Shown here: piece by piece, positions 1 to 64,000 of the stretch
Layout: each line of letters opens with the position of its first letter
Position numbering within the stretch: position 1 is the stretch's first letter
Assembly: GCA_017526785.1 (NCBI GenBank)
Contig: JAFXQV010000031.1
Location: 38,624-102,623 of the forward strand
Direction of reading: 5' to 3'
DNA from: Oscillibacter sp.
GTDB taxonomy: Bacteria > Bacillota > Clostridia > Oscillospirales > Oscillospiraceae
Length of the DNA: 64,000 nt
The notes under the pieces: model-generated
Database searches by the model: none
Told to the model about the DNA's origin: nothing
Seen by the model: the letters and a program-made list of their open reading frames with translations, nothing else
Position numbers and translations under genes: made by a program

Positions 1-61
1 CCGCTATGAAAATCACAGCGATAATAGCGGCAATCTGCGCCTGCATGCGTCGTTCAAACAT
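1..61 (-). CDS. N-terminal 20 codons of an unidentified hydrophobic (probably membrane) protein; gene continues past the window start
   Basis: Minus-strand ATG at 61 with GGGAG 8 nt upstream. Translation MFERRMQAQIAAIIAVIFIA... stays open to the window edge. Absent from the ORF track because it is truncated. Confidence 0.35.
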   Translation of the reverse strand, partial: MFERRMQAQIAAIIAVIFIA

Positions 62-297
62 AGCATCAGCTCCCTTTTTTTGGTTTTTCATATGCAGGGC
101 GGCTGCCCCACAGGTTGTGAGACAGCCGCCTTTCCGCGCCGTGACGCTTCGTCACGGTGCCAATGACAGGACTTGAACCCACACGGTTTTCGGGTTCCTC
201 CACATATTCCAGTAAAACGTGGCCGACGGCGCGAAATTCAGCGGGAGACCGGACTTTCTTCCCGTCACTTCCGCCAATTTCGCCGTATCGACACCCT
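62..297 (-). promoter_or_regulatory. About 235-nt structured 5' leader (candidate riboswitch or T-box-like attenuator) of the truncated gene at 1-61
   Basis: Lies between a near-consensus promoter (304-332) and the RBS. Nested hairpins at about 228-284 (GGCGAAAUU/AAUUUCGC enclosing CGGGA/UCCCG), 175-197 (GAACCC/GGGUUC), 139-157 (CCGUGAC/GUCACGG) and 98-130 (GGCGGCUG/CAGCCGCC). UUGGCACC at 163-156 resembles the T-box UGGNACC bulge. Confidence 0.35.
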
Positions 298-303
298 GCC
301 GCC

Positions 304-332
304 ATTATACGCTATCCCAAACGGGAATGCAA
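304..332 (-). promoter_or_regulatory. SigA/sigma-70-type promoter
   Basis: Minus strand TTGCAT (332-327), 17-nt spacer, TATAAT (309-304). Confidence 0.6.
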
Positions 333-344
333 GAGACATTTTTA

Positions 345-392
345 AAATTCCGGCAAAATATGCGCCCTCCCCCGCGCACACGGGAGAGGGCG
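345..392 (-). terminator. Rho-independent terminator of trpB2
   Basis: 12-bp GC-rich stem (363-374 / 381-392). On the minus strand it is followed by CAUAUUUUGCCGGAAUUUU. Confidence 0.6.
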
Positions 393-418
393 GCGATATC
401 CAATTTTTCCGCCTCGTA

Positions 419-1792
419 TCACGCGTCCACTTTCGGGAGACGGTCAAAACTGGCCTGCAGTTCCTCATCTGTGGGGATGAAGTCGGTCATTTGTCCGTCG
501 TGGAACTTCTCATAGGCGACCATGTCAAAGTATCCGGTTCCGGTCAGGCCGAAAACGATGGTCTTTGCCTCCCCGGTCTCCTTGCACTTCAAGGCTTCGT
601 CGATTGCCACGCGGATGGCGTGGGAACTCTCCGGCGCGGGCAGAATCCCCTCGACGCGCGCGAACTGTTCCGCCGCCTCGAAAACCTTCGTCTGCTCCAC
701 GGAAACCGCCGTCATATAACCGTCGTGGTAGAGCTGGGACAGCGTGGAACTCATGCCGTGGAAGCGCAAGCCCCCGGCGTGGTTCGGCGACGGAATGAAG
801 CCGCTTCCAAGCGTGTACATCTTCGCCAGCGGGCAAATCATGCCCGTGTCGCAGAAGTCGTACGCGAACTTCCCGCGCGTGAAGCTGGGACAAGACGCGG
901 GTTCCACGGCGATAATCTGATAGTCCGCCTCGCCGCGCAGTTTCTCGCCCATGAACGGCGCGATTAAGCCGCCCAAGTTCGACCCGCCGCCCGCACAGCC
1001 GATAATCACGTCCGGCTTGACGCCGTACTTGTCAAGGGCGGCCTTCGTTTCAAGGCCGATGACGGACTGGTGAAGCAGAACCTGATTCAGCACGCTTCCG
1101 AGTACATAGCGGTAGCCGGGATTCCTGACGGCGACCTCCACGGCCTCCGAAATGGCACAGCCCAGAGAACCGCCCGTGCCGGGATGTTCGGCAAGAATCT
1201 TTCTGCCGACTTCGGTTGTGTCGGACGGAGACGGCACCACCGACGCGCCATATACGCGCATGACCTCGCGCCGGAAAGGCTTCTGTTCGTAGGAGACCTT
1301 GACCATGTAGACCCTGCACTCCAGCCCGAAATACGAACAGGCCATAGACAGCGCGGTACCCCACTGTCCGGCTCCGGTCTCGGTCGTGACGCCTTTGAGA
1401 CCCTGCTGTTTGGCGTAGTACGCCTGCGCAATGGCGGAGTTGAGCTTGTGACTGCCGCTGGTGTTGTTGCCCTCGAACTTGTAGTAAATTTTCGCGGGGG
1501 TGTCGAGCTGTTTTTCCAGACAGTAGGCGCGGACAAGCGGGGAAGGGCGGTACATCTTGTAGAAGTCGCGGATTTCCTGCGGAATGGGAATCCACGCGTC
1601 GGTCTCGTTGAGTTCCTGCTTGACCAGTTCTTCACAGAAAATGCCGTCGAGTTCCTGCGCGGTCAGGGGCTGATGGGTGCCGGGGTTGAGCAGCGGCGCG
1701 GGCTTCTCCGCCATGTCGGCGCGCATGTTATACCAAGCCTCGGGAAGCTCCGTCTCGTCCAGATAAATCTTATAGGGAATCTGCTGTTCCAT
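419..1792 (-). CDS. trpB: TrpB2-type tryptophan synthase beta-chain-like PLP enzyme (stand-alone)
   Basis: 457 aa. Contains FEGNNTSGSHKLNSA (PLP-lysine motif), GAGQWG and CAGGGSN. The length and N-terminal extension are typical of the TrpB2 clade. No trpA or other trp genes are adjacent. Confidence 0.85.
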   Translation of the reverse strand: MEQQIPYKIYLDETELPEAWYNMRADMAEKPAPLLNPGTHQPLTAQELDGIFCEELVKQELNETDAWIPIPQEIRDFYKMYRPSPLVRAYCLEKQLDTPAKIYYKFEGNNTSGSHKLNSAIAQAYYAKQQGLKGVTTETGAGQWGTALSMACSYFGLECRVYMVKVSYEQKPFRREVMRVYGASVVPSPSDTTEVGRKILAEHPGTGGSLGCAISEAVEVAVRNPGYRYVLGSVLNQVLLHQSVIGLETKAALDKYGVKPDVIIGCAGGGSNLGGLIAPFMGEKLRGEADYQIIAVEPASCPSFTRGKFAYDFCDTGMICPLAKMYTLGSGFIPSPNHAGGLRFHGMSSTLSQLYHDGYMTAVSVEQTKVFEAAEQFARVEGILPAPESSHAIRVAIDEALKCKETGEAKTIVFGLTGTGYFDMVAYEKFHDGQMTDFIPTDEELQASFDRLPKVDA

Positions 1793-1873
1793 GGTTCCAT
1801 CTCCTTTCGCCTGAAACCGTCAAACGAACCGGCGCGGCATCTCGCCCGAAAGCTGACGATTTAATTACGGTGC

Positions 1874-1902
1874 ATTTTAGCACACCGATTCCGGCGCGTC
1901 AA
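1874..1902 (-). promoter_or_regulatory. Promoter of trpB2 with extended -10
   Basis: Minus strand TTGACG (1902-1897), 17 nt, TGC-TAAAAT (-10 at 1879-1874). Confidence 0.55.
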
Positions 1903-1957
1903 TGCGGAATCTGACGGCTATGGAACCGTTTCAGGGGCGATTCTATGGCAAAACGCC

Positions 1958-1994
1958 GAAAAAATCCCGTACGGGGAACGTCTCCCCGTACGGG
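1958..1994 (-). terminator. Rho-independent terminator after ispF
   Basis: Stem CCCGUACGGGGA/UCCCCGUACGGG (1966-1977 / 1983-1994), followed on the minus strand by a U5 run (plus-strand A run 1960-1964). Confidence 0.75.
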
Positions 1995-2001
1995 CAATGT
2001 G

Positions 2002-2490
2002 CTACAGGCTTGTTTGTTCGAGAAGCGCAACGGCGTGGGCGGCGATTCCGGAGCCGTCGCCCGTGAAGCCGAGGCGTTCTTCCGTCGTGGCCTTGACGTT
2101 CACGCGTTCCGGCGGGATTTCCAGCGCCTCCGAAAGCGCGCGTTCCATGGCCTCCCGGTACGGCGACAGCTTCGGAGCCTGCGCAATCACGGTGGCGTCG
2201 ATGTTGACGACCGCAAAGCCGCCTTTCCGCAAGCGGTCGCGCACCTCCCGCAACAGTACAAGACTGCTGATTCCGGCGTAACGCGGGTCGGTATCGGGGA
2301 ACAGCCGCCCGATATCGCCCAAGCGCGACGCCCCGCAGAGCGCGTCCATGACGGCGTGGGTCAGCACGTCGGCGTCGGAGTGGCCTAACAGGCCTCTGTC
2401 CCAAGGCACCGTGACGCCGCCGAGTACCAGCGGCCGCCCCGCCACGATTCGATGTACGTCATAGCCGTGTCCGATTCTGATATTTGTCAT
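2002..2490 (-). CDS. ispF: 2-C-methyl-D-erythritol 2,4-cyclodiphosphate synthase
   Basis: 162 aa. Contains [20 protein letters not shown] and DIG motifs. A 4-nt overlap with ispD indicates an operon. Confidence 0.95.
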
Positions 2491-3212
2491 GCGCCGCCCA
2501 TCCGTTTCCTTAGAACCGCCTCGGCAAAGAGCATATCGGCGGGGGTCGTGATTTTCAAATTCTCCTCCTCGCCGTCAATCAGGAACACGACCTTTCCCAT
2601 ACGTTCCACGGCGGAGCAGTCGTCGGTGAGTTCCGCGCCCGTCTCGAACGCCGCGTGCAGGGACGCTTTCAGCAGGTCGGCGTCGAAAACCTGCGGCGTC
2701 TGGACAGCCCGGAGCGCGTCCCGCTTCAGGGTACGGTCGACCTCCCCGCCCTCTTTGACACGCTTAATCGTGTCTTTCAGGGGCAGGGCGGGAGCCACCG
2801 CGCCGTAGCGTTCCGCCGCCTCTATGGCACGGTCTACCAAGTCGGGCGTGACGAGCGGCCGCGCCCCGTCGTGGACGGCCAACAGCATGGCGTCGCGTCT
2901 GGCCTCCATGGCCGCCCGCATGACGGACGCTTCCCGCGTCGCGCCGCCGATAACGACCTTTTTGCACTTCGTGACGGCGTACTCCTTGCAGAGCCGGGAC
3001 ACCTCCTCGACGTCCTGCTCCCGCGTGGCCACAATGATTTCATCGACGCGGCGGGCGAGTTGCAGAGATGTCAGCGTCCGCACAAGTACGGGTACGCCGC
3101 AGAGGGGCAGGAAGAGTTTATTGACGCCGTTCATACGCTGGGCGCTTCCCGCCGCCGGGACTAACGCCGTACACTTCGGGCGCTTCTTTCTGAACAGTCG
3201 AAACACGCGCAA
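2487..3212 (-). CDS. ispD: 2-C-methyl-D-erythritol 4-phosphate cytidylyltransferase
   Basis: 241 aa. N-terminal [12 protein letters not shown] nucleotide-binding motif, VHDGARP, and QTPQVF. Confidence 0.93.
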
Positions 3213-3224
3213 TTCCCCCGTCGC

Positions 3225-3710
3225 TTAACGCTCTTTCCGCATGGCGTCCATGAGTACGTTTTCCACGTCCTCATACTCGCCCCGCTTGGCTACCACGATT
3301 TCCGAGATGATAATCTGCTTGGCGTTGTAGAGCATTTTCCGCTCCCCGGTGGACAGTCCTCGCTGGCTCTCCCGCTGTACGAGCGACTTAATGACTTTCG
3401 CCACCTCGTACAAGTCCCCGCTTTTCAGGCGGTTCAAGTTCTCCTGATAGCGCTTGTTCCAGTTGGAATTGGCCTCGACGGTCAAGTCCGGGATGGCCTC
3501 CATGAGTTCGTCGGCCTCGCTCTCCGTGATAACGTTCCGGATTCCGACGGTACCCGCGCTGGAAGTGGGAATCTTCAGCACGAGGCTACCGGCCGGCATG
3601 TTAAACACGTAGTATTTCTTCTTGACGCCTGCGACTTTCTCCTCCACAATGTCTTCAATCTGTCCGGCGCCGTGCAGGGGATGCACGACGTAGTCCCCAA
3701 TGCTGAACAT
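3225..3710 (-). CDS. carD: CarD/CdnL family RNA-polymerase-binding transcription regulator
   Basis: 161 aa. N-terminal Tudor-like FSIGDYVVHPLHGAGQIEDI, and a C-terminal helical domain with ...RERKML... patterning. Confidence 0.9.
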   Translation of the reverse strand: MFSIGDYVVHPLHGAGQIEDIVEEKVAGVKKKYYVFNMPAGSLVLKIPTSSAGTVGIRNVITESEADELMEAIPDLTVEANSNWNKRYQENLNRLKSGDLYEVAKVIKSLVQRESQRGLSTGERKMLYNAKQIIISEIVVAKRGEYEDVENVLMDAMRKER

Positions 3711-3794
3711 AGCGGTGCGACCTCCTCTCTAAACTGCCTTGGCGGGTTGTTGTCCCGCCGTCTCCGTTTCCGGAATTTCCTATTGTACAATAAG

Positions 3795-3823
3795 ATTATA
3801 ACATGATATGACATGATTTACAA
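3795..3823 (-). promoter_or_regulatory. carD promoter
   Basis: Minus strand TTGTAA (3823-3818), 17 nt, TGT-TATAAT (-10 at 3800-3795). Confidence 0.55.
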
Positions 3824-4040
3824 GAGCTATTTTCAGAAAAATTTCCAAAAATAATCAACAGCCGGAAAAACCCTGTTGGTCAAGCGATTTTCATAATGAG
3901 AAAGTGCGGATTTTAACTCTGTCTCCCGTGGTTATGAAAAGCGTATCTGTGTTCTTTCTTGTTTGCACAAGTGGACAATACGCGTATGATTGCTTATCAC
4001 AAGGCGCGGGTTCGGACATTGTTTCCCGTGATAACGGAAA

Positions 4041-4092
4041 GCGTATCCGCGTTTGCGGAAAGTGAAAAGACCTGCCGTAAACGCGGATACGC
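4041..4092 (-). terminator. Terminator hairpin after the CoA-transferase gene
   Basis: Perfect 14-bp stem GCGTATCCGCGTTT / AAACGCGGATACGC (4041-4054 / 4079-4092), followed on the minus strand by UUUCCGUU. Confidence 0.6.
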
Positions 4093-4110
4093 GCACTTTT
4101 GTAATTTGCT

Positions 4111-5457
4111 TTAACGCTTGTTGGAACGCCGCCAGATGTGCATTTTCTCGGCGGCGGCAATCAGTTCTTCCCGGAACCGCGGGTGGGCAAGGGCAATGAT
4201 ACCCTCCGCCCGCTCCCACGTCGACTTGCCCTTGACGCTGAACTTTCCGTACTCCGTGACAAGGTAGTGCAGATTGCTCCGCGTCGCCGTGACAATGGAA
4301 CCGTCAAGAAGCGTGGGGCGGATTCTCGAACGGAGTTCGCCCGTTTTCTTGTCCTTGACGGCGGACGACATGCAAATAAAGCTCTTGCCGCCCTTGGAGA
4401 GATACGCGCCCATCACAAAATCCTGCTGTCCGCCCGCGCCGGAAATGTGCTTGGTGCCGCTGGATTCCGACGAGACCTGCCCGTACAAGTCCACGTCGAC
4501 CGCGCCGTTAATCGAAATAAAGTTGTCAATCTGCTGTACGCGGGCGATACTGTTGACGTAATCGACGGGCGCGGCCATGCAGGCGGGGTTATTGTGCAGG
4601 TAGTCGTACAATTTCTTGGTTCCGGCGGCGAAGGCGTAAACCTGACGCCCCCTGTCGAACGGCTTGCACTTGCCCGTCAGCTTCCCGGCGGCGGCCATGT
4701 CCACGAAGCCGTCGACGTACATTTCCGTATGGACGCCCAAATCTTTCAGGTCGGACTCGGCAATCAGCTTGCCAATGGCGTTCGGCATGGAGCCAATGCC
4801 CAGTTGCAGACACGCGCCGTTGGGGATTTCCGGAAGCACCAGATTCGCCACGGCAAGGTCGATTTCGGAGGGGACGGTCGCGCCGCCGAGTTCCTCCATG
4901 GGCGGGTTGTCGCCCTCCACAATCATGTCCACGTCGTCAATATGCACGCAATGCTCAAAGCCGCCCAGACACACCGGAACGTTTTGATTGACTTCCACGA
5001 TGACTTTCTTTGCCACCTCGCAGACGGCCTTCAGGTGGGAGCCGCCGGGGCCGAAGTTGAAATAGCCGTGTTCGTCCATCGGCGCGACTTGGAACATGGC
5101 CACGTCAAGGGAGCCGATTTCGTCGCGGTAGAAGCCGGGCAGTTCCGAGTAGCGCATGGGGATATAGTAGGCCAGACCCTCGTTGATTGCCTTCCGCTCG
5201 ACGCCGGACATGTGCCACGAGTTAAATACAAAGTGTTCCGGCGCGTCCGGGACATCGAATACCGCCGGACGGTGCAGCAGAATCCCGCCGCGAATCTTGA
5301 CATCCGTCAGTTCCTCCCAGCGCTTGGCCAGTGCCTCGTCGAGTTTACGCGCCGTGCAGACGCACCAGCCGTAGTCCACCCAGTCGCCGCTCTTGACCAC
5401 TTTCACGGCCTCCCCGGCGGTCGTGAGTTTGCGCGCGTACGCTTCCTGATAGCTCAT
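4111..5457 (-). CDS. Acetyl-CoA hydrolase/transferase family enzyme, butyryl-CoA:acetate CoA-transferase-like
   Basis: 448 aa. The overall pattern is that of the 4-hydroxybutyrate/butyryl-CoA:acetate CoA-transferase family of gut Firmicutes: [17 protein letters not shown]..., GGQQDF, EYG. Confidence 0.8.
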
Positions 5458-5488
5458 ATGAAAGTCCCTCCCGTTGTGATATCGCCCG

Positions 5489-5848
5489 TCACGCCTCGGC
5501 GGACAGTCCGGCCTTTTCTCTTTCGAGCGCGGTTTCCTCGTTCTTAATCTCCCAGTGAATCAGAAACGTAAGCACGCCGCGCAGTACGATAATCGCGCCC
5601 AGAATGCCCAGTTCCGCCCACTCGCGCACAACGACCGTGCGGAGTACCTCGCCGCCCATCTTGAATTCCAGCGCGAGAGCGATTCCCTGCGCCAGCGTCA
5701 GACGGATTCCGGCCTGTTTCCGGAGCCACCTGTAGAAGCACCTGCCCGCCGTGGACACCAGCACACAAATGCCGAACAGTTCCATCAGCATTGTGCAGAC
5801 CTGTACCAGTTCGTACAGGAGTTCCTCCGCCGTCCCAATCCATGCCAT
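5489..5848 (-). CDS. DUF1622-type small membrane protein
   Basis: 119 aa with about three hydrophobic helices and an [15 protein letters not shown] motif. Lies 31 nt upstream of the CoA-transferase gene, so probably the same operon. Confidence 0.65.
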
Positions 5849-6006
5849 ACTATCCCACCCCCCTATGTGATTGCAATGCCGGATTCCGGCATATTCCGCG
5901 TTTCAGGATATACTATGACGCGGGAATTGTCAAGTACGGCGCGGCGCAATATGAAAACTACCAGAAGGACAATTGCGCCCTCCGGTAGTTTGGCGTTCCG
6001 CCGCGC

Positions 6007-7335
6007 TTACAGGATTCCCTCCCACGCGCGGCTTTGCTCGAAAAGCGACAGCATTTCACGGTCGACCGCGCCCTCCTCGACCATGCTGTGCAGGATAGAC
6101 AGCGCTCTTTCGGGCGGGAACGGCTTTTTATAGGGGCGGTCTTTCGCCGTCAGCGCCTCGAACACGTCCAGAATCGTCAACAGCCGCACTTCCATGGGAA
6201 TGGCGTCCGCCGTCAGGCCGTCGGGGTATCCGTGTCCGTTGAGTTGCTCGTGGTGCGCGGCCGACCATGTGGGGACATCCCTGTAGGAATCCGGGAAAGA
6301 GATGTGGCTGAGAATGCGCCCCGTGACGGCGGCGTGGCTTTGCATAACCGCCCGTTCGTCGGCCGTCAGCGTCCCCTTGCGAATGGACAGCTTCACGTAC
6401 TCGTCATTCGTAATCCACGGGCAGGTCACGCCGTGTTCGTCCGTATAAGTACGCGCCGCGAGCGCGTCCACGCGCCGGAAATCCTCGTCGGGGAGGAATC
6501 CGGCCTTGTTAATCCGCTCCACAAAGTCCCGGGTCTCCTCCAACTGCTGTCGGCGTCGGGCGGCCTCGTCGGCGTCGATTTGGCCTCTTGCTTCGGCGAG
6601 TTCGTCCAGCAGGCCTATCACGCGCAGGCGTTCCCGGACTTCCGGGAGGCTGTCGCCCAGACGGTCGGCCTTGTCCATGACGCTCAGCGGCACGGTCAGT
6701 TTTCCCACGTCGTGCAGCCACACACTCATCAGGAACGCCCGGCGCTTCTCGCCCTCGAACTGGCACGGGGCGTCCTTCCCGGGGAGCCAGTCCAAAAAGG
6801 CCTCGGCGAAACGCGCCATATTCTTTGTGTGGTTGGCGGTATAGGGGGAGCGCTCGTCGATGGCGCTGGACAGCGCCTCCACCATGGATTCCAGCAAGGC
6901 CGTAATCTGCTGATTCTTCGCCTCCACCTCGTTGCGCAGGCGGATAAGTTCACTGACATCCGCGAGAACGGCAATGACGCCGACGCGGCGGCCGTCGTCG
7001 GTCAGGAAAGAGGTCGTTACATGCAGATACTTCGTCGTTTCGCCGTCGAAATAGGGAACCACCGAGACATGGAGCGTGCCGCTTTCGTAAATCGCGTCAA
7101 GGACGGTCTGCGAGAAAGCGTCGTTTTCCTCGTACTCGAAGAAGAACCGGGCAAACGGCTTCCCGATGACCCTTTTTTCGGACAGTTGCAGGAGTTCGCA
7201 GGCCTTGGGGTTGATTTGCTCAATATGCCCGTTCAGCCCGATGACCACAACGCCGTCCGACATATCCCGGATAATGCGGTTTTGTATCAAATTTCTGTCC
7301 GCGTCCATTGTTCTCCCTTCCTTCATGCAAACCAT
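6007..7335 (-). CDS. PAS-domain HD-GYP phosphodiesterase (predicted c-di-GMP hydrolase)
   Basis: 442 aa. N-terminal PAS-like region (MSDGVVVIGLNGHIEQINPKACELL), then HDVGK...HHEQLNGHGYPDGL (HD plus GYP signature). An ATG at 7308 has a better RBS (GGAAGGGAG) and may be the true start. Confidence 0.85.
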   Translation of the reverse strand: MVCMKEGRTMDADRNLIQNRIIRDMSDGVVVIGLNGHIEQINPKACELLQLSEKRVIGKPFARFFFEYEENDAFSQTVLDAIYESGTLHVSVVPYFDGETTKYLHVTTSFLTDDGRRVGVIAVLADVSELIRLRNEVEAKNQQITALLESMVEALSSAIDERSPYTANHTKNMARFAEAFLDWLPGKDAPCQFEGEKRRAFLMSVWLHDVGKLTVPLSVMDKADRLGDSLPEVRERLRVIGLLDELAEARGQIDADEAARRRQQLEETRDFVERINKAGFLPDEDFRRVDALAARTYTDEHGVTCPWITNDEYVKLSIRKGTLTADERAVMQSHAAVTGRILSHISFPDSYRDVPTWSAAHHEQLNGHGYPDGLTADAIPMEVRLLTILDVFEALTAKDRPYKKPFPPERALSILHSMVEEGAVDREMLSLFEQSRAWEGIL

Positions 7336-7346
7336 GCAAGCGCGTC

Positions 7347-7772
7347 TTATTTGCGCTTACGGCTTGTGTCTTGCAGTTTCCGGCGTATGGTGAGGACGTT
7401 TTGGCCGTTCTCGTGGCGGTAGGAAACGGCGTCCATGCTCTTCTTGACCATGTAAATCCCCAGACCGCCGATTTCCCGCTCCTCGGCCGAGAGCGTCACG
7501 TCCGGGTCGGGACGCGCCAGCGGATTATAGGGCGTCCCCCAGTCCCGAAACGTGATTTCCGCGAAGCCGTCCGGGAACTCCATCTCAATGACCGCCTCGC
7601 CCGTCGCGCCGCCGTAGGCGTAACTGGCGATATTGGTAAAGAGTTCGTCCACGGCAATGTCGAGCTGTGTTTTTGACCTTATGCAACAGTCGTGCGCTTC
7701 CAGTTGCGCGTCCACAAAGGACATGACCTGTTCCGCGTTCTCCCGTTTCGCCTCAATTCGCAATGCAGGCAT
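7347..7772 (-). CDS. RsbW/SpoIIAB-like anti-sigma-type serine protein kinase (HATPase_c)
   Basis: 141 aa starting at MPALRIEAK. Contains DELFTNIASYAY and GGLGIYMVKKSMD (N and G boxes). GGAGG RBS. The ORF-track version (to 8219) is an Arg-rich artefactual extension that overlaps the phosphatase gene. Confidence 0.85.
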   Translation of the reverse strand: MPALRIEAKRENAEQVMSFVDAQLEAHDCCIRSKTQLDIAVDELFTNIASYAYGGATGEAVIEMEFPDGFAEITFRDWGTPYNPLARPDPDVTLSAEEREIGGLGIYMVKKSMDAVSYRHENGQNVLTIRRKLQDTSRKRK

Positions 7773-7789
7773 AAATTCCTCCGTTTCTG

Positions 7790-9439
7790 TCAGCGGAAGC
7801 GCAGGCAAAGCATAGTAATGTCGTCGAACTGCGGCGCGTCCTTCACAAACGCGTCGATATGTTCCCGTACGCCGCGGACAATCTCTTCGGGCGTCTCTTC
7901 GGCGTGGGCGTTGAGCGCGTTTAGCATGCGTTCCTCCCCGAACAGTTCCTCTTCCGCGCTGGTCGCCTCCGTCACGCCGTCCGTGTAGATGAAAAGCGCC
8001 TCCCCGTGGCCTAAATCCGTCTCGTTCTCGCGGAAACGCAGTCCCTCCATGGTGGCCAGCGGCGGACCGTGGCGCTCCTTCTGCAGGGCGAATTTCCCGC
8101 CCTCGCGGTAAAAGGCCGGGTACTCGTGACCCGCGCTGGCGGAAATCAAATGCCCCGTGGAAATCGTCAGGACGCCCATCCACACCGTGACAAACAGCTC
8201 CGCCTCGTTGCCCTCGCAAAGCTGGTTGTTCACGTCGGCCAGAATTTTTCCCGGGTGCATTTCCGTTCCGGCGGCCGCCTGCGCGCGGTTCTTAATCAGC
8301 GTCTTGGCAATGACCATGAACAGCGCGGCGGGGACGCCCTTCCCGGACACGTCCGCCATGACCATTCCAAAGTGGTCGTCGTCAATCATGAAGAAGTCGT
8401 AGAAGTCGCCGCCGACCTCCTTGGCGGGATTCATGGAGGCGTAAAGTTCAAATTCCGGCCTTCCGGGATTGACCGGGGTAATGTGCGGCAGCATGTCCGC
8501 CTGAATCTTCGTGGCCACGTTCAGTTCCGCGCCGATACGTTCCTTTTCGGCGGAGACTTTCAACAGGTTCTGCATAAAGCGCTTCATGTCCTGCGACATG
8601 GAGCTGAACGCGTCGGAAAGCGACTCCAGTTCGTCCCCGGTGTGGATGTCGGGGTCTTGGAACACAAGCGCGTCGGGGTTCTCCTGCCCCTGACTGCTTT
8701 CCACGAAACCTTGTGCGGATTCTTCCAGCTTTATCATGGGCGCGACAATCCGGCGGTTGAGCCAGCGGTACATGATAGACAGTGACAGCGTTGCTAAAAT
8801 CACGATTTCCGTCAGCACAATCAGAATGTACCTGACCAGCGTGGTGATAATCTCCTCCATGCTTAAATCCGCCGCCAGAATCGCCACCGCGTTCCCGGCG
8901 TTATCGAGAATGGGGAGCAGTCCCGTGTACATATAGCCGAATTCCGTGCGGTTGCGGTAGTAGCTGACTTCCGTGCTACCGTCCATCCGGTTCAGGTACT
9001 GTTGGACGACTTCCGGGGAATAGCTGTCTCCCGTCAGCCCGCCCAGTGTGACGGAATCGCCGCCGTTATATTCCTCCCGTTCCTCATTCGTCATGCCCGC
9101 CATCACGTCCATCATGTTGTCGGTTTCGTTCAGGTTCAGGGGCTTTTCAATGCAGACAAATGTAAAATCGTACTCCTGTTTTACGCGGTCGAGGAAATTC
9201 TGCGTCCGCCGGAAGGCCTCGGATTTCTCCCCGCTTTCAATACAGCCTTTCAAGTCCTCCCCGTCGATTTCCGTCAAGGTCAGGCGCAAAGCGTCCCCAA
9301 TGTAGGTCTGATACTTATCCACCATCCCCCGATAATAGATGAAAAAGCTCAGAACGGCGAGCGTGAGGCACAGAAAAGCCACGAACACCCCGCAACCCAG
9401 CAAAATACTGCGCCGGAGAGGATTCCGGTATTCCTTCAT
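7790..9439 (-). CDS. Membrane-bound sensor PP2C (SpoIIE/RsbU-type) serine phosphatase with periplasmic-type domain and HAMP
   Basis: Two TM segments flank a roughly 170-aa extracytoplasmic region, followed by a HAMP-like linker and a PP2C core (GGDFYDFF, ADVSGKGVPAALFM, TDGVTEA). Start placed at ATG 9439 with an AGGGAGCGAGGA RBS; the ORF track extends to 9484. Confidence 0.88.
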   Translation of the reverse strand: MKEYRNPLRRSILLGCGVFVAFLCLTLAVLSFFIYYRGMVDKYQTYIGDALRLTLTEIDGEDLKGCIESGEKSEAFRRTQNFLDRVKQEYDFTFVCIEKPLNLNETDNMMDVMAGMTNEEREEYNGGDSVTLGGLTGDSYSPEVVQQYLNRMDGSTEVSYYRNRTEFGYMYTGLLPILDNAGNAVAILAADLSMEEIITTLVRYILIVLTEIVILATLSLSIMYRWLNRRIVAPMIKLEESAQGFVESSQGQENPDALVFQDPDIHTGDELESLSDAFSSMSQDMKRFMQNLLKVSAEKERIGAELNVATKIQADMLPHITPVNPGRPEFELYASMNPAKEVGGDFYDFFMIDDDHFGMVMADVSGKGVPAALFMVIAKTLIKNRAQAAAGTEMHPGKILADVNNQLCEGNEAELFVTVWMGVLTISTGHLISASAGHEYPAFYREGGKFALQKERHGPPLATMEGLRFRENETDLGHGEALFIYTDGVTEATSAEEELFGEERMLNALNAHAEETPEEIVRGVREHIDAFVKDAPQFDDITMLCLRFR

Positions 9440-9508
9440 TCTTCCTCGCTCCCTTCTATTCAAAACATTCTCTGCCAAAAGCACGGAACGATTTTCGGTT
9501 TTTGCAAA

Positions 9509-10630
9509 TTACGCCGGGCTTTCGTAGCCCTCGTAGTTGCCGTATTCCTTCCACTGCAACGGCGCGAAGTAAAACATATGAATCCCGTCGCCGCTGAGAA
9601 GTTCCGGAATCAGAATGCAGCCCATATGCAAGGCGTTCTTGTGCGCTTTTTTGCATTTACGATAAGAGTCCGTCTCATCCATGCTGTTCACCTCAAGAAT
9701 ATTTTCCACGCCGAAGAGATAAAACGGCAGGGCAGGCATGGAAATATAATCTTTGACGGGTTCCAGTTTTTCCGGCAGACGCGTCAGACTTCTGAGAACT
9801 TTGTTGCGTTCGATATAGGCGGCGCGTTTTTCATACCAGAGTTTCAGCGCCGCTGGGTCGCGCCGGTGGACACAGGCGAAACGCGCAATCTGAAACCGCG
9901 CCTGTAATTTTCCGATAACGTCCAGATACATGTCCGCAATGCGGTTCAGGATTTCATCGAACTGCTCCAAGGCCTGTTTTCGGACGTTCTCCGGAATCGC
10001 GTCCAGCGCGTACAGGAGATATTTCCGGTAGGACATATCCGGGATAGGCACCACCAGCGAACCCCGAAGGGCGGCGGCAATCTCGAAGGGGTAGCGAAGA
10101 TTCAAATATTCCTGCGGCGTCAAGCCCTGTTTGTTCTGCTGGAAATCAATCCGTTCCACGCGCTCCCCGTTCAGGCGGAGATAGTCCGCCAGCCCCTCCG
10201 ATTCCGCGAAGGCGGTTCCGTCGAGATAGGCTTTCCCGTTGGCGTAGTCGAACAGGCGTTCTTCACCCCCGCCTTTCAGGCGTACGGATACCGTTACCTC
10301 GTGTTCCCCGAACAGGCACGGACCGCCCTCGACCGCGATTGTCTCTCCGCGTTCCATTGCCTCCGTCAGCGTGTCCAGACCGCCGACAAAGTAGGGGAAT
10401 TTCTCCCGGCTCTTATATTGGACGCTCGCGAAAGCCGGGAACGCCTCCGCCGCCTGTTGAAAGTCCATGACATCGGCGCATTGCTTGAAATGCAGTTTTC
10501 CGCCGTTCCACTCGTAGAAGTCCCCGGAAATCAGGCGAAAATTGAGCATGTCCCGATTGCAACAGACATAATCCGTTTCCTCTAAGACACGCCCTTTATG
10601 GGCAATCATCTCTTGAATCGTATATTCCAC
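9509..10630 (-). CDS. Hypothetical protein (373 aa) with no recognisable family, embedded in the partner-switching operon
   Basis: GTG start 17 nt after the STAS stop, with GGAG upstream. No TM segment and no motif I recognise. Amino-acid composition looks coding. Confidence 0.7.
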   Translation of the reverse strand: MEYTIQEMIAHKGRVLEETDYVCCNRDMLNFRLISGDFYEWNGGKLHFKQCADVMDFQQAAEAFPAFASVQYKSREKFPYFVGGLDTLTEAMERGETIAVEGGPCLFGEHEVTVSVRLKGGGEERLFDYANGKAYLDGTAFAESEGLADYLRLNGERVERIDFQQNKQGLTPQEYLNLRYPFEIAAALRGSLVVPIPDMSYRKYLLYALDAIPENVRKQALEQFDEILNRIADMYLDVIGKLQARFQIARFACVHRRDPAALKLWYEKRAAYIERNKVLRSLTRLPEKLEPVKDYISMPALPFYLFGVENILEVNSMDETDSYRKCKKAHKNALHMGCILIPELLSGDGIHMFYFAPLQWKEYGNYEGYESPA

Positions 10631-10647
10631 GTCAAGTCTCCGCAGTC

Positions 10648-10953
10648 TTACTCAATGTTCAGCAGGTCGACGAAGCCCGTGACCTCGAAGACCTCCATCA
10701 CGGCCTCGTTGACGTTGCGCACGGTCATTTCCCCCTGCTTGTTCATGATTTTCTGGGCGGAGAGCAGGACGCGCAGTCCGGCCGACGAGACGTAATCCAG
10801 CGCCTTCAGGTCGACCGTCAGATTTTCCACGCCGTCGGCGAGGGCGGGGCGGAGTTCGGCTTCCAGTTGCGGGGCGGTCGTGGTGTCCAGACGGCCTTCC
10901 AGCGTGAGTGTCAAATCCGCGCCGTCGCGGTTCATGTTGATTGTCATTGCCAT
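10648..10953 (-). CDS. STAS-domain anti-sigma-factor antagonist (RsbV/SpoIIAA-like)
   Basis: 101 aa. Contains DLKALDYVSSAGLRVLL with the conserved phosphorylatable Ser context. AAAGGAG RBS. Confidence 0.9.
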   Translation of the reverse strand: MAMTINMNRDGADLTLTLEGRLDTTTAPQLEAELRPALADGVENLTVDLKALDYVSSAGLRVLLSAQKIMNKQGEMTVRNVNEAVMEVFEVTGFVDLLNIE

Positions 10954-11038
10954 TGTAAGGTTCTCCTTTCAAAATCAGCGCTTTTGTTGCTGGCGAAACT
11001 GAAATCATAACAGGCCTTGACAAAACCTCGACATTCCC

Positions 11039-11067
11039 TTGACACGCCATATGAATTCGAGTATAAT
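11039..11067 (+). promoter_or_regulatory. Consensus SigA promoter upstream of the MscS-family gene
   Basis: TTGACA (11039-11044), 17 nt, TATAAT (11062-11067). Confidence 0.65.
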
Positions 11068-11186
11068 TCCAGAAGCCGCCATTCTCCAACCCGGGACTTT
11101 CAAAGGGTCTGTTTCTTGCGCATAATAGCGCAAATCCCGCGAAATGTCAAGTCAACAATCCAATTGAAAAGGAGGTTTGTTTCCTA

Positions 11187-12173
11187 ATGAAAGACGCCGA
11201 TTACAATGCCTCGGCGGAACATGGTGACAGACTTGCCCGGCATACGCCGGGAGACTCCGCACCTCCCACCGTGACAGAGCGGCTTCGCGGCGCGGTCGGA
11301 ATCCTCGTGCTTGCCGCCTACTATGTCCTGCTCGTTGGCGGGCAGTATTATTTTGACGGCACAAGCGAATTTTACCGCAGTCTGAACATTTTTTCCGGCG
11401 CGGGAGACCCCGACCCGCTGGTCAGAATCGTAAGCTGTATCGTCTTTTTTTATGGCGTCAGCCGAATTTCCAAGTTTCTCCTGTCCAGATTCGCGCTCAG
11501 CAAAGTGGCCTCCCGGAAAATGGGGCGGGCGCTGATGGGGCTTCTGGGCAGCCTGATTCAATACGCCTGCGGGATTGCCGCCGGGCTGATGGTACTTAAT
11601 ACGCTTGGCGTGGACACTATGGAAATTGTGGCCGGGCTGGGCATTCTCACTTTGATTATCGGCCTTGGCGCGGAGGAACTGGTGGCCGACATCTTGGCGG
11701 GTATCTTCATCGTCTTTGAACAGCTCTATGACGTGGGGGACATCATCGTAGTGGACGAGTTCCGCGGCACGGTCAAGGAAGTGGGCATCCGCACCACGCA
11801 GATTGAGGACATCGGCGGCAACACGCTCGTGGTACGCAATTCGGAAATCGGCTCGTTCATCAATATGACGGACAAACTTTCCATCGCCAACTGCGACGTG
11901 CAGATTGGCCACGGGGAGAACTTGGAGACCGTGGAGGCCGCGTTAGAGTCGGAGCTTGCGGGTACGGGGGCGGCCATCCCGGAACTGCTGGAGGGGCCGT
12001 TTTATATCGGCATTTCCGTCATAACGGAGGCCGGCATGGTGCTTAGCTTTACGGCCAAGTGTGAGGAAGGCGCGAAATACCGCGTGGAGCGCGCCATGTA
12101 CCGCCAGTTAAAACTTCTCTTTGACCGGAACCAGATTGAGATTGTGGGCGGCACGCCGGAGGCCGAGGATTAA
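11187..12173 (+). CDS. Mechanosensitive ion channel, MscS family
   Basis: 328 aa. TM helices followed by GLGAEELVADILAGIFIVFEQLYDVGDIIVVDEFRGTVKEVGIRTT (MscS pore helix plus beta domain). Confidence 0.88.
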   Translation: MKDADYNASAEHGDRLARHTPGDSAPPTVTERLRGAVGILVLAAYYVLLVGGQYYFDGTSEFYRSLNIFSGAGDPDPLVRIVSCIVFFYGVSRISKFLLSRFALSKVASRKMGRALMGLLGSLIQYACGIAAGLMVLNTLGVDTMEIVAGLGILTLIIGLGAEELVADILAGIFIVFEQLYDVGDIIVVDEFRGTVKEVGIRTTQIEDIGGNTLVVRNSEIGSFINMTDKLSIANCDVQIGHGENLETVEAALESELAGTGAAIPELLEGPFYIGISVITEAGMVLSFTAKCEEGAKYRVERAMYRQLKLLFDRNQIEIVGGTPEAED

Positions 12174-12200
12174 GCGCGCTTATGGGAGGAGCGCACCGGA

Positions 12201-13724
12201 ATGCGAAACCGTGAGTTGAACAACGTCCGGATTGGCAATCCGGACGGAATGTGGAAAAAATCCCGCGAACCCAACAAACTTTCCCTCAAAAACATGCGCC
12301 ACAGAGCCATACCCGAGGATTCGTCCCGCGCGTTCCGCGAAACAACCCGTGTCCGGGAGTTTTACAAACGGTCGCGCACAAAAAAACCGCGCGAAAAGTC
12401 AAAAAAACGGACACAAAACAGCGTGGTTTCCAAAGGCGCGTCCATGGCCGGACACGCCCTGATGATGGTGACGGCGGTCGTGTTCTGCTCGTTCGTGTAC
12501 GTCTCATCTCTGACAATCCGCGTCAGGCCGTGTTCGAGCATGGCGCACGCGCTGGCGTTCCAGACCTCTTTCCGCAACCCGGACAGTACCCCGCTTCGGG
12601 CGGAACTCTACGCCGGAGAGGAAACCTACTCCAAGGATTTCGTGGGCGTGGCGTACCTGCTCTTCGATGGGCTTACCGAAAAGACCGCGTACGGGCTTGA
12701 CATCGTGAACATCGAGACGGAGGAGAAAATTTATCAATCCACGTTTCTGACGGCGGAGGAAGACCCGTACCAGATTCGGGTGGAAAACCCGCGCATGACC
12801 GAGGATGGACTGTTTGAGTTTGGGCTTTCGGTCAGCGGACTGGACGAGGGCGCGTTCTATACGGTTTACGTGATGGACGAAAACGGGAAAAAAATTGCCG
12901 TTATGGACTGTTCCGACACAAACACGTCCTTTTCGATACCAATCAAATCGTTTATTCCGCCGTCAGACGAACCGGGACAGCCGTCCGGCGGCACACAATC
13001 CCCGTCCGGGCAAACCGGGCGGCCGTCCGGCGGCACACAATCCCCGTCCGGGCAAACCGGGCGGCCGTCCGGCGGCACACAATCCCCGTCCGGACAAACC
13101 GGGCAGCCGTCCGGCGGAACACAGTCCCCGTCCGGACAAACCGGACAGCCGACACCCGACGGGAATGTACCGCCGTCCGACGAAACACAGCCGCCGCCCG
13201 ACGAGAATGTGCCGCCGTCCGACGAGACACAGCCAACGCCCGAACCGGATATGGATACCCTGCCCTTTATCACCGTCAAAATCGACGGCAATATATTTCT
13301 CCCGCGCGTCTGGGGACAGGAGCCGGAACCGATTCCCGAAACCAACGAGGAAAGCGCCGCCGAACCGTTAAGCCCCGACAATGTCGAGTGGGTATGGAAC
13401 GAGGAACACACCGAGGTCGAAGCGCTGATACCCAACCCCGAAAACCCCGAAGAGCCGGAAATCGTCCGGGCGGAGGTCACGGAAGCGGTCGCGAAGGAGC
13501 CGGGATGTGAGGAAGAAGGCCTTGCCGTGTATACGGCGAGCGTCCCCGGGCAGGACGGCACCGAATACAGCGACGTGCAAACGGCCGTCATCCCGCCGAC
13601 AGGCCACCACTATGAGCGCGTCAAACTCGACGAGACGCCAAGCGGAACCTCCGCCGAATACGTCTGCCCGGACTGCGGAAAGTCGTACTCCATTGACGTT
13701 TCCGCGACAGAAGAGCCGGATTAG
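12201..13724 (+). CDS. Single-pass membrane protein with basic N-terminus, Pro/Ser/Gly/Gln tandem repeats and a C-terminal CxxC motif; function unknown
   Basis: 507 aa. GGAGG RBS. TM segment HALMMVTAVVFCSFVYVSS at about aa 85-105. Four PSGGTQSPSGQTG(R/Q) repeats. C-terminal YVCPDCGKSY. Confidence 0.6.
   Translation: MRNRELNNVRIGNPDGMWKKSREPNKLSLKNMRHRAIPEDSSRAFRETTRVREFYKRSRTKKPREKSKKRTQNSVVSKGASMAGHALMMVTAVVFCSFVYVSSLTIRVRPCSSMAHALAFQTSFRNPDSTPLRAELYAGEETYSKDFVGVAYLLFDGLTEKTAYGLDIVNIETEEKIYQSTFLTAEEDPYQIRVENPRMTEDGLFEFGLSVSGLDEGAFYTVYVMDENGKKIAVMDCSDTNTSFSIPIKSFIPPSDEPGQPSGGTQSPSGQTGRPSGGTQSPSGQTGRPSGGTQSPSGQTGQPSGGTQSPSGQTGQPTPDGNVPPSDETQPPPDENVPPSDETQPTPEPDMDTLPFITVKIDGNIFLPRVWGQEPEPIPETNEESAAEPLSPDNVEWVWNEEHTEVEALIPNPENPEEPEIVRAEVTEAVAKEPGCEEEGLAVYTASVPGQDGTEYSDVQTAVIPPTGHHYERVKLDETPSGTSAEYVCPDCGKSYSIDVSATEEPD
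12981..13148 (+). repeat. Four copies of a 42-bp in-frame tandem repeat
   Basis: Near-identical units CCGTCCGGCGGCACACAATCCCCGTCCGGGCAAACCGGGCGG, read directly from the sequence. Confidence 0.9.
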
Positions 13725-13763
13725 TTTTCCTTACCCCGCAATGAATCAGTAGAAAGGAGACAT

Positions 13764-15608
13764 ATGAAGAAAAAACGCACTTTAAAGGAAAAGTTCCTGT
13801 ACTGGCTTGACGAAAAGATGTCGGAAGGCAGTCTGGGTCTCATCAAACTGCTGACAATCGTCACCACGATTACGGCACTCATTGTCGCGTTCGTTATGCA
13901 GGCAGGCGGAATCCTCGTCAGCGGCGAATATGACACGTTTGGCGCAAGACTGTGGGCGAGTTTCTCATCGATTATCAACTGCTTTATGCCGTACTATGAC
14001 GATGGCGATGTGAAATACCGTTCGTTGATTGCGTTCAACACCATTTACAGCCTGTTCGTTACCAGTTTCCTGATTGGTATTATATCCACCGGAATCCAAG
14101 GGAAAATAACCAGCCTGAAAAAAGGCAATGTCCCCATCATGGAGGAAGGCCATATCGTGGTACTGGGCTTTGAACCCGGCGAGTATTCGCTGATTCAGGA
14201 GCTTGTCTATGGGGCGGACAAACGCGCTGTCTGTATCGTGGTGGCGGGCGAGACCGACCGCGAGGAAATGGAGGAGTGTATCCGGGACAACGTGAAGTGT
14301 CCGAAGAACGTGCGGATTCTCTGCCGCTCTATTAACATTTTCGACCCGCACACTTTGGAGCGCTGTTCCATTTCCACCTGTCGTACGGTTTTAATCAATC
14401 CCACGGACAATGACCGGACAATCCGCATGTTGCTGGCCGTCACCATGATTCTGCACCAAGTCCCGGAACGCGGGATAAGCACAATCGCGGTACTCTCGAA
14501 AGACGATTACCGCATTCCCCCGGCCATGCTCGATAAATATCGTATCATGCTTCTGCACACAAACGACACCATTGCCAAAATTATGGCGCATTCCTGCACA
14601 CAGCCGGGACTCTCCAAGACTTTGCTGGAAATGTTCCATTTCGAGGGTTCGGAAATGCACATCGTTTCCCTGCCCGGCACGGAAGGCCTGACGTTTGAGG
14701 AACTCATCTGCCGCGTGGACGACGCCTCCCCGCTGGGAATCTACAAGGGCGAGGAATTGCATCTCAATCCTGACCCCGCCATGGTACTGGAACCGGGCGA
14801 CAAACTGCTGGTCTTTTGCGAGGAAAGCGACAGCGCGAAGTTCGTGGACGCCCCCGCACTGCCGCCCGTCGAATCGCTTCCCGCTTACAGCGGTACGGAG
14901 GAATCCGGGCGCGTGGTCATTATCGGATACAGCGCCTTTCTTTCCACGATTCTGTATGAACTCCCGGAGAACGTCCCCGCCGCCACGCTGGTGAACGTGC
15001 CGGAACAGTTCCGGGAGGAATCCCTGAAAGCGGCGGAGAAGCGGGAAACAAAAATGTCCGTCTCCTTCTTTGACAAGGACATGTCCAACTTGAACGCGCT
15101 GGAAGAACTGGCGAAAGAGGCCGACCATATCGTTCTGCTCTCCGCCTACAACAAGCCGGACGACGAAGCCGACTTGCAGAACATCTTTATGATTATGGCG
15201 CTCCGGGACATCCGGGAACGCCTGAATCTGAACTTCAACATCACAACGGAAATGCGCCGCGAAAACAACCAGAATCTTCTGATACCCGCTCCCGACACGG
15301 AATTTTTAGTTTCGTCCAACATGTCGTCCCTGTTCCTTGCGCAACTGTCGGAAAGCCCGGAACTGCTCTCGGCGTTCGACGAGCTTCTGACCAACGAGGG
15401 CAGCGAAGTCTACCTCAAAACGGCGGCGGAACTGCATTGCGAGGGTACCCGGACAGTGCTGGAACTGCGGCGGCGTCTGTTGCCACTGCGCCACCTTATG
15501 ATTGGCTGGATGGACGGCGATACATTGGATTGCACGTTTGAGCTCTCCCTGTCCGACACGCTCAATCTGAAGCCCCACGACAAGCTGATTGTCATCAGCG
15601 AAGACTGA
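13764..15608 (+). CDS. CASTOR/POLLUX (DMI1)-related putative cation channel with tandem RCK-like domains
   Basis: 614 aa. N-terminal TM/pore region, then HIVVLGFEPG...ETDREEMEECI...LCRSINIFDP...CRTVLI, which parallels the HIxILGW...ERDKEEME...ICRSGSP...ARAIxVL pattern of CASTOR/POLLUX. Confidence 0.7.
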   Translation: MKKKRTLKEKFLYWLDEKMSEGSLGLIKLLTIVTTITALIVAFVMQAGGILVSGEYDTFGARLWASFSSIINCFMPYYDDGDVKYRSLIAFNTIYSLFVTSFLIGIISTGIQGKITSLKKGNVPIMEEGHIVVLGFEPGEYSLIQELVYGADKRAVCIVVAGETDREEMEECIRDNVKCPKNVRILCRSINIFDPHTLERCSISTCRTVLINPTDNDRTIRMLLAVTMILHQVPERGISTIAVLSKDDYRIPPAMLDKYRIMLLHTNDTIAKIMAHSCTQPGLSKTLLEMFHFEGSEMHIVSLPGTEGLTFEELICRVDDASPLGIYKGEELHLNPDPAMVLEPGDKLLVFCEESDSAKFVDAPALPPVESLPAYSGTEESGRVVIIGYSAFLSTILYELPENVPAATLVNVPEQFREESLKAAEKRETKMSVSFFDKDMSNLNALEELAKEADHIVLLSAYNKPDDEADLQNIFMIMALRDIRERLNLNFNITTEMRRENNQNLLIPAPDTEFLVSSNMSSLFLAQLSESPELLSAFDELLTNEGSEVYLKTAAELHCEGTRTVLELRRRLLPLRHLMIGWMDGDTLDCTFELSLSDTLNLKPHDKLIVISED

Positions 15609-15615
15609 CAAGCCG

Positions 15616-15650
15616 CGCCCTCCCGGAGCAATTCGGGAGGGCGTTTCGTT
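15616..15650. terminator. Bidirectional terminator hairpin between convergent genes
   Basis: Stem GCCCTCCCG/CGGGAGGGC (15617-15625 / 15634-15642), followed by TTTCGTT. Confidence 0.65.
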
Positions 15651-16017
15651 ATACCAGTTGGGCGTGGGGCAGGCCGAAACTGACGGCGATTGCCGCGTCT
15701 ACTTTGGTCATCATGTTCTCCTCAATGTGTCCCATCCGTTCGCGCAGACGCTTTTTGTCGAGCGTGCGAATTTGCTCAAGCAGAATGACGGAGTTCCGGC
15801 TGAGGCCGGAGTTCGCGTTGACAGGAAGGTCTATGTGAGTGGGGAGGCGCGCCTTCCCTGTCTGGGAAGTAATCGCCGCCGCAATCACAGTGGGGCTGTA
15901 GCGGTTGCCGGTATCGTTCTGGATAATCAGCACAGGCCGGACGCCGCCTTGTTCACTGCCTACCACGGGGGAGAGGTCGGCGTAGTAAATATCGCCGCGT
16001 TTGACAGTCGTATCCAC
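15649..16017 (-). CDS. mazF: MazF/EndoA (NdoA)-type mRNA interferase toxin
   Basis: 122 aa, GTG start. Contains [29 protein letters not shown]...[10 protein letters not shown], the typical PemK/MazF fold signature. Sits downstream of alr, as in Bacillus. Confidence 0.92.
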
Positions 16018-16209
16018 AAAAGTTCACACTCCACCGAAAGAAGTACCCGCGTCCCGGAGACCCGGGACATGGCCGCTTTCAGTCTCCCACACAGGGACGG
16101 AATTTATACCCGTGCGCGGCACAAATTCCGCGTTGCCGCCCTGGCATCCTATGCCGTACGGGGCGCGGACGTGCGGAGCCGAAAGCGGAAATGTAAGTCG
16201 TAAAAATCG

Positions 16210-17385
16210 TTAGGCCTGTCCCAAAATCCTGAGACTGCGTTCCGTGACCCGTCCGTGTTCCATGTAGAGGCGGGGAACGCGCTTGCTGACGGCGCAGACA
16301 AGTTCGTATGGAATCGTGTCCAGCATGGCGGCGAGGGCGTCGGCGGACTGGTGCGCGCCGAATACCTCCAACGCGTCGCCGACGTGGACTTCCGGCAGTG
16401 CGGACAGGTCAACCATGGTCATGTCCATGCAGATACGCCCCAAAATCGGCGCGGAGCCGTACGGCGTCCAGAGTTCGAGGCGGTTCGAGAAACCCCGGAA
16501 AAGTCCGTCGGCGTAGCCGATGGGCAGTACCCCGACGCGGCGTCTGTCCGGGGTGCGGTACATGCGTCCGTAGCTGATGGGCGTGTCCGCGTCAAAGACC
16601 TTAATCGTCGATACGCAGGAGTACAGCGACATCACCGGGCGCAGTCCGAGTGCGGCGGCGTCGTCGCCGAGGCCGTAGAGCGCGATACCCGGGCGCACCA
16701 TGTCCAGATACGTTTCGGGGTAGCGGGCTAACGCGCCGCTGTTGGCGCAGTGCCGAAGGCGGAAACGGCGTCCGCGTTTGGCGAGCGCGTCCAGCACGTC
16801 CGTAAAGACCGAAAACTGTTCCATGGCGTAGGCGCGGTCGCCGGGTTCGTCGGAATCGGACGTGGAGAAGTGCGTGAAGATGCCCTCTGCGTCGAGGCAC
16901 GGCAACGCGCAGGCCTTGGCGATAGCGTCCACGCCGCCCGCGAAGTGTTCCCCGCGCACCAGAAAGCCTAAGCGCGACATGCCCGTATCCACTTTGATAT
17001 GTACCCGCAGGACGCCGCCGGACGCTTCCGCCGCCTGACTGTATTCCTCCGCCTTGGCCAGCGCGGAGACGGTCTGCGTCAGATTGTGGCGAATCAGTTG
17101 GGGCGTCATTTCGGGGGGCGTGTGGCCGAGAATCAGCACGGGCGTTGTAATGCCGCCGCGCCGGAGTTCCCGCGCCTCGTCGAGACTGGACACGGCCAAG
17201 TAGTCACAGCCCAACATCTGGAGTTTCCGCGAGACCTGTAGCGCCCCGTGGCCGTAGGCGTCGGCCTTGACGACGCCCAAGTAGCGGACATCCGCGCCGA
17301 TTTTGTCCCGCGCCGCGCGGTAGTTGTGGGACAGGGCGTCCAAGTCGATTTCCGCCCACGTCCGGCGCAGTATTTCTTCTTCCAT
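16210..17385 (-). CDS. alr: Alanine racemase
   Basis: 391 aa. Contains VVKADAYGHGA (PLP lysine) and the C-terminal YGR...GRICMD pattern. Confidence 0.95.
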   Translation of the reverse strand: MEEEILRRTWAEIDLDALSHNYRAARDKIGADVRYLGVVKADAYGHGALQVSRKLQMLGCDYLAVSSLDEARELRRGGITTPVLILGHTPPEMTPQLIRHNLTQTVSALAKAEEYSQAAEASGGVLRVHIKVDTGMSRLGFLVRGEHFAGGVDAIAKACALPCLDAEGIFTHFSTSDSDEPGDRAYAMEQFSVFTDVLDALAKRGRRFRLRHCANSGALARYPETYLDMVRPGIALYGLGDDAAALGLRPVMSLYSCVSTIKVFDADTPISYGRMYRTPDRRRVGVLPIGYADGLFRGFSNRLELWTPYGSAPILGRICMDMTMVDLSALPEVHVGDALEVFGAHQSADALAAMLDTIPYELVCAVSKRVPRLYMEHGRVTERSLRILGQA

Positions 17386-17412
17386 ATAAACTTCCTCCCT
17401 CTTGCGTACGGT

Positions 17413-18015
17413 TCAAGAAACCGTTTCCTCCATTATATCAGAAAACGCGAACGATGTAAAGTCCGCCGTCATTACAGTTTGGTCGTCGACGGCGATTTCC
17501 CCGCGCAGTGGGGTTCCGTCCGACTGCTTCAGCCAGAGCGTGTAAAACAGTTTCCCGCCCGCCGCGCCGGACGTGTCCACGGTCAGCCGTACGCATGGGA
17601 CGCCGTTCCAGTCCTCGGCGTTTTGTTCCAAAAGCCAGCCGTCGCGGAGCGCGTCCAGAAGCGCCGGGAGCGCGTCCGCCGGACTGAGCCCCTCCGCGCT
17701 GACGCGTCCGGCGTTCAGACGCCGCCCGTCGGCCTGCAACTGCCGGGCGTCGCCGTCGAGAATCACCTTGACGCCCGCTATCGTGTCGGGCGACACCACC
17801 TCTATGACGCGTTCGCCGTCGGGCGCGTACGCGCACTGCAACACGGCCTCCCAAGGCGCGCCGTACTCCGTACAGCGTACCGTTGCCGTCATGTCACAGC
17901 CGCGCATGGCCTGATAGCGCGCGCGGAGCGCGTCCGCGCCGTTCTGGCGTTCCCCGCCGCAGGCCGAAAGCGCCAGACACGCGATTATCATTTGTGCGAA
18001 AAAACGCTTTCGCAC
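17413..18015 (-). CDS. Lipoprotein, YdcC-like (possible LolA-fold)
   Basis: 200 aa. Lipobox LALSAC. Its position between the nnr-type gene and alr mirrors B. subtilis ydcC. Family assignment rests on synteny only. Confidence 0.5.
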   Translation of the reverse strand: MRKRFFAQMIIACLALSACGGERQNGADALRARYQAMRGCDMTATVRCTEYGAPWEAVLQCAYAPDGERVIEVVSPDTIAGVKVILDGDARQLQADGRRLNAGRVSAEGLSPADALPALLDALRDGWLLEQNAEDWNGVPCVRLTVDTSGAAGGKLFYTLWLKQSDGTPLRGEIAVDDQTVMTADFTSFAFSDIMEETVS

Positions 18016-18030
18016 TCTGAAAGCCTCCTG

Positions 18031-18912
18031 TCAATCCGTCTCCATGAGTTCGGCGAACGCCAGCGGGAACGCCCCGATGACGTCCAGCGGCGTCATTGCG
18101 TACGGCGTGAGCGCGTCGGCGGCGTAGTCGGCGGCGCGTCCGTGAATCCAGACGCCCACGGCGGCGGCCTGTACGGGCGTCGCGCCTTGCGCCAGCAACG
18201 ACGCGATAAGGCCTGTCAGCACGTCGCCGCTCCCGCCTTTCGACAGCCCGGAATTTCCGGTCGTGTTCACAAGCACCGTCCCCGACGGCGTGGCGGTAAT
18301 CGTTCGGTGTCCTTTCAGGACTAAGATACAGCCGTATGTCGTGGCGAAGTCACGCGCCTGCTGTACGCGGTCGGTGACGGGTGCGCCGGAGAGCCGCGAG
18401 AACTCCCCCTCGTGGGGCGTCAGAATCGTGACGCGCCCGCGCCGCTCCGACAGTATATGTATATGTCCGCTGAGCGCGTTTATGCCGTCGGCGTCCAAGA
18501 CAACGGGTTTCGGCGTGTCGCGCAGGACGGAACAGACGCTATCCGCGACGCCCTCGAAGCGTCCGAGACCGCAACCGATTGCGAGTACGTCGCAGGCCTG
18601 TAACTGTCCGTTGAGCGCGGGCAGGGCGTCGGGCGTGAGGGCGTCGGCGTCGCCGAGCGCGACCGGAATCGACGCCACACAGCGCGACGCCTCTACATCC
18701 CAGATACCGCCCGGAACGCCAAGAAATACCAGTCCGCAACCCGAACCGACGGCCGCCGACGCCATCAGGTACGGCGCTCCGGTGTACGCCCGCGAGCCGC
18801 CGACTAAAAACACTTTGCCGAAGTCGCCTTTATGCCCGTCGGGCTTGCGCGGCGGCAGTGCGCAACGGGCGAACGCTACGCCCACCTGTATGAGTTTTTT
18901 GTCTTGCTCCAT
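18031..18912 (-). CDS. nnrD: ADP-dependent NAD(P)H-hydrate dehydratase (YjeF C-terminal type)
   Basis: 293 aa from MEQDKK. Contains HKGDFGKVFLVGGS, VLDADG and GNSGLSKGGSGDVLTG. The ORF-track start at 19092 overlaps cls and is rejected. Confidence 0.88.
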   Translation of the reverse strand: MEQDKKLIQVGVAFARCALPPRKPDGHKGDFGKVFLVGGSRAYTGAPYLMASAAVGSGCGLVFLGVPGGIWDVEASRCVASIPVALGDADALTPDALPALNGQLQACDVLAIGCGLGRFEGVADSVCSVLRDTPKPVVLDADGINALSGHIHILSERRGRVTILTPHEGEFSRLSGAPVTDRVQQARDFATTYGCILVLKGHRTITATPSGTVLVNTTGNSGLSKGGSGDVLTGLIASLLAQGATPVQAAAVGVWIHGRAADYAADALTPYAMTPLDVIGAFPLAFAELMETD

Positions 18913-18926
18913 CGTATTTCTCCTAA

Positions 18927-20504
18927 TTACAGCCAGATTGCGCCGAGTTTCAGCACGGACGCCGCCAGACGCCGTGACCACGGACGCGCCTCCCACGCCT
19001 CCAGCGTGTATAACTCGCTCTGTGCCATGACGCTTTCCAAGTCCCGCCGGATGTCCCGGACAACGGGCATGTGGTAGAGGAGAACGCCGCATTCATAGTG
19101 TAGTTGGAACGTGCGGTAATCCATGTTCGTGGAGCCGACAAGCGCGGCCTCCCCGTCCACAAGCACGCTTTTGGCGTGCAGGAACCCGGGCGTGTAGCGG
19201 TAAATCCGGACGCCGTGGCGTAACAGTTGTCCCCAGTAGGTTTCCGCCACAAGATACGCTAACTTGTGGTCGGGAATCGCCGGAACGCAAAGGCGCACAT
19301 CCACCCCGGCGTCCGCCGCGATACATAGCGCCGTCTGTATGGCCTCCTCGACGGCGTAGTAGGGCGTGGTGATATACAACGTGCGTTGCGCGGACGAAAT
19401 CAGTTGCAGGTACGTTTCCTCTATGGGGTAGTCCGGATTCCGGAAGGGGCCGTCGGAGAACGGCTGGCAGTACCCGGACGCCGCCGGGAATGTGCGGCGG
19501 GGGCGGTAGTCGTCGTCGGGGCGCGAGAGCGTGCGCCCCAGCATTTTCCAGAGCCGGATAAAGTACGCCGCGAAGCCCCACGCGCCGGAACCGTGCAGGC
19601 GTACGGCGCTGTCTTTCCAGTGTCCGAAGCGCTCGACAAGGTTCGCGTACTCGTCGGCGAGATTGATTCCGCCCGTGTAGGCCGTTTCGCCGTCGACGAC
19701 GGCGATTTTCCGGTGGTCGCGGTAGTTGAAGTACACGCGCCCGATATAGCGGTGTACGGGGTTGAACATCTGCGCGTCAATGCGGGCGTCGCGCAAGGCT
19801 TGGAGCGCGTCGCCCGAGAAGCGGAACAGATTCCCGAAGTCGTCGAAAATGATACGGATTTCCACCCCGGCGGCGGCGCGTTCGCGCAGGGCGTCGAAAA
19901 GGGCGTCCCAGACCCGCCCCTCCGCCAAGATATAGTATTCCAGAAAAATATAACGTTGTGCGCGGCGGATATCGGCTATGAGGCTCTCGAAGAACGCCGC
20001 GCCGTCCGGAAAGTAGCGCGCCGTGGTGTCGCGGAAAAGCCAACAGTCGCGCTTCATGAGGTACGCGGCGAGGCGTCCCCACGCCGGGGAGCGCCCCCGG
20101 AGTGCCGACAGGTTCCGGGCGTAGTCAAGACGGCGTTCGCGGCTCTCCGGCACGGGCGGGACGGGTTTCAGGCTCAGGCGTTTCGACTGCCGCGTACCGC
20201 CCCAGAAGCAAAACAGTATCATGCCCGGAACGGGCGTCGCGGTCAGCAGGCACATCCACGCCAGTTTGTAGCTCGGGCTTCCCGCGCGCTGGTACACCCA
20301 CAGCGCCACCGCCATGGCCGCGATTTCCAAGAGCAGATAGGCGTATCCGGCGTTCTCCCGCAGAAACGCCGTCAGCAGAAGCGTAATGGAAATCTGCCCA
20401 ATGACCGTCGCCGCACAGACGAAAATGGACACTCCGGCGGAAATACGGCGTTCCACGCGCCGTTCCGCCTCCTGTCTGGCGTCCGGCGTCCATTGACCCG
20501 ACAT
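18927..20504 (-). CDS. cls: Cardiolipin synthase (PLD superfamily)
   Basis: 525 aa from MSGQW, with an AAGGGAG RBS. N-terminal TM helices and two HKD motifs (HRKIAVVDG..., HAKSVLVDG...). Confidence 0.92.
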   Translation of the reverse strand: MSGQWTPDARQEAERRVERRISAGVSIFVCAATVIGQISITLLLTAFLRENAGYAYLLLEIAAMAVALWVYQRAGSPSYKLAWMCLLTATPVPGMILFCFWGGTRQSKRLSLKPVPPVPESRERRLDYARNLSALRGRSPAWGRLAAYLMKRDCWLFRDTTARYFPDGAAFFESLIADIRRAQRYIFLEYYILAEGRVWDALFDALRERAAAGVEIRIIFDDFGNLFRFSGDALQALRDARIDAQMFNPVHRYIGRVYFNYRDHRKIAVVDGETAYTGGINLADEYANLVERFGHWKDSAVRLHGSGAWGFAAYFIRLWKMLGRTLSRPDDDYRPRRTFPAASGYCQPFSDGPFRNPDYPIEETYLQLISSAQRTLYITTPYYAVEEAIQTALCIAADAGVDVRLCVPAIPDHKLAYLVAETYWGQLLRHGVRIYRYTPGFLHAKSVLVDGEAALVGSTNMDYRTFQLHYECGVLLYHMPVVRDIRRDLESVMAQSELYTLEAWEARPWSRRLAASVLKLGAIWL

Positions 20505-20574
20505 AAAAACTCCCTTCTTAATTTCTCCTCTCTTTCTGTATTCGCCCTCCCGCTGTGGGGAGGGCTGAAATTTC

Positions 20575-21042
20575 TTATGAGTACGGAACTTCGCCTTTGA
20601 TTTCGACTTCTTCCTGTACGCGTTCCAGCGTGACATTCATCCGTAACGCCTGACTGGGCGCTATCGTGTAACTGAGCAGACCGTTCTTGTAGGTAAAGTC
20701 CCTCTTTGCGTCTCTGGAAGCGTACCGGAATACACGCGGACCGATATTTTCCGGCAGTTTGTTTTCGGATGTCCATGTGTACGGCTCTTTTCCGTCCTCC
20801 GGGGGTTCAAAAGAGCCGTACCAGAAAAGATTGGTGCTTCCGTCGGCGGTGTAGTAATAGTAAATTTCAATATAGTCATCGGTGATACGGGCGAGGTGGT
20901 AATAGTCCGGCTCCTTGTCGTCGCCGAGAACCTGTTGCCACTGCCCGCGCAAATCGGGCGGCTCCTTGGGTTCCGTCCGACAGGCGGAGAGCGTCAGACA
21001 CAGTAAGAGCGTCAACGGCAAAAGCGCGTAGCGGGGTTTCAT
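20575..21042 (-). CDS. Hypothetical lipoprotein
   Basis: 155 aa. Signal peptide with lipobox LTLSAC. No recognisable family. Confidence 0.6.
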   Translation of the reverse strand: MKPRYALLPLTLLLCLTLSACRTEPKEPPDLRGQWQQVLGDDKEPDYYHLARITDDYIEIYYYYTADGSTNLFWYGSFEPPEDGKEPYTWTSENKLPENIGPRVFRYASRDAKRDFTYKNGLLSYTIAPSQALRMNVTLERVQEEVEIKGEVPYS

Positions 21043-21048
21043 GGATTG

Positions 21049-22650
21049 TTAGGCCTCCCATTTTTCAAGCAACTGTTTCAACTGGTCTGCGAAGCGCGCA
21101 AGGGATTTGTTGTCGCGCCCCTTGGAACGCTTGATAGACTCGTTGAGAATCTGCCCCATCTTGACAAGGCGCTCGTACGGGGCGCTGAATCGGCCGCTTC
21201 CGGAGACTTTCTGCTTCCGGGCGGGAAGATAGCCCCGCTCCAAGAGCGTGTTCGTGATGAGGTCGTAGACTTCCGTGTACTGCGGCGAATGCGCCGGAAT
21301 GCCTTTCGCGTTGAGCGTCTGCGCGAAATACGGCGCTACCTCCCGGTCGCCGTGGACAACGAATACCTGTTGCGGCTTCGGGTTCGTGAAGTCGCTAATC
21401 CACTCTATGAGGTGGTCGCGGTCGGCGTGGGACGACATCCCCTGCAAGTTCATAATCTTGGCGTGTACGGCGATTTCCTCCCCGAACAGTTTCACGCTCT
21501 CCGCGCCCTCCAAGAGTGTCCGGCCTAACGTACCCTCGCCCTGATAGCCCACGAAAAGCACGGTGCATTCCGGCCGCCATAGATTGTGTTTCAGGTGGTG
21601 CCGGATACGCCCGGCCTCGCACATGCCCGACGCCGACAAAATGACTTTCGGTGTCGGGTCGGTGTTGAGTTCGCGGGATTCCTCCACGCTCTCCGTCATG
21701 CGCAAGCCGTCGAACGAGAACATATGCGTTCCGCCCTTGACGAGTTTCAGGGCGTCGTAGTCGAGGTATTGCAGCAAGTCGCCCTTGAAGATTTCGGTAG
21801 CGCGGCGGGCAAGCGGAGAGTCAATGTAAACCTGAAAGTCCGGCCTGCTTCTGACTTCGTGCTTGTCCTTGATTTCGCGGATAAAGTAGAGCAATTCCTG
21901 CGTACGCCCGACGGCGAACGAGGGAATAATCAGATTTCCGCCCCGCGCCATGGTCTCGTCGATGATTGCGGCGAGGTTGTCGCGGTAACTCCAGACCCCG
22001 CTATGGTTGCGGTCGCCGTACGTGGATTCCATGACGACGTAATCCGCGCCGTGGAAATGCACCGGGTCGCGTATAATCGGCTGGTTGACGTTCCCGAGGT
22101 CGCCCGAAAAGACAATCCGTTTCGTGACGCCGTTTTCGGTCAAGTCCATGGCGATACAGGCCGAGCCGAGCAAGTGTCCGGCGTCCACAAATTCGACTTC
22201 CACCCCGTCGTATAAGTCGATAATCTCGCCGTATTCGCAAGTGGTCATATACTTCATGACGGCTTCGGCGTCCTCCGGGGTGTAGAGCGGTTCCACGCGC
22301 TCCATGCCCGAACGTTCCGCTTTGCGGTTCTTCCATTCGGCGTCCTGCATTTGGATGTAGGCCGAGTCCAAGAGCATGATTTCGAGCAGGTCGGCGGTGA
22401 TACGGGTCGTGAGAATGCGCCCCCGGAAACCCTGCTTGACCAGCAGGGGAAGGCGGCCGGAGTGGTCAATGTGGGCGTGGGTGACGAGTACGCAGTCAAT
22501 TTCTTGCGGGCTGAAGGGGAATTCGTGGTTGGATACTTCGTCGCGGCCTTGCTGTAGGCCGCAGTCGATAAGGATTTTCTTTCCGTTGACCTCCAAGCAG
22601 TGACAGCTCCCCGTCACGCACTGGTCAGCGCCGTAAAAGTACAGCTTCAT
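21049..22650 (-). CDS. MBL-fold beta-CASP family hydrolase (probable RNA-metabolising nuclease)
   Basis: 533 aa from MKLYFYG. Contains HAHIDHSG (HxHxDH), beta-CASP region motifs, and C-terminal SSHAD...VHGD. Confidence 0.8.
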   Translation of the reverse strand: MKLYFYGADQCVTGSCHCLEVNGKKILIDCGLQQGRDEVSNHEFPFSPQEIDCVLVTHAHIDHSGRLPLLVKQGFRGRILTTRITADLLEIMLLDSAYIQMQDAEWKNRKAERSGMERVEPLYTPEDAEAVMKYMTTCEYGEIIDLYDGVEVEFVDAGHLLGSACIAMDLTENGVTKRIVFSGDLGNVNQPIIRDPVHFHGADYVVMESTYGDRNHSGVWSYRDNLAAIIDETMARGGNLIIPSFAVGRTQELLYFIREIKDKHEVRSRPDFQVYIDSPLARRATEIFKGDLLQYLDYDALKLVKGGTHMFSFDGLRMTESVEESRELNTDPTPKVILSASGMCEAGRIRHHLKHNLWRPECTVLFVGYQGEGTLGRTLLEGAESVKLFGEEIAVHAKIMNLQGMSSHADRDHLIEWISDFTNPKPQQVFVVHGDREVAPYFAQTLNAKGIPAHSPQYTEVYDLITNTLLERGYLPARKQKVSGSGRFSAPYERLVKMGQILNESIKRSKGRDNKSLARFADQLKQLLEKWEA

Positions 22651-22703
22651 AAAAACGCGCCTCCTTTCCATGGCATGGCGTCCTGTCGGTACAATGTATG
22701 TTT

Positions 22704-22732
22704 ATTTTAGCACATTTCTTTGGAAACTGCAA
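22704..22732 (-). promoter_or_regulatory. Promoter of the beta-CASP gene (extended -10)
   Basis: Minus strand TTGCAG (22732-22727), 17 nt, TGC-TAAAAT (-10 at 22709-22704). Confidence 0.5.
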
Positions 22733-22813
22733 GGGGAATTTTTGTGCGGATTGCACAGAACAGGCTTGACGGAATGGAAAATCAACGGTCGAATTTGTGC
22801 GAAATGACGGATA

Positions 22814-23686
22814 TCACGGAAACAGGGTCTCGTCGCGTACTTCCCCCGTGGCCACGACGTTTGTCGAACCCGTGAGGAACAGTCCGGTAATGGCGTCGCC
22901 GTCGCGCTCCACGTCCACGCGAAGCGTGCCGCCGGTCATGTCGGCGCGGAAGTCGCGGCCGGACACCAGTCCGCGGAGTGTCAGCACCGCCGCCACCGAC
23001 GCCGTACCCGTGCCGCAGGCGTACGTGAAATCCTCGACGCCGCGCTCAAATGTGCGTTCGTACACGCGGTTCTCCCCCGCCAGCTCGTAAAAGTTGACGT
23101 TCGCGCCCTTCGGAAACGCCTTGTGCCAGCGGAACGCCCGCCCGAGTTCGCGCAACGCGTTTTCGTCGGCGTCGCGCAGTCCCGGATACGCCACCACGGC
23201 GTGGGGAAGCCCGGGGTTCCCAAGCTCCACATACGCGCATTCCCACGGACGCCCGTCAACCTCTATGACGCGCCGCAAATCAATGGTCGTCGGGTCGTTG
23301 AGGCGTACCCGGTACGAACGGCGGTCGATACGCTCCCCGGTGACAATTCCGGCCGTCGTCTCGACGCGCTGACGCTCTCCGGCCAAGCCGTTTTCGTAGC
23401 CGTAGCGGCAAATACAACGCGCCCCGTTGCCGCACATCTCCCCCGGACTGCCGTCCGAGTTATAGAACCACATCCGGAAATCGCCGCCCCGCGTCGGCGC
23501 GTCCACGACCATCAGCCCGTCCGCCCCGATTGACAAGTGCCGCTCACACAGTGTCTTCGCGAGGCGCGGGAAGTCCTCCGGCGAAAGCCGCTCCTCCAAG
23601 TTGTTCAGAATCACGAAATCATTGCCCGCGCCGTTCATCTTCCAGAATCGCAAGCCGTCCGCCTCCATTTCCTGATAATGCGCCAT
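22814..23686 (-). CDS. dapF: Diaminopimelate epimerase
   Basis: Contains FWKMNGAGNDFVIL, MCGNGARC and ACGTGT (the two catalytic Cys motifs). The start is ambiguous (23713, 23686 or 23668). Confidence 0.92.
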   Translation of the reverse strand: MAHYQEMEADGLRFWKMNGAGNDFVILNNLEERLSPEDFPRLAKTLCERHLSIGADGLMVVDAPTRGGDFRMWFYNSDGSPGEMCGNGARCICRYGYENGLAGERQRVETTAGIVTGERIDRRSYRVRLNDPTTIDLRRVIEVDGRPWECAYVELGNPGLPHAVVAYPGLRDADENALRELGRAFRWHKAFPKGANVNFYELAGENRVYERTFERGVEDFTYACGTGTASVAAVLTLRGLVSGRDFRADMTGGTLRVDVERDGDAITGLFLTGSTNVVATGEVRDETLFP

Positions 23687-23916
23687 TATACCACAGCCGC
23701 CCGTGTCGGACAACCGAAAATTTCGTCACGCCGGAAAATTAAAGCGGGATTCCGTCCCGCCATATCCGCGAAAATCAAGAGAAAATTTCCTGTTCCCTGT
23801 TGACAGTCGCGCCCGAAACGGTTAAACTAAATGCGGTATATTCGGCGCGCCATAGGGGTAGGCCGCCGGACGCCTCATCAACGCTAACCGATACCGAATG
23901 ATTGGAGGAACCGCAA

Positions 23917-25461
23917 ATGCCATGGTACATCTCCGGCTCCATTGGGCTGGCGATTGGCGCGCTTGTGTTCTTTCTGCTCGGTATTCGCTACCGGAAATCC
24001 ACGGAGAGAAAAACCATCGGGGAAGCCGAAGACCGCGCCCTGTCCATCATCAACGATGCCCACCAGCGCGCCGAGTCCAAAACCCGGGAAGCCCTCTTGG
24101 AAGCAAACGAGAAGATTCTGAAAGACCGCAGCGAATATGAGAAGGAAGTCCGCGAGCGCCGCACCGAACTACAGCGGCAGGAAAACCGCTTACAGCAAAA
24201 GGAAGATAACCTTGACCGCAAGTTAGACACCATCGAGAAGAAGGAAGAAGACCTTGTCCGGAAACATGCGGCCGTCGACGAAGCCCGTGCCGAGGCCGAG
24301 CGTATCAAGCAGGAACAAATGGCGCTCCTTGAGCGCATTTCCGGCTTTACGCCCGACCAAGCCCGCGCCTACTTAATCCAGCAGGTCGAGGCCGATGTCA
24401 CCCACGAAACCGCCCTGAAAATCAAGGAAGTCGAGTCCCGCATGAAGGAGGAATGCGAAGCCCGCGCCCGCGAGGTCGTCGCGCAGGCCATCCAGCGCTG
24501 CGCCGCCGACCAGACCGCCGAAATGACCGTCAGTGTGGTTCCCCTGCCCAATGACGAGATGAAGGGACGCATTATCGGACGCGAAGGCCGTAATATCCGT
24601 TCCATCGAGACCCTGACAGGCGTCGACCTCATCATAGACGACACCCCGGAAGCCATTACCATTTCGTGCTTTGAACCCGTCCGCCGCGAGATTGCGCGTG
24701 TCGCGCTGGAAAAACTGATTGCTGACGGGCGAATCCACCCCACCCACATTGAGGAAACCGTCGAACGCGCCCGGCGCGACGTGGAAGCCACGATTAAGGC
24801 GGAGGGAGAGCGCGCCGTGTTCGAGTGCGGCGTGCGCAACCTGCACCCCGAACTTGTCAAGATGATTGGGCGCTTGCACTACCGCACCAGTTACGGCCAG
24901 AACATCTTACAGCACTCCATCGAAGTCAGCCACTTGGCCGGAATCATGGCCGCCGAACTCGGCGCGGACGCGCAGGTAGCCCGCCGCGCCGGACTTCTCC
25001 ACGACCTCGGCAAGGCCGTCGACCACGAAATGGAGGGTACCCACGTCGCGCTGGGCGTGGAGTTCGCCCGGAAGTTCCGCGAGCGCGAAGAGGTCATACA
25101 CGCTATCGAAGCCCACCACAACGACGTGGAGCCGCGGACACTCATTGCCTGTCTGGTACAGGCCGCCGACGCGATATCGGCGGCGCGTCCCGGAGCGCGG
25201 CGCGAAAATCTCGAAAACTACATCAAGCGTCTGGAACAGTTGGAGGAAATCACAAACTCCTATCCGGGCGTAGATAAGGCGTACGCGATTCAGGCCGGGC
25301 GGGAAGTCCGCGTCATGGTCAAGCCCGAACAGGTCAGCGAAGACCAAATGGTGATTATGGCGCGTGACCTCGCCAAGAAGATTGAAAACGAAATGGAGTA
25401 CCCCGGACAAATCAAGGTACACGTCCTCCGGGAAACAAAAGTCGTCGAATACGCGAAATAA
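23917..25461 (+). CDS. rny: Ribonuclease Y
   Basis: N-terminal TM helix, coiled-coil region, KH domain ([12 protein letters not shown]) and HD domain (LLHDLGKA). ATG 23917 lies 8 nt after GGAGG; the ORF-track start 23902 is a TTG. Confidence 0.95.
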
Positions 25462-25468
25462 GCGCTCA

Positions 25469-25500
25469 GGGGCCGTGACCCTTGCGGCCCCGCTTTCGTT
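25469..25500 (+). terminator. rny terminator
   Basis: Stem GGGGCCG/CGGCCCC followed by GCTTTCGTTT. Confidence 0.6.
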
Positions 25501-25530
25501 TATCAGTTACTAATTTAAGGAGGCAAGAGC

Positions 25531-26073
25531 ATGGCTGCGTTTCTTGCTTTGGCTGTTTTTATCGGGTCGGAATATGCGGGCTGGCATTTTTTCGGCAAAA
25601 TCGGCCTGATTGTCGTCACGGCTCTTTGGCTCCTCCTGATTTTCCTTGCCTCGTCGGACGAAGAAAAGGGTGCGTTTCTGGGCTGTGCTTTCATTATCGG
25701 CCTTGAATACGCCGGATGGCGCTTTTTCGGCAAAAACGGCGTGATTGGCGCCACGGTCATTTGGATTGGCGTCGGGCTGATTGCCTATGCGCTGACGCCC
25801 GAAGAGCATGTGGAACTTTACGGCCCCAAGGATGAGAAACACAGATTGAAAATAGGAATGCGTCTCCATCGGTTTGACAACAATCAGTCCGTGGAATGCG
25901 AAATCATCAGAGTGTTGGACGAAAAAAGCGCCATTGTAAGAGACCAGTACGGGCAGGAGATACGCATTTCAAGGGAAAATCTTGGAATGTCAAAGAAAGG
26001 AAAAGTCACGAAAACTCATTATTCCTATGGTTTTTTCGTCTCCGACACCGGGCAAAGGTATTATCCAAGGTGA
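25531..26073 (+). CDS. Small membrane protein, paralog A (internally duplicated TM module plus conserved C-terminal domain)
   Basis: 180 aa, AAGGAGG RBS. Internal repeat (SEYAGWHFFGKIGLIV / LEYAGWRFFGKNGVIG). The C-terminal HRFDNNQSVECEIIRVLDEKSAIVRD...IRISR...FVSDTGQRYYP is shared with paralog B. Confidence 0.65.
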   Translation: MAAFLALAVFIGSEYAGWHFFGKIGLIVVTALWLLLIFLASSDEEKGAFLGCAFIIGLEYAGWRFFGKNGVIGATVIWIGVGLIAYALTPEEHVELYGPKDEKHRLKIGMRLHRFDNNQSVECEIIRVLDEKSAIVRDQYGQEIRISRENLGMSKKGKVTKTHYSYGFFVSDTGQRYYPR

Positions 26074-26178
26074 ATCTCTGTCAGGCACGGCGCGAAAGCG
26101 CATGGGAAAACGGAACCGCGTATCCTTGCGGTTCCGTGATGAAAACAACGTCTTTACAACGAAGTGGGGGAATAAGTT

Positions 26179-26640
26179 ATGGTAGTTGCCGTGTTGGTTT
26201 TTATGATAACTTCCATCAGTATGCTGTGGCAGACTTTCGGCGCGGTTGCCGGAATTATCACAACGGCTCTTTGGGTTCTCTTTTTCGCGTGGTGCTTTTC
26301 TTGGGGAAAACGGCAGGAAGAGGAGAAACAACGCGAGCAGGAACGAATCAGGCGGGAGGAGTCGAACCGTGACCATGATTACCGCGTAGGCAACAACTAT
26401 TATCACGGTCTAAAACTCCGTCCGGGTCAGCCCTATCACCGTTTCGACGGCGACAGGTGCGTAAACTGCGAAATCGTGGAGGCGCTCGACGACGTGAGCG
26501 CTATCCTCAAAGACCCCTCCGGGCGCAGGATACGCGTTTCCAGACGACTTAGCGACACCATAAACGGGACAAACTACTATACCCGATACCTCTTTTCCGA
26601 CAGCGGCGTGACGTATTCGCCGGGCTGGTTTGACAACTGA
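26179..26640 (+). CDS. Small membrane protein, paralog B
   Basis: 153 aa. Two TM helices, a charged linker, and C-terminal HRFDGDRCVNCEIVEALDDVSAILKD...IRVSR...LFSDSGVTYSP. The 3' flank (CTGTCAG.CACGGCGCGAAAG) is also duplicated after paralog A. Confidence 0.65.
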   Translation: MVVAVLVFMITSISMLWQTFGAVAGIITTALWVLFFAWCFSWGKRQEEEKQREQERIRREESNRDHDYRVGNNYYHGLKLRPGQPYHRFDGDRCVNCEIVEALDDVSAILKDPSGRRIRVSRRLSDTINGTNYYTRYLFSDSGVTYSPGWFDN

Positions 26641-26700
26641 CGAAAGCAAGGAAAACTTTCCTGTCAGACGCACGGCGCGAAAGTGCCAATCAAAACAGGA

Positions 26701-26733
26701 ACGGGACCGCATACCCAAGCGGCCCCGTTTTTT
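26701..26733 (+). terminator. Terminator after paralog B
   Basis: Stem ACGGGACCGC/GCGGCCCCGT followed by T6. Confidence 0.65.
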
Positions 26734-26739
26734 CGTCAG

Positions 26740-26958
26740 TCTCTGACGCGGTAGAAAACATCCTGGCTTGTATTCCTCGACACCCTCTTCCAGAAAAACC
26801 GTTGCCCCGCTAAGGGGAATCTGACGCTTTTCGTGAAGATAATTACCGAATATCCCGTAAAGATTGCCTTTAATCAAAACATGGTTTATCCATTGCGGCT
26901 CCATAACCTTGACTTTGCCGTTTATAATTTCCGTTCTTGGTTCTTCCTGAAACGACAT
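26740..26958 (-). pseudogene. Truncated Uma2-family (DUF820) endonuclease remnant
   Basis: The first 65 or so aa (TEIINGKVKVMEPQWINHVLIKGNLYGIFGNYL) fit the Uma2 N-terminal pattern (ExxNGxxxxMxPxxxxH...NL). The rest of the 182-aa ORF is low-quality sequence that overlaps paralog B on the opposite strand. Confidence 0.35.
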
Positions 26959-26977
26959 GGTTTCTCCTTTCTTGTAA

Positions 26978-27007
26978 AGCCTCCCCCGTGAACAGGGGAG
27001 GCTTTTT
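26978..27007. terminator. Hairpin terminator downstream of rnfB
   Basis: Stem AGCCTCCCC/GGGGAGGCT. T5 follows on the plus strand and UUU on the minus strand. Confidence 0.5.
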
Positions 27008-27017
27008 CAGGACAGGG

Positions 27018-27923
27018 TCACTTTTTCGCGGCGGCGGGTTTGCCGGATTTCGCGGCGGCGACTTCCGCCGCTTTCTTTTTGGCCTCGGCCGCCTTTTTCT
27101 TGACTTCCTTGTACTTTTCCTTTTCCTCCGGCGTGGCGGCCGGGGTAATGGCGTCTCGCGGACAGACTTTCGTGCAGAGTTTGCAGTTGATACACTTCGC
27201 GTAGTCGATGGACGCGATACCGTCGACAACGTGGATTGCGTCCTTTTTGCACTCGCGTTCGCACAGTCCGCACCCGATACAGGAATTTTCGCAAACGGTC
27301 ATAGCGGCCTTGCCCTTTTCCTGATTCAGGCACAGCACGCGAACCTTTTTCGACACGGGTACCGACACAATCAGCTTGCGCGGACACGCCGCCGCGCAGG
27401 CCATACAGTCCGTGCACTTGTCCTCGTCGACGACCGCGACACCGTTCGCGCCGATACTCATTGCCCCGAACTGGCAGGCCTTCACGCAAGAGCCGAAGCC
27501 CAGACAGCCCCACGCGCAGTCGAGCGGCCCCGCCGCGACTTTCTCCGCGGCCGTGCAGTCCTGAACGCCGACATACTCGAAGCGCTTCACGGCGGCGGTT
27601 CCGCCGTTGCAACGGACAAAGGCCACTTCCCGTTCGCCGACAGTGGCGGTCTGTCCCATAATTTCGGCGATAGCGGCGGCGGCGTCAGCGCCGGCGGGGG
27701 CGCAGGCCGTCACAGGCGCGTCGCCCGCGACAATCGCCGCCGCACAGCCCGCGCAGCCCGGATAACCACAGCCGCCGCAATTCGCGCCCGCCAGTTTGCT
27801 TAAGACCGCCTCCTCGCGGGGGTCTTTCTTGACCTCGAAGATTTTGGAGGCCACCGCCAGCAGAGCGCCGAACAACGCGCCCAGCAGTCCGAGTACGAGT
27901 ACGGCGGACAATACGTTTAACAT
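27018..27923 (-). CDS. rnfB: Rnf electron-transport complex subunit B (polyferredoxin) with Lys/Ala-rich tail
   Basis: 301 aa. N-terminal TM helix, CGGCGYPGC cluster, and several CxxCxxCxxxCP motifs. Last about 40 aa: EEKEKYKEVKKKAAEAKKKAAEVAAAKSGKPAAAKK. Confidence 0.92.
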   Translation of the reverse strand: MLNVLSAVLVLGLLGALFGALLAVASKIFEVKKDPREEAVLSKLAGANCGGCGYPGCAGCAAAIVAGDAPVTACAPAGADAAAAIAEIMGQTATVGEREVAFVRCNGGTAAVKRFEYVGVQDCTAAEKVAAGPLDCAWGCLGFGSCVKACQFGAMSIGANGVAVVDEDKCTDCMACAAACPRKLIVSVPVSKKVRVLCLNQEKGKAAMTVCENSCIGCGLCERECKKDAIHVVDGIASIDYAKCINCKLCTKVCPRDAITPAATPEEKEKYKEVKKKAAEAKKKAAEVAAAKSGKPAAAKK

Positions 27924-27936
27924 GGTTCAGCCCCCC

Positions 27937-28530
27937 TCACTTGAACACGTCGAGACCGGAGAAGCCCATGAACGCCAGCGCCATTAACCCGGCGGCGACA
28001 AGCGCAATGGGGAACCCGTCAAAGGACTTGGGGTAGTCGGCGAATACGAGCTGTTCCCGCACACTCGCCAGCAGGACAATCGCCAGCAGGAAGCCCACGC
28101 CGCCCGTAATGCCGTAGACGACCGCCTCAATGAAGTTGTAGGAGTTCTGGATGTTGAGCAGGGCGACGCCCAGCACGGCACAATTGGTCGTAATTAAAGG
28201 CAGGTAGACGCCCAGCGCCGTGTAGAGCGCCGGAACAGACTTCTGTAGGAACATCTCGATGAACTGCACGAGCGCGGCAATGACCAGAATAAAGGCCACG
28301 GTCTGCATGTAGACCAGATTCAGCGGGACGAGAATCCAGTTGTAGACGCACCACGTAATAGCGGACGCCAGACCCATGACGAACACGACCGCGAAGCCCA
28401 TGCCCGTGGCGGTGTCGATTTTCTTGGACACGCCCATGAACGGGCAGCAGCCCAGAAACTGTGAAAAAATGAAGTTGTTGGACAGAATCGCGCCAATGGT
28501 AATCGTAATCAGCGTGGAGAGTTCTTTCAT
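27937..28530 (-). CDS. rnfA: Rnf complex subunit A
   Basis: 197-aa polytopic membrane protein in the typical RnfA/NqrE family pattern, with the expected operon position. Confidence 0.9.
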
Positions 28531-29222
28531 GCTTTCGCCGCCTCCTTTTCAGCTTTCGCGGCCTGTTCCGCTTTCCGTTTGGAGCGGTCTAAAGCCCACT
28601 GCATGGCGGCAATGAGTACCGCCAGCACGATGAATCCGCCCACCGGCAACGTCAGGAGCTTCATGGGGTACTGTTCGGGGAGAATGGTAATGCCCTTTCC
28701 GGCACCGAGCGCGCCGCCGTCGAAGATTCCGCCGGAACCCAAAATGCCGCCGCCGAACGTCCCCGCGCCCAGAAACTCGCGGATAACGCACATAATCAGC
28801 AACACGACCGTGTAGCCGATACCTTGACAGATACCGTCAATCGCGGAGGCCAGAACGCCGTTCTTATACGAGAACGATTCGGCGCGGCCTAAAATGATGC
28901 AGTTCACGACAATCAGCGGAATGAACACGCCCAGCGATTCCGACAGCGCCGGGACGAACGCCTGTAACAGCAGGTCAACCATTGTCACGAACCCGGCGAT
29001 AACCACAATAAACATGGCGATACGGATTTTGTCGGGGACGATGTTCCGGATTGCGGAAATGATGATGTTGGAGAGGGTCAGAATAATCGTGACGGCGATA
29101 CCCATGCCGATTCCGTTAAAGAAGGAAGTGGTAATGGCCATTGTCGAACACAGGCCTAAAAGCTGTACGAGTACGGGGTTATTGGTGACAAGCCCCTCTT
29201 TGAATTGGGATTTGAAATCCAT
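28527..29222 (-). CDS. rnfE: Rnf complex subunit E
   Basis: 231 aa. Contains [13 protein letters not shown], the typical RnfE/NqrD pattern. 4-nt overlap with rnfA. Confidence 0.9.
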
Positions 29223-29240
29223 GTGTCGCGCCTCCTTTCG

Positions 29241-29873
29241 TCAGTCCATGAGGGCGGCGACCGCCAAGGCGGCGTTGACGCCCGTTGTCACGCCGCGAGA
29301 GGAGACCGTCGCGCCGCTGATAGCGTCGATGTTGCCGCCGACGGAAAGCGTGCCGTCCGCCGGGGACTTGCCGATGAACTGGTCAAGCACGGGCGTCCCG
29401 CTTGCGGTGGGTTCGTTGCCCATGACCTTGGAGCCGATACCCGGCGTTTCGGAGTTGCTGACAATCGAGACGCCCGTCACAACGTCGGCTTCGTCGACGC
29501 CGACCATCATTTCAATATTGCCCTGAGAGCCGCTGGCGACAATAGTTAATGCGTACCCGGCGGGGGCGGCGTCCTCCGTGACGGCGTAGAGCGCGGACAA
29601 CGTCGCGCCCGCGCCGGACGCGGCGGCGGTCATGTCGCCGGAGAGTTCCAGCGCGTCGGAGAACTCCGAAGCGTCGGGGTTTTCGACGACCTGCTTTAAC
29701 GCCGCGTCGGTGGCGGCTTTCTGGCGGGCGGTGATGTTCGGGAGCGTGACCATGTTGACCAGCCCGAGCAGGAACGCGACCACCAGACAGGTACCAAATA
29801 GCCGGACTGTCAGTGTGGCAATATATTTCGGGTCCATGCTGACTTTTTCGGCTTGCTTGACATTTCCGCTCAT
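29241..29873 (-). CDS. rnfG: Rnf complex subunit G (FMN-binding)
   Basis: 210 aa. N-terminal TM helix and the C-terminal ISGATVSSRGV flavinylation motif. Confidence 0.9.
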   Translation of the reverse strand: MSGNVKQAEKVSMDPKYIATLTVRLFGTCLVVAFLLGLVNMVTLPNITARQKAATDAALKQVVENPDASEFSDALELSGDMTAAASGAGATLSALYAVTEDAAPAGYALTIVASGSQGNIEMMVGVDEADVVTGVSIVSNSETPGIGSKVMGNEPTASGTPVLDQFIGKSPADGTLSVGGNIDAISGATVSSRGVTTGVNAALAVAALMD

Positions 29874-30892
29874 TTCGCCGCCTCCTTTTCGGTATCTTTG
29901 ACCACGCCGAAGCGCGGGGGTTTCACGTAGCGGTCAATCAGCGGCACGAACAGATTCATAACCATGATGGAGTAGCACACGCCCTCGTTGTAGGAGCCGA
30001 AATAGCGGATTGCAATGGTGAACAGTCCACAGCCCACGCCGAAAATGGCCTGTCCTTTCGCCGTCACGGGGGAAGTCGCGTAGTCCGTGGCCATGAAAAC
30101 CGCGCCGAGAATCAGGCCGCCGCCGAGTACGTTGTAAATCATCCAGTCGAAGTTGCCCAGCCCGCCGCGCGGGAACAGGAACGCCAGCACGGCGACAGTC
30201 CCGATGTAGAAAACGGGCGTCTGCCAGTTGATGATTTTCCGGTAGAGCAACCACGCGAAGCCCAGCAACAGCGCCAGCGCGGAAACTTCACCCAAAGACC
30301 CCGGAATCGTGCCAAGGAACATGTCGCCGACACTGTACTTGCTCATCAAAAACGCGGCGGTTCCGCCCTTGAGTTGCGCAAGGGGCGTGGCGGTCGTGGT
30401 CACGTCGGCGGTCGAGCCGAGGACGGCCGCGAACTTTCCGACAGGATTTGCCCACGTTGTCATAGTTCCGGCGTAACTCGCCAGAAGCGCGGCGCGTCCG
30501 GCCAGCGCGGGGTTGACGAAGTTGCAACCGATTCCGCCGAAAAGTTGCTTGACCAGAATAATGGCGAAGAAATCGCCGATAAAGATTGTCCAGTAGGGAA
30601 TCTGCACCGGGCAGACGAACGCCAGTAACACGCCCGTCACAACGGCGCTGAGGTCGCCGACGGACTGCGGCTTGTTCATCAGTCTGCGGTACGCCCACTC
30701 GAAGAACACGCAAGCCGCCGCCGAAAAGGCCGTCACCGACAGCGCCCGCACGCCGAAATTGTAGCACGCGAACAGAAGCGCCGGACACAGCGCAATCAGC
30801 ACGTCGCGCATGATAGATTGTGTGGTCTGTTCGCCGCGGATGTGGGGGGAGGATGTCGCAATGAGTTTCAGGCTTTTGTAATCCGTAGTCAT
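29870..30892 (-). CDS. rnfD: Rnf complex subunit D
   Basis: 340-aa polytopic protein with SSPHIR near the N-terminus and FMATDYATSP. Confidence 0.92.
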   Translation of the reverse strand: MTTDYKSLKLIATSSPHIRGEQTTQSIMRDVLIALCPALLFACYNFGVRALSVTAFSAAACVFFEWAYRRLMNKPQSVGDLSAVVTGVLLAFVCPVQIPYWTIFIGDFFAIILVKQLFGGIGCNFVNPALAGRAALLASYAGTMTTWANPVGKFAAVLGSTADVTTTATPLAQLKGGTAAFLMSKYSVGDMFLGTIPGSLGEVSALALLLGFAWLLYRKIINWQTPVFYIGTVAVLAFLFPRGGLGNFDWMIYNVLGGGLILGAVFMATDYATSPVTAKGQAIFGVGCGLFTIAIRYFGSYNEGVCYSIMVMNLFVPLIDRYVKPPRFGVVKDTEKEAAK

Positions 30893-32256
30893 TTCGCCAC
30901 AACCTCCTTTTTGGACGCTTTCTTGGCCTCCGCCGCCGCGCGGTCAGCGGCCATTTTGTCTTTGAGCTTCTGCTTGCCGTACTTGAACATATGCGTCAGG
31001 TGCATACGCGCCGGGCAGGCGTACGCGCACGCGCCGCACTCCATGCAGTCCATGACGTGAGCCTCGTTCAACTCGTCCAGCATGTCTTTCGACGCGTACT
31101 GGTACATAAAAAGCGGCTCCAAGTGCATCGGACACGCCGCCACGCACTTGCCGCAACGGATACACTGCGGGTGTTCCACGGTCTGTTCCTCGTCGCCGCA
31201 AAACGCCAGCATAGCCCCCGTTCCCTTGCCGACGGGTACTTCCGCCGTATACTGCGCCATGCCCATCATGGGGCCGCCCATGACTAACTTGTAGGTGTTC
31301 TCGTCCAGCCCGCCGCACTCGTCGAACAGCCGGGAGACGGGCGTGCCAATCGGGCATTCCAGATTCTTCGGCTCCGCCACGCCCGACCCGGATACCGTCA
31401 CAATCTTCTTGACGACCGGCATACCGTCCTTGATAGCGCGGTAAATGGCGCAAGTCGTGTTGATGTTGAACACGGCGCAGCCGATATTCGACGGCAGTCC
31501 GCCGGGCGGCACCTGCTTTCCGGTAATCGCCTGACAGAGCTGTTTTTCGCCGCCCTGCGGGTAGCGGCACGCCAGAGCGCGCACCTCCACGGGCGCGTTT
31601 TTCTCCGAGATGACCCGGTTCATGCTGTCAATGCCGTTCTGCTTGTTGTCCTCGACGCCAATAATGACCACGTCGACGCCAAACATTTTCGCCAGATACG
31701 TCGCGCCGCCGATAATCTCCTCCGGGCGCTCCAGCATGGTCCGGTGGTCTCCGGTGATGTACGGCTCGCACTCCGCGCCGTTGATAATCACGGTGTCGAC
31801 TTTCCCGATACCGCTGGAAATTTTAACGTGCGTCGGGAACGTCGCGCCGCCCATGCCCACGATACCGGCATTCTTGACGGCCTCCACCATGTCCGCGACG
31901 CTCAGGGCGTCGGGGTTCGCGGGGGCTTTGACCTCTTCGCTTAGCGCGTCCTGAAAGTCGTTCGCGATAATGACCGACATCATGTTTCCGCCCATGCTGT
32001 ACGGGCGCGGCTCAACGGCCTTGACCGTCCCGGAGACGCTCGCGTGAATCGGCGCGCCGAGTCCCCGGAACTCCCCGATTTTCTGCCCGACCTTCACGTA
32101 GTCGCCCTTCTTGACCAGCGGGGCGCACGGAGCGCCGAAGTGCATGGACATCGGAATGACCACCTCCGGCGGGGGCGGGAGTTGTTGTATGGCTTTTTCA
32201 TTGGTCGCGGCCTTCATGTCGTGGGGATGAACGCCGCCAAAGAACGCATTTGCCAT
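30889..32256 (-). CDS. rnfC: Rnf complex subunit C
   Basis: 455 aa. Contains GGVHP, GMGGATFPTHVK, and two CxxCxxCxxxCP clusters. Confidence 0.93.
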   Translation of the reverse strand: MANAFFGGVHPHDMKAATNEKAIQQLPPPPEVVIPMSMHFGAPCAPLVKKGDYVKVGQKIGEFRGLGAPIHASVSGTVKAVEPRPYSMGGNMMSVIIANDFQDALSEEVKAPANPDALSVADMVEAVKNAGIVGMGGATFPTHVKISSGIGKVDTVIINGAECEPYITGDHRTMLERPEEIIGGATYLAKMFGVDVVIIGVEDNKQNGIDSMNRVISEKNAPVEVRALACRYPQGGEKQLCQAITGKQVPPGGLPSNIGCAVFNINTTCAIYRAIKDGMPVVKKIVTVSGSGVAEPKNLECPIGTPVSRLFDECGGLDENTYKLVMGGPMMGMAQYTAEVPVGKGTGAMLAFCGDEEQTVEHPQCIRCGKCVAACPMHLEPLFMYQYASKDMLDELNEAHVMDCMECGACAYACPARMHLTHMFKYGKQKLKDKMAADRAAAEAKKASKKEVVAK

Positions 32257-32432
32257 TTTTTCACCTCAATTTCTCCTTGACACGTTTCCACGTCCGCCGA
32301 TTTCCCCTCCTTCAAGGAAGCCCGGCCGCCCGGACATGGACACACTGCCGCATAGTATCCTTTATTCTACACCACGAAAACAGAAATGTCCAGTGTGAAA
32401 GGCCGTTTTTTCGGGCGTTTTTTCGGGGTGTC

Positions 32433-32461
32433 TTGCTTTTCCACGCGCAATCGGTTATAAT
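32433..32461 (+). promoter_or_regulatory. Promoter of dinJ-yafQ pair 1
   Basis: TTGCTT (32433-32438), 17 nt, TATAAT (32456-32461). Confidence 0.55.
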
Positions 32462-32484
32462 GCGGACTGTAAGGGGGAATCGGT

Positions 32485-32772
32485 ATGGCACAGGCAACTT
32501 TCAGTGTCCAAATGGACGAAACATTAAAGCGTCAGTTTGACGCGCTCTGCACGGATTTCGGCATGAACGCGACCACGGCATTTACAATTTTCGCCCGCGC
32601 CGTGGTGCGGGAACGGAGGATTCCGTTTCCGATTCAGGCTTCTGACGGGACGCCAAACGCCGAAACTGTCGCCGCACTGGAGGAGGGAGAGGAAATGCTC
32701 CGCAATCCGTCCAAATACAAGCGCTACGCGACATTCCGGGAGGCGATGGACGAGGTTTTGCATGATGCTTGA
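32485..32772 (+). CDS. dinJ: RelB/DinJ-family antitoxin (pair 1)
   Basis: 95 aa. N-terminal RHH pattern FSVQMDETLKRQFDALCTDFGMNATTAFTIFARAVVRERRIPF. Confidence 0.88.
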   Translation: MAQATFSVQMDETLKRQFDALCTDFGMNATTAFTIFARAVVRERRIPFPIQASDGTPNAETVAALEEGEEMLRNPSKYKRYATFREAMDEVLHDA

Positions 32773-33043
32773 AATTGTGCTGTCAAACCGTTTCAAGCGC
32801 GATTTGAAACGCGCCGTCCGCCGGGGACGCGACACCGCCCTTTTGGAGAACGCCGTCAATTTGTTAGCGGCGGGGCGTCCCCTGCCGGAATCCAGCCGCG
32901 ACCACGCCCTCACAGGTGACTGGATTGGTTATCGGGAATGTCATATTCAGCCGGATTGGCTCTTAATTTACAAAGTCTATGAAAACGAGCTGGTTTTGCT
33001 CCTTATGCGTACCGGAACGCATGCGGATTTGTTTGAATCCTGA
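32762..33043 (+). CDS. yafQ: YafQ-family (RelE superfamily) mRNA interferase toxin (pair 1)
   Basis: 93 aa. Contains FKRDLKRA...LPESSRDHALTGDW.GYRECHIQPDWLLIYKV...L.L.RTGTHADLF. 11-nt overlap with dinJ. Confidence 0.88.
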   Translation: MMLEIVLSNRFKRDLKRAVRRGRDTALLENAVNLLAAGRPLPESSRDHALTGDWIGYRECHIQPDWLLIYKVYENELVLLLMRTGTHADLFES

Positions 33044-33152
33044 CACAAGTTCGTTGTGCTATACTTTTTCTGATGTACGGAACTTTTCCGTCCGGCGAAC
33101 GTCTAAGCATACAGAAGCAGATTTATGACGGCTTAAATTAAGGAGGCGTAAC

Positions 33153-34664
33153 ATGAGACTGAAGCGTTTTTGTTCCCTGCTGATGGCGGCGGTGATGGGG
33201 CTTACGATGATGGGCTGTGGCGCGGGGACGCCCCCCGAATCCCAAGGCGGCCTGTCCGGACTGAAAGCCAGTGTCAGCCCGGACGCCGTGCCGGAACTCA
33301 ATCCCGACGAGGAACCCGAGGCGCATTGGAACGACAAACCCGCGCCCGCACTCGACGACGAACCCGAGGCGCATTGGAACGACAAACCCGCGCCCGCCAC
33401 GCCGATTGCCGGGGAAATCGTCAAGGCCGCGTACCCGGAGACGGTTCCCTTTCCGCTGGAATCGGACTATAACGGCTCTTTCGACGCGTATTTTGAGGCT
33501 TACGACAAGTGGAGAGAGGCCAGCGCGGCGCGTCCGCGTCTGACCGCCGACGAAATCCGGACGCTGTACCCGTTTTTCAAGGACAGCGTGAGGCAGTTCC
33601 TGAACGGCACGGAAAATCGTGTCTGTTCGCCGCTGAATATCTATATGGCGCTGGCCATGCTGTCGGGACTGACGGCCGGGAACAGTCAAGGGCAAATCCT
33701 GAAACTGCTTAACGCCAAGTCCCCGGAAGCGCTCAGCGAACAGGCCAACCGTATTTGGAACGCCCTTTACACAGACGACGGCGTGTCGAGTACGCTGTTA
33801 GGAAGTTCCCTCTGGCTGAACGAAAAAGTCCGCTTCAACGCCGACACGCTAAAAAAAGTCGCCGCGAACTTTTACGCGTCGTCATATTCCGGGAAAATGG
33901 GCTCCCCGGAGTTCGACGCCTCCCTGCAAGCGTGGCTCAACGAACAGACACGCGGCCTGCTCGCCGAACAGGCAGGCGGCGTGAAGATGTCCGCCGAAAC
34001 GATTCTGGCGCTTGCCACGACCATTTATTTCAAGGCCAAGTGGGACGATGAGTTTAACGAATACGCCACCAAGCCGGAGACCTTCCACGCCGTGGGCGGC
34101 GACCGTCAAGCGCCCTTTATGCACCAGACATTCCGCGACGCGCATTACACGGGCGACGGCTTTACCGCCGTCTACAAGGAACTCCGGGACAGCGGTATGT
34201 GGTTTATCCTCCCCGACAGGGGCAAGACCCCCGCTGACCTGCTCAACAATGGCGCGGCTATGGACTTTCTCTCCGAACCCGGCAAATATTCCAAGCGCGC
34301 CGAGGCGGAAATTGTGCTGTCCCTGCCGAAATTCGATGTCACGTCCGACCTTGACCTTATCGCCGGACTGCAGGCGCTGGGCGTCACGGACATTTTCAAC
34401 ATGCGTGCCGCGGACTTCTCGCCCATGACCACCAGCCGCGACGACATTACCATTGGGCAGGCCAAGCACGCCGCGCGCGTCAAGATTGACGAGGAAGGCT
34501 GTGAGGCCGCCGCCTATACGGTCATGATGGCCGTAGGCAGTGCCATGCCCGAACCGCTCCCGCAAGTACAATTCACGTTAGACCGTCCGTTTCTGTTCGC
34601 GGTCACGGCGTCGGGCGGCGTGCCGCTGTTCGTCGGCGCGGTGCAGACGCCCATTGACGCCTGA
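33153..34664 (+). CDS. Serpin-family serine protease inhibitor, lipoprotein-anchored
   Basis: 503 aa. Lipobox MGLTMMGCG and a repeat-containing linker. Serpin core (NIYMALAMLSGLTAGNS..., hinge/RCL region EEGCEAAAYTVMMAVGSAMP, and C-terminal DRPFLFAV). Confidence 0.88.
   Translation: MRLKRFCSLLMAAVMGLTMMGCGAGTPPESQGGLSGLKASVSPDAVPELNPDEEPEAHWNDKPAPALDDEPEAHWNDKPAPATPIAGEIVKAAYPETVPFPLESDYNGSFDAYFEAYDKWREASAARPRLTADEIRTLYPFFKDSVRQFLNGTENRVCSPLNIYMALAMLSGLTAGNSQGQILKLLNAKSPEALSEQANRIWNALYTDDGVSSTLLGSSLWLNEKVRFNADTLKKVAANFYASSYSGKMGSPEFDASLQAWLNEQTRGLLAEQAGGVKMSAETILALATTIYFKAKWDDEFNEYATKPETFHAVGGDRQAPFMHQTFRDAHYTGDGFTAVYKELRDSGMWFILPDRGKTPADLLNNGAAMDFLSEPGKYSKRAEAEIVLSLPKFDVTSDLDLIAGLQALGVTDIFNMRAADFSPMTTSRDDITIGQAKHAARVKIDEEGCEAAAYTVMMAVGSAMPEPLPQVQFTLDRPFLFAVTASGGVPLFVGAVQTPIDA
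33306..33401 (+). repeat. Two copies of a 48-bp in-frame tandem repeat (D(E/D)EPEAHWNDKPAPA) in the serpin linker
   Basis: Direct reading; the copies start at 33306 and 33354. Confidence 0.9.
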
Positions 34665-34669
34665 CGACT

Positions 34670-34702
34670 GTCACGCCGCGCGTTGTGCGCGGCGTGACTT
34701 TT
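34670..34702 (+). terminator. Serpin terminator
   Basis: 12-bp stem GTCACGCCGCGC/GCGCGGCGTGAC followed by TTTT. Confidence 0.75.
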
Positions 34703-34733
34703 CGCAAAAAGCCCCGTCTTATCTTGCGTATGA

Positions 34734-34771
34734 AAAGCCCCGTCCGCCGCACAGCGACGAACGGGGGCTTT
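34734..34771 (-). terminator. Terminator of the transketolase operon
   Basis: Stem AAAGCCCCGT/ACGGGGGCTTT. On the minus strand it is followed by CUUUUC. Confidence 0.6.
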
Positions 34772-34790
34772 CGATATGGTGGATTGCGGC

Positions 34791-35765
34791 TCACTTCCGG
34801 GCGAGAACCTTCTTGACGGCTTCCACGATGTTGGCGGCGCGCAAGCCGTATTCGTCCATAAGGAAGTTCTGCGGTCCCACCTGCCCGAACACATCCTGAA
34901 CGCCCACGAATTCCTGCGGCGCGGGGCAGTTCTTGGCGAGGCAGTTCGCCACGGCGGAACCCAGTCCGCAAGTGACGTTGTGGTTTTCGGCGGTGACAAT
35001 CGCGCCCGTCTCCTTGGCGGCCTTGACGACAAGCTCGGTGTCAAGGGGCTTCCAAGTAAACATGTCAATCACGCGGGCGGAAATGCCGTCGTCCCGCAAG
35101 GCCTCCCACGCTTTCAAGGCCTCGTCGACCATGATGCCGGAGGCGATAATCGTCACGGCGTCCCCGTCGGTCTCGTGGAGCGTGACGCCCCTGCCAATCG
35201 TGAACGTGCTGCCGTCGCCGTAGACGCGGATAATGTCCTTGCGCGGGAAACGCGTCATGGTGACGCCGCTGGTGATGTCGGGCAACTGCGCCGTGACGGC
35301 GGCGAGCTGGTCGTAGTCGCAGGGGTCGGTCACCACGGTGTCCGGAATGGACATGTACATGGCGGCGTCCTCCAAGGGCATATGGGTGCCGCCGTTGAAG
35401 GCGGCGGTCACGCCGGGGTCGGAGCAGAGGACGTGTACGGGCAGCCCGGCGTAGGCGGCGGACATGTAAATCTGGTCGTAGCAGCGCCGGGACGAGAACG
35501 TGCCGAACGAGTGGAAAAAGACCTTTTTCCCGGTGGCGGCCAGTCCGGCGGCGATACCCGCCGCGTTACCCTCCGCGATGCCCGCCTGAAACGCCCGGTC
35601 GGGGTAGTGCTGTTGCAGACGCTTCGTGTTGATACATCCCATCAGGTCACAGTCGAGGTAGCAGATAGAAGTATCCTTTTCCATGAGGGCGTCCAGCGTG
35701 AGGGCGACCGCGTCACGGGCGGCGCGGGCGTCCTTTTCGTGCTTGCCAATCAAATTAACGCTCAT
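34791..35765 (-). CDS. tktB: Transketolase, C-terminal (pyrimidine-binding) subunit
   Basis: 324 aa. Contains GIAEGNAAGIAAGLA and a C-terminal transketolase_C pattern. Paired with the N-terminal subunit gene immediately upstream. Confidence 0.9.
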   Translation of the reverse strand: MSVNLIGKHEKDARAARDAVALTLDALMEKDTSICYLDCDLMGCINTKRLQQHYPDRAFQAGIAEGNAAGIAAGLAATGKKVFFHSFGTFSSRRCYDQIYMSAAYAGLPVHVLCSDPGVTAAFNGGTHMPLEDAAMYMSIPDTVVTDPCDYDQLAAVTAQLPDITSGVTMTRFPRKDIIRVYGDGSTFTIGRGVTLHETDGDAVTIIASGIMVDEALKAWEALRDDGISARVIDMFTWKPLDTELVVKAAKETGAIVTAENHNVTCGLGSAVANCLAKNCPAPQEFVGVQDVFGQVGPQNFLMDEYGLRAANIVEAVKKVLARK

Positions 35766-35784
35766 TGATTCTCTCTCCTTTCCG

Positions 35785-36618
35785 TCAGGCGTTTTGGGCG
35801 TCGGCGTAGGCCTTTTCGGCGGCGGCTAACGCTTCCTGCCACTGTTCCTCTTTCGGCTGGGAGGAATGCGCGTGGCTGGATTCGGCGAACGTCGCGCCTT
35901 TGCCCTTGATAGTGTCCAGCACGATACAGGACGGCACGCCCTTTTTCGCGTACGCGTTCTGGATTGCGTCGTAAATCGCGGCCACGTCGTGGCCGTTGAC
36001 CTCCTGCGTGTAGAGGCCGAACCCGGCGGCTTTCTTGGCAAGGTCGCCGTGGTCGAGAATGTCCTTGGTAGCGCCGTCGAGCTGATAGCCGTTGTTGTCG
36101 ATAAAATAGATGATGTTGTCCAGCTTGTGGGCGTAGGCGAAGTGGAAGCCTTCCCAGACCTGTCCCTCGTCGGCCTCGCCGTCGCCGATGACGCAGAAAA
36201 CGTGATTGGTACGGCCGTCGATTTTGTTGCCGAGCGCCGCGCCCGTGGCCGTGGACACGCCCTGCCCGAGTGAACCCGTGGTAAGGTCGACGCCGGGCGT
36301 GAGTTTCCGGTCGGTGTGGCTGGGGAATCTGGTGTGCGGCTGGTTGAGCGTGTAGGCCTCTTCCATGGGGTAGAAGCCCATAATCCCGAATGTCGCGTAG
36401 GCGACGGGGCCGGCGTGGCCTTTGGAGAGTACGAGCCAGTCGCGGTCAGGCCAGCGGGGGTTTTTGGGGTCGAACTTCATGACCGCGCCGTAAAGGACGG
36501 CCATCAGTTCGGCAAGGTCCATTGAGCCGCCCACATGACCGAATCCGCGCGAATGGATGACTTTCAAGGTCTCCAAACGGATATGCGCCGCCAAGACGTT
36601 CAATTCTTTTTCATTCAT
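35785..36618 (-). CDS. tktA: Transketolase, N-terminal (TPP-binding) subunit
   Basis: 277 aa. Contains GHVGGSMD, LSKGHA and GDGEADEGQVWE (TPP motif). Confidence 0.9.
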   Translation of the reverse strand: MNEKELNVLAAHIRLETLKVIHSRGFGHVGGSMDLAELMAVLYGAVMKFDPKNPRWPDRDWLVLSKGHAGPVAYATFGIMGFYPMEEAYTLNQPHTRFPSHTDRKLTPGVDLTTGSLGQGVSTATGAALGNKIDGRTNHVFCVIGDGEADEGQVWEGFHFAYAHKLDNIIYFIDNNGYQLDGATKDILDHGDLAKKAAGFGLYTQEVNGHDVAAIYDAIQNAYAKKGVPSCIVLDTIKGKGATFAESSHAHSSQPKEEQWQEALAAAEKAYADAQNA

Positions 36619-36795
36619 GGAGGTCTTCCTTTCTCTGTAGTCACGCTGACTTTCCGCCGACGCGGCGGAAAATCCTAAGATTGCCAGTTATTTTATCCAA
36701 AATTACGCGGACTGTCAAGAGCGTTTTCTGTAGGATTGTGCAAAAGTATGTGTGTTGTCGTTCGAGCGTGTACACATACCGAATTTCAAAAAGTA

Positions 36796-36824
36796 TTGAC
36801 AAAATAGCTTTAAAGTAGTATTAT
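36796..36824 (+). promoter_or_regulatory. Promoter of dinJ-yafQ pair 2
   Basis: TTGACA (36796-36801), 17 nt, TATTAT (36819-36824), within an AT-rich intergenic stretch. Confidence 0.6.
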
Positions 36825-36855
36825 AGAACACACAAGGATGCTTCTAACAGTTAAA

Positions 36856-36872
36856 AGAAACTTATAGTTTCT
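36856..36872. promoter_or_regulatory. Perfect palindrome; candidate TA-complex operator
   Basis: AGAAACT-TAT-AGTTTCT, located between the promoter and the RBS of dinJ pair 2. Confidence 0.45.
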
Positions 36873-36907
36873 ATAAAGTTATTAAGTTTAAGAAGGGAAG
36901 CGATAGT

Positions 36908-37186
36908 ATGGTATCGGTAACGACTTCCATCAAAGTGGACCCGACGGTCAAGGCGGAATCGCAAGCGTTATTTGAACGCCTCGGCCTGAGTTGGAGTACG
37001 GCCATTAACCTGTTTCTCCGTCAGGCCATCCGGGAACAGGCAATTCCGTTCCGTGTCGGCGAACCGATGTATAACGAGGAGACCTTGCGTACCATCCGCG
37101 AAGCCGAGGCGGGAATCAATCTGCGTGGGCCGTATAATTCAGTGGAGGAACTGGTGGCTGATTTGGAATCCGACGACGGTGATTGA
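36908..37186 (+). CDS. dinJ: RelB/DinJ-family antitoxin (pair 2)
   Basis: 92 aa. Contains SIKVDPTVKAESQALFERLGLSWSTAINLFLRQAIREQAIPF. Confidence 0.85.
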   Translation: MVSVTTSIKVDPTVKAESQALFERLGLSWSTAINLFLRQAIREQAIPFRVGEPMYNEETLRTIREAEAGINLRGPYNSVEELVADLESDDGD

Positions 37187-37196
37187 GGAAACTTTC

Positions 37197-37466
37197 ATGA
37201 AAATTGAAAGAACCGTCCAATTCAAAAAGGACTGGAAACTCATGGAAAAGCGCGGTAAAGATTTGTCCGAATTATGCGCCGCGCTCCAGATTCTGCGTGA
37301 CGGCCAAACGCTCCCCGCCGTTTATCACGACCACACGCTCCTTTTTGGGCAGTACAGAGGACTTCATGACGCGCATATTGAACCGGATTGGATTCTTCTG
37401 TACAAAATCCAAGGAGAAATCGTCAAATTGTATCGCACTGGTACCCATTCCGATTTGCGCCTGTAA
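37197..37466 (+). CDS. yafQ: YafQ-family toxin (pair 2)
   Basis: 89 aa from MKIERTVQFKKDWK... through HDHTL...YRGLHDAHIEPDWILLYKI...LYRTGTHSDL. The ORF-track start at 37053 overlaps dinJ and is rejected. Confidence 0.85.
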   Translation: MKIERTVQFKKDWKLMEKRGKDLSELCAALQILRDGQTLPAVYHDHTLLFGQYRGLHDAHIEPDWILLYKIQGEIVKLYRTGTHSDLRL

Positions 37467-37470
37467 CAAA

Positions 37471-37509
37471 CCCCGCCGTCCGACACATACCGGGCGGCGG
37501 GGCGCGTTT
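37471..37509. terminator. Bidirectional terminator hairpin between yafQ-2 and the DtxR-family gene
   Basis: Stem CCCCGCCGTCCG/CGGGCGGCGGGG followed by CGCGTTT. Confidence 0.55.
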
Positions 37510-37530
37510 ACAAACAATGTCGCGGCGTAT

Positions 37531-37917
37531 TCAGGCCTTATCGGGAGAGGCGCGGCGGATGAACTCCACGATTTTCCCGTAGGTTTCTTCGCTCAGGTCA
37601 TGCTCGACCTTGCAGGCGTCCACATCGGCCTGTCCGACGGACACCCCCAGATACTCAAACAGTCTTGTCAGTGTCTTGTGGCGGTCGTACACGCTGGACG
37701 CGATTTCCATACCCTTGTCGGTCAGCGTGATAGCGCCGTCCCCGGCCATGAGGATGTATCCGTTTTCCCGCAGTTTCTTCATGGCAATGCTGACGCTCGG
37801 CTTCGAGAACCCCAGACGATTCACGATATCAATAGAGTGAACCTGTCCGTGTCCAAGGTGTTCTTCCAGCGCCAGAATGGATTCAAGGTAGTCCTCCGCG
37901 GACTGATGAATGACCAT
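37531..37917 (-). CDS. DtxR/MntR-family metal-dependent transcriptional repressor
   Basis: 128 aa. Contains SAEDYLESILALEE...VHSIDIVNRLGFSKPSVSIAMKKL (wHTH) and a DtxR dimerisation-helix pattern. Confidence 0.88.
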   Translation of the reverse strand: MVIHQSAEDYLESILALEEHLGHGQVHSIDIVNRLGFSKPSVSIAMKKLRENGYILMAGDGAITLTDKGMEIASSVYDRHKTLTRLFEYLGVSVGQADVDACKVEHDLSEETYGKIVEFIRRASPDKA

Positions 37918-37939
37918 GAAACCGCCTCCTAACTCTGAT

Positions 37940-39748
37940 TTATTCGCCGCTGCGACGCTTCGCGGCAGTGAGTACGTTTTCCATCAGGCGGGCGCGGGTC
38001 ATGGGGCCGACGCCGCCCGGTACGGGCGTAATCCAGCCCGCGACGGTGGACACGCTCTCAAAGTCCACGTCCCCGCAGAGTTTGCCGTTCTCGTCGCGGT
38101 TCATGCCCACGTCGATGACGGTCGCGCCGGTCTTGACCATGTCCGCCGTGACGAGTTTCGCCTTTCCGGTGGCGGAAACCAGAATGTCCGCCTGCCGGGT
38201 GATGTCGGCGAGGTGTTCCGTATGGGAATGGCAGATAGTCACCGTGCCGTCGGCGGCGGTCAGAAGCATGCCCAGCGGCTTGCCGACAATGTTACTGCGC
38301 CCGATAATCACGCAGTTGCGCCCCCGGACGGGAATCCCGTATTCGAGCAGAAGCATCATAATTCCGGCGGGGGTGCAGGGCAGAAACACGGGTTCCCCCA
38401 TGGAGAGCTGTCCGATGTTGGAGGGGTGGAAGCAGTCCACGTCCTTTTCGGGCGAGATGGTGCGGAGAATCTCCGAGGCGTTGATGTGCGGCGGCAGGGG
38501 CAGTTGGCACAAAATGCCGTCTACGGCGGTGTCGTTGTTGAGGCGCCAAATCAGCGTCAGGAGCTGTTCTTCGCTGATACTCTCCGGGAGGCGGCAGGGC
38601 AGAGTCTGAATGCCGCATTCGGCGCAGTCCTTTTCCTTGTTGCGGACGTAAATTTGTGACGCGGGGTCGTTGCCCACGAGGATGACCGCCAGACACGGCG
38701 GACGCCGTAACGCGCTGACTTGCTGGCGGACGCGGGCGCGGGTCTTTTCGGCTAAGGCTTTGCCGTCCATGAGAATTGCCATAGTGTCACCTGTCCTTTT
38801 TTTTTCACGTCGCGGGCGTTTTGTCGTGTCGGGGTCGTCCTCGAACCACATCCGGCTTTCGGGCTGTCTGACGTACAAATTTTCCGGGGAGCGCCGCAGG
38901 ACGCGGATTTCGACCCACAGCGCCAGCGCCGACACCGCCGCCAGACACATGCTCAACGCCTGAGAGACCCGAACCGGAGCGCCAAACAGTGTCCAGTCGA
39001 AGAGATAGAGGCTGTCCGTACGAAGTCCCTCAATCCAAGTCCGGCCGAGGCCGTACCAGAGGAAGTAAAACCACGCGTTTTCGCCGTCGAAGCGCCGCCC
39101 GCGCGAAATCACCGCCAGCAGGAGGATGAGGCCGCACAGATTCCAGAGGCTTTCGTATAAAAAAGTGGGGTGTACGTCGACCGCCACTGGCACGTTATTC
39201 GCGCCGTTGAACCAGAGCCGCATACGCCACGGCAAGTCGGTCGCCCCGCCGTAGGCCTCCCGGTTGACGAAGTTCGCCCAGCGCCCGATACACTGCCCGA
39301 GGATGAGGCCGTAAACGAGCGTATCCATGAGCGCCCCGAAGGGAATGCCGCGCCGCAGAGAAAAGACGAACGCCACGAGCAACCCGGCAATGACCGTGCC
39401 GTAGACGGCGATTCCGCCGTCCCAGACCGCCACGGCGCGCCCCCAGTCGAAGCCGCCGGAGGCCGTGCGGTACAGGGACTGATTGAAGAACACGTAGTAC
39501 GTCCGGGAGCCGATGATACAGCAGGGCGTAGCCCAGAGAACGAAGTCAAGTACGTGGTCTTCCGTGATACCGACGGACTTTGCCCGGTGCATGGAGAGCC
39601 ACGTCCCGCAGAGCATGGCGAAGGCCAAAATAATGCCGTACCAGTAGATACCGTGTCCGATGTGGATGGCAACGGGGTCGGGGTTCCACGACCAGTCGCC
39701 GAAGAGACCCGGAAAGCCAATCGGCATGTTTTTGAGTGCCTGTTCCAA
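37940..39748 (-). CDS. lgt-folD: In-frame fusion ORF: prolipoprotein diacylglyceryl transferase (Lgt, 39748-38783) plus bifunctional methylene-THF dehydrogenase/methenyl-THF cyclohydrolase (FolD, 38782-37940)
   Basis: 602 aa. N-terminal half carries IHIGHGIYWYGI, GGIAVYG and GRWANFVNREAYGG (Lgt). C-terminal half begins MAILMDGKALA... and carries VILVGNDPASQIYVRNK, DGILCQLPLP, GRSNIVGKP and PVPGGVGPMT (FolD). No stop codon between the halves. A T9 run (plus strand 38797-38805) lies 15 nt upstream of the FolD ATG. TTG start with an AAAGGGGGTG RBS. Confidence 0.85.
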   Translation of the reverse strand: MEQALKNMPIGFPGLFGDWSWNPDPVAIHIGHGIYWYGIILAFAMLCGTWLSMHRAKSVGITEDHVLDFVLWATPCCIIGSRTYYVFFNQSLYRTASGGFDWGRAVAVWDGGIAVYGTVIAGLLVAFVFSLRRGIPFGALMDTLVYGLILGQCIGRWANFVNREAYGGATDLPWRMRLWFNGANNVPVAVDVHPTFLYESLWNLCGLILLLAVISRGRRFDGENAWFYFLWYGLGRTWIEGLRTDSLYLFDWTLFGAPVRVSQALSMCLAAVSALALWVEIRVLRRSPENLYVRQPESRMWFEDDPDTTKRPRREKKRTGDTMAILMDGKALAEKTRARVRQQVSALRRPPCLAVILVGNDPASQIYVRNKEKDCAECGIQTLPCRLPESISEEQLLTLIWRLNNDTAVDGILCQLPLPPHINASEILRTISPEKDVDCFHPSNIGQLSMGEPVFLPCTPAGIMMLLLEYGIPVRGRNCVIIGRSNIVGKPLGMLLTAADGTVTICHSHTEHLADITRQADILVSATGKAKLVTADMVKTGATVIDVGMNRDENGKLCGDVDFESVSTVAGWITPVPGGVGPMTRARLMENVLTAAKRRSGE

Positions 39749-39774
39749 TCAAAGCACCCCCTTTATGCCCCGGC

Positions 39775-41064
39775 TCACGCGGATTCCTCCGCGTCGGCGT
39801 CAATCGGCACAATTTCGCTTAACACACAGCGTTCCGGCGTCACGTTGTCGCGCAGGAACGCCCGGATGTCCTCCGGCGTGATGGACTCGAAGACTTCCGG
39901 GAACAGGAACGGGTCGTAGCCGTGGAAATAGCCCTCTGTCATGGACACGGCCATAGTCTCGAAAGAATTGAAGCTCCGCACGTATTCGCCGTACATGGTT
40001 CGCCGCAGACGGTCATAAAGGCTCGTGTCGAACTGGCCGCCGCCGATTCTGGCGGCCTCTTGGATAATCGCGTCCGTGACGGCGCGGGCGTCGCGGCTGT
40101 CGCCCCCGGCGTAGAAGCAGGCGTAGCCGGGGAGAAGCTCGTAGTCCCCGCCGAAGGTGGCGTTAATCAGGCCGTCGTCGTAGAGTTTCAGGTAGAGGGG
40201 GCTGGATTCGCCCAAGAGCATGTCCGAGGCGAGTTCGCCCACAAGCGCGTTCCGGAACCACGCCGCCCCGGCCTCCGGCGGGCGGCACTTGAACCCCGCC
40301 AGAAACTGCGGCGTGGCGACTTCCATACTCCGCTTGAGTTCATGCGTGGCGACGCCCTCCGGCTCCTGTCCGTAGTCGCGGGGGACGGCGGCTCCGCCGC
40401 GTTTCGGGAGAATCTCGACGGCGATTTCCTCGACGCGTCCGGGTTCCACGTCGCCCACGACGGTCAGAATCATGTTGGACGGCGTGTAAAAGGCCTCGTG
40501 ACAGCGGTAGAGCGTCTCGGCGGTGATGTCGCGGATACTCTCGACGCTTCCGGCGATTGCGGTTCGCGCCGTGTTGTTGGCGTACATGCCCTGAACCATG
40601 CGGTGGTAAATCTGCCAGTCGGGGTTGTCCTCAATCATGCGGATTTCCTGCGCGATAATGCCCTGCTCCTTGTCGACGCTCTCCTTTGTGAAGTACGGCA
40701 CCGACACGAACGAAAGCAGAATCCGCAAGTTCTCCTCGAAATGCGACGTGGAGTCGAAATAGTAGCCGGTCATGGCGTTGGACGTGAACGCGTTCGGCTC
40801 CGCGCCGTTCTTGGCCAGTTCCTGTAAGGCGTTGCCGTCCTCGGTGTCGAACATCTTGTGTTCGAGATAGTGCGCGATACCCGCCGGGGTGTCGAGCCAC
40901 TGCCCGTTGAGCTGGAAACGCGTGTCCATGCCGCCGTAGCGCGTGGCGAAAAAGGCGTACTTGCGGACGTAGCCCGGGCGCGGGACAATCCGGAGTTCCA
41001 AGCCGTTGTCCAGCTTCTTGCGGTACACGCGCTCCCCGATGCGGTCGTATTGCGTGACATTCAT
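39775..41064 (-). CDS. M16-family (pitrilysin-like) zinc peptidase, catalytic subunit
   Basis: 429 aa. Contains GIAHYLEHKMF (the HxxEH inverted zinc motif). Confidence 0.88.
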   Translation of the reverse strand: MNVTQYDRIGERVYRKKLDNGLELRIVPRPGYVRKYAFFATRYGGMDTRFQLNGQWLDTPAGIAHYLEHKMFDTEDGNALQELAKNGAEPNAFTSNAMTGYYFDSTSHFEENLRILLSFVSVPYFTKESVDKEQGIIAQEIRMIEDNPDWQIYHRMVQGMYANNTARTAIAGSVESIRDITAETLYRCHEAFYTPSNMILTVVGDVEPGRVEEIAVEILPKRGGAAVPRDYGQEPEGVATHELKRSMEVATPQFLAGFKCRPPEAGAAWFRNALVGELASDMLLGESSPLYLKLYDDGLINATFGGDYELLPGYACFYAGGDSRDARAVTDAIIQEAARIGGGQFDTSLYDRLRRTMYGEYVRSFNSFETMAVSMTEGYFHGYDPFLFPEVFESITPEDIRAFLRDNVTPERCVLSEIVPIDADAEESA

Positions 41065-41068
41065 GCCC

Positions 41069-42331
41069 TTACGCCTCCTTTCCTTTGAGAAAGTAAACCG
41101 TGTCCAGCTTGACCGTACGCATGGCCTCTATAATGCGTTCCGGGGTCACGGCGCGGATTTGCCCCATGACCTCTTCCGGGGTGTCGTGGAAGTCGGTCAC
41201 GGTGCAGGACAGGTTGTAGTTCTCTAATTTGCCCTGCGCGTCGCCCAAGGACGCGTAGGAGTTGATAAGAATGCTCCGGGCGCTGTCGATTTCCCAGTCC
41301 TCCCAGTCGCCATTCTGAACCATTTCGAGCTGTCTCGTGATTTCGTCGAAGGCGGCCTGATAGTGGTCGAACTCGATACCCGACGAGACGGTGATAATCC
41401 CCTTGCGGCGGTAGTACGACGACGAGGCGTAGTAGCACAGCGACAGCTTTTCGCGTACGTTCATGAACAGTTTGGAGTTACTGCTTCCGCCGAACATGGA
41501 ATTTCCCATCAGAAGCGCCACATAGTCGTCACTGCCGACGGAAAAACCGAGTTCCAGTTTCCCCTGCGTCACGTCCATGGCGTCGGAGACGTGCAGAACG
41601 TCGGCGCGGGACGGGTGGCGGGTCGTGCCGGGAATCGGGCGTACGTCGGCGCGGGGCAGTCCCGCGAACGCGCCGCGTAACGCGTGTTCGACTTCCTCCT
41701 CAGACGCACTCCCGCAGTAGATGATTTCCAGCGGCATACTTTGAAGCATGTCCCGGTAGCGGCCGTAAAGTTCCGTGACTTGCAACGCCTCCACGTCCGC
41801 CTCCTCGCCCAGACGCGATACGCCGTACGGCTCCCCGGCGCACATCTCCGACAGCAGACGCCGCCCCGCCCAGAGGCGTTTGTCGTTGCGGATACTCCCT
41901 ATGGCGTCCAGCAGGTTGGCCTTTTCGCTCTCGAAGTAGGCCGGGAGAAACGCGCCGTTTTCGGTCACGGGCTGGCAGAACAGCTCCCCCATTAAGTCGG
42001 CGACGGGTTCCAAAAGACGTTCCCCGCCGGGTACAAAGCGGTCGTCGAGGAAGCTCGCCACGAATCCGGCGCACTGGCACTCCCCCAATTTGCGGACGGT
42101 ATCATCAATCCGCGCCCCGTAGAGGTTGTCCAGACGCGCGGAGAGCAGTCCCATGTCGGGGGACTTGGCCGTGCCGCGACGGAGTACGGACGGAATCAGC
42201 GCGACGGCTCCGGCGGTCTCCGCCGACAGCGGCGCGATAAACTGCGCCGACAAAACGCCCGTCTTGAACTTTTGCGCGGGCAGACAGGTCAAGTACACGC
42301 CCTCCGCGACAGGTTTTCTGATGTTGTTCAA
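41069..42331 (-). CDS. M16-family peptidase-like protein lacking HxxEH (non-catalytic partner)
   Basis: 420 aa with a similar fold pattern. The zinc-motif position reads LIPSVLRRGT. Lies 4 nt upstream of the catalytic paralog. Confidence 0.8.
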   Translation of the reverse strand: MNNIRKPVAEGVYLTCLPAQKFKTGVLSAQFIAPLSAETAGAVALIPSVLRRGTAKSPDMGLLSARLDNLYGARIDDTVRKLGECQCAGFVASFLDDRFVPGGERLLEPVADLMGELFCQPVTENGAFLPAYFESEKANLLDAIGSIRNDKRLWAGRRLLSEMCAGEPYGVSRLGEEADVEALQVTELYGRYRDMLQSMPLEIIYCGSASEEEVEHALRGAFAGLPRADVRPIPGTTRHPSRADVLHVSDAMDVTQGKLELGFSVGSDDYVALLMGNSMFGGSSNSKLFMNVREKLSLCYYASSSYYRRKGIITVSSGIEFDHYQAAFDEITRQLEMVQNGDWEDWEIDSARSILINSYASLGDAQGKLENYNLSCTVTDFHDTPEEVMGQIRAVTPERIIEAMRTVKLDTVYFLKGKEA

Positions 42332-42488
42332 CGTATCAGCTCCTTACTTCCGGGCGGCTCGCGCCGTCCGGTGGGTGTCGTTTACGAAATAATCCCGTCC
42401 ATTATAATACAAATTTCCGCGTTTGTCTATCAAACTTTTCGCGTTTTCGGAAAGAAATCAAAAAGCGGGAAAAGTATCACGGAACGGC

Positions 42489-42517
42489 TTGTATTTTCCC
42501 GGGCAAGCTGTTATAAT
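42489..42517 (+). promoter_or_regulatory. Promoter of the site-2 protease gene
   Basis: TTGTAT (42489-42494), 17 nt, TGT-TATAAT (-10 at 42512-42517). Confidence 0.55.
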
Positions 42518-42547
42518 CAGGACAATTTGCGGAACAGGAGCGCTGAT

Positions 42548-43192
42548 ATGGTCGGTTATTTACAAAATTTGTTAGAATCACTCGATTTTACGTCCATTCG
42601 CGCCACATTCATGCGTGTGGCGGCGGTTATTCTTTGCCTGAGTGTCCACGAGAGCGCCCACGGCCTCGCGGCCTTGGCTCTCGGAGACCCCACCGCCCGG
42701 AACATGCACAGACTGTCCCTGAACCCGTTGCGCCATATCGACTGGTTCGGGCTGGCGCTGATGTTTACGGCCGGGTTCGGCTGGGCGAAGCCCGTGCCGA
42801 TTGACCCGCGCTACTTCCGGAATCCGAAATGGGGCATGGCGCTTACGGCGTTAGCGGGGCCGGCGTCCAACTTCCTGCTGGCGGCGGCGTCCATGTTTCT
42901 GGCGCGGCTGTGTGCGCCAGACTCCGTGCTGTTCGCGTTTCTGGGCTACTCGGTGCCGCTGTTGTCGCTGGGGCTGGGCGTGTTCAACCTGATTCCGTTC
43001 CCGCCGCTGGACGGCTCGAAAGTGCTTGCGGCGTTCCTCCCCGACCGCCTTTATATGCGCTGGATGCGCTATGAACAATTCGGCCTGCTGATTCTGCTGG
43101 CGGTGCTTTGGCTCGGCTGGGACGGGAATTTCATCAGCGGAACCGTTTACTGGCTGTATCTTCATATGGCGACGCGGTTCATATTCTTTTAG
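42548..43192 (+). CDS. Site-2 protease family (M50) membrane metalloprotease
   Basis: 214 aa from MVGYLQ. Contains VHESAHGLAA (HExxH), NLIPFPPLDGSKV, and multiple TM segments. The upstream part of the ORF-track entry is rejected. Confidence 0.85.
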   Translation: MVGYLQNLLESLDFTSIRATFMRVAAVILCLSVHESAHGLAALALGDPTARNMHRLSLNPLRHIDWFGLALMFTAGFGWAKPVPIDPRYFRNPKWGMALTALAGPASNFLLAAASMFLARLCAPDSVLFAFLGYSVPLLSLGLGVFNLIPFPPLDGSKVLAAFLPDRLYMRWMRYEQFGLLILLAVLWLGWDGNFISGTVYWLYLHMATRFIFF

Positions 43193-43236
43193 GGTGTCCC
43201 GCGACGGGCTGTTTTATCCGATGAAAGGTGGCGGAC

Positions 43237-44106
43237 ATGGAAAGTCCCGTATTCAAACTGGAAAAGGTCGTCCGCTCCCGCAACGAGGAACCGCGGGACT
43301 TCGAGGGGCCTTTAGACTTAATTCTGTTCCTGTTGAGTCGGAACAAAATGGAGATTCAGGACATTTCCATTTCCCTTATCTGCGACCAGTACCTGAACTG
43401 GATTGCACAGCGGCAGAAAATGGACTTGGAAATAGCCAGCGAGTTTATCACGATGGCCTCTCAACTGATGTACATCAAGTCCAGAATGCTGCTCTCGATT
43501 GAGGACGAGGAAGCACAGAACGAAATGGACGCCCTTATAGAATCGCTGGAGGAGCGGAAACGGAATGAGAGTTACGCGAAAATCAAGGACATGGCGGCGA
43601 AACTCGCGCCGTTGGGCGAGTTCGGACGCGATATCATGACGCGGAACCCGGAGCCGCTCGAACACGGCAAAGTGTACGAGTACAACCAGCGCGTGACGGA
43701 CTTGGGCGCGGCGCTGGCGGAACTCCGGAGCCGTTCGGCGCGGTCTCTGCCGTCGCCGGAGGCGGCGTTTCGGGAGATTGCCCAACATGAGCCGTACCCC
43801 GTCGAGACGAAGGCCGAGGAAATCTTGCGGCGTCTGCGCGACGAGGGGGTTTTGAAGTGGTTCCGGGTGTTTTTCGGGTGCCGGAGCCGCAGTGAGATTG
43901 TGGCGACGTTTCTGGCGGTGCTGGAACTGTGCCGGGGTCGTATGATTCGGCTGTTCGGGTCGCCGCTGGACTACTCCGTGGAGGCCGCCGACGGCGAAAC
44001 AGTCTCCGAGGGCGTCGAGGAACGCCCGGAAGCGGTGCCGGAATTTGGCCCCCGCCGGGGCTTGCGCCGTCGGAGGCGGGAACGGAACGCCGCCGCCGCA
44101 CCATAA
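43237..44106 (+). CDS. scpA: Segregation and condensation protein A
   Basis: Contains FEGPLDLILFLLSRNKMEIQDISISLICDQYL. ATG 43237 lies after AAAGGTGG. The ORF-track start 43228 is a GTG. Confidence 0.9.
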   Translation: MESPVFKLEKVVRSRNEEPRDFEGPLDLILFLLSRNKMEIQDISISLICDQYLNWIAQRQKMDLEIASEFITMASQLMYIKSRMLLSIEDEEAQNEMDALIESLEERKRNESYAKIKDMAAKLAPLGEFGRDIMTRNPEPLEHGKVYEYNQRVTDLGAALAELRSRSARSLPSPEAAFREIAQHEPYPVETKAEEILRRLRDEGVLKWFRVFFGCRSRSEIVATFLAVLELCRGRMIRLFGSPLDYSVEAADGETVSEGVEERPEAVPEFGPRRGLRRRRRERNAAAAP

Positions 44107-45416
44107 TGAAGGGGGCGGAGACTTTGGACGAAAAGGAACTGGAATCGGCAATAGAGGGCATTTTGTTCGCCTCCGGGGAGCCGATACACATTGAGCGAAT
44201 CTGTTTCGCGCTGTCGATAGAGCGCGGCGACGCCGAACGCGCGTTACGCCGCTTACAGGATTATTACGCCTTTGAGCGGCGCGGCATGCGCCTGTTACGG
44301 ATGGAAGACCGCTGGCAGTTGTGTTCGTCGCCAGACCACGCCGACGCGATACGGAAAGCGTTTGAAATCCGCAAGCCCGCGAAACTCAGTCAGCCGGCCT
44401 TGGAGGCCTTGACGATAATCGCCTACTACCAACCGACGACACGCGCCTACGTCGACAAACTGCGCGGCGTGGACAGCGCCTACACGGTGGGCTTACTGCT
44501 GGAACGCGGGCTAATCGAGACCTGCGGCAACCTGCAAGCGCCCGGGCGGCCGTTACTGTACCGGACGACTGAAAAATTTCTGCGTTCGTTCCACATCAGC
44601 AGTCTGAACGAGTTGCCGCCGCTGAACGAGGACGACATCCCGCCGCAACAGTTGAAGATAGAGGACATGCGGACGGTCGAAAAGCTGGACAAGCCGGAAG
44701 GCGTCGCGGAAGTGGAAACCGTGGAGACGCCGGAGACTGTCCCGGAAGCGAACGCGCCGGAGAACGTCCCGGAAGCGAACGCGCCGGAAATTGTCCCGCA
44801 ACCGGAAAGCGTCGACGAACCGGAACCGCCGGAGGCCGTCGCGGAACCGGACACGCCGGAAGTTGTCCCGCAACCGGAAAGCGTCGACGAACCGGAACCG
44901 CCGGAGGCCGTCGCGGAACCGAACGCGCCGGAAGTTGTCCCGCAACCGGAAAGCGTCGACGAACCGGAACAGCCGGAGACCGTCCCGGAACCGGAAGCAA
45001 TGCCGGAACCGGAAAGCGCCGACGAAACGACACGCCCGCCACGGGAATTGATGGCGGTCTCGTATCCGCGCCTGCTGGCACCGCGTCCGGAACCCGTACG
45101 GCGTCGCGCCGCCGCCCGGACGCCGTACCGCATGGCGGGGACGTTCCGCACACCCCGCAAGCGTCCCGGACGCAAGCGGCGCAAGTCCCGGCGAATCGTC
45201 CGGCCGCGCCGCGCAACCGCCCCGCAAGCGCCACTTGTCGCAAATCCCCCGGAAGCGTCCCGCGACACCAGCGCCCCGGAAGCGTCACCGGAGACTAACG
45301 CGCCGGAAGCGTCACGCGCCGCGCCGCGCCGGAAATTGTCCTCTAAAACTGTGAGGAGGTGTTTTCATTGCCTGCTCTGTGGGTGCTGGCTGTCTTGGCC
45401 GTTCTGCTCGCTCTGA
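44106..45416 (+). CDS. scpB: Segregation and condensation protein B with a roughly 240-aa Pro/Glu-rich repeat, basic and hydrophobic C-terminal extension
   Basis: The ATG overlaps the scpA stop (TAATG). The first 190 or so aa are ScpB-like (AIEGILFASGEPI..., QPALEALTIIAYYQPTTRAYVDKLRGVDS, GRPLLYRTT.KFL). The ORF then continues 240 aa further and overlaps the next gene by 58 nt. Confidence 0.8.
   Translation: MKGAETLDEKELESAIEGILFASGEPIHIERICFALSIERGDAERALRRLQDYYAFERRGMRLLRMEDRWQLCSSPDHADAIRKAFEIRKPAKLSQPALEALTIIAYYQPTTRAYVDKLRGVDSAYTVGLLLERGLIETCGNLQAPGRPLLYRTTEKFLRSFHISSLNELPPLNEDDIPPQQLKIEDMRTVEKLDKPEGVAEVETVETPETVPEANAPENVPEANAPEIVPQPESVDEPEPPEAVAEPDTPEVVPQPESVDEPEPPEAVAEPNAPEVVPQPESVDEPEQPETVPEPEAMPEPESADETTRPPRELMAVSYPRLLAPRPEPVRRRAAARTPYRMAGTFRTPRKRPGRKRRKSRRIVRPRRATAPQAPLVANPPEASRDTSAPEASPETNAPEASRAAPRRKLSSKTVRRCFHCLLCGCWLSWPFCSL
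44784..44999 (+). repeat. Three copies of a 72-bp in-frame tandem repeat (PE.VPQPESVDEPEPPEAVAEP...)
   Basis: Copies start at 44784, 44856 and 44928, read directly from the sequence. Confidence 0.9.
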
Positions 45417-45988
45417 TACTCTCCACGCGCCTGCGGGTACTCTTCTCCGCCGACGACAGCGCCCTGACGCTGGAAATACGCGCCGGATTCTTTCGTTACC
45501 GAGTCCTCCCCGCGCCGGAACGGGAAAAGCCCGAAAAAGAATCTCCCCCGAAAGAGCCGGAAAAGCCCTCCCCGAAACGTACCCCCGCCGAAACCGCCCA
45601 ACGGCTTTTGTCACTCGTCCGGCGTGTCTGGGAACCCGTGACGGCGGCTCTGCGCCGCATTCACGGCGCGGTACGCGTCGACCCGCTGACGGTACACGTC
45701 ACCTACGGCGGGCGCGACGAACCCGCCGACGCCGCCATTTACTGCGGCAACACAATAGCGGCCGTCTGGGCGGTCATGCCGACGCTGGAACGCCTCTGCA
45801 AAATTCCGCGCCCGCGTATCACCGTCGACACCGATTTTGACGCGTCCAACTCGCGCCTGCAAGCTCAAATCGGCCTGACCCTGCGCGTCTGGGCTTTGCT
45901 AATCTCCCTCCTCCCTCTGCTGGGACTCCTGCGGAAATACAAGAACACCGAAAGGACGGATTCTCATGGAAAAGAAGAACTCTCTTGA
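45359..45988 (+). CDS. DUF2953/YtfI-like sporulation-associated membrane protein
   Basis: 209 aa. N-terminal TM helix and VDTDFD...LQAQIGLTLRVW, the typical DUF2953 pattern. Followed by a GerW/YtfJ gene, as in Bacillus ytfIJ. Confidence 0.65.
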   Translation: MFSLPALWVLAVLAVLLALILSTRLRVLFSADDSALTLEIRAGFFRYRVLPAPEREKPEKESPPKEPEKPSPKRTPAETAQRLLSLVRRVWEPVTAALRRIHGAVRVDPLTVHVTYGGRDEPADAAIYCGNTIAAVWAVMPTLERLCKIPRPRITVDTDFDASNSRLQAQIGLTLRVWALLISLLPLLGLLRKYKNTERTDSHGKEELS

Positions 45989-46370
45989 AGATTTGATGCG
46001 CTCCACGCTCGACCGGGTGCGGGAAATGGCCGATGTCAATACCATTGTCGGCAAGCCCATTACCACGCCCGACGGCGTGACGCTGATTCCGGTATCCCGC
46101 GTGAGTTTCGGCTTCGGGAGTGGCGGCGGCAGTTACGGCAAAACGTCCGACGGCTTCGCCGGGGGCGGTACCGCCGGCGTCAAGATTGACCCCGTGGCGT
46201 TCCTGACCGTCCGCGACGGTATCACGCGGGTGTTGCCCGTGGCCGCGCCGCCGCTCAACACCGTTGACCGTATCGTCGACGCCGCCCCCGATATTATGGC
46301 AAGGGTGGAAAATTATTTCGATAAAAATCACGAGCGCAAAGCCCGCGGACAGGAAACGGAAGCCGAGTAA
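45966..46370 (+). CDS. ytfJ: GerW/YtfJ-family sporulation protein
   Basis: 134 aa. Contains VGKPITTPDGVTLIPVSRVSFGFGSGGG...GGGTAGVKIDPVAFL. Confidence 0.88.
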   Translation: MEKKNSLEDLMRSTLDRVREMADVNTIVGKPITTPDGVTLIPVSRVSFGFGSGGGSYGKTSDGFAGGGTAGVKIDPVAFLTVRDGITRVLPVAAPPLNTVDRIVDAAPDIMARVENYFDKNHERKARGQETEAE

Positions 46371-46401
46371 CGGGGTATAATGACCTCTGAGGTGAAATGC
46401 C

Positions 46402-47811
46402 ATGGTAAAAACACACGTCAGCCGTATTTTGACGCTGGTTTTGTTGTTGTCGCTTCTCCCGGTGACATACCCGGCGCGGGCGCTGGAAACCTCCGCCTCC
46501 GCCGCGATTCTGCTGGACGCCTCCACCGGACAAGTCCTCTACGAGAAAAACCCCGACAAACAAATGCTTATCGCAAGCACCACCAAAATCATGACGGCGC
46601 TTGTGGCACTCCGCGACGGCAAAATGACCGATACCGTGACCGTCAGCCGGAACGCCGCCGGAACCGAGGGGTCGTCCATGTACCTGAAGGCCGGGGAGAC
46701 ACTCACGTTAGAGGCGTTGCTGTATGGCCTCATGCTCTCGTCGGGCAACGACGCGGCGGTAGCGATTGCGGAACACGTCGCCGGGAGCGTGTCGGCGTTC
46801 GCCGGGCGCATGAACGAAACGGCGCGGTCTCTGGAGATGTGGCACAGTTCCTTTGCCAACCCGCACGGCCTGAACCATCCCGACCACTACTCCACCGCCC
46901 GCGACATGGCGAAGTTAGCCAACGCCGCCATGAATAACGAAACGTTACGCCGGATTACGTCCACGAAAACTGTCACCTTGGCCGGGCGGAGCATGAAGAA
47001 CCACAACAAACTGTTATGGTCGCTGGAAGGCTGTATCGGCCTGAAAACCGGCTACACGAAGGCCGCCGGACGCACACTCGTTACCTGTTGCGAACGCGGC
47101 GGGCGGCGTCTGATTGCCGTGACGCTCAAAGACGGCGACGACTGGAACGACCACCGGAAAATGTACGAGTACGGCTTCTCAACGCCGTGGGAACCCGAAC
47201 CCGAAATTAGTTGGCCGACGCCGAAAAGCGTGGAAACGGCACCCGCAACGACCTCGCGCAATTTGACCGTCATGGGAAACTTTCTCGGGGAAGTCCCCGT
47301 CACGGGCGGACGCTGGGACACGGTTCCGCTGGTCGCCGGAACCACGCTCGGCGTACAGGTTCCCTTTGGCGCGGAAGTGAAAATCGGTATCGAACTCGAC
47401 AAGCCGCTGTCGGCTCCCGTACGGCTGGGCAGTAAGGCGGGCGTGGCGGTGTTCTACGTCAACGGCGCGGAGTGGGGACGCGTGGACGCCCTCGCCGGGG
47501 AGGAAGTCCCGGTAGCGCTCGAAACGGCGTCCGCGCCGCTGTCGGAACAGGAACTCTACGACATGGAACAGATGACCCCGCCACCGGATTCCGTGTACGA
47601 ACTCGAACAGGCGGCGGCGTGGGGGCAGCCCTACGGACACAGTCAGGAGGCCGTGGAACCGGTTTCTGTCGCGGTGAAAATCAAGCCCCCCGCGCCGGAC
47701 ATTCTGACGCCCACAAACGGCGACATTGTACAAGTAACGCCGTCCGCGCCGTACGCGTGGGAATCGGCGGTGCCGTCGGCGTGGGAACAGGCTCCCGCGT
47801 TCTTCGGCTGA
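46402..47811 (+). CDS. Serine-type D-Ala-D-Ala carboxypeptidase (PBP5/DacB-DacF family, S11) with extended C-terminus
   Basis: 469 aa. Signal peptide, IASTTKIMT (SxxK), SGND (SxN), KTGYT (KTG), and about 130 extra C-terminal residues. Confidence 0.9.
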   Translation: MVKTHVSRILTLVLLLSLLPVTYPARALETSASAAILLDASTGQVLYEKNPDKQMLIASTTKIMTALVALRDGKMTDTVTVSRNAAGTEGSSMYLKAGETLTLEALLYGLMLSSGNDAAVAIAEHVAGSVSAFAGRMNETARSLEMWHSSFANPHGLNHPDHYSTARDMAKLANAAMNNETLRRITSTKTVTLAGRSMKNHNKLLWSLEGCIGLKTGYTKAAGRTLVTCCERGGRRLIAVTLKDGDDWNDHRKMYEYGFSTPWEPEPEISWPTPKSVETAPATTSRNLTVMGNFLGEVPVTGGRWDTVPLVAGTTLGVQVPFGAEVKIGIELDKPLSAPVRLGSKAGVAVFYVNGAEWGRVDALAGEEVPVALETASAPLSEQELYDMEQMTPPPDSVYELEQAAAWGQPYGHSQEAVEPVSVAVKIKPPAPDILTPTNGDIVQVTPSAPYAWESAVPSAWEQAPAFFG

Positions 47812-47812
47812 C

Positions 47813-48517
47813 ATGGAAACGCGCGTACAAAAATTACTCGGCGCGGTCTGTTCGCGCCGCACGGCGGAGGCGTGGATTGCCGCCGGACGCGTCACCGTCA
47901 ACGGACAGCCCGCCGCCCCCGGGCAGAAGGCCGACCCCGACAAAGATACCATTCTACTGGACGGAAAGCCGCTACCCGGACGCGAACAAACAATTTATCT
48001 GATGTTGCACAAGCCGCCGGGGTACGTCTCGACCATGCGCGACACCCACGGGCGGCACACCGTCGCGGAACTCGTCCGCGACTGCGGAGAGCGCGTGTTT
48101 CCCGTCGGGCGGCTCGACTTCCAGTCGGAGGGACTGCTTCTCATGACCAACGACGGAAAATTGTCGTTCCGGCTGACGCACCCGGCGCATGAAGTCGAAA
48201 AAACGTACGAAGTCACGGTCTCCGGGGACTTGCAGAACGTCGCGGAGCGTCTCGCGGCCGTCCGTACGCTCGACGGCGGCGAAACTATCCGCCCGGCGCT
48301 TGTGCGCCTGTTGCGCGTCGCCCGCAGACGCGCCGTGCTGTCCGTGACCATCCATGAGGGCAAAAAGCGGCAAATCCGGCGGATGTGCGCGCAGTGCGGC
48401 TTACGCGTCACGCGTCTGCGGCGCGTCCGGGAACATACGCTCGATTTGGGCGGCCTGCCGCCGGGGAAGTGGCGGCGGCTCACCCCCGAAGAAGTCGCCG
48501 CGCTCTGGGAGGAATGA
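47813..48517 (+). CDS. rluB: rRNA pseudouridine synthase (RsuA/RluB family, S4 domain)
   Basis: 234 aa. N-terminal S4 domain (RVQKLLGAVCSRRTAEAWI..GRVTVNG), VGRLDFQSEGLLLMTNDG, and KKRQIRRM. Confidence 0.9.
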   Translation: METRVQKLLGAVCSRRTAEAWIAAGRVTVNGQPAAPGQKADPDKDTILLDGKPLPGREQTIYLMLHKPPGYVSTMRDTHGRHTVAELVRDCGERVFPVGRLDFQSEGLLLMTNDGKLSFRLTHPAHEVEKTYEVTVSGDLQNVAERLAAVRTLDGGETIRPALVRLLRVARRRAVLSVTIHEGKKRQIRRMCAQCGLRVTRLRRVREHTLDLGGLPPGKWRRLTPEEVAALWEE

Positions 48518-49380
48518 CCGTGCAAAAGAACATCCTGCGCATACTCGAACAGGACATGGAGCGCTTTTCCAAGGGACAAAAGCGGATTGCCCGGTACATC
48601 CTCGACCACGCCGAACACGCCGCCGCGCTGACGGCGGGGCGGCTGGGCGAACTCGCGCAAGTCAGCGAATCCACCGTTGTGCGGTTCGCCTCCGAACTCG
48701 GCTACGGCGGATACCCCGAAATGCAGAGGGCTTTACAGGACACCTTGCGAAGCCGTCTGACAGCCCCGGAACGCCTCCGCGACGCCGACACGCGCTTTTC
48801 GGATTTGCCCGGGGCGGCCGTCCGGCGCGACATGGAGACTTTGCGCCTCGTCGCCGCGCAGTCCAGCCGCGACGACTTCCGGCGCGTCGTCGAAAAAATC
48901 CTTTCGGCGCGGCATGTGTATATATTGGGGGTGCGCTCGTCGTCGTTCGTGGCGGGGTATCTGAACTTCTACCTTCACTTCCTGCTGGAACAGGTGACGC
49001 TCGTGCAGTCGAACGCCGCCGGGGAAATCTTTGAACAGTTGTTCAGAATCGGCGCGGGAGATGTCATGATTGCTATCAGTTTTCCGCGCTACTCCCCCGT
49101 GACCGTCAATACCGTCAAGTTCGCCCGTGACCGGGGCGCGTCCATTGTCGCCGTGACGGACAACGTACAGTCCCCGGTTCACGCGCTCTCGGACGCGTCG
49201 TTACTCGTTCCCTGCGAGATGATATCGTTCGTCGACTCGATGGTAGCGCCGCTGTCCATGATGAACGCGTTACTTGTGGAACTGGCGCACCGCCTGAACG
49301 CCGACGCCTCGGAGGCCTTTTCCCGCTTGGAGGATATCTGGAACGAGTACGGCGTCTTTGGGCGCGCGGATGAGGAGTGA
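48514..49380 (+). CDS. MurR/RpiR-family transcriptional regulator (HTH plus SIS)
   Basis: 288 aa. The start overlaps the rluB stop (ATGA). Contains FSKGQKRIARYILDH...LGELAQVSESTVVRFASELGYGGYPE, followed by an SIS domain. Confidence 0.85.
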   Translation: MTVQKNILRILEQDMERFSKGQKRIARYILDHAEHAAALTAGRLGELAQVSESTVVRFASELGYGGYPEMQRALQDTLRSRLTAPERLRDADTRFSDLPGAAVRRDMETLRLVAAQSSRDDFRRVVEKILSARHVYILGVRSSSFVAGYLNFYLHFLLEQVTLVQSNAAGEIFEQLFRIGAGDVMIAISFPRYSPVTVNTVKFARDRGASIVAVTDNVQSPVHALSDASLLVPCEMISFVDSMVAPLSMMNALLVELAHRLNADASEAFSRLEDIWNEYGVFGRADEE

Positions 49381-49386
49381 ACACGT

Positions 49387-50712
49387 TTGGGACAAGTGGT
49401 AGTTATCGGCGGCGGGGCGTCGGGCATGATGGCGGCCGCGACGGCGGCGGAGTACGGCGCGGCGGTCACGCTTCTGGAACCTAACGAGCGCCTCGGAAAA
49501 AAACTCAACATCACCGGAAAGGGGCGTTGCAATCTGACCAACGACGCCGACCGGGAAACCCTGTTGGCCTCGATTCCGCGCAACGGGCGATTTCTCTACA
49601 GTGCGTTCTCCCGCTTCGCCCCGCGCGACACCATGGCCTTTTTTGAATCGCTGGGCGTGCCGCTGAAAGTCGAGCGCGGGCGGCGCGTGTTCCCGGTCTC
49701 GGACAGGGCTTTCGATGTCAGCGCGGCTCTCGAACGGCGTTTGAAAGCGCTGCGCGTCAAGATTGTGCGAGACCGCGCCGTGTCCGTGGAGACGGACGCC
49801 GACCGCGTGGAGGGCGTCACGGGCGAACGCGGACATTACGCGGCCGACGCCGTGATACTGGCGACGGGCGGCGTGTCGTATCCCGCGACGGGTTCCACCG
49901 GGGAGGGACACCGTATCGCCCGGGAACTCGGCCACACCGTCACGCCCTTGCGCGGCTCACTGGTGCCGCTCCGCGAACGCGGCAGCCGTTGCGCGAAAAT
50001 GCAGGGGCTGACGTTGCGGAATGTCGGCCTGACCGTCTGGGAGTGCGACGGCGGAAGTCAGACGGAAAAGCGTCTGTATACGAGTTTCGGGGAACTGCTG
50101 TTTACGCACTTCGGCGTCAGTGGGCCTCTGATACTGTCGGCGTCGGCGCACATGCGGCGCTTTGACGCTTGCCGCTATCGGCTGGAAATCGACCTGAAAC
50201 CCGCCCTTGACCCCGACACACTCGATAAGCGGTTACTGTCCGATTTCCGCAAGTACGCGAATCAGGACTTGTCCAACGCCTTAAACGACCTGTTGCCCCG
50301 GAAGCTGATACCCGTTATTATAGAAGACAGCGGCATTCCGCCGACTGTCAAGGCGCGTGACTTGACGCGCGTACAGCGGCGCGAACTGCTCCGGCTCTTG
50401 AAAGCCTTCCCCGTTGACATTGCCGGGACGCGGCCTGTCACGGAAGCCGTCGTCACGTCGGGCGGCGTGGAGGTGTCGGAAGTCAACCCGAAAACGATGG
50501 AATCCCGCCGCGTTCGCGGGCTCTACTTCGCCGGGGAACTGCTCGACGTGGACGCCTACACGGGCGGCTATAATCTGCAGATTGCGTGGTCAACCGGGTA
50601 CGCCGCCGGACTTGCCGCCGCGAACGCCGCGCCCCTCTCCCACATAGGCGGGAAGGCAAGAGATATCACTTACGAAAGGAATCACGATGAAACATTACAG
50701 CGTTGCGATTGA
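49387..50712 (+). CDS. HI0933/BaiN-family NAD(P)/FAD-dependent oxidoreductase
   Basis: 441 aa, TTG start. Contains VVVIGGGASGMMAA (dinucleotide fold), KLNITGKGRCNLTN, GGVSYP.TGS and GEL.DVDA.TGGYNLQ. Confidence 0.85.
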   Translation: MGQVVVIGGGASGMMAAATAAEYGAAVTLLEPNERLGKKLNITGKGRCNLTNDADRETLLASIPRNGRFLYSAFSRFAPRDTMAFFESLGVPLKVERGRRVFPVSDRAFDVSAALERRLKALRVKIVRDRAVSVETDADRVEGVTGERGHYAADAVILATGGVSYPATGSTGEGHRIARELGHTVTPLRGSLVPLRERGSRCAKMQGLTLRNVGLTVWECDGGSQTEKRLYTSFGELLFTHFGVSGPLILSASAHMRRFDACRYRLEIDLKPALDPDTLDKRLLSDFRKYANQDLSNALNDLLPRKLIPVIIEDSGIPPTVKARDLTRVQRRELLRLLKAFPVDIAGTRPVTEAVVTSGGVEVSEVNPKTMESRRVRGLYFAGELLDVDAYTGGYNLQIAWSTGYAAGLAAANAAPLSHIGGKARDITYERNHDETLQRCD

Positions 50713-51364
50713 CGGCCCCTCCGGCGCGGGGAAAAGTACGCTTGCGCGGGCGGTCGCCGGGAAATTCGGCTTTCTGTACGTGGACACGGGCGCGATTTAC
50801 CGTACCGTGGGACTGTCCGCACTGCGGGCGGGCGTTGACCCGAAAGACGCCGGGGCGGTCACGGCACTGTTGCCGGAAACGCGTGTCGAACTTTCCCACG
50901 CCGACGACGGCCTACAGCATATGTACCTCAACGGCGAGGACGTGACGGAACAGATACGGACGCCGGAAGTGTCTATGGCGGCGTCGGCGGTGGCGGCGTA
51001 CGCGTCGGTACGGGCGTTTCTCATGGACGCCCAGCGCGATTTGGCCAAGACGCACAACGTCGTCATGGACGGGCGCGACATTGGCACGGTCGTGCTTCCC
51101 GACGCGGACGTGAAGATATTTTTAACGGCGTCGGCGCAGGAACGGGCGTGGCGGCGTACGCTGGAACTGTCAAAGCGCGGCACGCCCAAGCCGTATGAAG
51201 AAGTGCTTGCCGAACTCGAAGCCCGCGACCGCGACGACGCGAACCGTACCGAAGCGCCGTTGCGTCAGGCCGCCGACGCCGTGCGGCTCGACAACACACA
51301 ACTGACCTTTCAGGAGACCGTGGACGCGATGTCGGAGATTATACAGGGGAGAATCGACGTATGA
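50687..51364 (+). CDS. cmk: Cytidylate kinase
   Basis: 225 aa. Contains IAIDGPSGAGKST and DTGAIYR. Confidence 0.95.
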   Translation: MKHYSVAIDGPSGAGKSTLARAVAGKFGFLYVDTGAIYRTVGLSALRAGVDPKDAGAVTALLPETRVELSHADDGLQHMYLNGEDVTEQIRTPEVSMAASAVAAYASVRAFLMDAQRDLAKTHNVVMDGRDIGTVVLPDADVKIFLTASAQERAWRRTLELSKRGTPKPYEEVLAELEARDRDDANRTEAPLRQAADAVRLDNTQLTFQETVDAMSEIIQGRIDV

Positions 51365-52023
51365 ACCGTGAGACGCCGGAGAAAATCAAGCCCACCAACG
51401 CGTTTTATGTGCTGGCGTACTGGCTGATTAAAATTTACGCGGCGATTGTCCACCCGGTGAGGGTGGAGGGGCTGGAACGCCTGCCGCGACACAACGTGTT
51501 ACTGTGTCCGAACCACTCCAGCGACTGGGACCCGCTACTGATTGCGGTCAACCTGCCCGTGAATTACCGCTTGCACGCAATGGCGAAAGCGGAACTGTTT
51601 GAAAATCCCGTGCTGGGCTGGATTCTGCGTACATTGGGCGTGTTCCCGGTACAGCGCGGCGGCGCGGATATCAAGGCCGTCAAGACCGCCATTCAGATTC
51701 TGCGCGACGGCGACAACCTGATGATTTTCCCGGAGGGTACGACCATCCGGAACGGCGTGGGCTACATGGACGGACTGCCGCCGCGAGCCAAAAGCGGTGC
51801 CGTCATGATTGGGAGCCGGACGGGCGCGGCACTGGTTCCGGTGTTTGTCGACGGCCCCAAAAAGCCGTTCCACAAAACGCGGCTGATTTTCGGGGAGGCG
51901 TACCCGTTCCACCCGGCCGGACGCCGCGCCAGCGCCGAGGAAATGCAGGCGGCGGCCGATGAAATGTTAGTGCGGGCGTACGCGCTGGGCGGACAGGCCG
52001 TCGGCGGCGCGCCGCTTGCATAA
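51361..52023 (+). CDS. plsC: 1-acyl-sn-glycerol-3-phosphate acyltransferase
   Basis: 220 aa. Contains NHSSDWD (HX4D) and FPEGT. Confidence 0.9.
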   Translation: MNRETPEKIKPTNAFYVLAYWLIKIYAAIVHPVRVEGLERLPRHNVLLCPNHSSDWDPLLIAVNLPVNYRLHAMAKAELFENPVLGWILRTLGVFPVQRGGADIKAVKTAIQILRDGDNLMIFPEGTTIRNGVGYMDGLPPRAKSGAVMIGSRTGAALVPVFVDGPKKPFHKTRLIFGEAYPFHPAGRRASAEEMQAAADEMLVRAYALGGQAVGGAPLA

Positions 52024-52025
52024 AA

Positions 52026-52060
52026 CTTTCCCGCTTCCCCGGAACGGAGAAGCGGGAAAG
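52026..52060. terminator. Bidirectional terminator between plsC and the repeat-protein gene
   Basis: Perfect 12-bp stem CTTTCCCGCTTC/GAAGCGGGAAAG. Confidence 0.65.
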
Positions 52061-52065
52061 TCCGG

Positions 52066-53691
52066 TTATTTGAAAAGCAAAGAGACCTGTTCGCCGGGGT
52101 TGACCTGCCGAAGTTTCGCGTTCATCTGCACCAGTTGAATGCTCAATTCCTCCGCCGTCTTGGGGTTCCGCTCGCGGACAATCTGCGCCTTCAGGCGCTC
52201 CATGTCCTGCTTGATTTTCTTGGCGGCGGCGGTACGCTTCTTCTTGACTTCCTCGGCCTTGCGGGCTTTTTCGGCCTTCTGGTCTTTTTCGGCCTGTTCC
52301 TTCTGCTGAGCCTTTTTTTCCTCTTGGGCTTTTTGCTCTTTTTGGGTCTTTTCGGCCTGTTCGGCTTTCTTGTCCTCCTCGGCCTTGGCCGCCTTCTGGG
52401 CGTCGGTTTCGGTTCCGTTGGCCGCCCCGGTGCCTGTCTGGTTCGCGGCCTGCGGCTCTTGCGGATTGTTGCCGACTTGGCCTACGGATTGCGGCTGTCG
52501 CGCCCCCGTGCCGACGGTTGCGCCGACGGCCTCCGGCTGTCGCGTTCCGGTAACGCCTACGGCTTGCGGCTGTTGTGTTCCCGTACCGCTGACTGCTTGC
52601 GGTTGTTGCGTTCCCGTACCGCCGACGACTTGTGGCTGTTGCGTCCCAGTAGCGCCGACGGCCTGCGGCTCTTGCGCCCCCGTACCGCCTACGGCTTGCG
52701 GCTGTTGCGTCCCCGTACCGCCGACGGTCTGCGGTTCTTGCGTCCCCGTACCGCTGACGGCTTGCGGCTCTTGCGCCCCCGTGCCGACGGTTGCGCCGAC
52801 CGCTTCCGGCTGTTGCGTCCCGGTGCCGCTGACTGCTTGCGGCTCCTGCCATTCGGTGCCGACGGCCTGCGCTTCCTGCTCCCCGGAACCGCTGACTGGC
52901 TTCAACGCGAACGGCTCCTCTTCCTCAGCGTCGCGGACTGCCTCGACTGTCCGCGACTCCTGCTCCTCGGCGCGGTCGACTGGCTCGACCTCGCGCGGCT
53001 TACGCGGGGCGGGTCTGATTTCCGGCCGCTCCCGTCTGGCGCGGGGTCTGTCCACACTGCGCGGTGAACGCGGCGCGGGGTCTTCCCGTTCCGACGCCCG
53101 TTTAGGCTCTGTAATGGTGTCCTTCACGTCGGTGGACTGCGTCAGTTGCGGGTCAAGCTGTTGCGTTTCCACGGGGGGCGCGTTCTGGTAGACGGGGTCA
53201 ATGGCTTTCTCGGCGGGCGTCTCCTTGGCGGTAGTCCTGACCGTGACAAGCCTTTGCGTCATGAAGCCTTCGTTGTCCTCCGGCGCTTCCTTCCGCTGGG
53301 CGGGCGGGGCGATTCTGTCGGCCATGGCGTTGGCTTGGGTCACGCGGTCGATTCTCTCCGCCACTTGCACTTCGTGGTCGTTTTCCTCCGCCTCCGCCTC
53401 GTCTTGGGAAATCTTGGCGGAGAGCGTCCCCGGCACGGTCACGGGGTCGACGAACACTTTACGCTTCACGCCCTCGTCCTGTCCGACGGGGTACGCGCTG
53501 GCGGTAGTCCCCGGCGTGTACTCGGCGGCGGGTGCCTCCTGAAGCGCGGTCTGCTGGGTCTGCTGGGTCTGTTGCGCCTGTTCGGTCTTTTTGCGTTCCG
53601 CCTCATGGACTTTCTGCTCTTGGGTCTGGGTCACGGTGTCCAGCCGCACCGAAGCGGGGCGGAGCGTGTTGATACTCAAAATCGGATTCAC
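52066..53691 (-). CDS. Low-complexity/disordered repeat protein of unknown function (Gln/Thr/Gly repeats, Lys/Glu/Ala-rich coiled-coil-like C-terminus)
   Basis: 541 aa. No signal peptide or TM segment. About 12 GTGTQQPQAV(G/S)-type repeats and a C-terminal KAEQAEKTQKEQKAQEEKK... region. It is the only long ORF in this interval without a better competitor, and its own terminator hairpin lies downstream. Confidence 0.6.
   Translation of the reverse strand: MNPILSINTLRPASVRLDTVTQTQEQKVHEAERKKTEQAQQTQQTQQTALQEAPAAEYTPGTTASAYPVGQDEGVKRKVFVDPVTVPGTLSAKISQDEAEAEENDHEVQVAERIDRVTQANAMADRIAPPAQRKEAPEDNEGFMTQRLVTVRTTAKETPAEKAIDPVYQNAPPVETQQLDPQLTQSTDVKDTITEPKRASEREDPAPRSPRSVDRPRARRERPEIRPAPRKPREVEPVDRAEEQESRTVEAVRDAEEEEPFALKPVSGSGEQEAQAVGTEWQEPQAVSGTGTQQPEAVGATVGTGAQEPQAVSGTGTQEPQTVGGTGTQQPQAVGGTGAQEPQAVGATGTQQPQVVGGTGTQQPQAVSGTGTQQPQAVGVTGTRQPEAVGATVGTGARQPQSVGQVGNNPQEPQAANQTGTGAANGTETDAQKAAKAEEDKKAEQAEKTQKEQKAQEEKKAQQKEQAEKDQKAEKARKAEEVKKKRTAAAKKIKQDMERLKAQIVRERNPKTAEELSIQLVQMNAKLRQVNPGEQVSLLFK
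52470..52880 (-). repeat. About 12 copies of a 33-bp (some 45-bp) in-frame tandem repeat
   Basis: Periodic CCGTACCGC(C/T)GAC(G/T)GC(T/C)TGCGG(C/T)T(G/C)TTGCGT units are visible on the plus strand. Confidence 0.85.
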
Positions 53692-53810
53692 AGCGGGTTC
53701 CCCCTTTCGATGGTCGCTGTTGCTATCTTCTCATAAGTCTTATCGGCAACGGCATAAAAAAAGTAAGGTTTTCCGGAAATATTTTTCTATTTATTAAGGA
53801 GGCGCGGCAT

Positions 53811-55838
53811 ATGCAGGTTATCTTGGCGCGGAGCGCTGGCTTCTGCTACGGCGTGCGGCGGGCGGTCGAACTGGCGCGCAAGACCGCCGGAGAACGCGGA
53901 AATTGCTGGATGTTGGGCGATTTGATTCACAACGCCCATGTGATTGCGGAACTTTCGGCGCTGGGGGTGCGGAAAACGTCGGAGCCGGAGAGCCTGAACC
54001 CCGGGGAGACTGTGATTATCCGCTCTCACGGGGAACTAAAGGGCGTGCTGGACGACCTTTCGGGGCGCGGCGTCGAGTGCGTCGACGCGACCTGCCCGAA
54101 CGTGCGCCGGATTCAGGAACTCGTCGCAGAGGCCGAGCGCGAGGGGCGACAGCCCGTCATCATCGGGGAGCCGAACCACCCGGAGGTCATGGGCGTGGCG
54201 AGCTGGTGCCGGGACGCGTTGGTACTCGACAGCCCCGAGGCCGTGCGCCGCTGGCTGGACACAACGCCCGATTCCCGGTCAATTCCGCTGACCGTGGTGG
54301 CGCAGACAACCTGCATCCGCGAAATTTTTGAAAACTCTTGGAAAATCTTAAAAAAAGAGTGTACAGACGCGAAAAAATATGATACAATCTGTAACGCCAC
54401 GCAAAGACGCCAGACGGAGGCGACCGAAATCGCCGCCCGTGTCGGGGTCATGGTTGTGGTCGGAGACCGCAAAAGCGCCAACACGCGCCATCTCGCCGAG
54501 ATTTGCCGGAAATTCTGCCCCAAGGTCGTCCAGATTGAGACGGCGGCGGAGCTGTCCCGGGAACTGTTCGCGGGGTGTGACGCGGCGGGGCTGACGGCGG
54601 GCGCGTCCACTCCGGCGGGCATCATTAAGGAGGTATTTGCAACGATGAGCGAAGAATTCACCAACGAAGCGGTGGCGGGCAGCACGGAGCCTGTCACAGA
54701 AGAACCCGCAACCCCGGCAGCGGCGGAACCCGCGCAGGAACCCGCTAACGAAGTACCCGCCAACGAATTTGAAGAAATGCTGAACAAGCAGTCCTTCCGG
54801 ACTTTGAATACAGGCGAGAAGGTCACGGGCATTGTCAGGGCTATCACCTCGAAGGAAGTGGAAGTCGACGTCGGCGCGAAGCAGACCGCTTACATTAAGT
54901 TCAGCGAGCTGAGCGACGACCCCAACGCCAACCCCGAGGACATTGTGCATGTGGGCGACGAAATCGAGGCCTACATTGTGCGCGTCAACGACGTGGAGGG
55001 CTTCGCGGAACTCTCCAAGCGCCGTCTGGACGCCCAGAAGAAGTGGGAGGAAGTCGAGAAGGCCGTCGAGGAAAAGTCCATCCACGAGGGCGTGGTCACG
55101 GAGGAGAACAAGGGCGGTATCGTGGTGCTGGTCGACGGTATCCGCGTGTTCGTCCCGGCGTCCCAGAGCGGCAAGCCGCGCGGCGCTGACCTGTCCGCCA
55201 TGCGCGGTCAGACCGTCCGTCTGCGTATCACGGAGTTCAACCGGGCGCGCCGCCGCGTCGTCGGCTCCATCCGCGCCGTGCAGGACGAGGAACGCCGCGC
55301 CGCGCAGGACAAGGTCTGGTCGTCCATCGAGGTCGGCAAGCGCTACACGGGCGTCGTCAAGTCCATGACCTCCTATGGCGTGTTCGTGGACATCGGCGGC
55401 GTCGACGGCATGGTGCATATCTCCGAATTGAGCTGGAGCCGCATTAAGGACCCCCGCGAGGTCTGCAAAGTCGGCGATACGCTGGAAGTGTACGTCATCA
55501 ACTTTGACCCCGACCGCCGGAAAATCTCCCTCGGCGTCAAGGACCACAACCGCGACCCGTGGCAGGACTTCCTCAACACGTACTCCGTCGGCGACGTGGC
55601 CACGGTGCGCATTGTGAAGCTCATGCCGTTTGGCGCGTTCGCGGAAGTCGTGCCGGGCGTCGACGGGCTGATTCACATCTCCCAGATTGCCGACCACCGC
55701 GTGGAGAAGCCCGAGGACGAGCTTTCCGAAGGCCAGACCGTCAACGCGAAAATTACCAACATTGACGAAGAGCGCCAGAAGATTTCCCTGTCCATTCGTC
55801 AGGCTCCCCAGCAGCCCGCGGAGGGCGAGGCGGAGTAA
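53811..55838 (+). CDS. ispH: Bifunctional 4-hydroxy-3-methylbut-2-enyl diphosphate reductase (IspH/LytB) / ribosomal protein S1-like fusion
   Basis: 675 aa. N-terminal AGFCYGVRRAV, IHN, DATCPNV and SANTRHL (IspH), then an acidic linker, then four S1 OB-fold repeats (GEKVTGIV..., HEGVVTE..., GKRYTGVVKSMTSYGVFVDIG, GDVATVRIVKLMPFGAFAEV). Confidence 0.92.
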   Translation: MQVILARSAGFCYGVRRAVELARKTAGERGNCWMLGDLIHNAHVIAELSALGVRKTSEPESLNPGETVIIRSHGELKGVLDDLSGRGVECVDATCPNVRRIQELVAEAEREGRQPVIIGEPNHPEVMGVASWCRDALVLDSPEAVRRWLDTTPDSRSIPLTVVAQTTCIREIFENSWKILKKECTDAKKYDTICNATQRRQTEATEIAARVGVMVVVGDRKSANTRHLAEICRKFCPKVVQIETAAELSRELFAGCDAAGLTAGASTPAGIIKEVFATMSEEFTNEAVAGSTEPVTEEPATPAAAEPAQEPANEVPANEFEEMLNKQSFRTLNTGEKVTGIVRAITSKEVEVDVGAKQTAYIKFSELSDDPNANPEDIVHVGDEIEAYIVRVNDVEGFAELSKRRLDAQKKWEEVEKAVEEKSIHEGVVTEENKGGIVVLVDGIRVFVPASQSGKPRGADLSAMRGQTVRLRITEFNRARRRVVGSIRAVQDEERRAAQDKVWSSIEVGKRYTGVVKSMTSYGVFVDIGGVDGMVHISELSWSRIKDPREVCKVGDTLEVYVINFDPDRRKISLGVKDHNRDPWQDFLNTYSVGDVATVRIVKLMPFGAFAEVVPGVDGLIHISQIADHRVEKPEDELSEGQTVNAKITNIDEERQKISLSIRQAPQQPAEGEAE

Positions 55839-55851
55839 GCCGCAAAAAGAC

Positions 55852-55888
55852 GCGTCTCCCGGTATCCGCCGGGAGACGCTCCGCTTTG
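55852..55888 (+). terminator. Terminator after ispH-rpsA
   Basis: 11-bp stem GCGTCTCCCGG/CCGGGAGACGC followed by TCCGCTTTGTG. Confidence 0.6.
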
Positions 55889-55924
55889 TGATAAGATTTT
55901 TGTTACAAAATCGAAACAGCCGTC

Positions 55925-55953
55925 TTGACAAGCCTTGCAAGCCGGTATATAAT
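55925..55953 (+). promoter_or_regulatory. Consensus promoter of the rplJL operon
   Basis: TTGACA (55925-55930), 17 nt, TATAAT (55948-55953). Confidence 0.7.
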
Positions 55954-55959
55954 ACGCTT

Positions 55960-56100
55960 CACGTTCCAGAGACAGCAGGCAGGTTTACCCGTAAGCCCCG
56001 CCGAGGACGGTTCCGCAAGTGTGTGCAATTGCGCGTCCCGGTGTCTTTGTGCGCCGGGGCGCTTTCCGTCTGTCCGCGAACGTGGATTGAAACTCATGGA
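55960..56100 (+). promoter_or_regulatory. Ribosomal protein L10 leader (autoregulatory 5' UTR)
   Basis: About 150-nt untranslated region between a consensus promoter and rplJ. Its position matches the known L10(L12)4-binding leader in Firmicutes. The structure was not verified here. Confidence 0.5.
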
Positions 56101-56112
56101 GGTGAACTCAGA

Positions 56113-56643
56113 ATGCCCAACGCGAAAGTCCTCGCGGCGAAAAAGGCGGTCGTCGAGCAGTTGACCGACAAAATCCGCAACGCCGCCGCCGGCGTCATCG
56201 TGGACTACAGAGGCATTACCGTCGCGGAGGATACCGCGCTCCGGAGAGACTGCCGGGAAAATGAGGTCGATTACGCCGTTGTCAAGAACACGCTCCTCCG
56301 GTTCGCGTTCGACAACACCGGGCTGAAAGACCTTGACTCCCACCTGAACGGCACAACGTCTCTGGCTGTCAGCGCCGATGACCCCGTAGCGCCCGCCCGT
56401 ATCATGGCCGATTACGCCAAGAAGCTCAACGGCAAATTCGAGATTAAGGGCGGCTTCATGGACGGCAAAGCGGTCGACTTGGACACAATCAACGCACTGG
56501 CCGCGATTCCGCCGCTCCCGATGTTGCAGGCGCAGGTTCTCGGAACCATGCTCGCCCCGATTACGGGTCTTGCCGTAGTCCTGAAGCAGATTGCCGAAAA
56601 GATGGAGGCTCCCGCCGAAGAACCCGCCCCCGCCGCCGAATAA
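56113..56643 (+). CDS. rplJ: 50S ribosomal protein L10
   Basis: 176 aa from MPNAKVLAAKKAVVEQL. Contains VDYRGITVAEDTALRR. GGAGGTG RBS. The ORF-track upstream extension is rejected. Confidence 0.95.
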   Translation: MPNAKVLAAKKAVVEQLTDKIRNAAAGVIVDYRGITVAEDTALRRDCRENEVDYAVVKNTLLRFAFDNTGLKDLDSHLNGTTSLAVSADDPVAPARIMADYAKKLNGKFEIKGGFMDGKAVDLDTINALAAIPPLPMLQAQVLGTMLAPITGLAVVLKQIAEKMEAPAEEPAPAAE

Positions 56644-56684
56644 GCCACAAATCACATATCGCCTATATTTAGGAGGTCACAACA

Positions 56685-57053
56685 ATGTCTGAAAAAGTCA
56701 CCGCTCTGTTGAACGAAATCAAAGAGCTGAAAGTTCTGGAACTCAGCGAACTCGTACACGCCCTTGAAGAAGAATTCGGCGTATCCGCCGCCGCCATGGC
56801 CGCTCCCGCCGCCGCCGCCGCTCCCGTGGTCGAGGAAAAGACCTCGTTCGACGTGGTTCTGACCGGGTTCGACACCGCCGCGAAGATTAAGGTCATTAAG
56901 GTTGTCCGCGAAATCACCGGGCAGGGTCTGGCCGAAGCCAAGAAGACCGTGGAAGAGAACCCGTCCACGCTCAAAGAGGGTCTGGGCAAGGAGGAAGCCG
57001 AGGAACTCAAGAAGAAAATCGAGGAAGTCGGCGGCAAGGTCGAACTCAAGTAA
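56685..57053 (+). CDS. rplL: 50S ribosomal protein L7/L12
   Basis: 122 aa with an Ala-rich hinge and the C-terminal [21 protein letters not shown]. Confidence 0.96.
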
Positions 57054-57067
57054 TATATACGCGTACA

Positions 57068-57116
57068 GAACCCCGGAACGTCCCCGCCTTTACGGGGCGG
57101 AACCGGGGTTTTCACT
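57068..57116 (+). terminator. rplL terminator
   Basis: Stem GAACCCCGG...CCGGGGTT with an inner CCCCG/CGGGG helix, followed by TTTT. Confidence 0.75.
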
Positions 57117-57140
57117 TTCGTAATAAGGAGACACGCCGTT

Positions 57141-57653
57141 ATGGATTTCAAAGAACTGTCGGAGGCGCGTTACTCACTGCGCAAGTACAGTGACGCCCCG
57201 GTAGAGCCGGAAAAGCTGGAACTCGTCCTCGAAGCCGCCCGGAACGCACCCACCGCCCATAATTACCAGCCGCAACGCGTGTTCGTGCTGGAGAGCAAGT
57301 CGGCGCTCGAAAAGGCCGATGTCTGCACCGCGTCCCACTTTCATCCGCCCGTGATACTGGTGGTGGCCTACGACCCCTCTGTGTCGTGGAAGCGCGAGTA
57401 CGACGGCAAAGACCACGGCGAGATTGACGCCGCAATCGCCGCGACGCAGATGATGTTACAGGCCGCTGACTTGGGCTTGGGTACAACCTATATCGGGATG
57501 TTCGACCCGGAAAAGCTCCTCGTGGAGTTCCCGGAAATGGCGGGGACAACGCCCATTGCCATGCTTTCGCTCGGGTACCCGGCCGAAAACGCCCGCCCGT
57601 CCCAGCTTCACAACAACCGTAAGCCCCTGTCCGAATTCGTCACGCGCCTTTGA
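57141..57653 (+). CDS. Nitroreductase-family protein
   Basis: 170 aa. Contains RYSLRKY, APTAHNYQP, and the typical fold pattern. Confidence 0.88.
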   Translation: MDFKELSEARYSLRKYSDAPVEPEKLELVLEAARNAPTAHNYQPQRVFVLESKSALEKADVCTASHFHPPVILVVAYDPSVSWKREYDGKDHGEIDAAIAATQMMLQAADLGLGTTYIGMFDPEKLLVEFPEMAGTTPIAMLSLGYPAENARPSQLHNNRKPLSEFVTRL

Positions 57654-57678
57654 GAGGGGACGCTTCCCCATCAAATCA

Positions 57679-57710
57679 CCCTCCGGGAGAAATTCCGGAG
57701 GGCTTGTTTC
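57679..57710. terminator. Bidirectional terminator between the nitroreductase gene and relE
   Basis: Stem CCCTCCGG/CCGGAGGG followed by CTTGTTTC. Confidence 0.55.
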
Positions 57711-57711
57711 G

Positions 57712-57978
57712 TCAGCCGTATATATCCCGTCGATGTCCGATTTCAAGAACCAGAATCACAACCCGCTGTTCCTGAATGTCGCAAATCAGACGGTAGTCGC
57801 CGACGCGGTAGCGCCACTGCCCACGCCGATTTCCCACAAGTCCCTTGCCGTGTACATACGGATTTTCGCAATCCACGAGATTTTTTTTAATCCAGCCGTA
57901 CAGCAGGGCGCGTGTGGGCTTATCCAGCTTTTGCAAGGCTTTTTCGGCTTTTGGCGTGTATTCCACCGTGTATTTCAT
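57712..57978 (-). CDS. relE: RelE/StbE-family toxin
   Basis: 88 aa. Contains KYTVEYTPKAEKALQKLDK and GQWRYRVGDYRLICDIQEQRVVILVLEIGHRRDIY. Confidence 0.9.
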   Translation of the reverse strand: MKYTVEYTPKAEKALQKLDKPTRALLYGWIKKNLVDCENPYVHGKGLVGNRRGQWRYRVGDYRLICDIQEQRVVILVLEIGHRRDIYG

Positions 57979-58199
57979 TCCGCCAGCCCCAGCATTTTTC
58001 CGACTTCCTCGTGGGTGTAGGTGACGGGGTTCGCTTGGTACTCCTTCATAGCCTGTTCGTAGGCCTGCAAATCGTACTCGTCCTCAATCCGTTCCAAGAC
58101 GGCCTGACGGAACAGCTCCGCGACGCTGATTCCGTGAATTTCCGCGTATTTTGTGACAAGCGCGGAATCCGCTTCATTTAAACTGACAGAAACATTCAT
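57975..58199 (-). CDS. relB: RHH-type antitoxin (RelB/DUF6290-like)
   Basis: 74 aa. Contains VSLNEADSALVTKYAEIHGISVAELFRQAVLERIEDEYD. 4-nt overlap with relE. Confidence 0.85.
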   Translation of the reverse strand: MNVSVSLNEADSALVTKYAEIHGISVAELFRQAVLERIEDEYDLQAYEQAMKEYQANPVTYTHEEVGKMLGLAE

Positions 58200-58385
58200 G
58201 CTGATTCGCTTCCTTTATCCGGAAAAGATTGTGCTTCCTATTATATCTTCCTCATATGTCGGAAATCAAGCCCCGGTTTTTGGATTGCCACACCGCCTAA
58301 AACAGCGCGCGCGAATTGGTGAAAACGTAAAACTTCCCTTGAAGGGGAAAAAGATTTTGACGACGATTCCCGCGCGAAAAATCTG

Positions 58386-58414
58386 TTGACAAGCCCGAAA
58401 CCCTATAGTATACT
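58386..58414 (+). promoter_or_regulatory. rib operon promoter
   Basis: TTGACA (58386-58391), 17 nt, TATACT (58409-58414). Confidence 0.6.
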
Positions 58415-58429
58415 GGACGGGAATTGAAT

Positions 58430-58560
58430 CAGAAAGAGTCTTCAGGGCGGGGCTGATAACAGTCAGAAATCAAACTTTCACAGTCCGGAAGAGCGAAGAT
58501 TCGCACGGCGTGGGGCAAATCCCGTGCCGTCAGCCCTGAACAGACGTTCAGGGTTTTTTG
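58430..58560 (+). ncRNA. FMN (RFN)-riboswitch-like leader with terminator; aptamer appears unusually short
   Basis: GUCUUCAGGGCGGGG (58438-58452) and ACAGUCCGGAAGAGCGAAGA (58480-58499) resemble the 5' and 3' ends of the RFN consensus. P1 candidate GAGUCUUC/GAAGAUUC (58436-58443 / 58495-58502). Terminator CCCTGAA-CAGACG-TTCAGGG-T6 (58534-58559). Antiterminator candidate TTCAGGGC/GCCCTGAA. Confidence 0.55.
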
Positions 58561-58588
58561 ATTCGGATAACTTTGGAGTGTGATTGAC

Positions 58589-59704
58589 ATGCCGGAAGCC
58601 GAAAACATTGCAGCGCAAGACCGCAGTTACATGAGACTGGCCGTCAAACTCGCCGAACACGGCCGCGGCCGCACAAATCCAAATCCGGTCGTCGGGGCGG
58701 TGATTGTGAAGGACGGGCGCGTTTTGGGCGTGGGCTACCATGCCCGCTACGGAGACCTCCACGCCGAGCGCGCCGCGTTAGGCAACTGCACCGACGACAC
58801 CAGCGGCGCGACGCTGTACGTCACGCTGGAGCCGTGCTGTCACCACGGCAACCAGCCGCCGTGTACCGACGCCATCCTGCAAGCGGGTATCAAACGCGTG
58901 GTCATCGGTTCCGACGACCCCAACCCGCTTGTGGCGGGGCAGGGTATCCGCGTTCTCCGCGACAACGGCGTGACCGTCGAGACAGGCTTCATGCGCGAGG
59001 AGTGCGACGCGCTCAACCCCGTGTTTTTCCACTACATCCGCACCGGGAAGCCGTACGTCGTCCTGAAATACGCCATGACGCTTGACGGCAAAATCGCCAC
59101 GCGTTCCGGCGCTTCCAAGTGGATTACGGGCGAGGCGGCGCGGCGGCACGTACATCAGAACCGCAACATTTACGCGGCGGTACTGGTCGGCGCGGGAACC
59201 GTGGCGGCGGACGACCCCGCCTTGACATGCCGCATGGAGAACGGGCGGAACCCCGTCCGGATTGTGTGCGACAGCACGCTGAGAACGTCGACGGACAGCC
59301 AGCTTGTGCGCACGGCGCGGGATGTCCGCACGATATTCGCGGCGGCGACGCCCGACCCCGTACGCGTGGCGGCGTTCCGGGAGCGCGGCTGCGAGGTCTG
59401 GGAACTCCCCGGCGACGCCGGACGCGTGAATCTCAACGCCCTTATGGAGCGTATCGGCGCGGAGAAACTGGACAGCGTGATATGTGAGGGCGGCGCGGCG
59501 CTGAACTGGTCGCTGTTGCGGCTCGGACTTGTCCAGCGTGTTCAGGCGTACATCGCGCCGAAACTGTTCGGGGGCGCGGAGGCGAAGTCGCCGATAGCCG
59601 GGGACGGTATCGAGACGCCCGACGGCGCTTTCCGTCTCCGCGACGTGACCGTGACGCCGTTGGACGGGGACTTTCTCATGGAAGGCATACTGGACGGAGA
59701 TTGA
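58589..59704 (+). CDS. ribD: Bifunctional diaminohydroxyphosphoribosylaminopyrimidine deaminase / 5-amino-6-(5-phosphoribosylamino)uracil reductase
   Basis: Contains HAERAAL and TLEPCCHHGNQPPC (CMP/dCMP deaminase zinc motif), followed by a reductase domain (KYAMTLDGKIAT). Confidence 0.93.
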   Translation: MPEAENIAAQDRSYMRLAVKLAEHGRGRTNPNPVVGAVIVKDGRVLGVGYHARYGDLHAERAALGNCTDDTSGATLYVTLEPCCHHGNQPPCTDAILQAGIKRVVIGSDDPNPLVAGQGIRVLRDNGVTVETGFMREECDALNPVFFHYIRTGKPYVVLKYAMTLDGKIATRSGASKWITGEAARRHVHQNRNIYAAVLVGAGTVAADDPALTCRMENGRNPVRIVCDSTLRTSTDSQLVRTARDVRTIFAAATPDPVRVAAFRERGCEVWELPGDAGRVNLNALMERIGAEKLDSVICEGGAALNWSLLRLGLVQRVQAYIAPKLFGGAEAKSPIAGDGIETPDGAFRLRDVTVTPLDGDFLMEGILDGD

Positions 59705-59709
59705 CGGCT

Positions 59710-60348
59710 ATGTTTACAGGAATCATCGAGGAGACCGGACACATACGGGCGGTAACACGCGGACAGCATTCCTCTATACTGTCCATTGGGGCGGCGGAGA
59801 TTCTGTCCGACCTGAAAACCGGGGACAGTGTGGCCGTCAACGGTGTGTGCCTGACGGCGACGGCCGTCGACGGCGGCGGCTTCACGGCGGATGTCATGCA
59901 CGAGACGCTGAACCGTTCGACACTCGGAACGTTGTCCGCCGGGGACATCGTGAACCTTGAGCGCGCCATGCCCGCGGACGGGCGTTTCGGCGGACACATC
60001 GTGTCGGGGCATATTGACGGCGTGGGGCGCGTCGTGTCCGTGCGCCGCGACGACAACGCCGTTTGGTACACGGTCGAAGCCCCGCCTGCACTGCGGCGCT
60101 ATATCGTCGAAAAGGGTTCCATTGCGCTGGACGGAATCAGCCTGACCGTGGCGAAAACTGACGCCCGTACCTTTTCCGTATCCGTGATTCCGCATACGTT
60201 GCGCGTGACGGCGTTACAGGCGCGCCGCGCCGGAAGCGGCGTAAACCTTGAAACGGACATTATCGGGAAGTATGTGGAATCCCTGCTACGCCCCGAACCC
60301 GCGAAAAGCAATATTACCCGCGAGTTCTTAGCCCGGAACGGGTTTTGA
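59710..60348 (+). CDS. ribE: Riboflavin synthase alpha chain
   Basis: Contains MFTGIIEETG..., GDSVAVNGVCLT, and the duplicated GSIALDGISLTV. Confidence 0.95.
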   Translation: MFTGIIEETGHIRAVTRGQHSSILSIGAAEILSDLKTGDSVAVNGVCLTATAVDGGGFTADVMHETLNRSTLGTLSAGDIVNLERAMPADGRFGGHIVSGHIDGVGRVVSVRRDDNAVWYTVEAPPALRRYIVEKGSIALDGISLTVAKTDARTFSVSVIPHTLRVTALQARRAGSGVNLETDIIGKYVESLLRPEPAKSNITREFLARNGF

Positions 60349-60373
60349 CAACAGCTAAGGAGTTTTAGAGCCA

Positions 60374-61573
60374 ATGTTTCAATACAACACCATTGAGGAA
60401 GCGCTGGACGCACTCCGGCAGGGGAAACTTGTCATGGTTTCCGACGACGCCGACCGCGAGAACGAGGGAGACTTAATCTGTGCGGCGCAGTTCGCCACGC
60501 TCGAAAACGTCAACTTCATGGCGGTTCACGCCAAGGGGCTGATTTGCATGCCCATGTCCGAAGACTATGTGCGGAAGCTACAGTTTCCGCAGATGGTCTC
60601 CCACAACACCGACAACCACGAAACGGCGTTCACGGTGTCGGTAGACCACATATCGACCACCACGGGCATTTCGGCGGCGGAACGTTCCGTAACCGCCATG
60701 AAGTGCGTGGACGACGACGCGAAACCGACGGACTTTCGCCGTCCGGGGCATATGTTCCCGCTTCTGGCCAAGCCCCACGGCGTCTTGGAGCGCAACGGAC
60801 ACACAGAGGCGACCGTCGACCTGTTGCGCCTTGCGGGGCTGAAAACGTGCGGGCTGTGCTGTGAGGTCATGCGCGACGACGGCACCATGATGAGGACGGA
60901 GGAACTCCAACAGAAAGCCCAAGAGTGGGGGCTTGTCTTTGTGACAATCAAGGACTTGCAGAATTACCGCAAGCGCCACGAAAAACTTGTAGAGCAAGTC
61001 GCCGTGACGCGCCTGCCGACGAAGTACGGGAATTTCACGGCGTACGGCTACCGGAATTTGTTGAACGGGGAACACCATGTAGCGCTTGTCAAGGGCGACA
61101 TCGGCGACGGGGAAAATATTCTCTGCCGCGTACACTCGGAATGTCTGACGGGCGACACGTTCGGGTCACTGCGCTGTGACTGCGGACAGCAACTGGCGTC
61201 CGCGCTGACGCAAATCGAAAAAGAGGGGCGCGGCGTACTGCTGTACATGCGTCAGGAGGGGCGCGGAATCGGGCTTCTAAACAAACTCCGGGCGTACGCG
61301 CTTCAGGACGGCGGCATGGACACCTTAGAGGCCAATATCGCGTTAGGGTTCGAGGCCGACTTGCGCGAGTATTATATAGGGGCGCAGATTCTGCGTGATT
61401 TGGGCGTCCGGACTATGCGCCTTTTGACGAACAACCCCGACAAGGTCTATCAGCTCTCTGATTTCGGGCTTGAAATCGTGGAGCGCGTCCCGATTCAGAT
61501 GGAGGCCACCCCCGACGATTTATTCTACTTGCGGACGAAGCAGAAGCGTATGGGGCATTTTCTCAACTACTGA
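60374..61573 (+). CDS. ribBA: Bifunctional 3,4-dihydroxy-2-butanone-4-phosphate synthase / GTP cyclohydrolase II
   Basis: 399 aa. Contains [17 protein letters not shown], and [17 protein letters not shown]. Confidence 0.95.
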
Positions 61574-61601
61574 CCGCTTTTCGAGTAAGGAGTGACAGAA
61601 T

Positions 61602-62075
61602 ATGAAAGTTTACGAGGGCATGCTGGACGGCAAGGGCATTCGTGTCGGCATTGTGGCGGCGCGGTTCAACGAGTTCATTGTGTCGAAACTGCTGGGCGGC
61701 TGTGAGGACGCACTGCTTCGGCACGGCGTCGCGCCGGACGATATCGCGCTTGCGTGGGTGCCGGGCGCGTTTGAAATCCCGCTGATTGCCACGCGTATGG
61801 CGCAAAGCGGCAAGTATGACGCCGTAATCGCGCTGGGCGCGGTGATTCGCGGCTCGACCGACCACTACCAGTACGTGTGCGCGGAGGTGTCGAAGGGAAT
61901 CGCGGCGGCGTCGCTGTCGACGGGCGTTCCGGTGATGTTCGGCGTGCTGACCACGGACAATATCGAGCAGGCCATTGAGCGCGCCGGAACCAAGGCCGGA
62001 AACAAGGGCGCGGACTGCGCCGTGGGTGCCATTGAGATGGTGAATCTGGGGCGGAGTATGAAGGAGGTACCGTGA
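61602..62075 (+). CDS. ribH: 6,7-dimethyl-8-ribityllumazine synthase
   Basis: 157 aa. Contains [18 protein letters not shown] and [11 protein letters not shown]. Confidence 0.95.
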
Positions 62076-64000
62076 CAAATATCAACCGCAAACGCGGGCA
62101 ATGGAGCCGGATACTGTGCGCGCTGTTGTGCGCGCTGGCGCTGGCGGGGTACGCGGCGGCGGCGGACACGGCCACGCGTACGGAGGAAATCGGCACGGCG
62201 TCGCCGCGGACAGTGCCGCGAATCGGTGCCGCGTCCGGCGACAACGACGCGAATTTCTGCGGCTATCTGGCGGCGCTGGGACGCCGTGCCGCGCCGGAGG
62301 TGGAGGATTACGCGTCGGTTTCCGCCGGGAAACATCTCCAAGGGTTCGACCGGAAACTTTACGACATTCTGAAAGAGGATGTCAAAAAAGTGGCGGCGGG
62401 GAATCGGGAATCGACGATTTTCCGCTTCACGGCCGACGACTTGGGGCTGAATGGGAAGTCGTGGACGGCGGCGGAACTGGGCGTGACCGTCGCAAAGGAC
62501 GCCTCCGGGCAGTTGACCGACGCCACATGGGACGCCGTCTGGGAGCCGCTCTACCGGGCAATCGGACACGACCGCCAGAAGTCAAGCTCCGCCATCATGG
62601 ACAAACTGCTGGCCGACTGCCCGTTTGAACTGTACTGGTTCGCCAAGTCGTACGAGGGCGCGGACAACGCCGCCGCCCACTGGACGTATCACTGGTCGGT
62701 CAAGTACAGCGAAAACAAGGGCTTTACGTTCGCCAGCGACGCCTATCTGGACGTGGAAATGATGGTGGCCGAGAACTACGCCAAGAGCGCGGACGACGAC
62801 AGTTACTATAATTACAAAATTGACACAAGCCTCGCGAAAAAGGCGGCCTCTATCGCGGCCAACGCGCAGAAAATCGTCGACGCCAACAAGAGCCGTACGG
62901 ACTTCGAGAAGTTGACGGCCTACCGTGACGCAATCTGTGACGCGGTGTCCTACGACCACGCGGCGGCGCAACAGGGTTCCGATGTCTACGGAAACGGGCC
63001 TTGGCAGTTAATCCGCGTCTTTGACGGCGACGCGTCGACGAATGTCGTATGCGAGGGCTACGCGAAAGCGTTTCAATACCTCTGCGAGCTGACGAATTTT
63101 TCGGGCGACGTGGCCTCTTACATCATCACGGGCGACTTAATCGACCGTTCCGGCAAGCCGGGGCCGCATATGTGGAACCACGTCCGCATAAACGGGCGCT
63201 ACTGGCTGGTCGACCTGACCAACTGTGACGTGGACGGCGTGCCGCGTGACTGGCTGTTTTTCAAGGCACCGTACGCCCACGACGTGCAGGGCGGGAAACA
63301 CTCCTACGCCTTCGCGCGTAACGGAGAAGTGGCGTTGCGCTATAACAATCTGACGAACGTCTATGAGGCGGACGAGGTTGTGAATCTGACGGAAGTCGAT
63401 TACGCGTCGCTTGACAGGAACGCCGCGAACACGCCCGCGCCGGATAACGGCAATACGTCGACGCCCGCGCCGGACAGCGGCCATACGTCGACGCCCGCGC
63501 CGGACAACGGCAACACGTCCCAACCCGCGCCGGACAGCGGCCACACGTCGACGCCCGCGCCGGATACGGAACCCGTGCCGGGTCTGTCCCCGGAGAACGC
63601 CGACTGGTCTGTGACGTACCCCGTGACGGTCACGGCGGGATACGCCGACTACGCGGAAGCCCCGGCGGGTATCGCGGTCAGCGTCACGGCGAACCCCGCC
63701 CCGGAGGGACAGCGTTTCATGACGTGGGGCGGGGCGTCCGGACTGACCTTCGTACGCGGAAGCCTGTCCTCGGCGTCGGCCACGTTTATTATGCCGTCCG
63801 CGCCGCTGTACCTGTCGGCGGTGTACCAGCAGGCGGGATTCGACGACGTGGAGCCGGGCGCGTACTACGCCCAGCCCGTGGCGTGGGCGATATCGCGGGG
63901 TATCACGAACGGCGTCAGCCCCACGAACTTCAACCCCCACGACACCTGCACACGCGCCCAGATTCTGACATTCCTGTACCGCGCCGCCGGGCAACCCGAA
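62072..64000 (+). CDS. Secreted transglutaminase-like (Cys-His-Asp papain-fold) protein with Thr/Pro repeat linker, Ig/B-repeat-like domain and C-terminal SLH domain; 3' end beyond the window
   Basis: My own translation, since this is an open-ended ORF absent from the track. The GTG overlaps the ribH TGA and has AGGAGG 4 nt upstream. Signal peptide [33 protein letters not shown]...[21 protein letters not shown] (C/H/D triad spacing of transglutaminase-like enzymes). [25 protein letters not shown]...[21 protein letters not shown] (SLH). Confidence 0.75.
63431..63565 (+). repeat. About 4.5 copies of a 30-bp in-frame tandem repeat (TPAPD(N/S)G(N/H)TS)
   Basis: Copies start at 63431, 63461, 63491, 63521 and 63551. 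Confidence 0.9.

Follow-up and report, generated by a model that had tools for sequence, protein, structure and literature searches.

A partner-switching operon in a rumen Oscillibacter joins a PP2C phosphatase to an undescribed protein family and ends in a predicted PAS-HD-GYP phosphodiesterase

In a 64,000-nt stretch of DNA from a rumen Oscillibacter (hereafter the window), we analyzed five co-directional minus-strand genes encoding, in order, a STAS protein, a 373-aa protein (U373), a membrane PP2C phosphatase, an RsbW-like kinase, and a PAS-HD-GYP protein (Table 1). All five were judged to be real from open reading frames, domain matches, and NCBI calls, the latter including identical proteins of the same lengths from an Oscillibacter sp. 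MAG (MBR4545973-75, of 433, 141, and 549 aa, and MBR4545977 for STAS); the PP2C was 100% identical to MBR4545975.1. Translation of PP2C truly begins at the ATG at 9439 rather than the GTG at 9484, and that of PAS-HD-GYP at the ATG at 7308, which carries a ribosome-binding site within an open reading frame reaching 7335. The promoter-like site, which matches the consensus at 11/12 positions about 170 nt 5' of the STAS start codon, was unchanged across three related contigs, and an Rfam search of the leader 5' of STAS returned no family even at E<=1. Between this site and the weak terminator-like hairpin 24 nt 3' of the HD-GYP stop codon, no minus-strand promoter-like site was found, and three weak terminator-like hairpins within the operon all lie inside coding sequence. 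A separate promoter-like site (5933-5905) precedes the next gene, DUF1622 (5489-5848). A preliminary description of this DNA had reported five co-directional genes with all three partner-switching parts, which gene calls, Pfam, and catalytic signatures bore out, and gaps of 11-24 nt, which we correct to 17, 69, 17, and 38 nt from STAS to HD-GYP. That five genes spaced 17-69 nt apart are bracketed by one promoter-like and one terminator-like site was counted in favor of the partner-switch reading given at the end.

Table 1. Features of the locus and its upstream flank (window coordinates)
Feature	Position	Strand	Remarks
Terminator-like hairpin, weak	5964..5983	-	3' of HD-GYP
PAS-HD-GYP phosphodiesterase (predicted)	6007..7308	-	433 aa; Pfam PAS + HD_5
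RsbW/SpoIIAB-type GHKL serine kinase (HATPase_c_2)	7347..7772	-	141 aa; PF13581 1e-21
Membrane sensor PP2C phosphatase	7790..9439	-	549 aa; PF07228 (SpoIIE) 6e-46
69-nt spacer	9440..9508	-	scar of ~3 kb MFS-fusion gene deletion
U373	9509..10630	-	373 aa; GTG start; predicted cytoplasmic; undescribed family
STAS anti-sigma-antagonist-type protein	10648..10953	-	101 aa; PF01740 3e-17, PF13466 (STAS_2) 1.5e-17
STAS Ser57 codon	10783-10785	-	motif DYVSSAGLRV; predicted phosphorylatable Ser
Promoter-like site	11122..11150	-	TTGACA-17-TATTAT
MscS, repeat protein, Castor/Pollux-like channel genes	11187-15608	+	between mazF and operon
mazF	15649-16017	-	same strand as operon
alr	16210-17385	-	same strand as operon
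"ydcC-like" ORF	17413-18015		no Pfam match

With NCBIfam ant_ant_sig, the STAS protein scored 77 bits (cut-off 53). The serine context proposed earlier as phosphorylatable was upheld, Ser57 aligning with the phospho-serine of both RsbV (6M36) and SpoIIAA, and the motif Y[IV]SSxGLR was kept in 11 STAS proteins of both module types described below (third position alanine in 9). The kinase aligned with SpoIIAB weakly, over its full length, with N box (ExxxN), G1 (DxG), and G2 (GxG) kept. Its assignment to the RsbW/SpoIIAB type holds at the level of PF13581 and these boxes, but its NCBIfam equivalog scores lay far under the cut-offs for RsbW (34 vs. 145 bits) and SpoIIAB (25 vs. 135 bits); likewise, window proteins fell under the cut-offs of all the RsbW, SpoIIAB, SpoIIAA, and SpoIIE equivalog models.

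The PP2C has predicted transmembrane helices at aa 12-30 and 205-223. In its AlphaFold model, the intervening aa 31-204 form an extracytoplasmic mixed alpha/beta PAS/Cache-like domain and aa 224-316 a helix-loop-helix HAMP-like linker, followed by the PP2C/SpoIIE catalytic domain (aa 320-549), in which the metal-binding Asp motifs GGDFYD, ADVSGKG, TDGVTE, and FDDIT are kept. Of the extracytoplasmic domain and HAMP that had been ascribed to this protein, the model recovered the first, and the second as a HAMP-like linker; the Pfam HAMP family was unmatched in the window protein and was hit solely in the orthologue from locus L055. Its closest structures were Pseudomonas aeruginosa RssB, the RsbU domain of Rv1364c, and SiaA, whose PP2C domain (6K4E) ranked first among PDB sequence matches and among the top matches by fold.

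The PAS-HD-GYP protein, with PAS at about aa 11-118 and HD-GYP at about aa 135-425, belongs to a family of >1600 members of ~430 aa each. Pfam matches and the motifs LHDVGK and HHEQLNGHGYP, read directly in the sequence, confirmed that the operon ends in such a protein. An insertion of ~95 aa lies within the HD-GYP domain, between the HD and HHExxxGxGYP motifs. The best PDB sequence matches were V-cGAP3 (5Z7C), PA4781 (4R8Z), and PmGH (4MCW).

U373 had no match in Pfam, NCBIfam, PADLOC, or PDB sequences. Its homologues comprised 236 clusters (136 representatives), and the alignment held 62 invariant columns, including EGGPCLFG, PDMSYRKYL, KDYISMPALP, and RKCxxxH. In a Foldseek search of its AlphaFold model (pLDDT 91.4, pTM 0.91) against the PDB, the top 50 matches were all TyrRS or TrpRS (E 4e-5 to 2e-3, TM up to 0.47), and a BFVD structure search agreed. 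The fold of U373 is thus predicted to resemble that of class Ic aminoacyl-tRNA synthetases (TyrRS, TrpRS), without the anticodon-binding domain. Among 23 aligned members, neither HxGH (HIGH) nor KMSKS was conserved: a KMSKS-like match occurred in none, and an isolated Hx G[HN] in two, at non-equivalent positions.

U373 is the signature of a conserved Firmicutes module to which the window PP2C belongs. Among 37 U373 loci with enough flank, scored for genes within ±6-9 kb, a multi-sensor MFS protein of ~990 aa came after U373 in 34, and a full-length PP2C orthologue (E 1e-93 to 1e-301 along residues 1-548) in 30; a kinase was present in 12 and STAS in 5. These U373-MFS-PP2C loci span Oscillospiraceae, Lachnospiraceae, Erysipelotrichaceae, Selenomonadaceae, and Anaerovoracaceae, with two loci from Coriobacteriia, and the MFS-fusion protein has two extracytoplasmic domains, one resembling the PP2C sensor. 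The protein once set down as an extra of unknown family does lack Pfam and NCBIfam matches, but it marks the phosphatase's own module and is not an add-on. Since the PP2C family is far larger (>=8000 matches vs. 236 clusters for U373), U373 is its optional partner. About two thirds of the loci had no kinase within the scored distance and most lacked STAS; the PP2C may thus act on a different substrate at these loci. The kinase gene lies directly 5' of U373 in nine loci, in seven as a free-standing gene, and fusions of PP2C to kinase (L055, L060) and of MatE to kinase (L019, L027) were found in related modules. An MscS channel gene recurs beside the module in 11 loci, and a stand-alone LPG_synthase_C gene (aminoacyl-tRNA transferase family) recurs near it in Oscillospiraceae.

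In the window lineage, the MFS gene was deleted and U373 was retained. By BLASTN against L005 and L078, both of which carry the 990-aa gene between U373 and PP2C, the window sequence skips from the U373 3' end to ~30 nt 5' of the PP2C start. Conservation of the operon was confined to near relatives: L072 shows the arrangement, as does L078, where the MFS gene is retained, but the gene after the kinase varies in other Oscillospiraceae. In L005 it encodes a 5'-nucleotidase; in L080/L077, ~10.6 kb separate the kinase from the start of HD-GYP farther downstream, which comes about 2 kb after another ~8 kb of genes; and the genes found more steadily beside HD-GYP in L077-L079 encode a C39-peptidase ABC exporter and a 74-aa protein. 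Outside the window's clade, an HD-GYP gene never adjoined the U373 module.

To assess the link between switch and HD-GYP from the other side, we analyzed the neighborhoods of PAS-HD-GYP orthologues in dereplicated clusters. A STAS, PP2C, or kinase gene lay within 3 kb at 9/28 loci, compared with 0/40 for control HD-GYPs that have different N-termini (Fisher p=1.4e-4). Locus L099 holds a two-gene STAS-HD-GYP unit between opposite-strand genes; such pairs also occur at L084 (where the pair is isolated), L102, and L141. At L094, PP2C is followed after 16 nt by HD-GYP, and L116 carries a PP2C-kinase-STAS-symporter-HD-GYP cluster. STAS proteins encoded beside HD-GYP genes shared up to 55% identity with the window STAS, on a par with those of U373 modules from other families. 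No protein fusing STAS or kinase to an HD-GYP domain was found, and 15/24 PAS-HD-GYP clusters with >=1.5 kb of flank had no nearby switch gene. Gene neighborhoods lend independent support to a functional tie between such a switch and the PAS-HD-GYP family. The earlier proposal that the output is c-di-GMP degradation gains from this enrichment, but adjacency is patchy even within the clade. As the preliminary description, aware of no characterized HD-GYP-coupled partner switch, would lead one to expect, no description of one was found in the literature searched.

The HD-GYP could instead be a mere syntenic neighbor, with the switch regulating, or being regulated by, U373 (and the MFS protein in relatives), in which case its business would be envelope transport or small-molecule handling and not c-di-GMP. 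We regard this as rather unlikely, though as the most serious of the alternatives. It draws on the co-occurrence of U373, MFS fusion, and PP2C in 30-34/37 loci against the confinement of HD-GYP adjacency to one clade, on the variable gene after the kinase within that clade, on the nine kinase-U373 neighbors and the MatE-fused kinases, and on the symporter inside the L116 cluster and the recurrent MscS. However, it leaves unexplained the enrichment of switch genes near PAS-HD-GYP in unrelated contexts, including STAS-HD-GYP pairs without U373, and in the window 38 nt, free of promoter- and terminator-like sites, separate the kinase gene from HD-GYP.

It seems improbable that this is a conventional anti-sigma/anti-anti-sigma switch with its sigma factor encoded elsewhere and U373 and HD-GYP as passengers. 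The kinase's only solved sequence relatives are SpoIIAB, its best NCBIfam matches are RsbW and SpoIIAB, and our inspection covered 64 kb of the genome; yet its scores fall far short of both equivalogs, and fusion of its domain to PP2C or a MatE transporter fits non-sigma roles. The claim that no sigma factor follows was sustained, with none among the window flanking genes tested, no sigma-like family recurring at 64 related genome loci, and no linked sigma factor at about 28 HD-GYP loci. A descent from a rewired SigB-type module had also been suggested, from a position downstream of ydcC-like/alr/mazF genes on the same strand. While alr and mazF do share the strand, three plus-strand genes intervene, the "ydcC-like" identity found no backing in Pfam, and alr/mazF proximity was seen at 0/80 loci examined, so the idea is unsupported. 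We give similarly little credence to U373 being an active class Ic synthetase-derived enzyme, like cyclodipeptide synthases, whose aminoacyl-derived product would be exported by the MFS protein and sensed by the Cache-like domains of that protein and the PP2C; the switch would then be fed by an autocrine or quorum-type loop. Cyclodipeptide synthases also lack HIGH, KMSKS, and the anticodon-binding domain, and their top structural neighbors (1ZH6, 1J1U, 3HZR) are U373's own matches (PMC3105412). Moreover, the invariant polar and Cys/His residues of U373 may form a catalytic or metal site, its usual neighbor is the two-sensor MFS protein, and the LPG_synthase_C gene recurs nearby. However, sequence similarity of U373 to synthetases or cyclodipeptide synthases was undetectable, the latter were only weak fold matches (E 0.03-0.2), and U373 was kept where the MFS gene was lost. 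U373 further differs from both groups in having its own invariant motifs and in occurring in a signaling module rather than in the translation machinery or a biosynthetic cluster.

Among known systems, SiaABCD of P. aeruginosa comprises the PP2C SiaA, the kinase SiaB, the switch protein SiaC, and the diguanylate cyclase SiaD; the phosphorylation state of SiaC is set by the membrane PP2C and dedicated kinase, and SiaC directly binds the c-di-GMP enzyme (PMC8457831). The likeness claimed earlier extends to a membrane PP2C with HAMP-type linker and a dedicated kinase that in the window would act on a small switch protein, and to the 6K4E match, but the window PP2C scored 82 bits against the SiaA equivalog cut-off of 700. 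In addition, SiaD output is synthesis (GGDEF) whereas the window's would be hydrolysis, SiaC is a DUF1987 protein phosphorylated on Thr68 rather than a canonical STAS with Ser57, and U373 and the MFS protein have no counterpart. A canonical STAS antagonist that binds a c-di-GMP enzyme depending on Ser56 phosphorylation is known in P. aeruginosa HsbA (PMC5085249), and this HptB-HsbR-HsbA-HsbD arrangement, like BgrV, resembles what we propose for the window. Its target is, however, a cyclase, its kinase and phosphatase reside in one phosphorelay-driven response regulator, HsbR, and HsbA has also kept its action on the anti-sigma factor FlgM. The Bacillus RsbU/RsbV/RsbW-sigmaB and SpoIIE/SpoIIAA/SpoIIAB-sigmaF systems share the SpoIIE-type PP2C, STAS, HATPase_c_2 kinase, and phospho-serine context, but the window lacks a sigma factor gene, RsbR/S/T, and the RsbU N-domain, its phosphatase input is a transmembrane PAS/Cache-like sensor, its equivalog scores are under cut-off, and its alr/mazF linkage is unconserved. 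In Bacillus subtilis, the alpha/beta hydrolase RsbQ is required to activate RsbP, so that there, too, a partner-switching PP2C gene adjoins a dedicated enzyme-fold accessory gene. The alpha/beta-hydrolase fold of that accessory, the cytoplasmic location of RsbP, which has a PAS domain, and the sigmaB output set this pair apart from the window operon. Within Clostridia, Quin et al. reportedly described in 2012 a Moorella thermoacetica Rsb-type kinase/phosphatase/STAS module wired to c-di-GMP signaling and not to a sigma factor. That system is said to be a stressosome (RsbR/S/T-type) with GGDEF output, without membrane PP2C sensor, HD-GYP, or U373. A structure search returned PDB 3ZT9, whose entry title names a M. 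thermoacetica stressosome module controlling a diguanylate cyclase.

We favor, at about even probability, a partner switch that targets c-di-GMP hydrolysis instead of a sigma factor, with U373 as the ancestral companion of the phosphatase. Counted in its favor are, by analogy, the known cases of c-di-GMP enzymes under STAS-type control (SiaC-SiaD, HsbA-HsbD, BgrV), together with the PP2C::kinase fusions, the U373-PP2C co-occurrence, and the kept catalytic and phospho-acceptor signatures; the patchy HD-GYP adjacency within the clade and the 15/24 clusters without switch genes count against the c-di-GMP reading. Judging by domain homology, the PAS/Cache-like domain of the PP2C would sense an extracytoplasmic signal and relay it through the HAMP-like linker, the kinase would phosphorylate STAS Ser57, and the PP2C would dephosphorylate it. 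Gene neighborhoods suggest that the phosphorylation state of STAS would then select its binding partner, kinase or PAS-HD-GYP, and that U373 would be an ancestral companion of the PP2C, accompanied in most relatives by the multi-sensor MFS protein. U373 is most likely an input-side PP2C accessory that binds or makes a ligand, or a second output. Loss of the MFS gene in the window lineage would have united STAS, U373, PP2C, kinase, and HD-GYP in one tight transcription unit. Through the choice of partner by STAS, the switch would thus set how fast c-di-GMP (or cGAMP) is hydrolyzed, and such control of an HD-GYP would mirror STAS-like control of diguanylate cyclases in Proteobacteria.

Pfam backs four of the five proteins of the operon (E 1e-17 to 6e-46), and proteins MBR4545973, -74, -75 and -77 from an Oscillibacter sp. 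MAG are identical to operon proteins, with lengths that agree for three; NCBI starts the STAS gene at the second Met, giving 99 aa. The intergenic gaps, put at 11-24 nt in the preliminary description, are actually 17, 69, 17 and 38 nt. Between the promoter-like site and the terminator-like hairpin that flank the operon (11122 to 5983), no minus-strand promoter-like site was found, and three weak terminator-like hairpins lie within coding sequence. The ~170-nt leader was considered as a riboswitch and rejected, with no Rfam match at gathering scores window-wide or at E<=1 for 10900-11250; in close relatives the leader is 95% identical, too alike for a structure test. A role in anti-phage defence was likewise set aside, as PADLOC returned no match for any of the five operon proteins.

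Features of the operon and of related loci (L numbers denote related genome or metagenome loci; U373 is the 373-aa operon protein)
Feature	Sequence	Position	Strand	Remarks
Promoter-like site, near-consensus	window	11150-11122	minus	5' of operon
STAS	window	10648-10953	minus	101 aa; Pfam match
U373	window	9509-10630	minus	373 aa; no Pfam or NCBIfam match
PP2C	window	7790-9439	minus	549 aa; Pfam PF07228, 157 bits
HATPase_c_2 kinase	window	7347-7772	minus	141 aa; PF13581, 77.5 bits vs cut-off 27.4
PAS-HD-GYP	window	6007-7308	minus	433 aa; HD_5, 99 bits
Terminator-like hairpin, weak	window	5983-5964	minus	3' of operon
MFS fusion	L005	9132-12107		missing from window at 9440-9508
MFS fusion	L001	9135-12050
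MFS fusion	L078	3798-6770
5'-nucleotidase-like; LPG_synthase_C	L005	14211-15893; 16047-16988		also at L012, L014, L076, L080
74-aa ORF	L077	10321-10545
74-aa ORF	L078	10326-10550
74-aa ORF	L079	2810-3034

All three partner-switching parts are present, as had been proposed: a STAS protein, a HATPase_c_2 kinase and a SpoIIE/RsbU-type PP2C phosphatase, each with its signature motifs. Ser57 of the STAS protein (DYVSSAGLRV), where a phosphorylatable Ser context had already been noted, aligned with the phospho-serine of RsbV and SpoIIAA and was invariant among 11 related STAS proteins. The N, G1 and G2 boxes of the kinase (ExxxN, DxG, GxG) were kept in an alignment with SpoIIAB, and the phosphatase kept all four Asp-containing metal-binding motifs when compared with SiaA and RssB. 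Among solved proteins it is closest to SiaA, P. aeruginosa RssB and the RsbU domain of Rv1364c, and its model matched the folds of RssB, Rv1364c, SiaA, RsbX and SpoIIE. Two TM helices are predicted, and in the AlphaFold model (pLDDT 77) a PAS/Cache-like alpha/beta domain lies between them and a helix-loop-helix follows TM2. For this protein as a HAMP-linked membrane sensor, helices and an extracytoplasmic domain are thus predicted, and the HAMP domain is inferred only: the window protein has no Pfam HAMP match and a weak NarQ-type match (18.5 bits), and L055 was the only orthologue with a Pfam HAMP match (2e-4). Judged by these motifs, the switch parts of the operon look functional. Fused forms also occur, namely PP2C::kinase proteins at L055 (3265-5391) and L060 (4087-6162) and, directly upstream of U373, a MatE transporter with a C-terminal HATPase_c_2 domain (L019:8116-9861, L027:4961-6712).

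The PAS-HD-GYP enzyme carries the HD metal motif LHDVGK and the sequence HHEQLNGHGYP, in which N takes the place of D in the HHExxDGxGYP signature. It aligns with V-cGAP3, PA4781 and PmGH, has a ~95-residue insertion within the HD-GYP domain, and its best solved relative is cGAMP-specific; its predicted substrate is c-di-GMP or cGAMP. A sensor/HAMP region resembling that of the window PP2C is fused straight to an HD-GYP domain at L021:4449-6632 and L140:209-2200, and these fusions are a one-protein version of the pathway proposed below. A further candidate fusion, the 752-aa "long" HD-GYP representative P0171, was discarded: its N-terminal 320 residues are low-complexity and unlike every module protein, so that a miscalled start is most likely. 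In relatives, PAS-HD-GYP is also followed by a conserved 74-aa ORF that Pfam does not match, together with a C39-peptidase ABC exporter; the window lacks both.

We then examined U373, which the preliminary description had called an extra protein of unknown family. The family indeed has no Pfam or NCBIfam match, but it is not extra, since it marks a conserved U373-MFS-PP2C module. Its homologues form 236 clusters, nearly all unnamed, with 136 representatives among 1.84 billion proteins, and an alignment of 23 members contains 62 invariant columns. Scanning GTDB genomes yielded 64 loci, in Oscillospiraceae, Lachnospiraceae, Erysipelotrichaceae, Selenomonadaceae, Anaerovoracaceae, Peptococcaceae and two Coriobacteriia; of all loci used in this analysis, most lie on contigs of MAGs or metagenomes. 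To detect neighbours, phmmer and jackhmmer were run with window proteins against raw locus ORFs, and counts were taken over the 37 loci with enough flank. A gene of ~970-1000 aa lay directly 3' of U373 at 34/37 loci, and an orthologue matching the window PP2C over its full length, including the sensor domain, was found at 30/37; the kinase was found at 12 and the STAS gene at five. No other neighbour family recurred strongly, the commonest being ABC transporters (8 loci) and MscS (6 loci). With at least 8000 strong matches, the PP2C family is far larger than the U373 family, so the dependency of U373 on PP2C is one-way. U373 is the key to the module.

The ~990-aa neighbour (MFS fusion) looks like a sensor-bearing transporter. 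It is predicted to start with a TM helix, a ~290-aa extracytoplasmic domain and two TM helices, after which come a Cache-like domain that resembles the sensor of the PP2C, one more TM helix and, at the C-terminus, an MFS domain; the repeat pattern of the ~290-aa domain is beta-propeller-like by eye. Judged against L005 and L078, the window lineage has undergone a clean deletion of this gene, and across the 69-nt spacer left in the window the end of U373 is linked directly to a point ~30 nt before PP2C starts.

Several further genes recur around these modules. MscS-type channel genes lie beside U373 modules in three families, in 11 locus records but ~8 distinct places (L001, L002 and L016 coincide, and L074 is near-identical to L075); they include window 11187-12173, L008, L010, L011, L014, L016, L032 and L071, and some are divergently transcribed. 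A Castor/Pollux-like TrkA_C channel gene (window 13764-15608) is recurrent in the window clade (the window lineage and its close relatives). Such channel neighbours could point to a signal of osmotic or envelope origin. ORF 12201-13724 encodes a 507-aa protein with no Pfam match that is conserved in L071, L074 and L075; it contains 42-nt tandem repeats (12966-13243; 4.4 copies at 93% match, then 2.4 of a second unit) encoding PSGGTQSPSGQTG(R/Q). In Oscillospiraceae relatives, a 5'-nucleotidase-like gene (~560 aa) and a stand-alone LPG_synthase_C gene, of the aminoacyl-tRNA-dependent transferase family, occur around the U373 module in variable order.

As for the fold of U373, its AlphaFold model (pLDDT 91.4, pTM 0.91) retrieved TyrRS or TrpRS structures as all 50 of the top 50 Foldseek matches in the PDB (E 4e-5 to 2e-3; probability 0.96-1.00, being 1.00 in 47/50; TM 0.24-0.47), and a search of the viral library BFVD was concordant. 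The class I signatures were not conserved: a KMSKS-like match was present in 0/23 members, and no HIGH-type HxG[HN] motif was conserved, with isolated matches in 2/23 at positions 268 and 334. In the model the protein ends ~30 residues past the last core strand, which would leave no room for an anticodon-binding domain. There was no Pfam tRNA-synt match, the U373 profile found nothing among PDB sequences at E<=10, and no TrpRS or TyrRS genes occurred in the collected loci. A sequence link to synthetases was rejected after hhalign comparison with E. coli TrpRS and M. jannaschii TyrRS (probability ~0). Cyclodipeptide synthases are a known class Ic catalytic fold lacking ATP motifs, with nearest structures shared with U373 (PMC3105412). 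Membership of that family was also rejected, there being no Pfam match, BFVD matches only at E 0.03-0.2 and none in the PDB top 50. With a TyrRS/TrpRS-like fold, neither conserved class I signatures nor sequence similarity, and a weak cyclodipeptide synthase match, U373 is therefore best described, on the strength of its model, as a new synthetase-fold family. One representative, the 806-aa protein P0307, couples an eCIS_core (DUF4157) domain (112-186) with the C-terminal half of U373 (611-801), a hint that the latter can stand as a domain of its own, possibly an effector-like one. P0362 and P0364, cadherin-like repeat proteins matched distantly by the U373 profile, were discarded as apparent beta-sandwich or compositional matches.

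Is the HD-GYP enzyme part of the switch? The main rival explanation is that it is a bystander and that the switch serves U373 and transport. The claimed five-gene operon does recur, the same five genes being found in L072 (U373 91% identical), but as such its conservation is shallow. In L078 (76%) the order is STAS-U373-MFS-PP2C-kinase, then HD-GYP after 133 nt by ORF ends (153 nt by database gene calls), the 74-aa gene and the C39 ABC exporter. In L005 (79%) the kinase is followed by the 5'-nucleotidase-like and LPG_synthase_C genes, and in L080/L077 (one contig) a nucleotidase-like gene, three large genes (one with SLH domains) and a 53-aa ORF come in between, so that the HD-GYP gene begins only ~10.6 kb downstream of the kinase. 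An adjacent PAS-HD-GYP gene was found at 0/37 of the U373 loci with enough flank. Taken alone, this shallow conservation and patchy adjacency within the window clade suggest mere synteny. Against it stands a scan of metagenomes with aligned PAS-HD-GYP orthologues, which gave 80 more loci, dereplicated at 90% identity. In this survey the proposed linkage reappeared: a STAS, PP2C or kinase gene lay within 3 kb of PAS-HD-GYP in 9/28 clusters, compared with 0/40 control clusters of HD-GYP proteins with other N-termini recovered in the same scan (Fisher p 1.4e-4; 8e-4 when the window clade is left out). The arrangements differ: STAS-40 nt-HD-GYP standing alone as a pair, with opposite-strand genes on either side (L099), STAS-67 nt-HD-GYP (L084/85), STAS-HD-GYP also in L102 and L141, PP2C-16 nt-HD-GYP (L094), and PP2C, kinase, STAS, a sodium:dicarboxylate symporter-family protein (522 aa) and PAS-HD-GYP (L116:1-5079). 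This variety argues for repeated selection rather than a single inherited accident. STAS proteins adjoining HD-GYP keep the Ser57 motif, with up to 55% identity to the window STAS; co-divergence of STAS and HD-GYP over seven loci gave a Pearson coefficient of 0.70, driven by three close pairs, and a Spearman coefficient of 0.15, which carries no information at depth. The L116 locus is a second type of five-gene cluster, with a transporter in U373's place.

Sigma factors are the textbook targets of partner switches, although a few proteobacterial switches act on diguanylate cyclases instead. A conventional switch whose sigma factor is encoded remotely is a further alternative, less likely than a bystander HD-GYP. 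In keeping with the original call, there is no sigma factor among the genes that flank the operon in the window (DUF1622, acetyl-CoA hydrolase/transferase, CarD and IspD/F on one side; MscS, a proline-rich repeat protein, the Castor/Pollux-like channel, mazF and alr on the other), and no sigma-like family recurs among neighbours at the 64 loci. Equivalog scores fell far under their cut-offs for RsbW (33.8 vs 145), SpoIIAB (25.1 vs 135), SpoIIAA (50.2 vs 114.75) and likewise SpoIIE. Descent from a SigB module had been suggested from alr and mazF; both genes are real, but between them and the operon lie three opposite-strand genes, Alr and MazF were unmatched at all 80 related loci compared, and we dropped the idea.

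Elsewhere in the window, six minus-strand genes (27018-32256), the first with an RnfC signature, the last with an RnfB signature and four putative membrane-protein ORFs of expected sizes between them, are most likely an ordinary Rnf (RnfCDGEAB-type) electron-transport cluster, which confirms the anaerobic Oscillospiraceae background. A riboflavin operon (ribD 58580-59704, ribBA 60374-61573, ribH) has a ~560-nt gap upstream, and Rfam gave no FMN riboswitch match upstream of ribD (57600-58700) even at E<=1; a riboflavin operon lacking one is unusual for Firmicutes.

We propose, from homology, that a signal would act through the Cache-like/HAMP PP2C to dephosphorylate Ser57 of the STAS protein, opposed there by the RsbW-like kinase. 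From the gene neighbourhoods, the STAS protein, or the kinase that it frees, would bind PAS-HD-GYP and alter hydrolysis of c-di-GMP (or cGAMP). U373 would be an ancestral partner of the phosphatase that acts at its input or serves as a second output. In a far more speculative extension, which we consider improbable, U373 would found a new family of proteins derived from class Ic synthetases and would produce or bind a signal of aminoacyl or nucleotide origin, and the MFS fusion and PP2C would complete a self-contained loop of production, export and sensing that sets STAS phosphorylation and, through it, c-di-GMP hydrolysis by a dedicated PAS-HD-GYP. If true, a partner switch would for the first time be shown to act on a phosphodiesterase, and a synthetase-fold protein in Firmicutes would for the first time have a role in signalling.

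The SiaABCD system of Pseudomonas, to which the operon had been likened, differs in having a DUF1987 switch protein and a GGDEF output in place of STAS and HD-GYP, and the SiaA equivalog score is far below cut-off (82 bits vs 700). Another STAS-type control of a c-di-GMP cyclase is reportedly that of the Moorella stressosome. Such control of cyclases is already known from SiaC-SiaD, HsbA-HsbD and BgrV (PMC8457831, PMC5085249). As anticipated, we found no description of an HD-GYP-coupled partner switch in the literature consulted, nor one of the U373 family, the latter judged from its having no Pfam/NCBIfam model or source names and, on the literature side, from work on cyclodipeptide synthases. 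To our knowledge, c-di-GMP-type signalling is almost unstudied in gut and rumen Clostridia. If real, a switch wired to HD-GYP would extend partner-switching logic to c-di-GMP degradation and to these bacteria, and U373, a conserved, unannotated family whose genes are tightly linked to those of a sensor phosphatase and an unusual MFS protein with sensor domains in dozens of Firmicutes from gut and rumen, offers a testable way into a signalling module.
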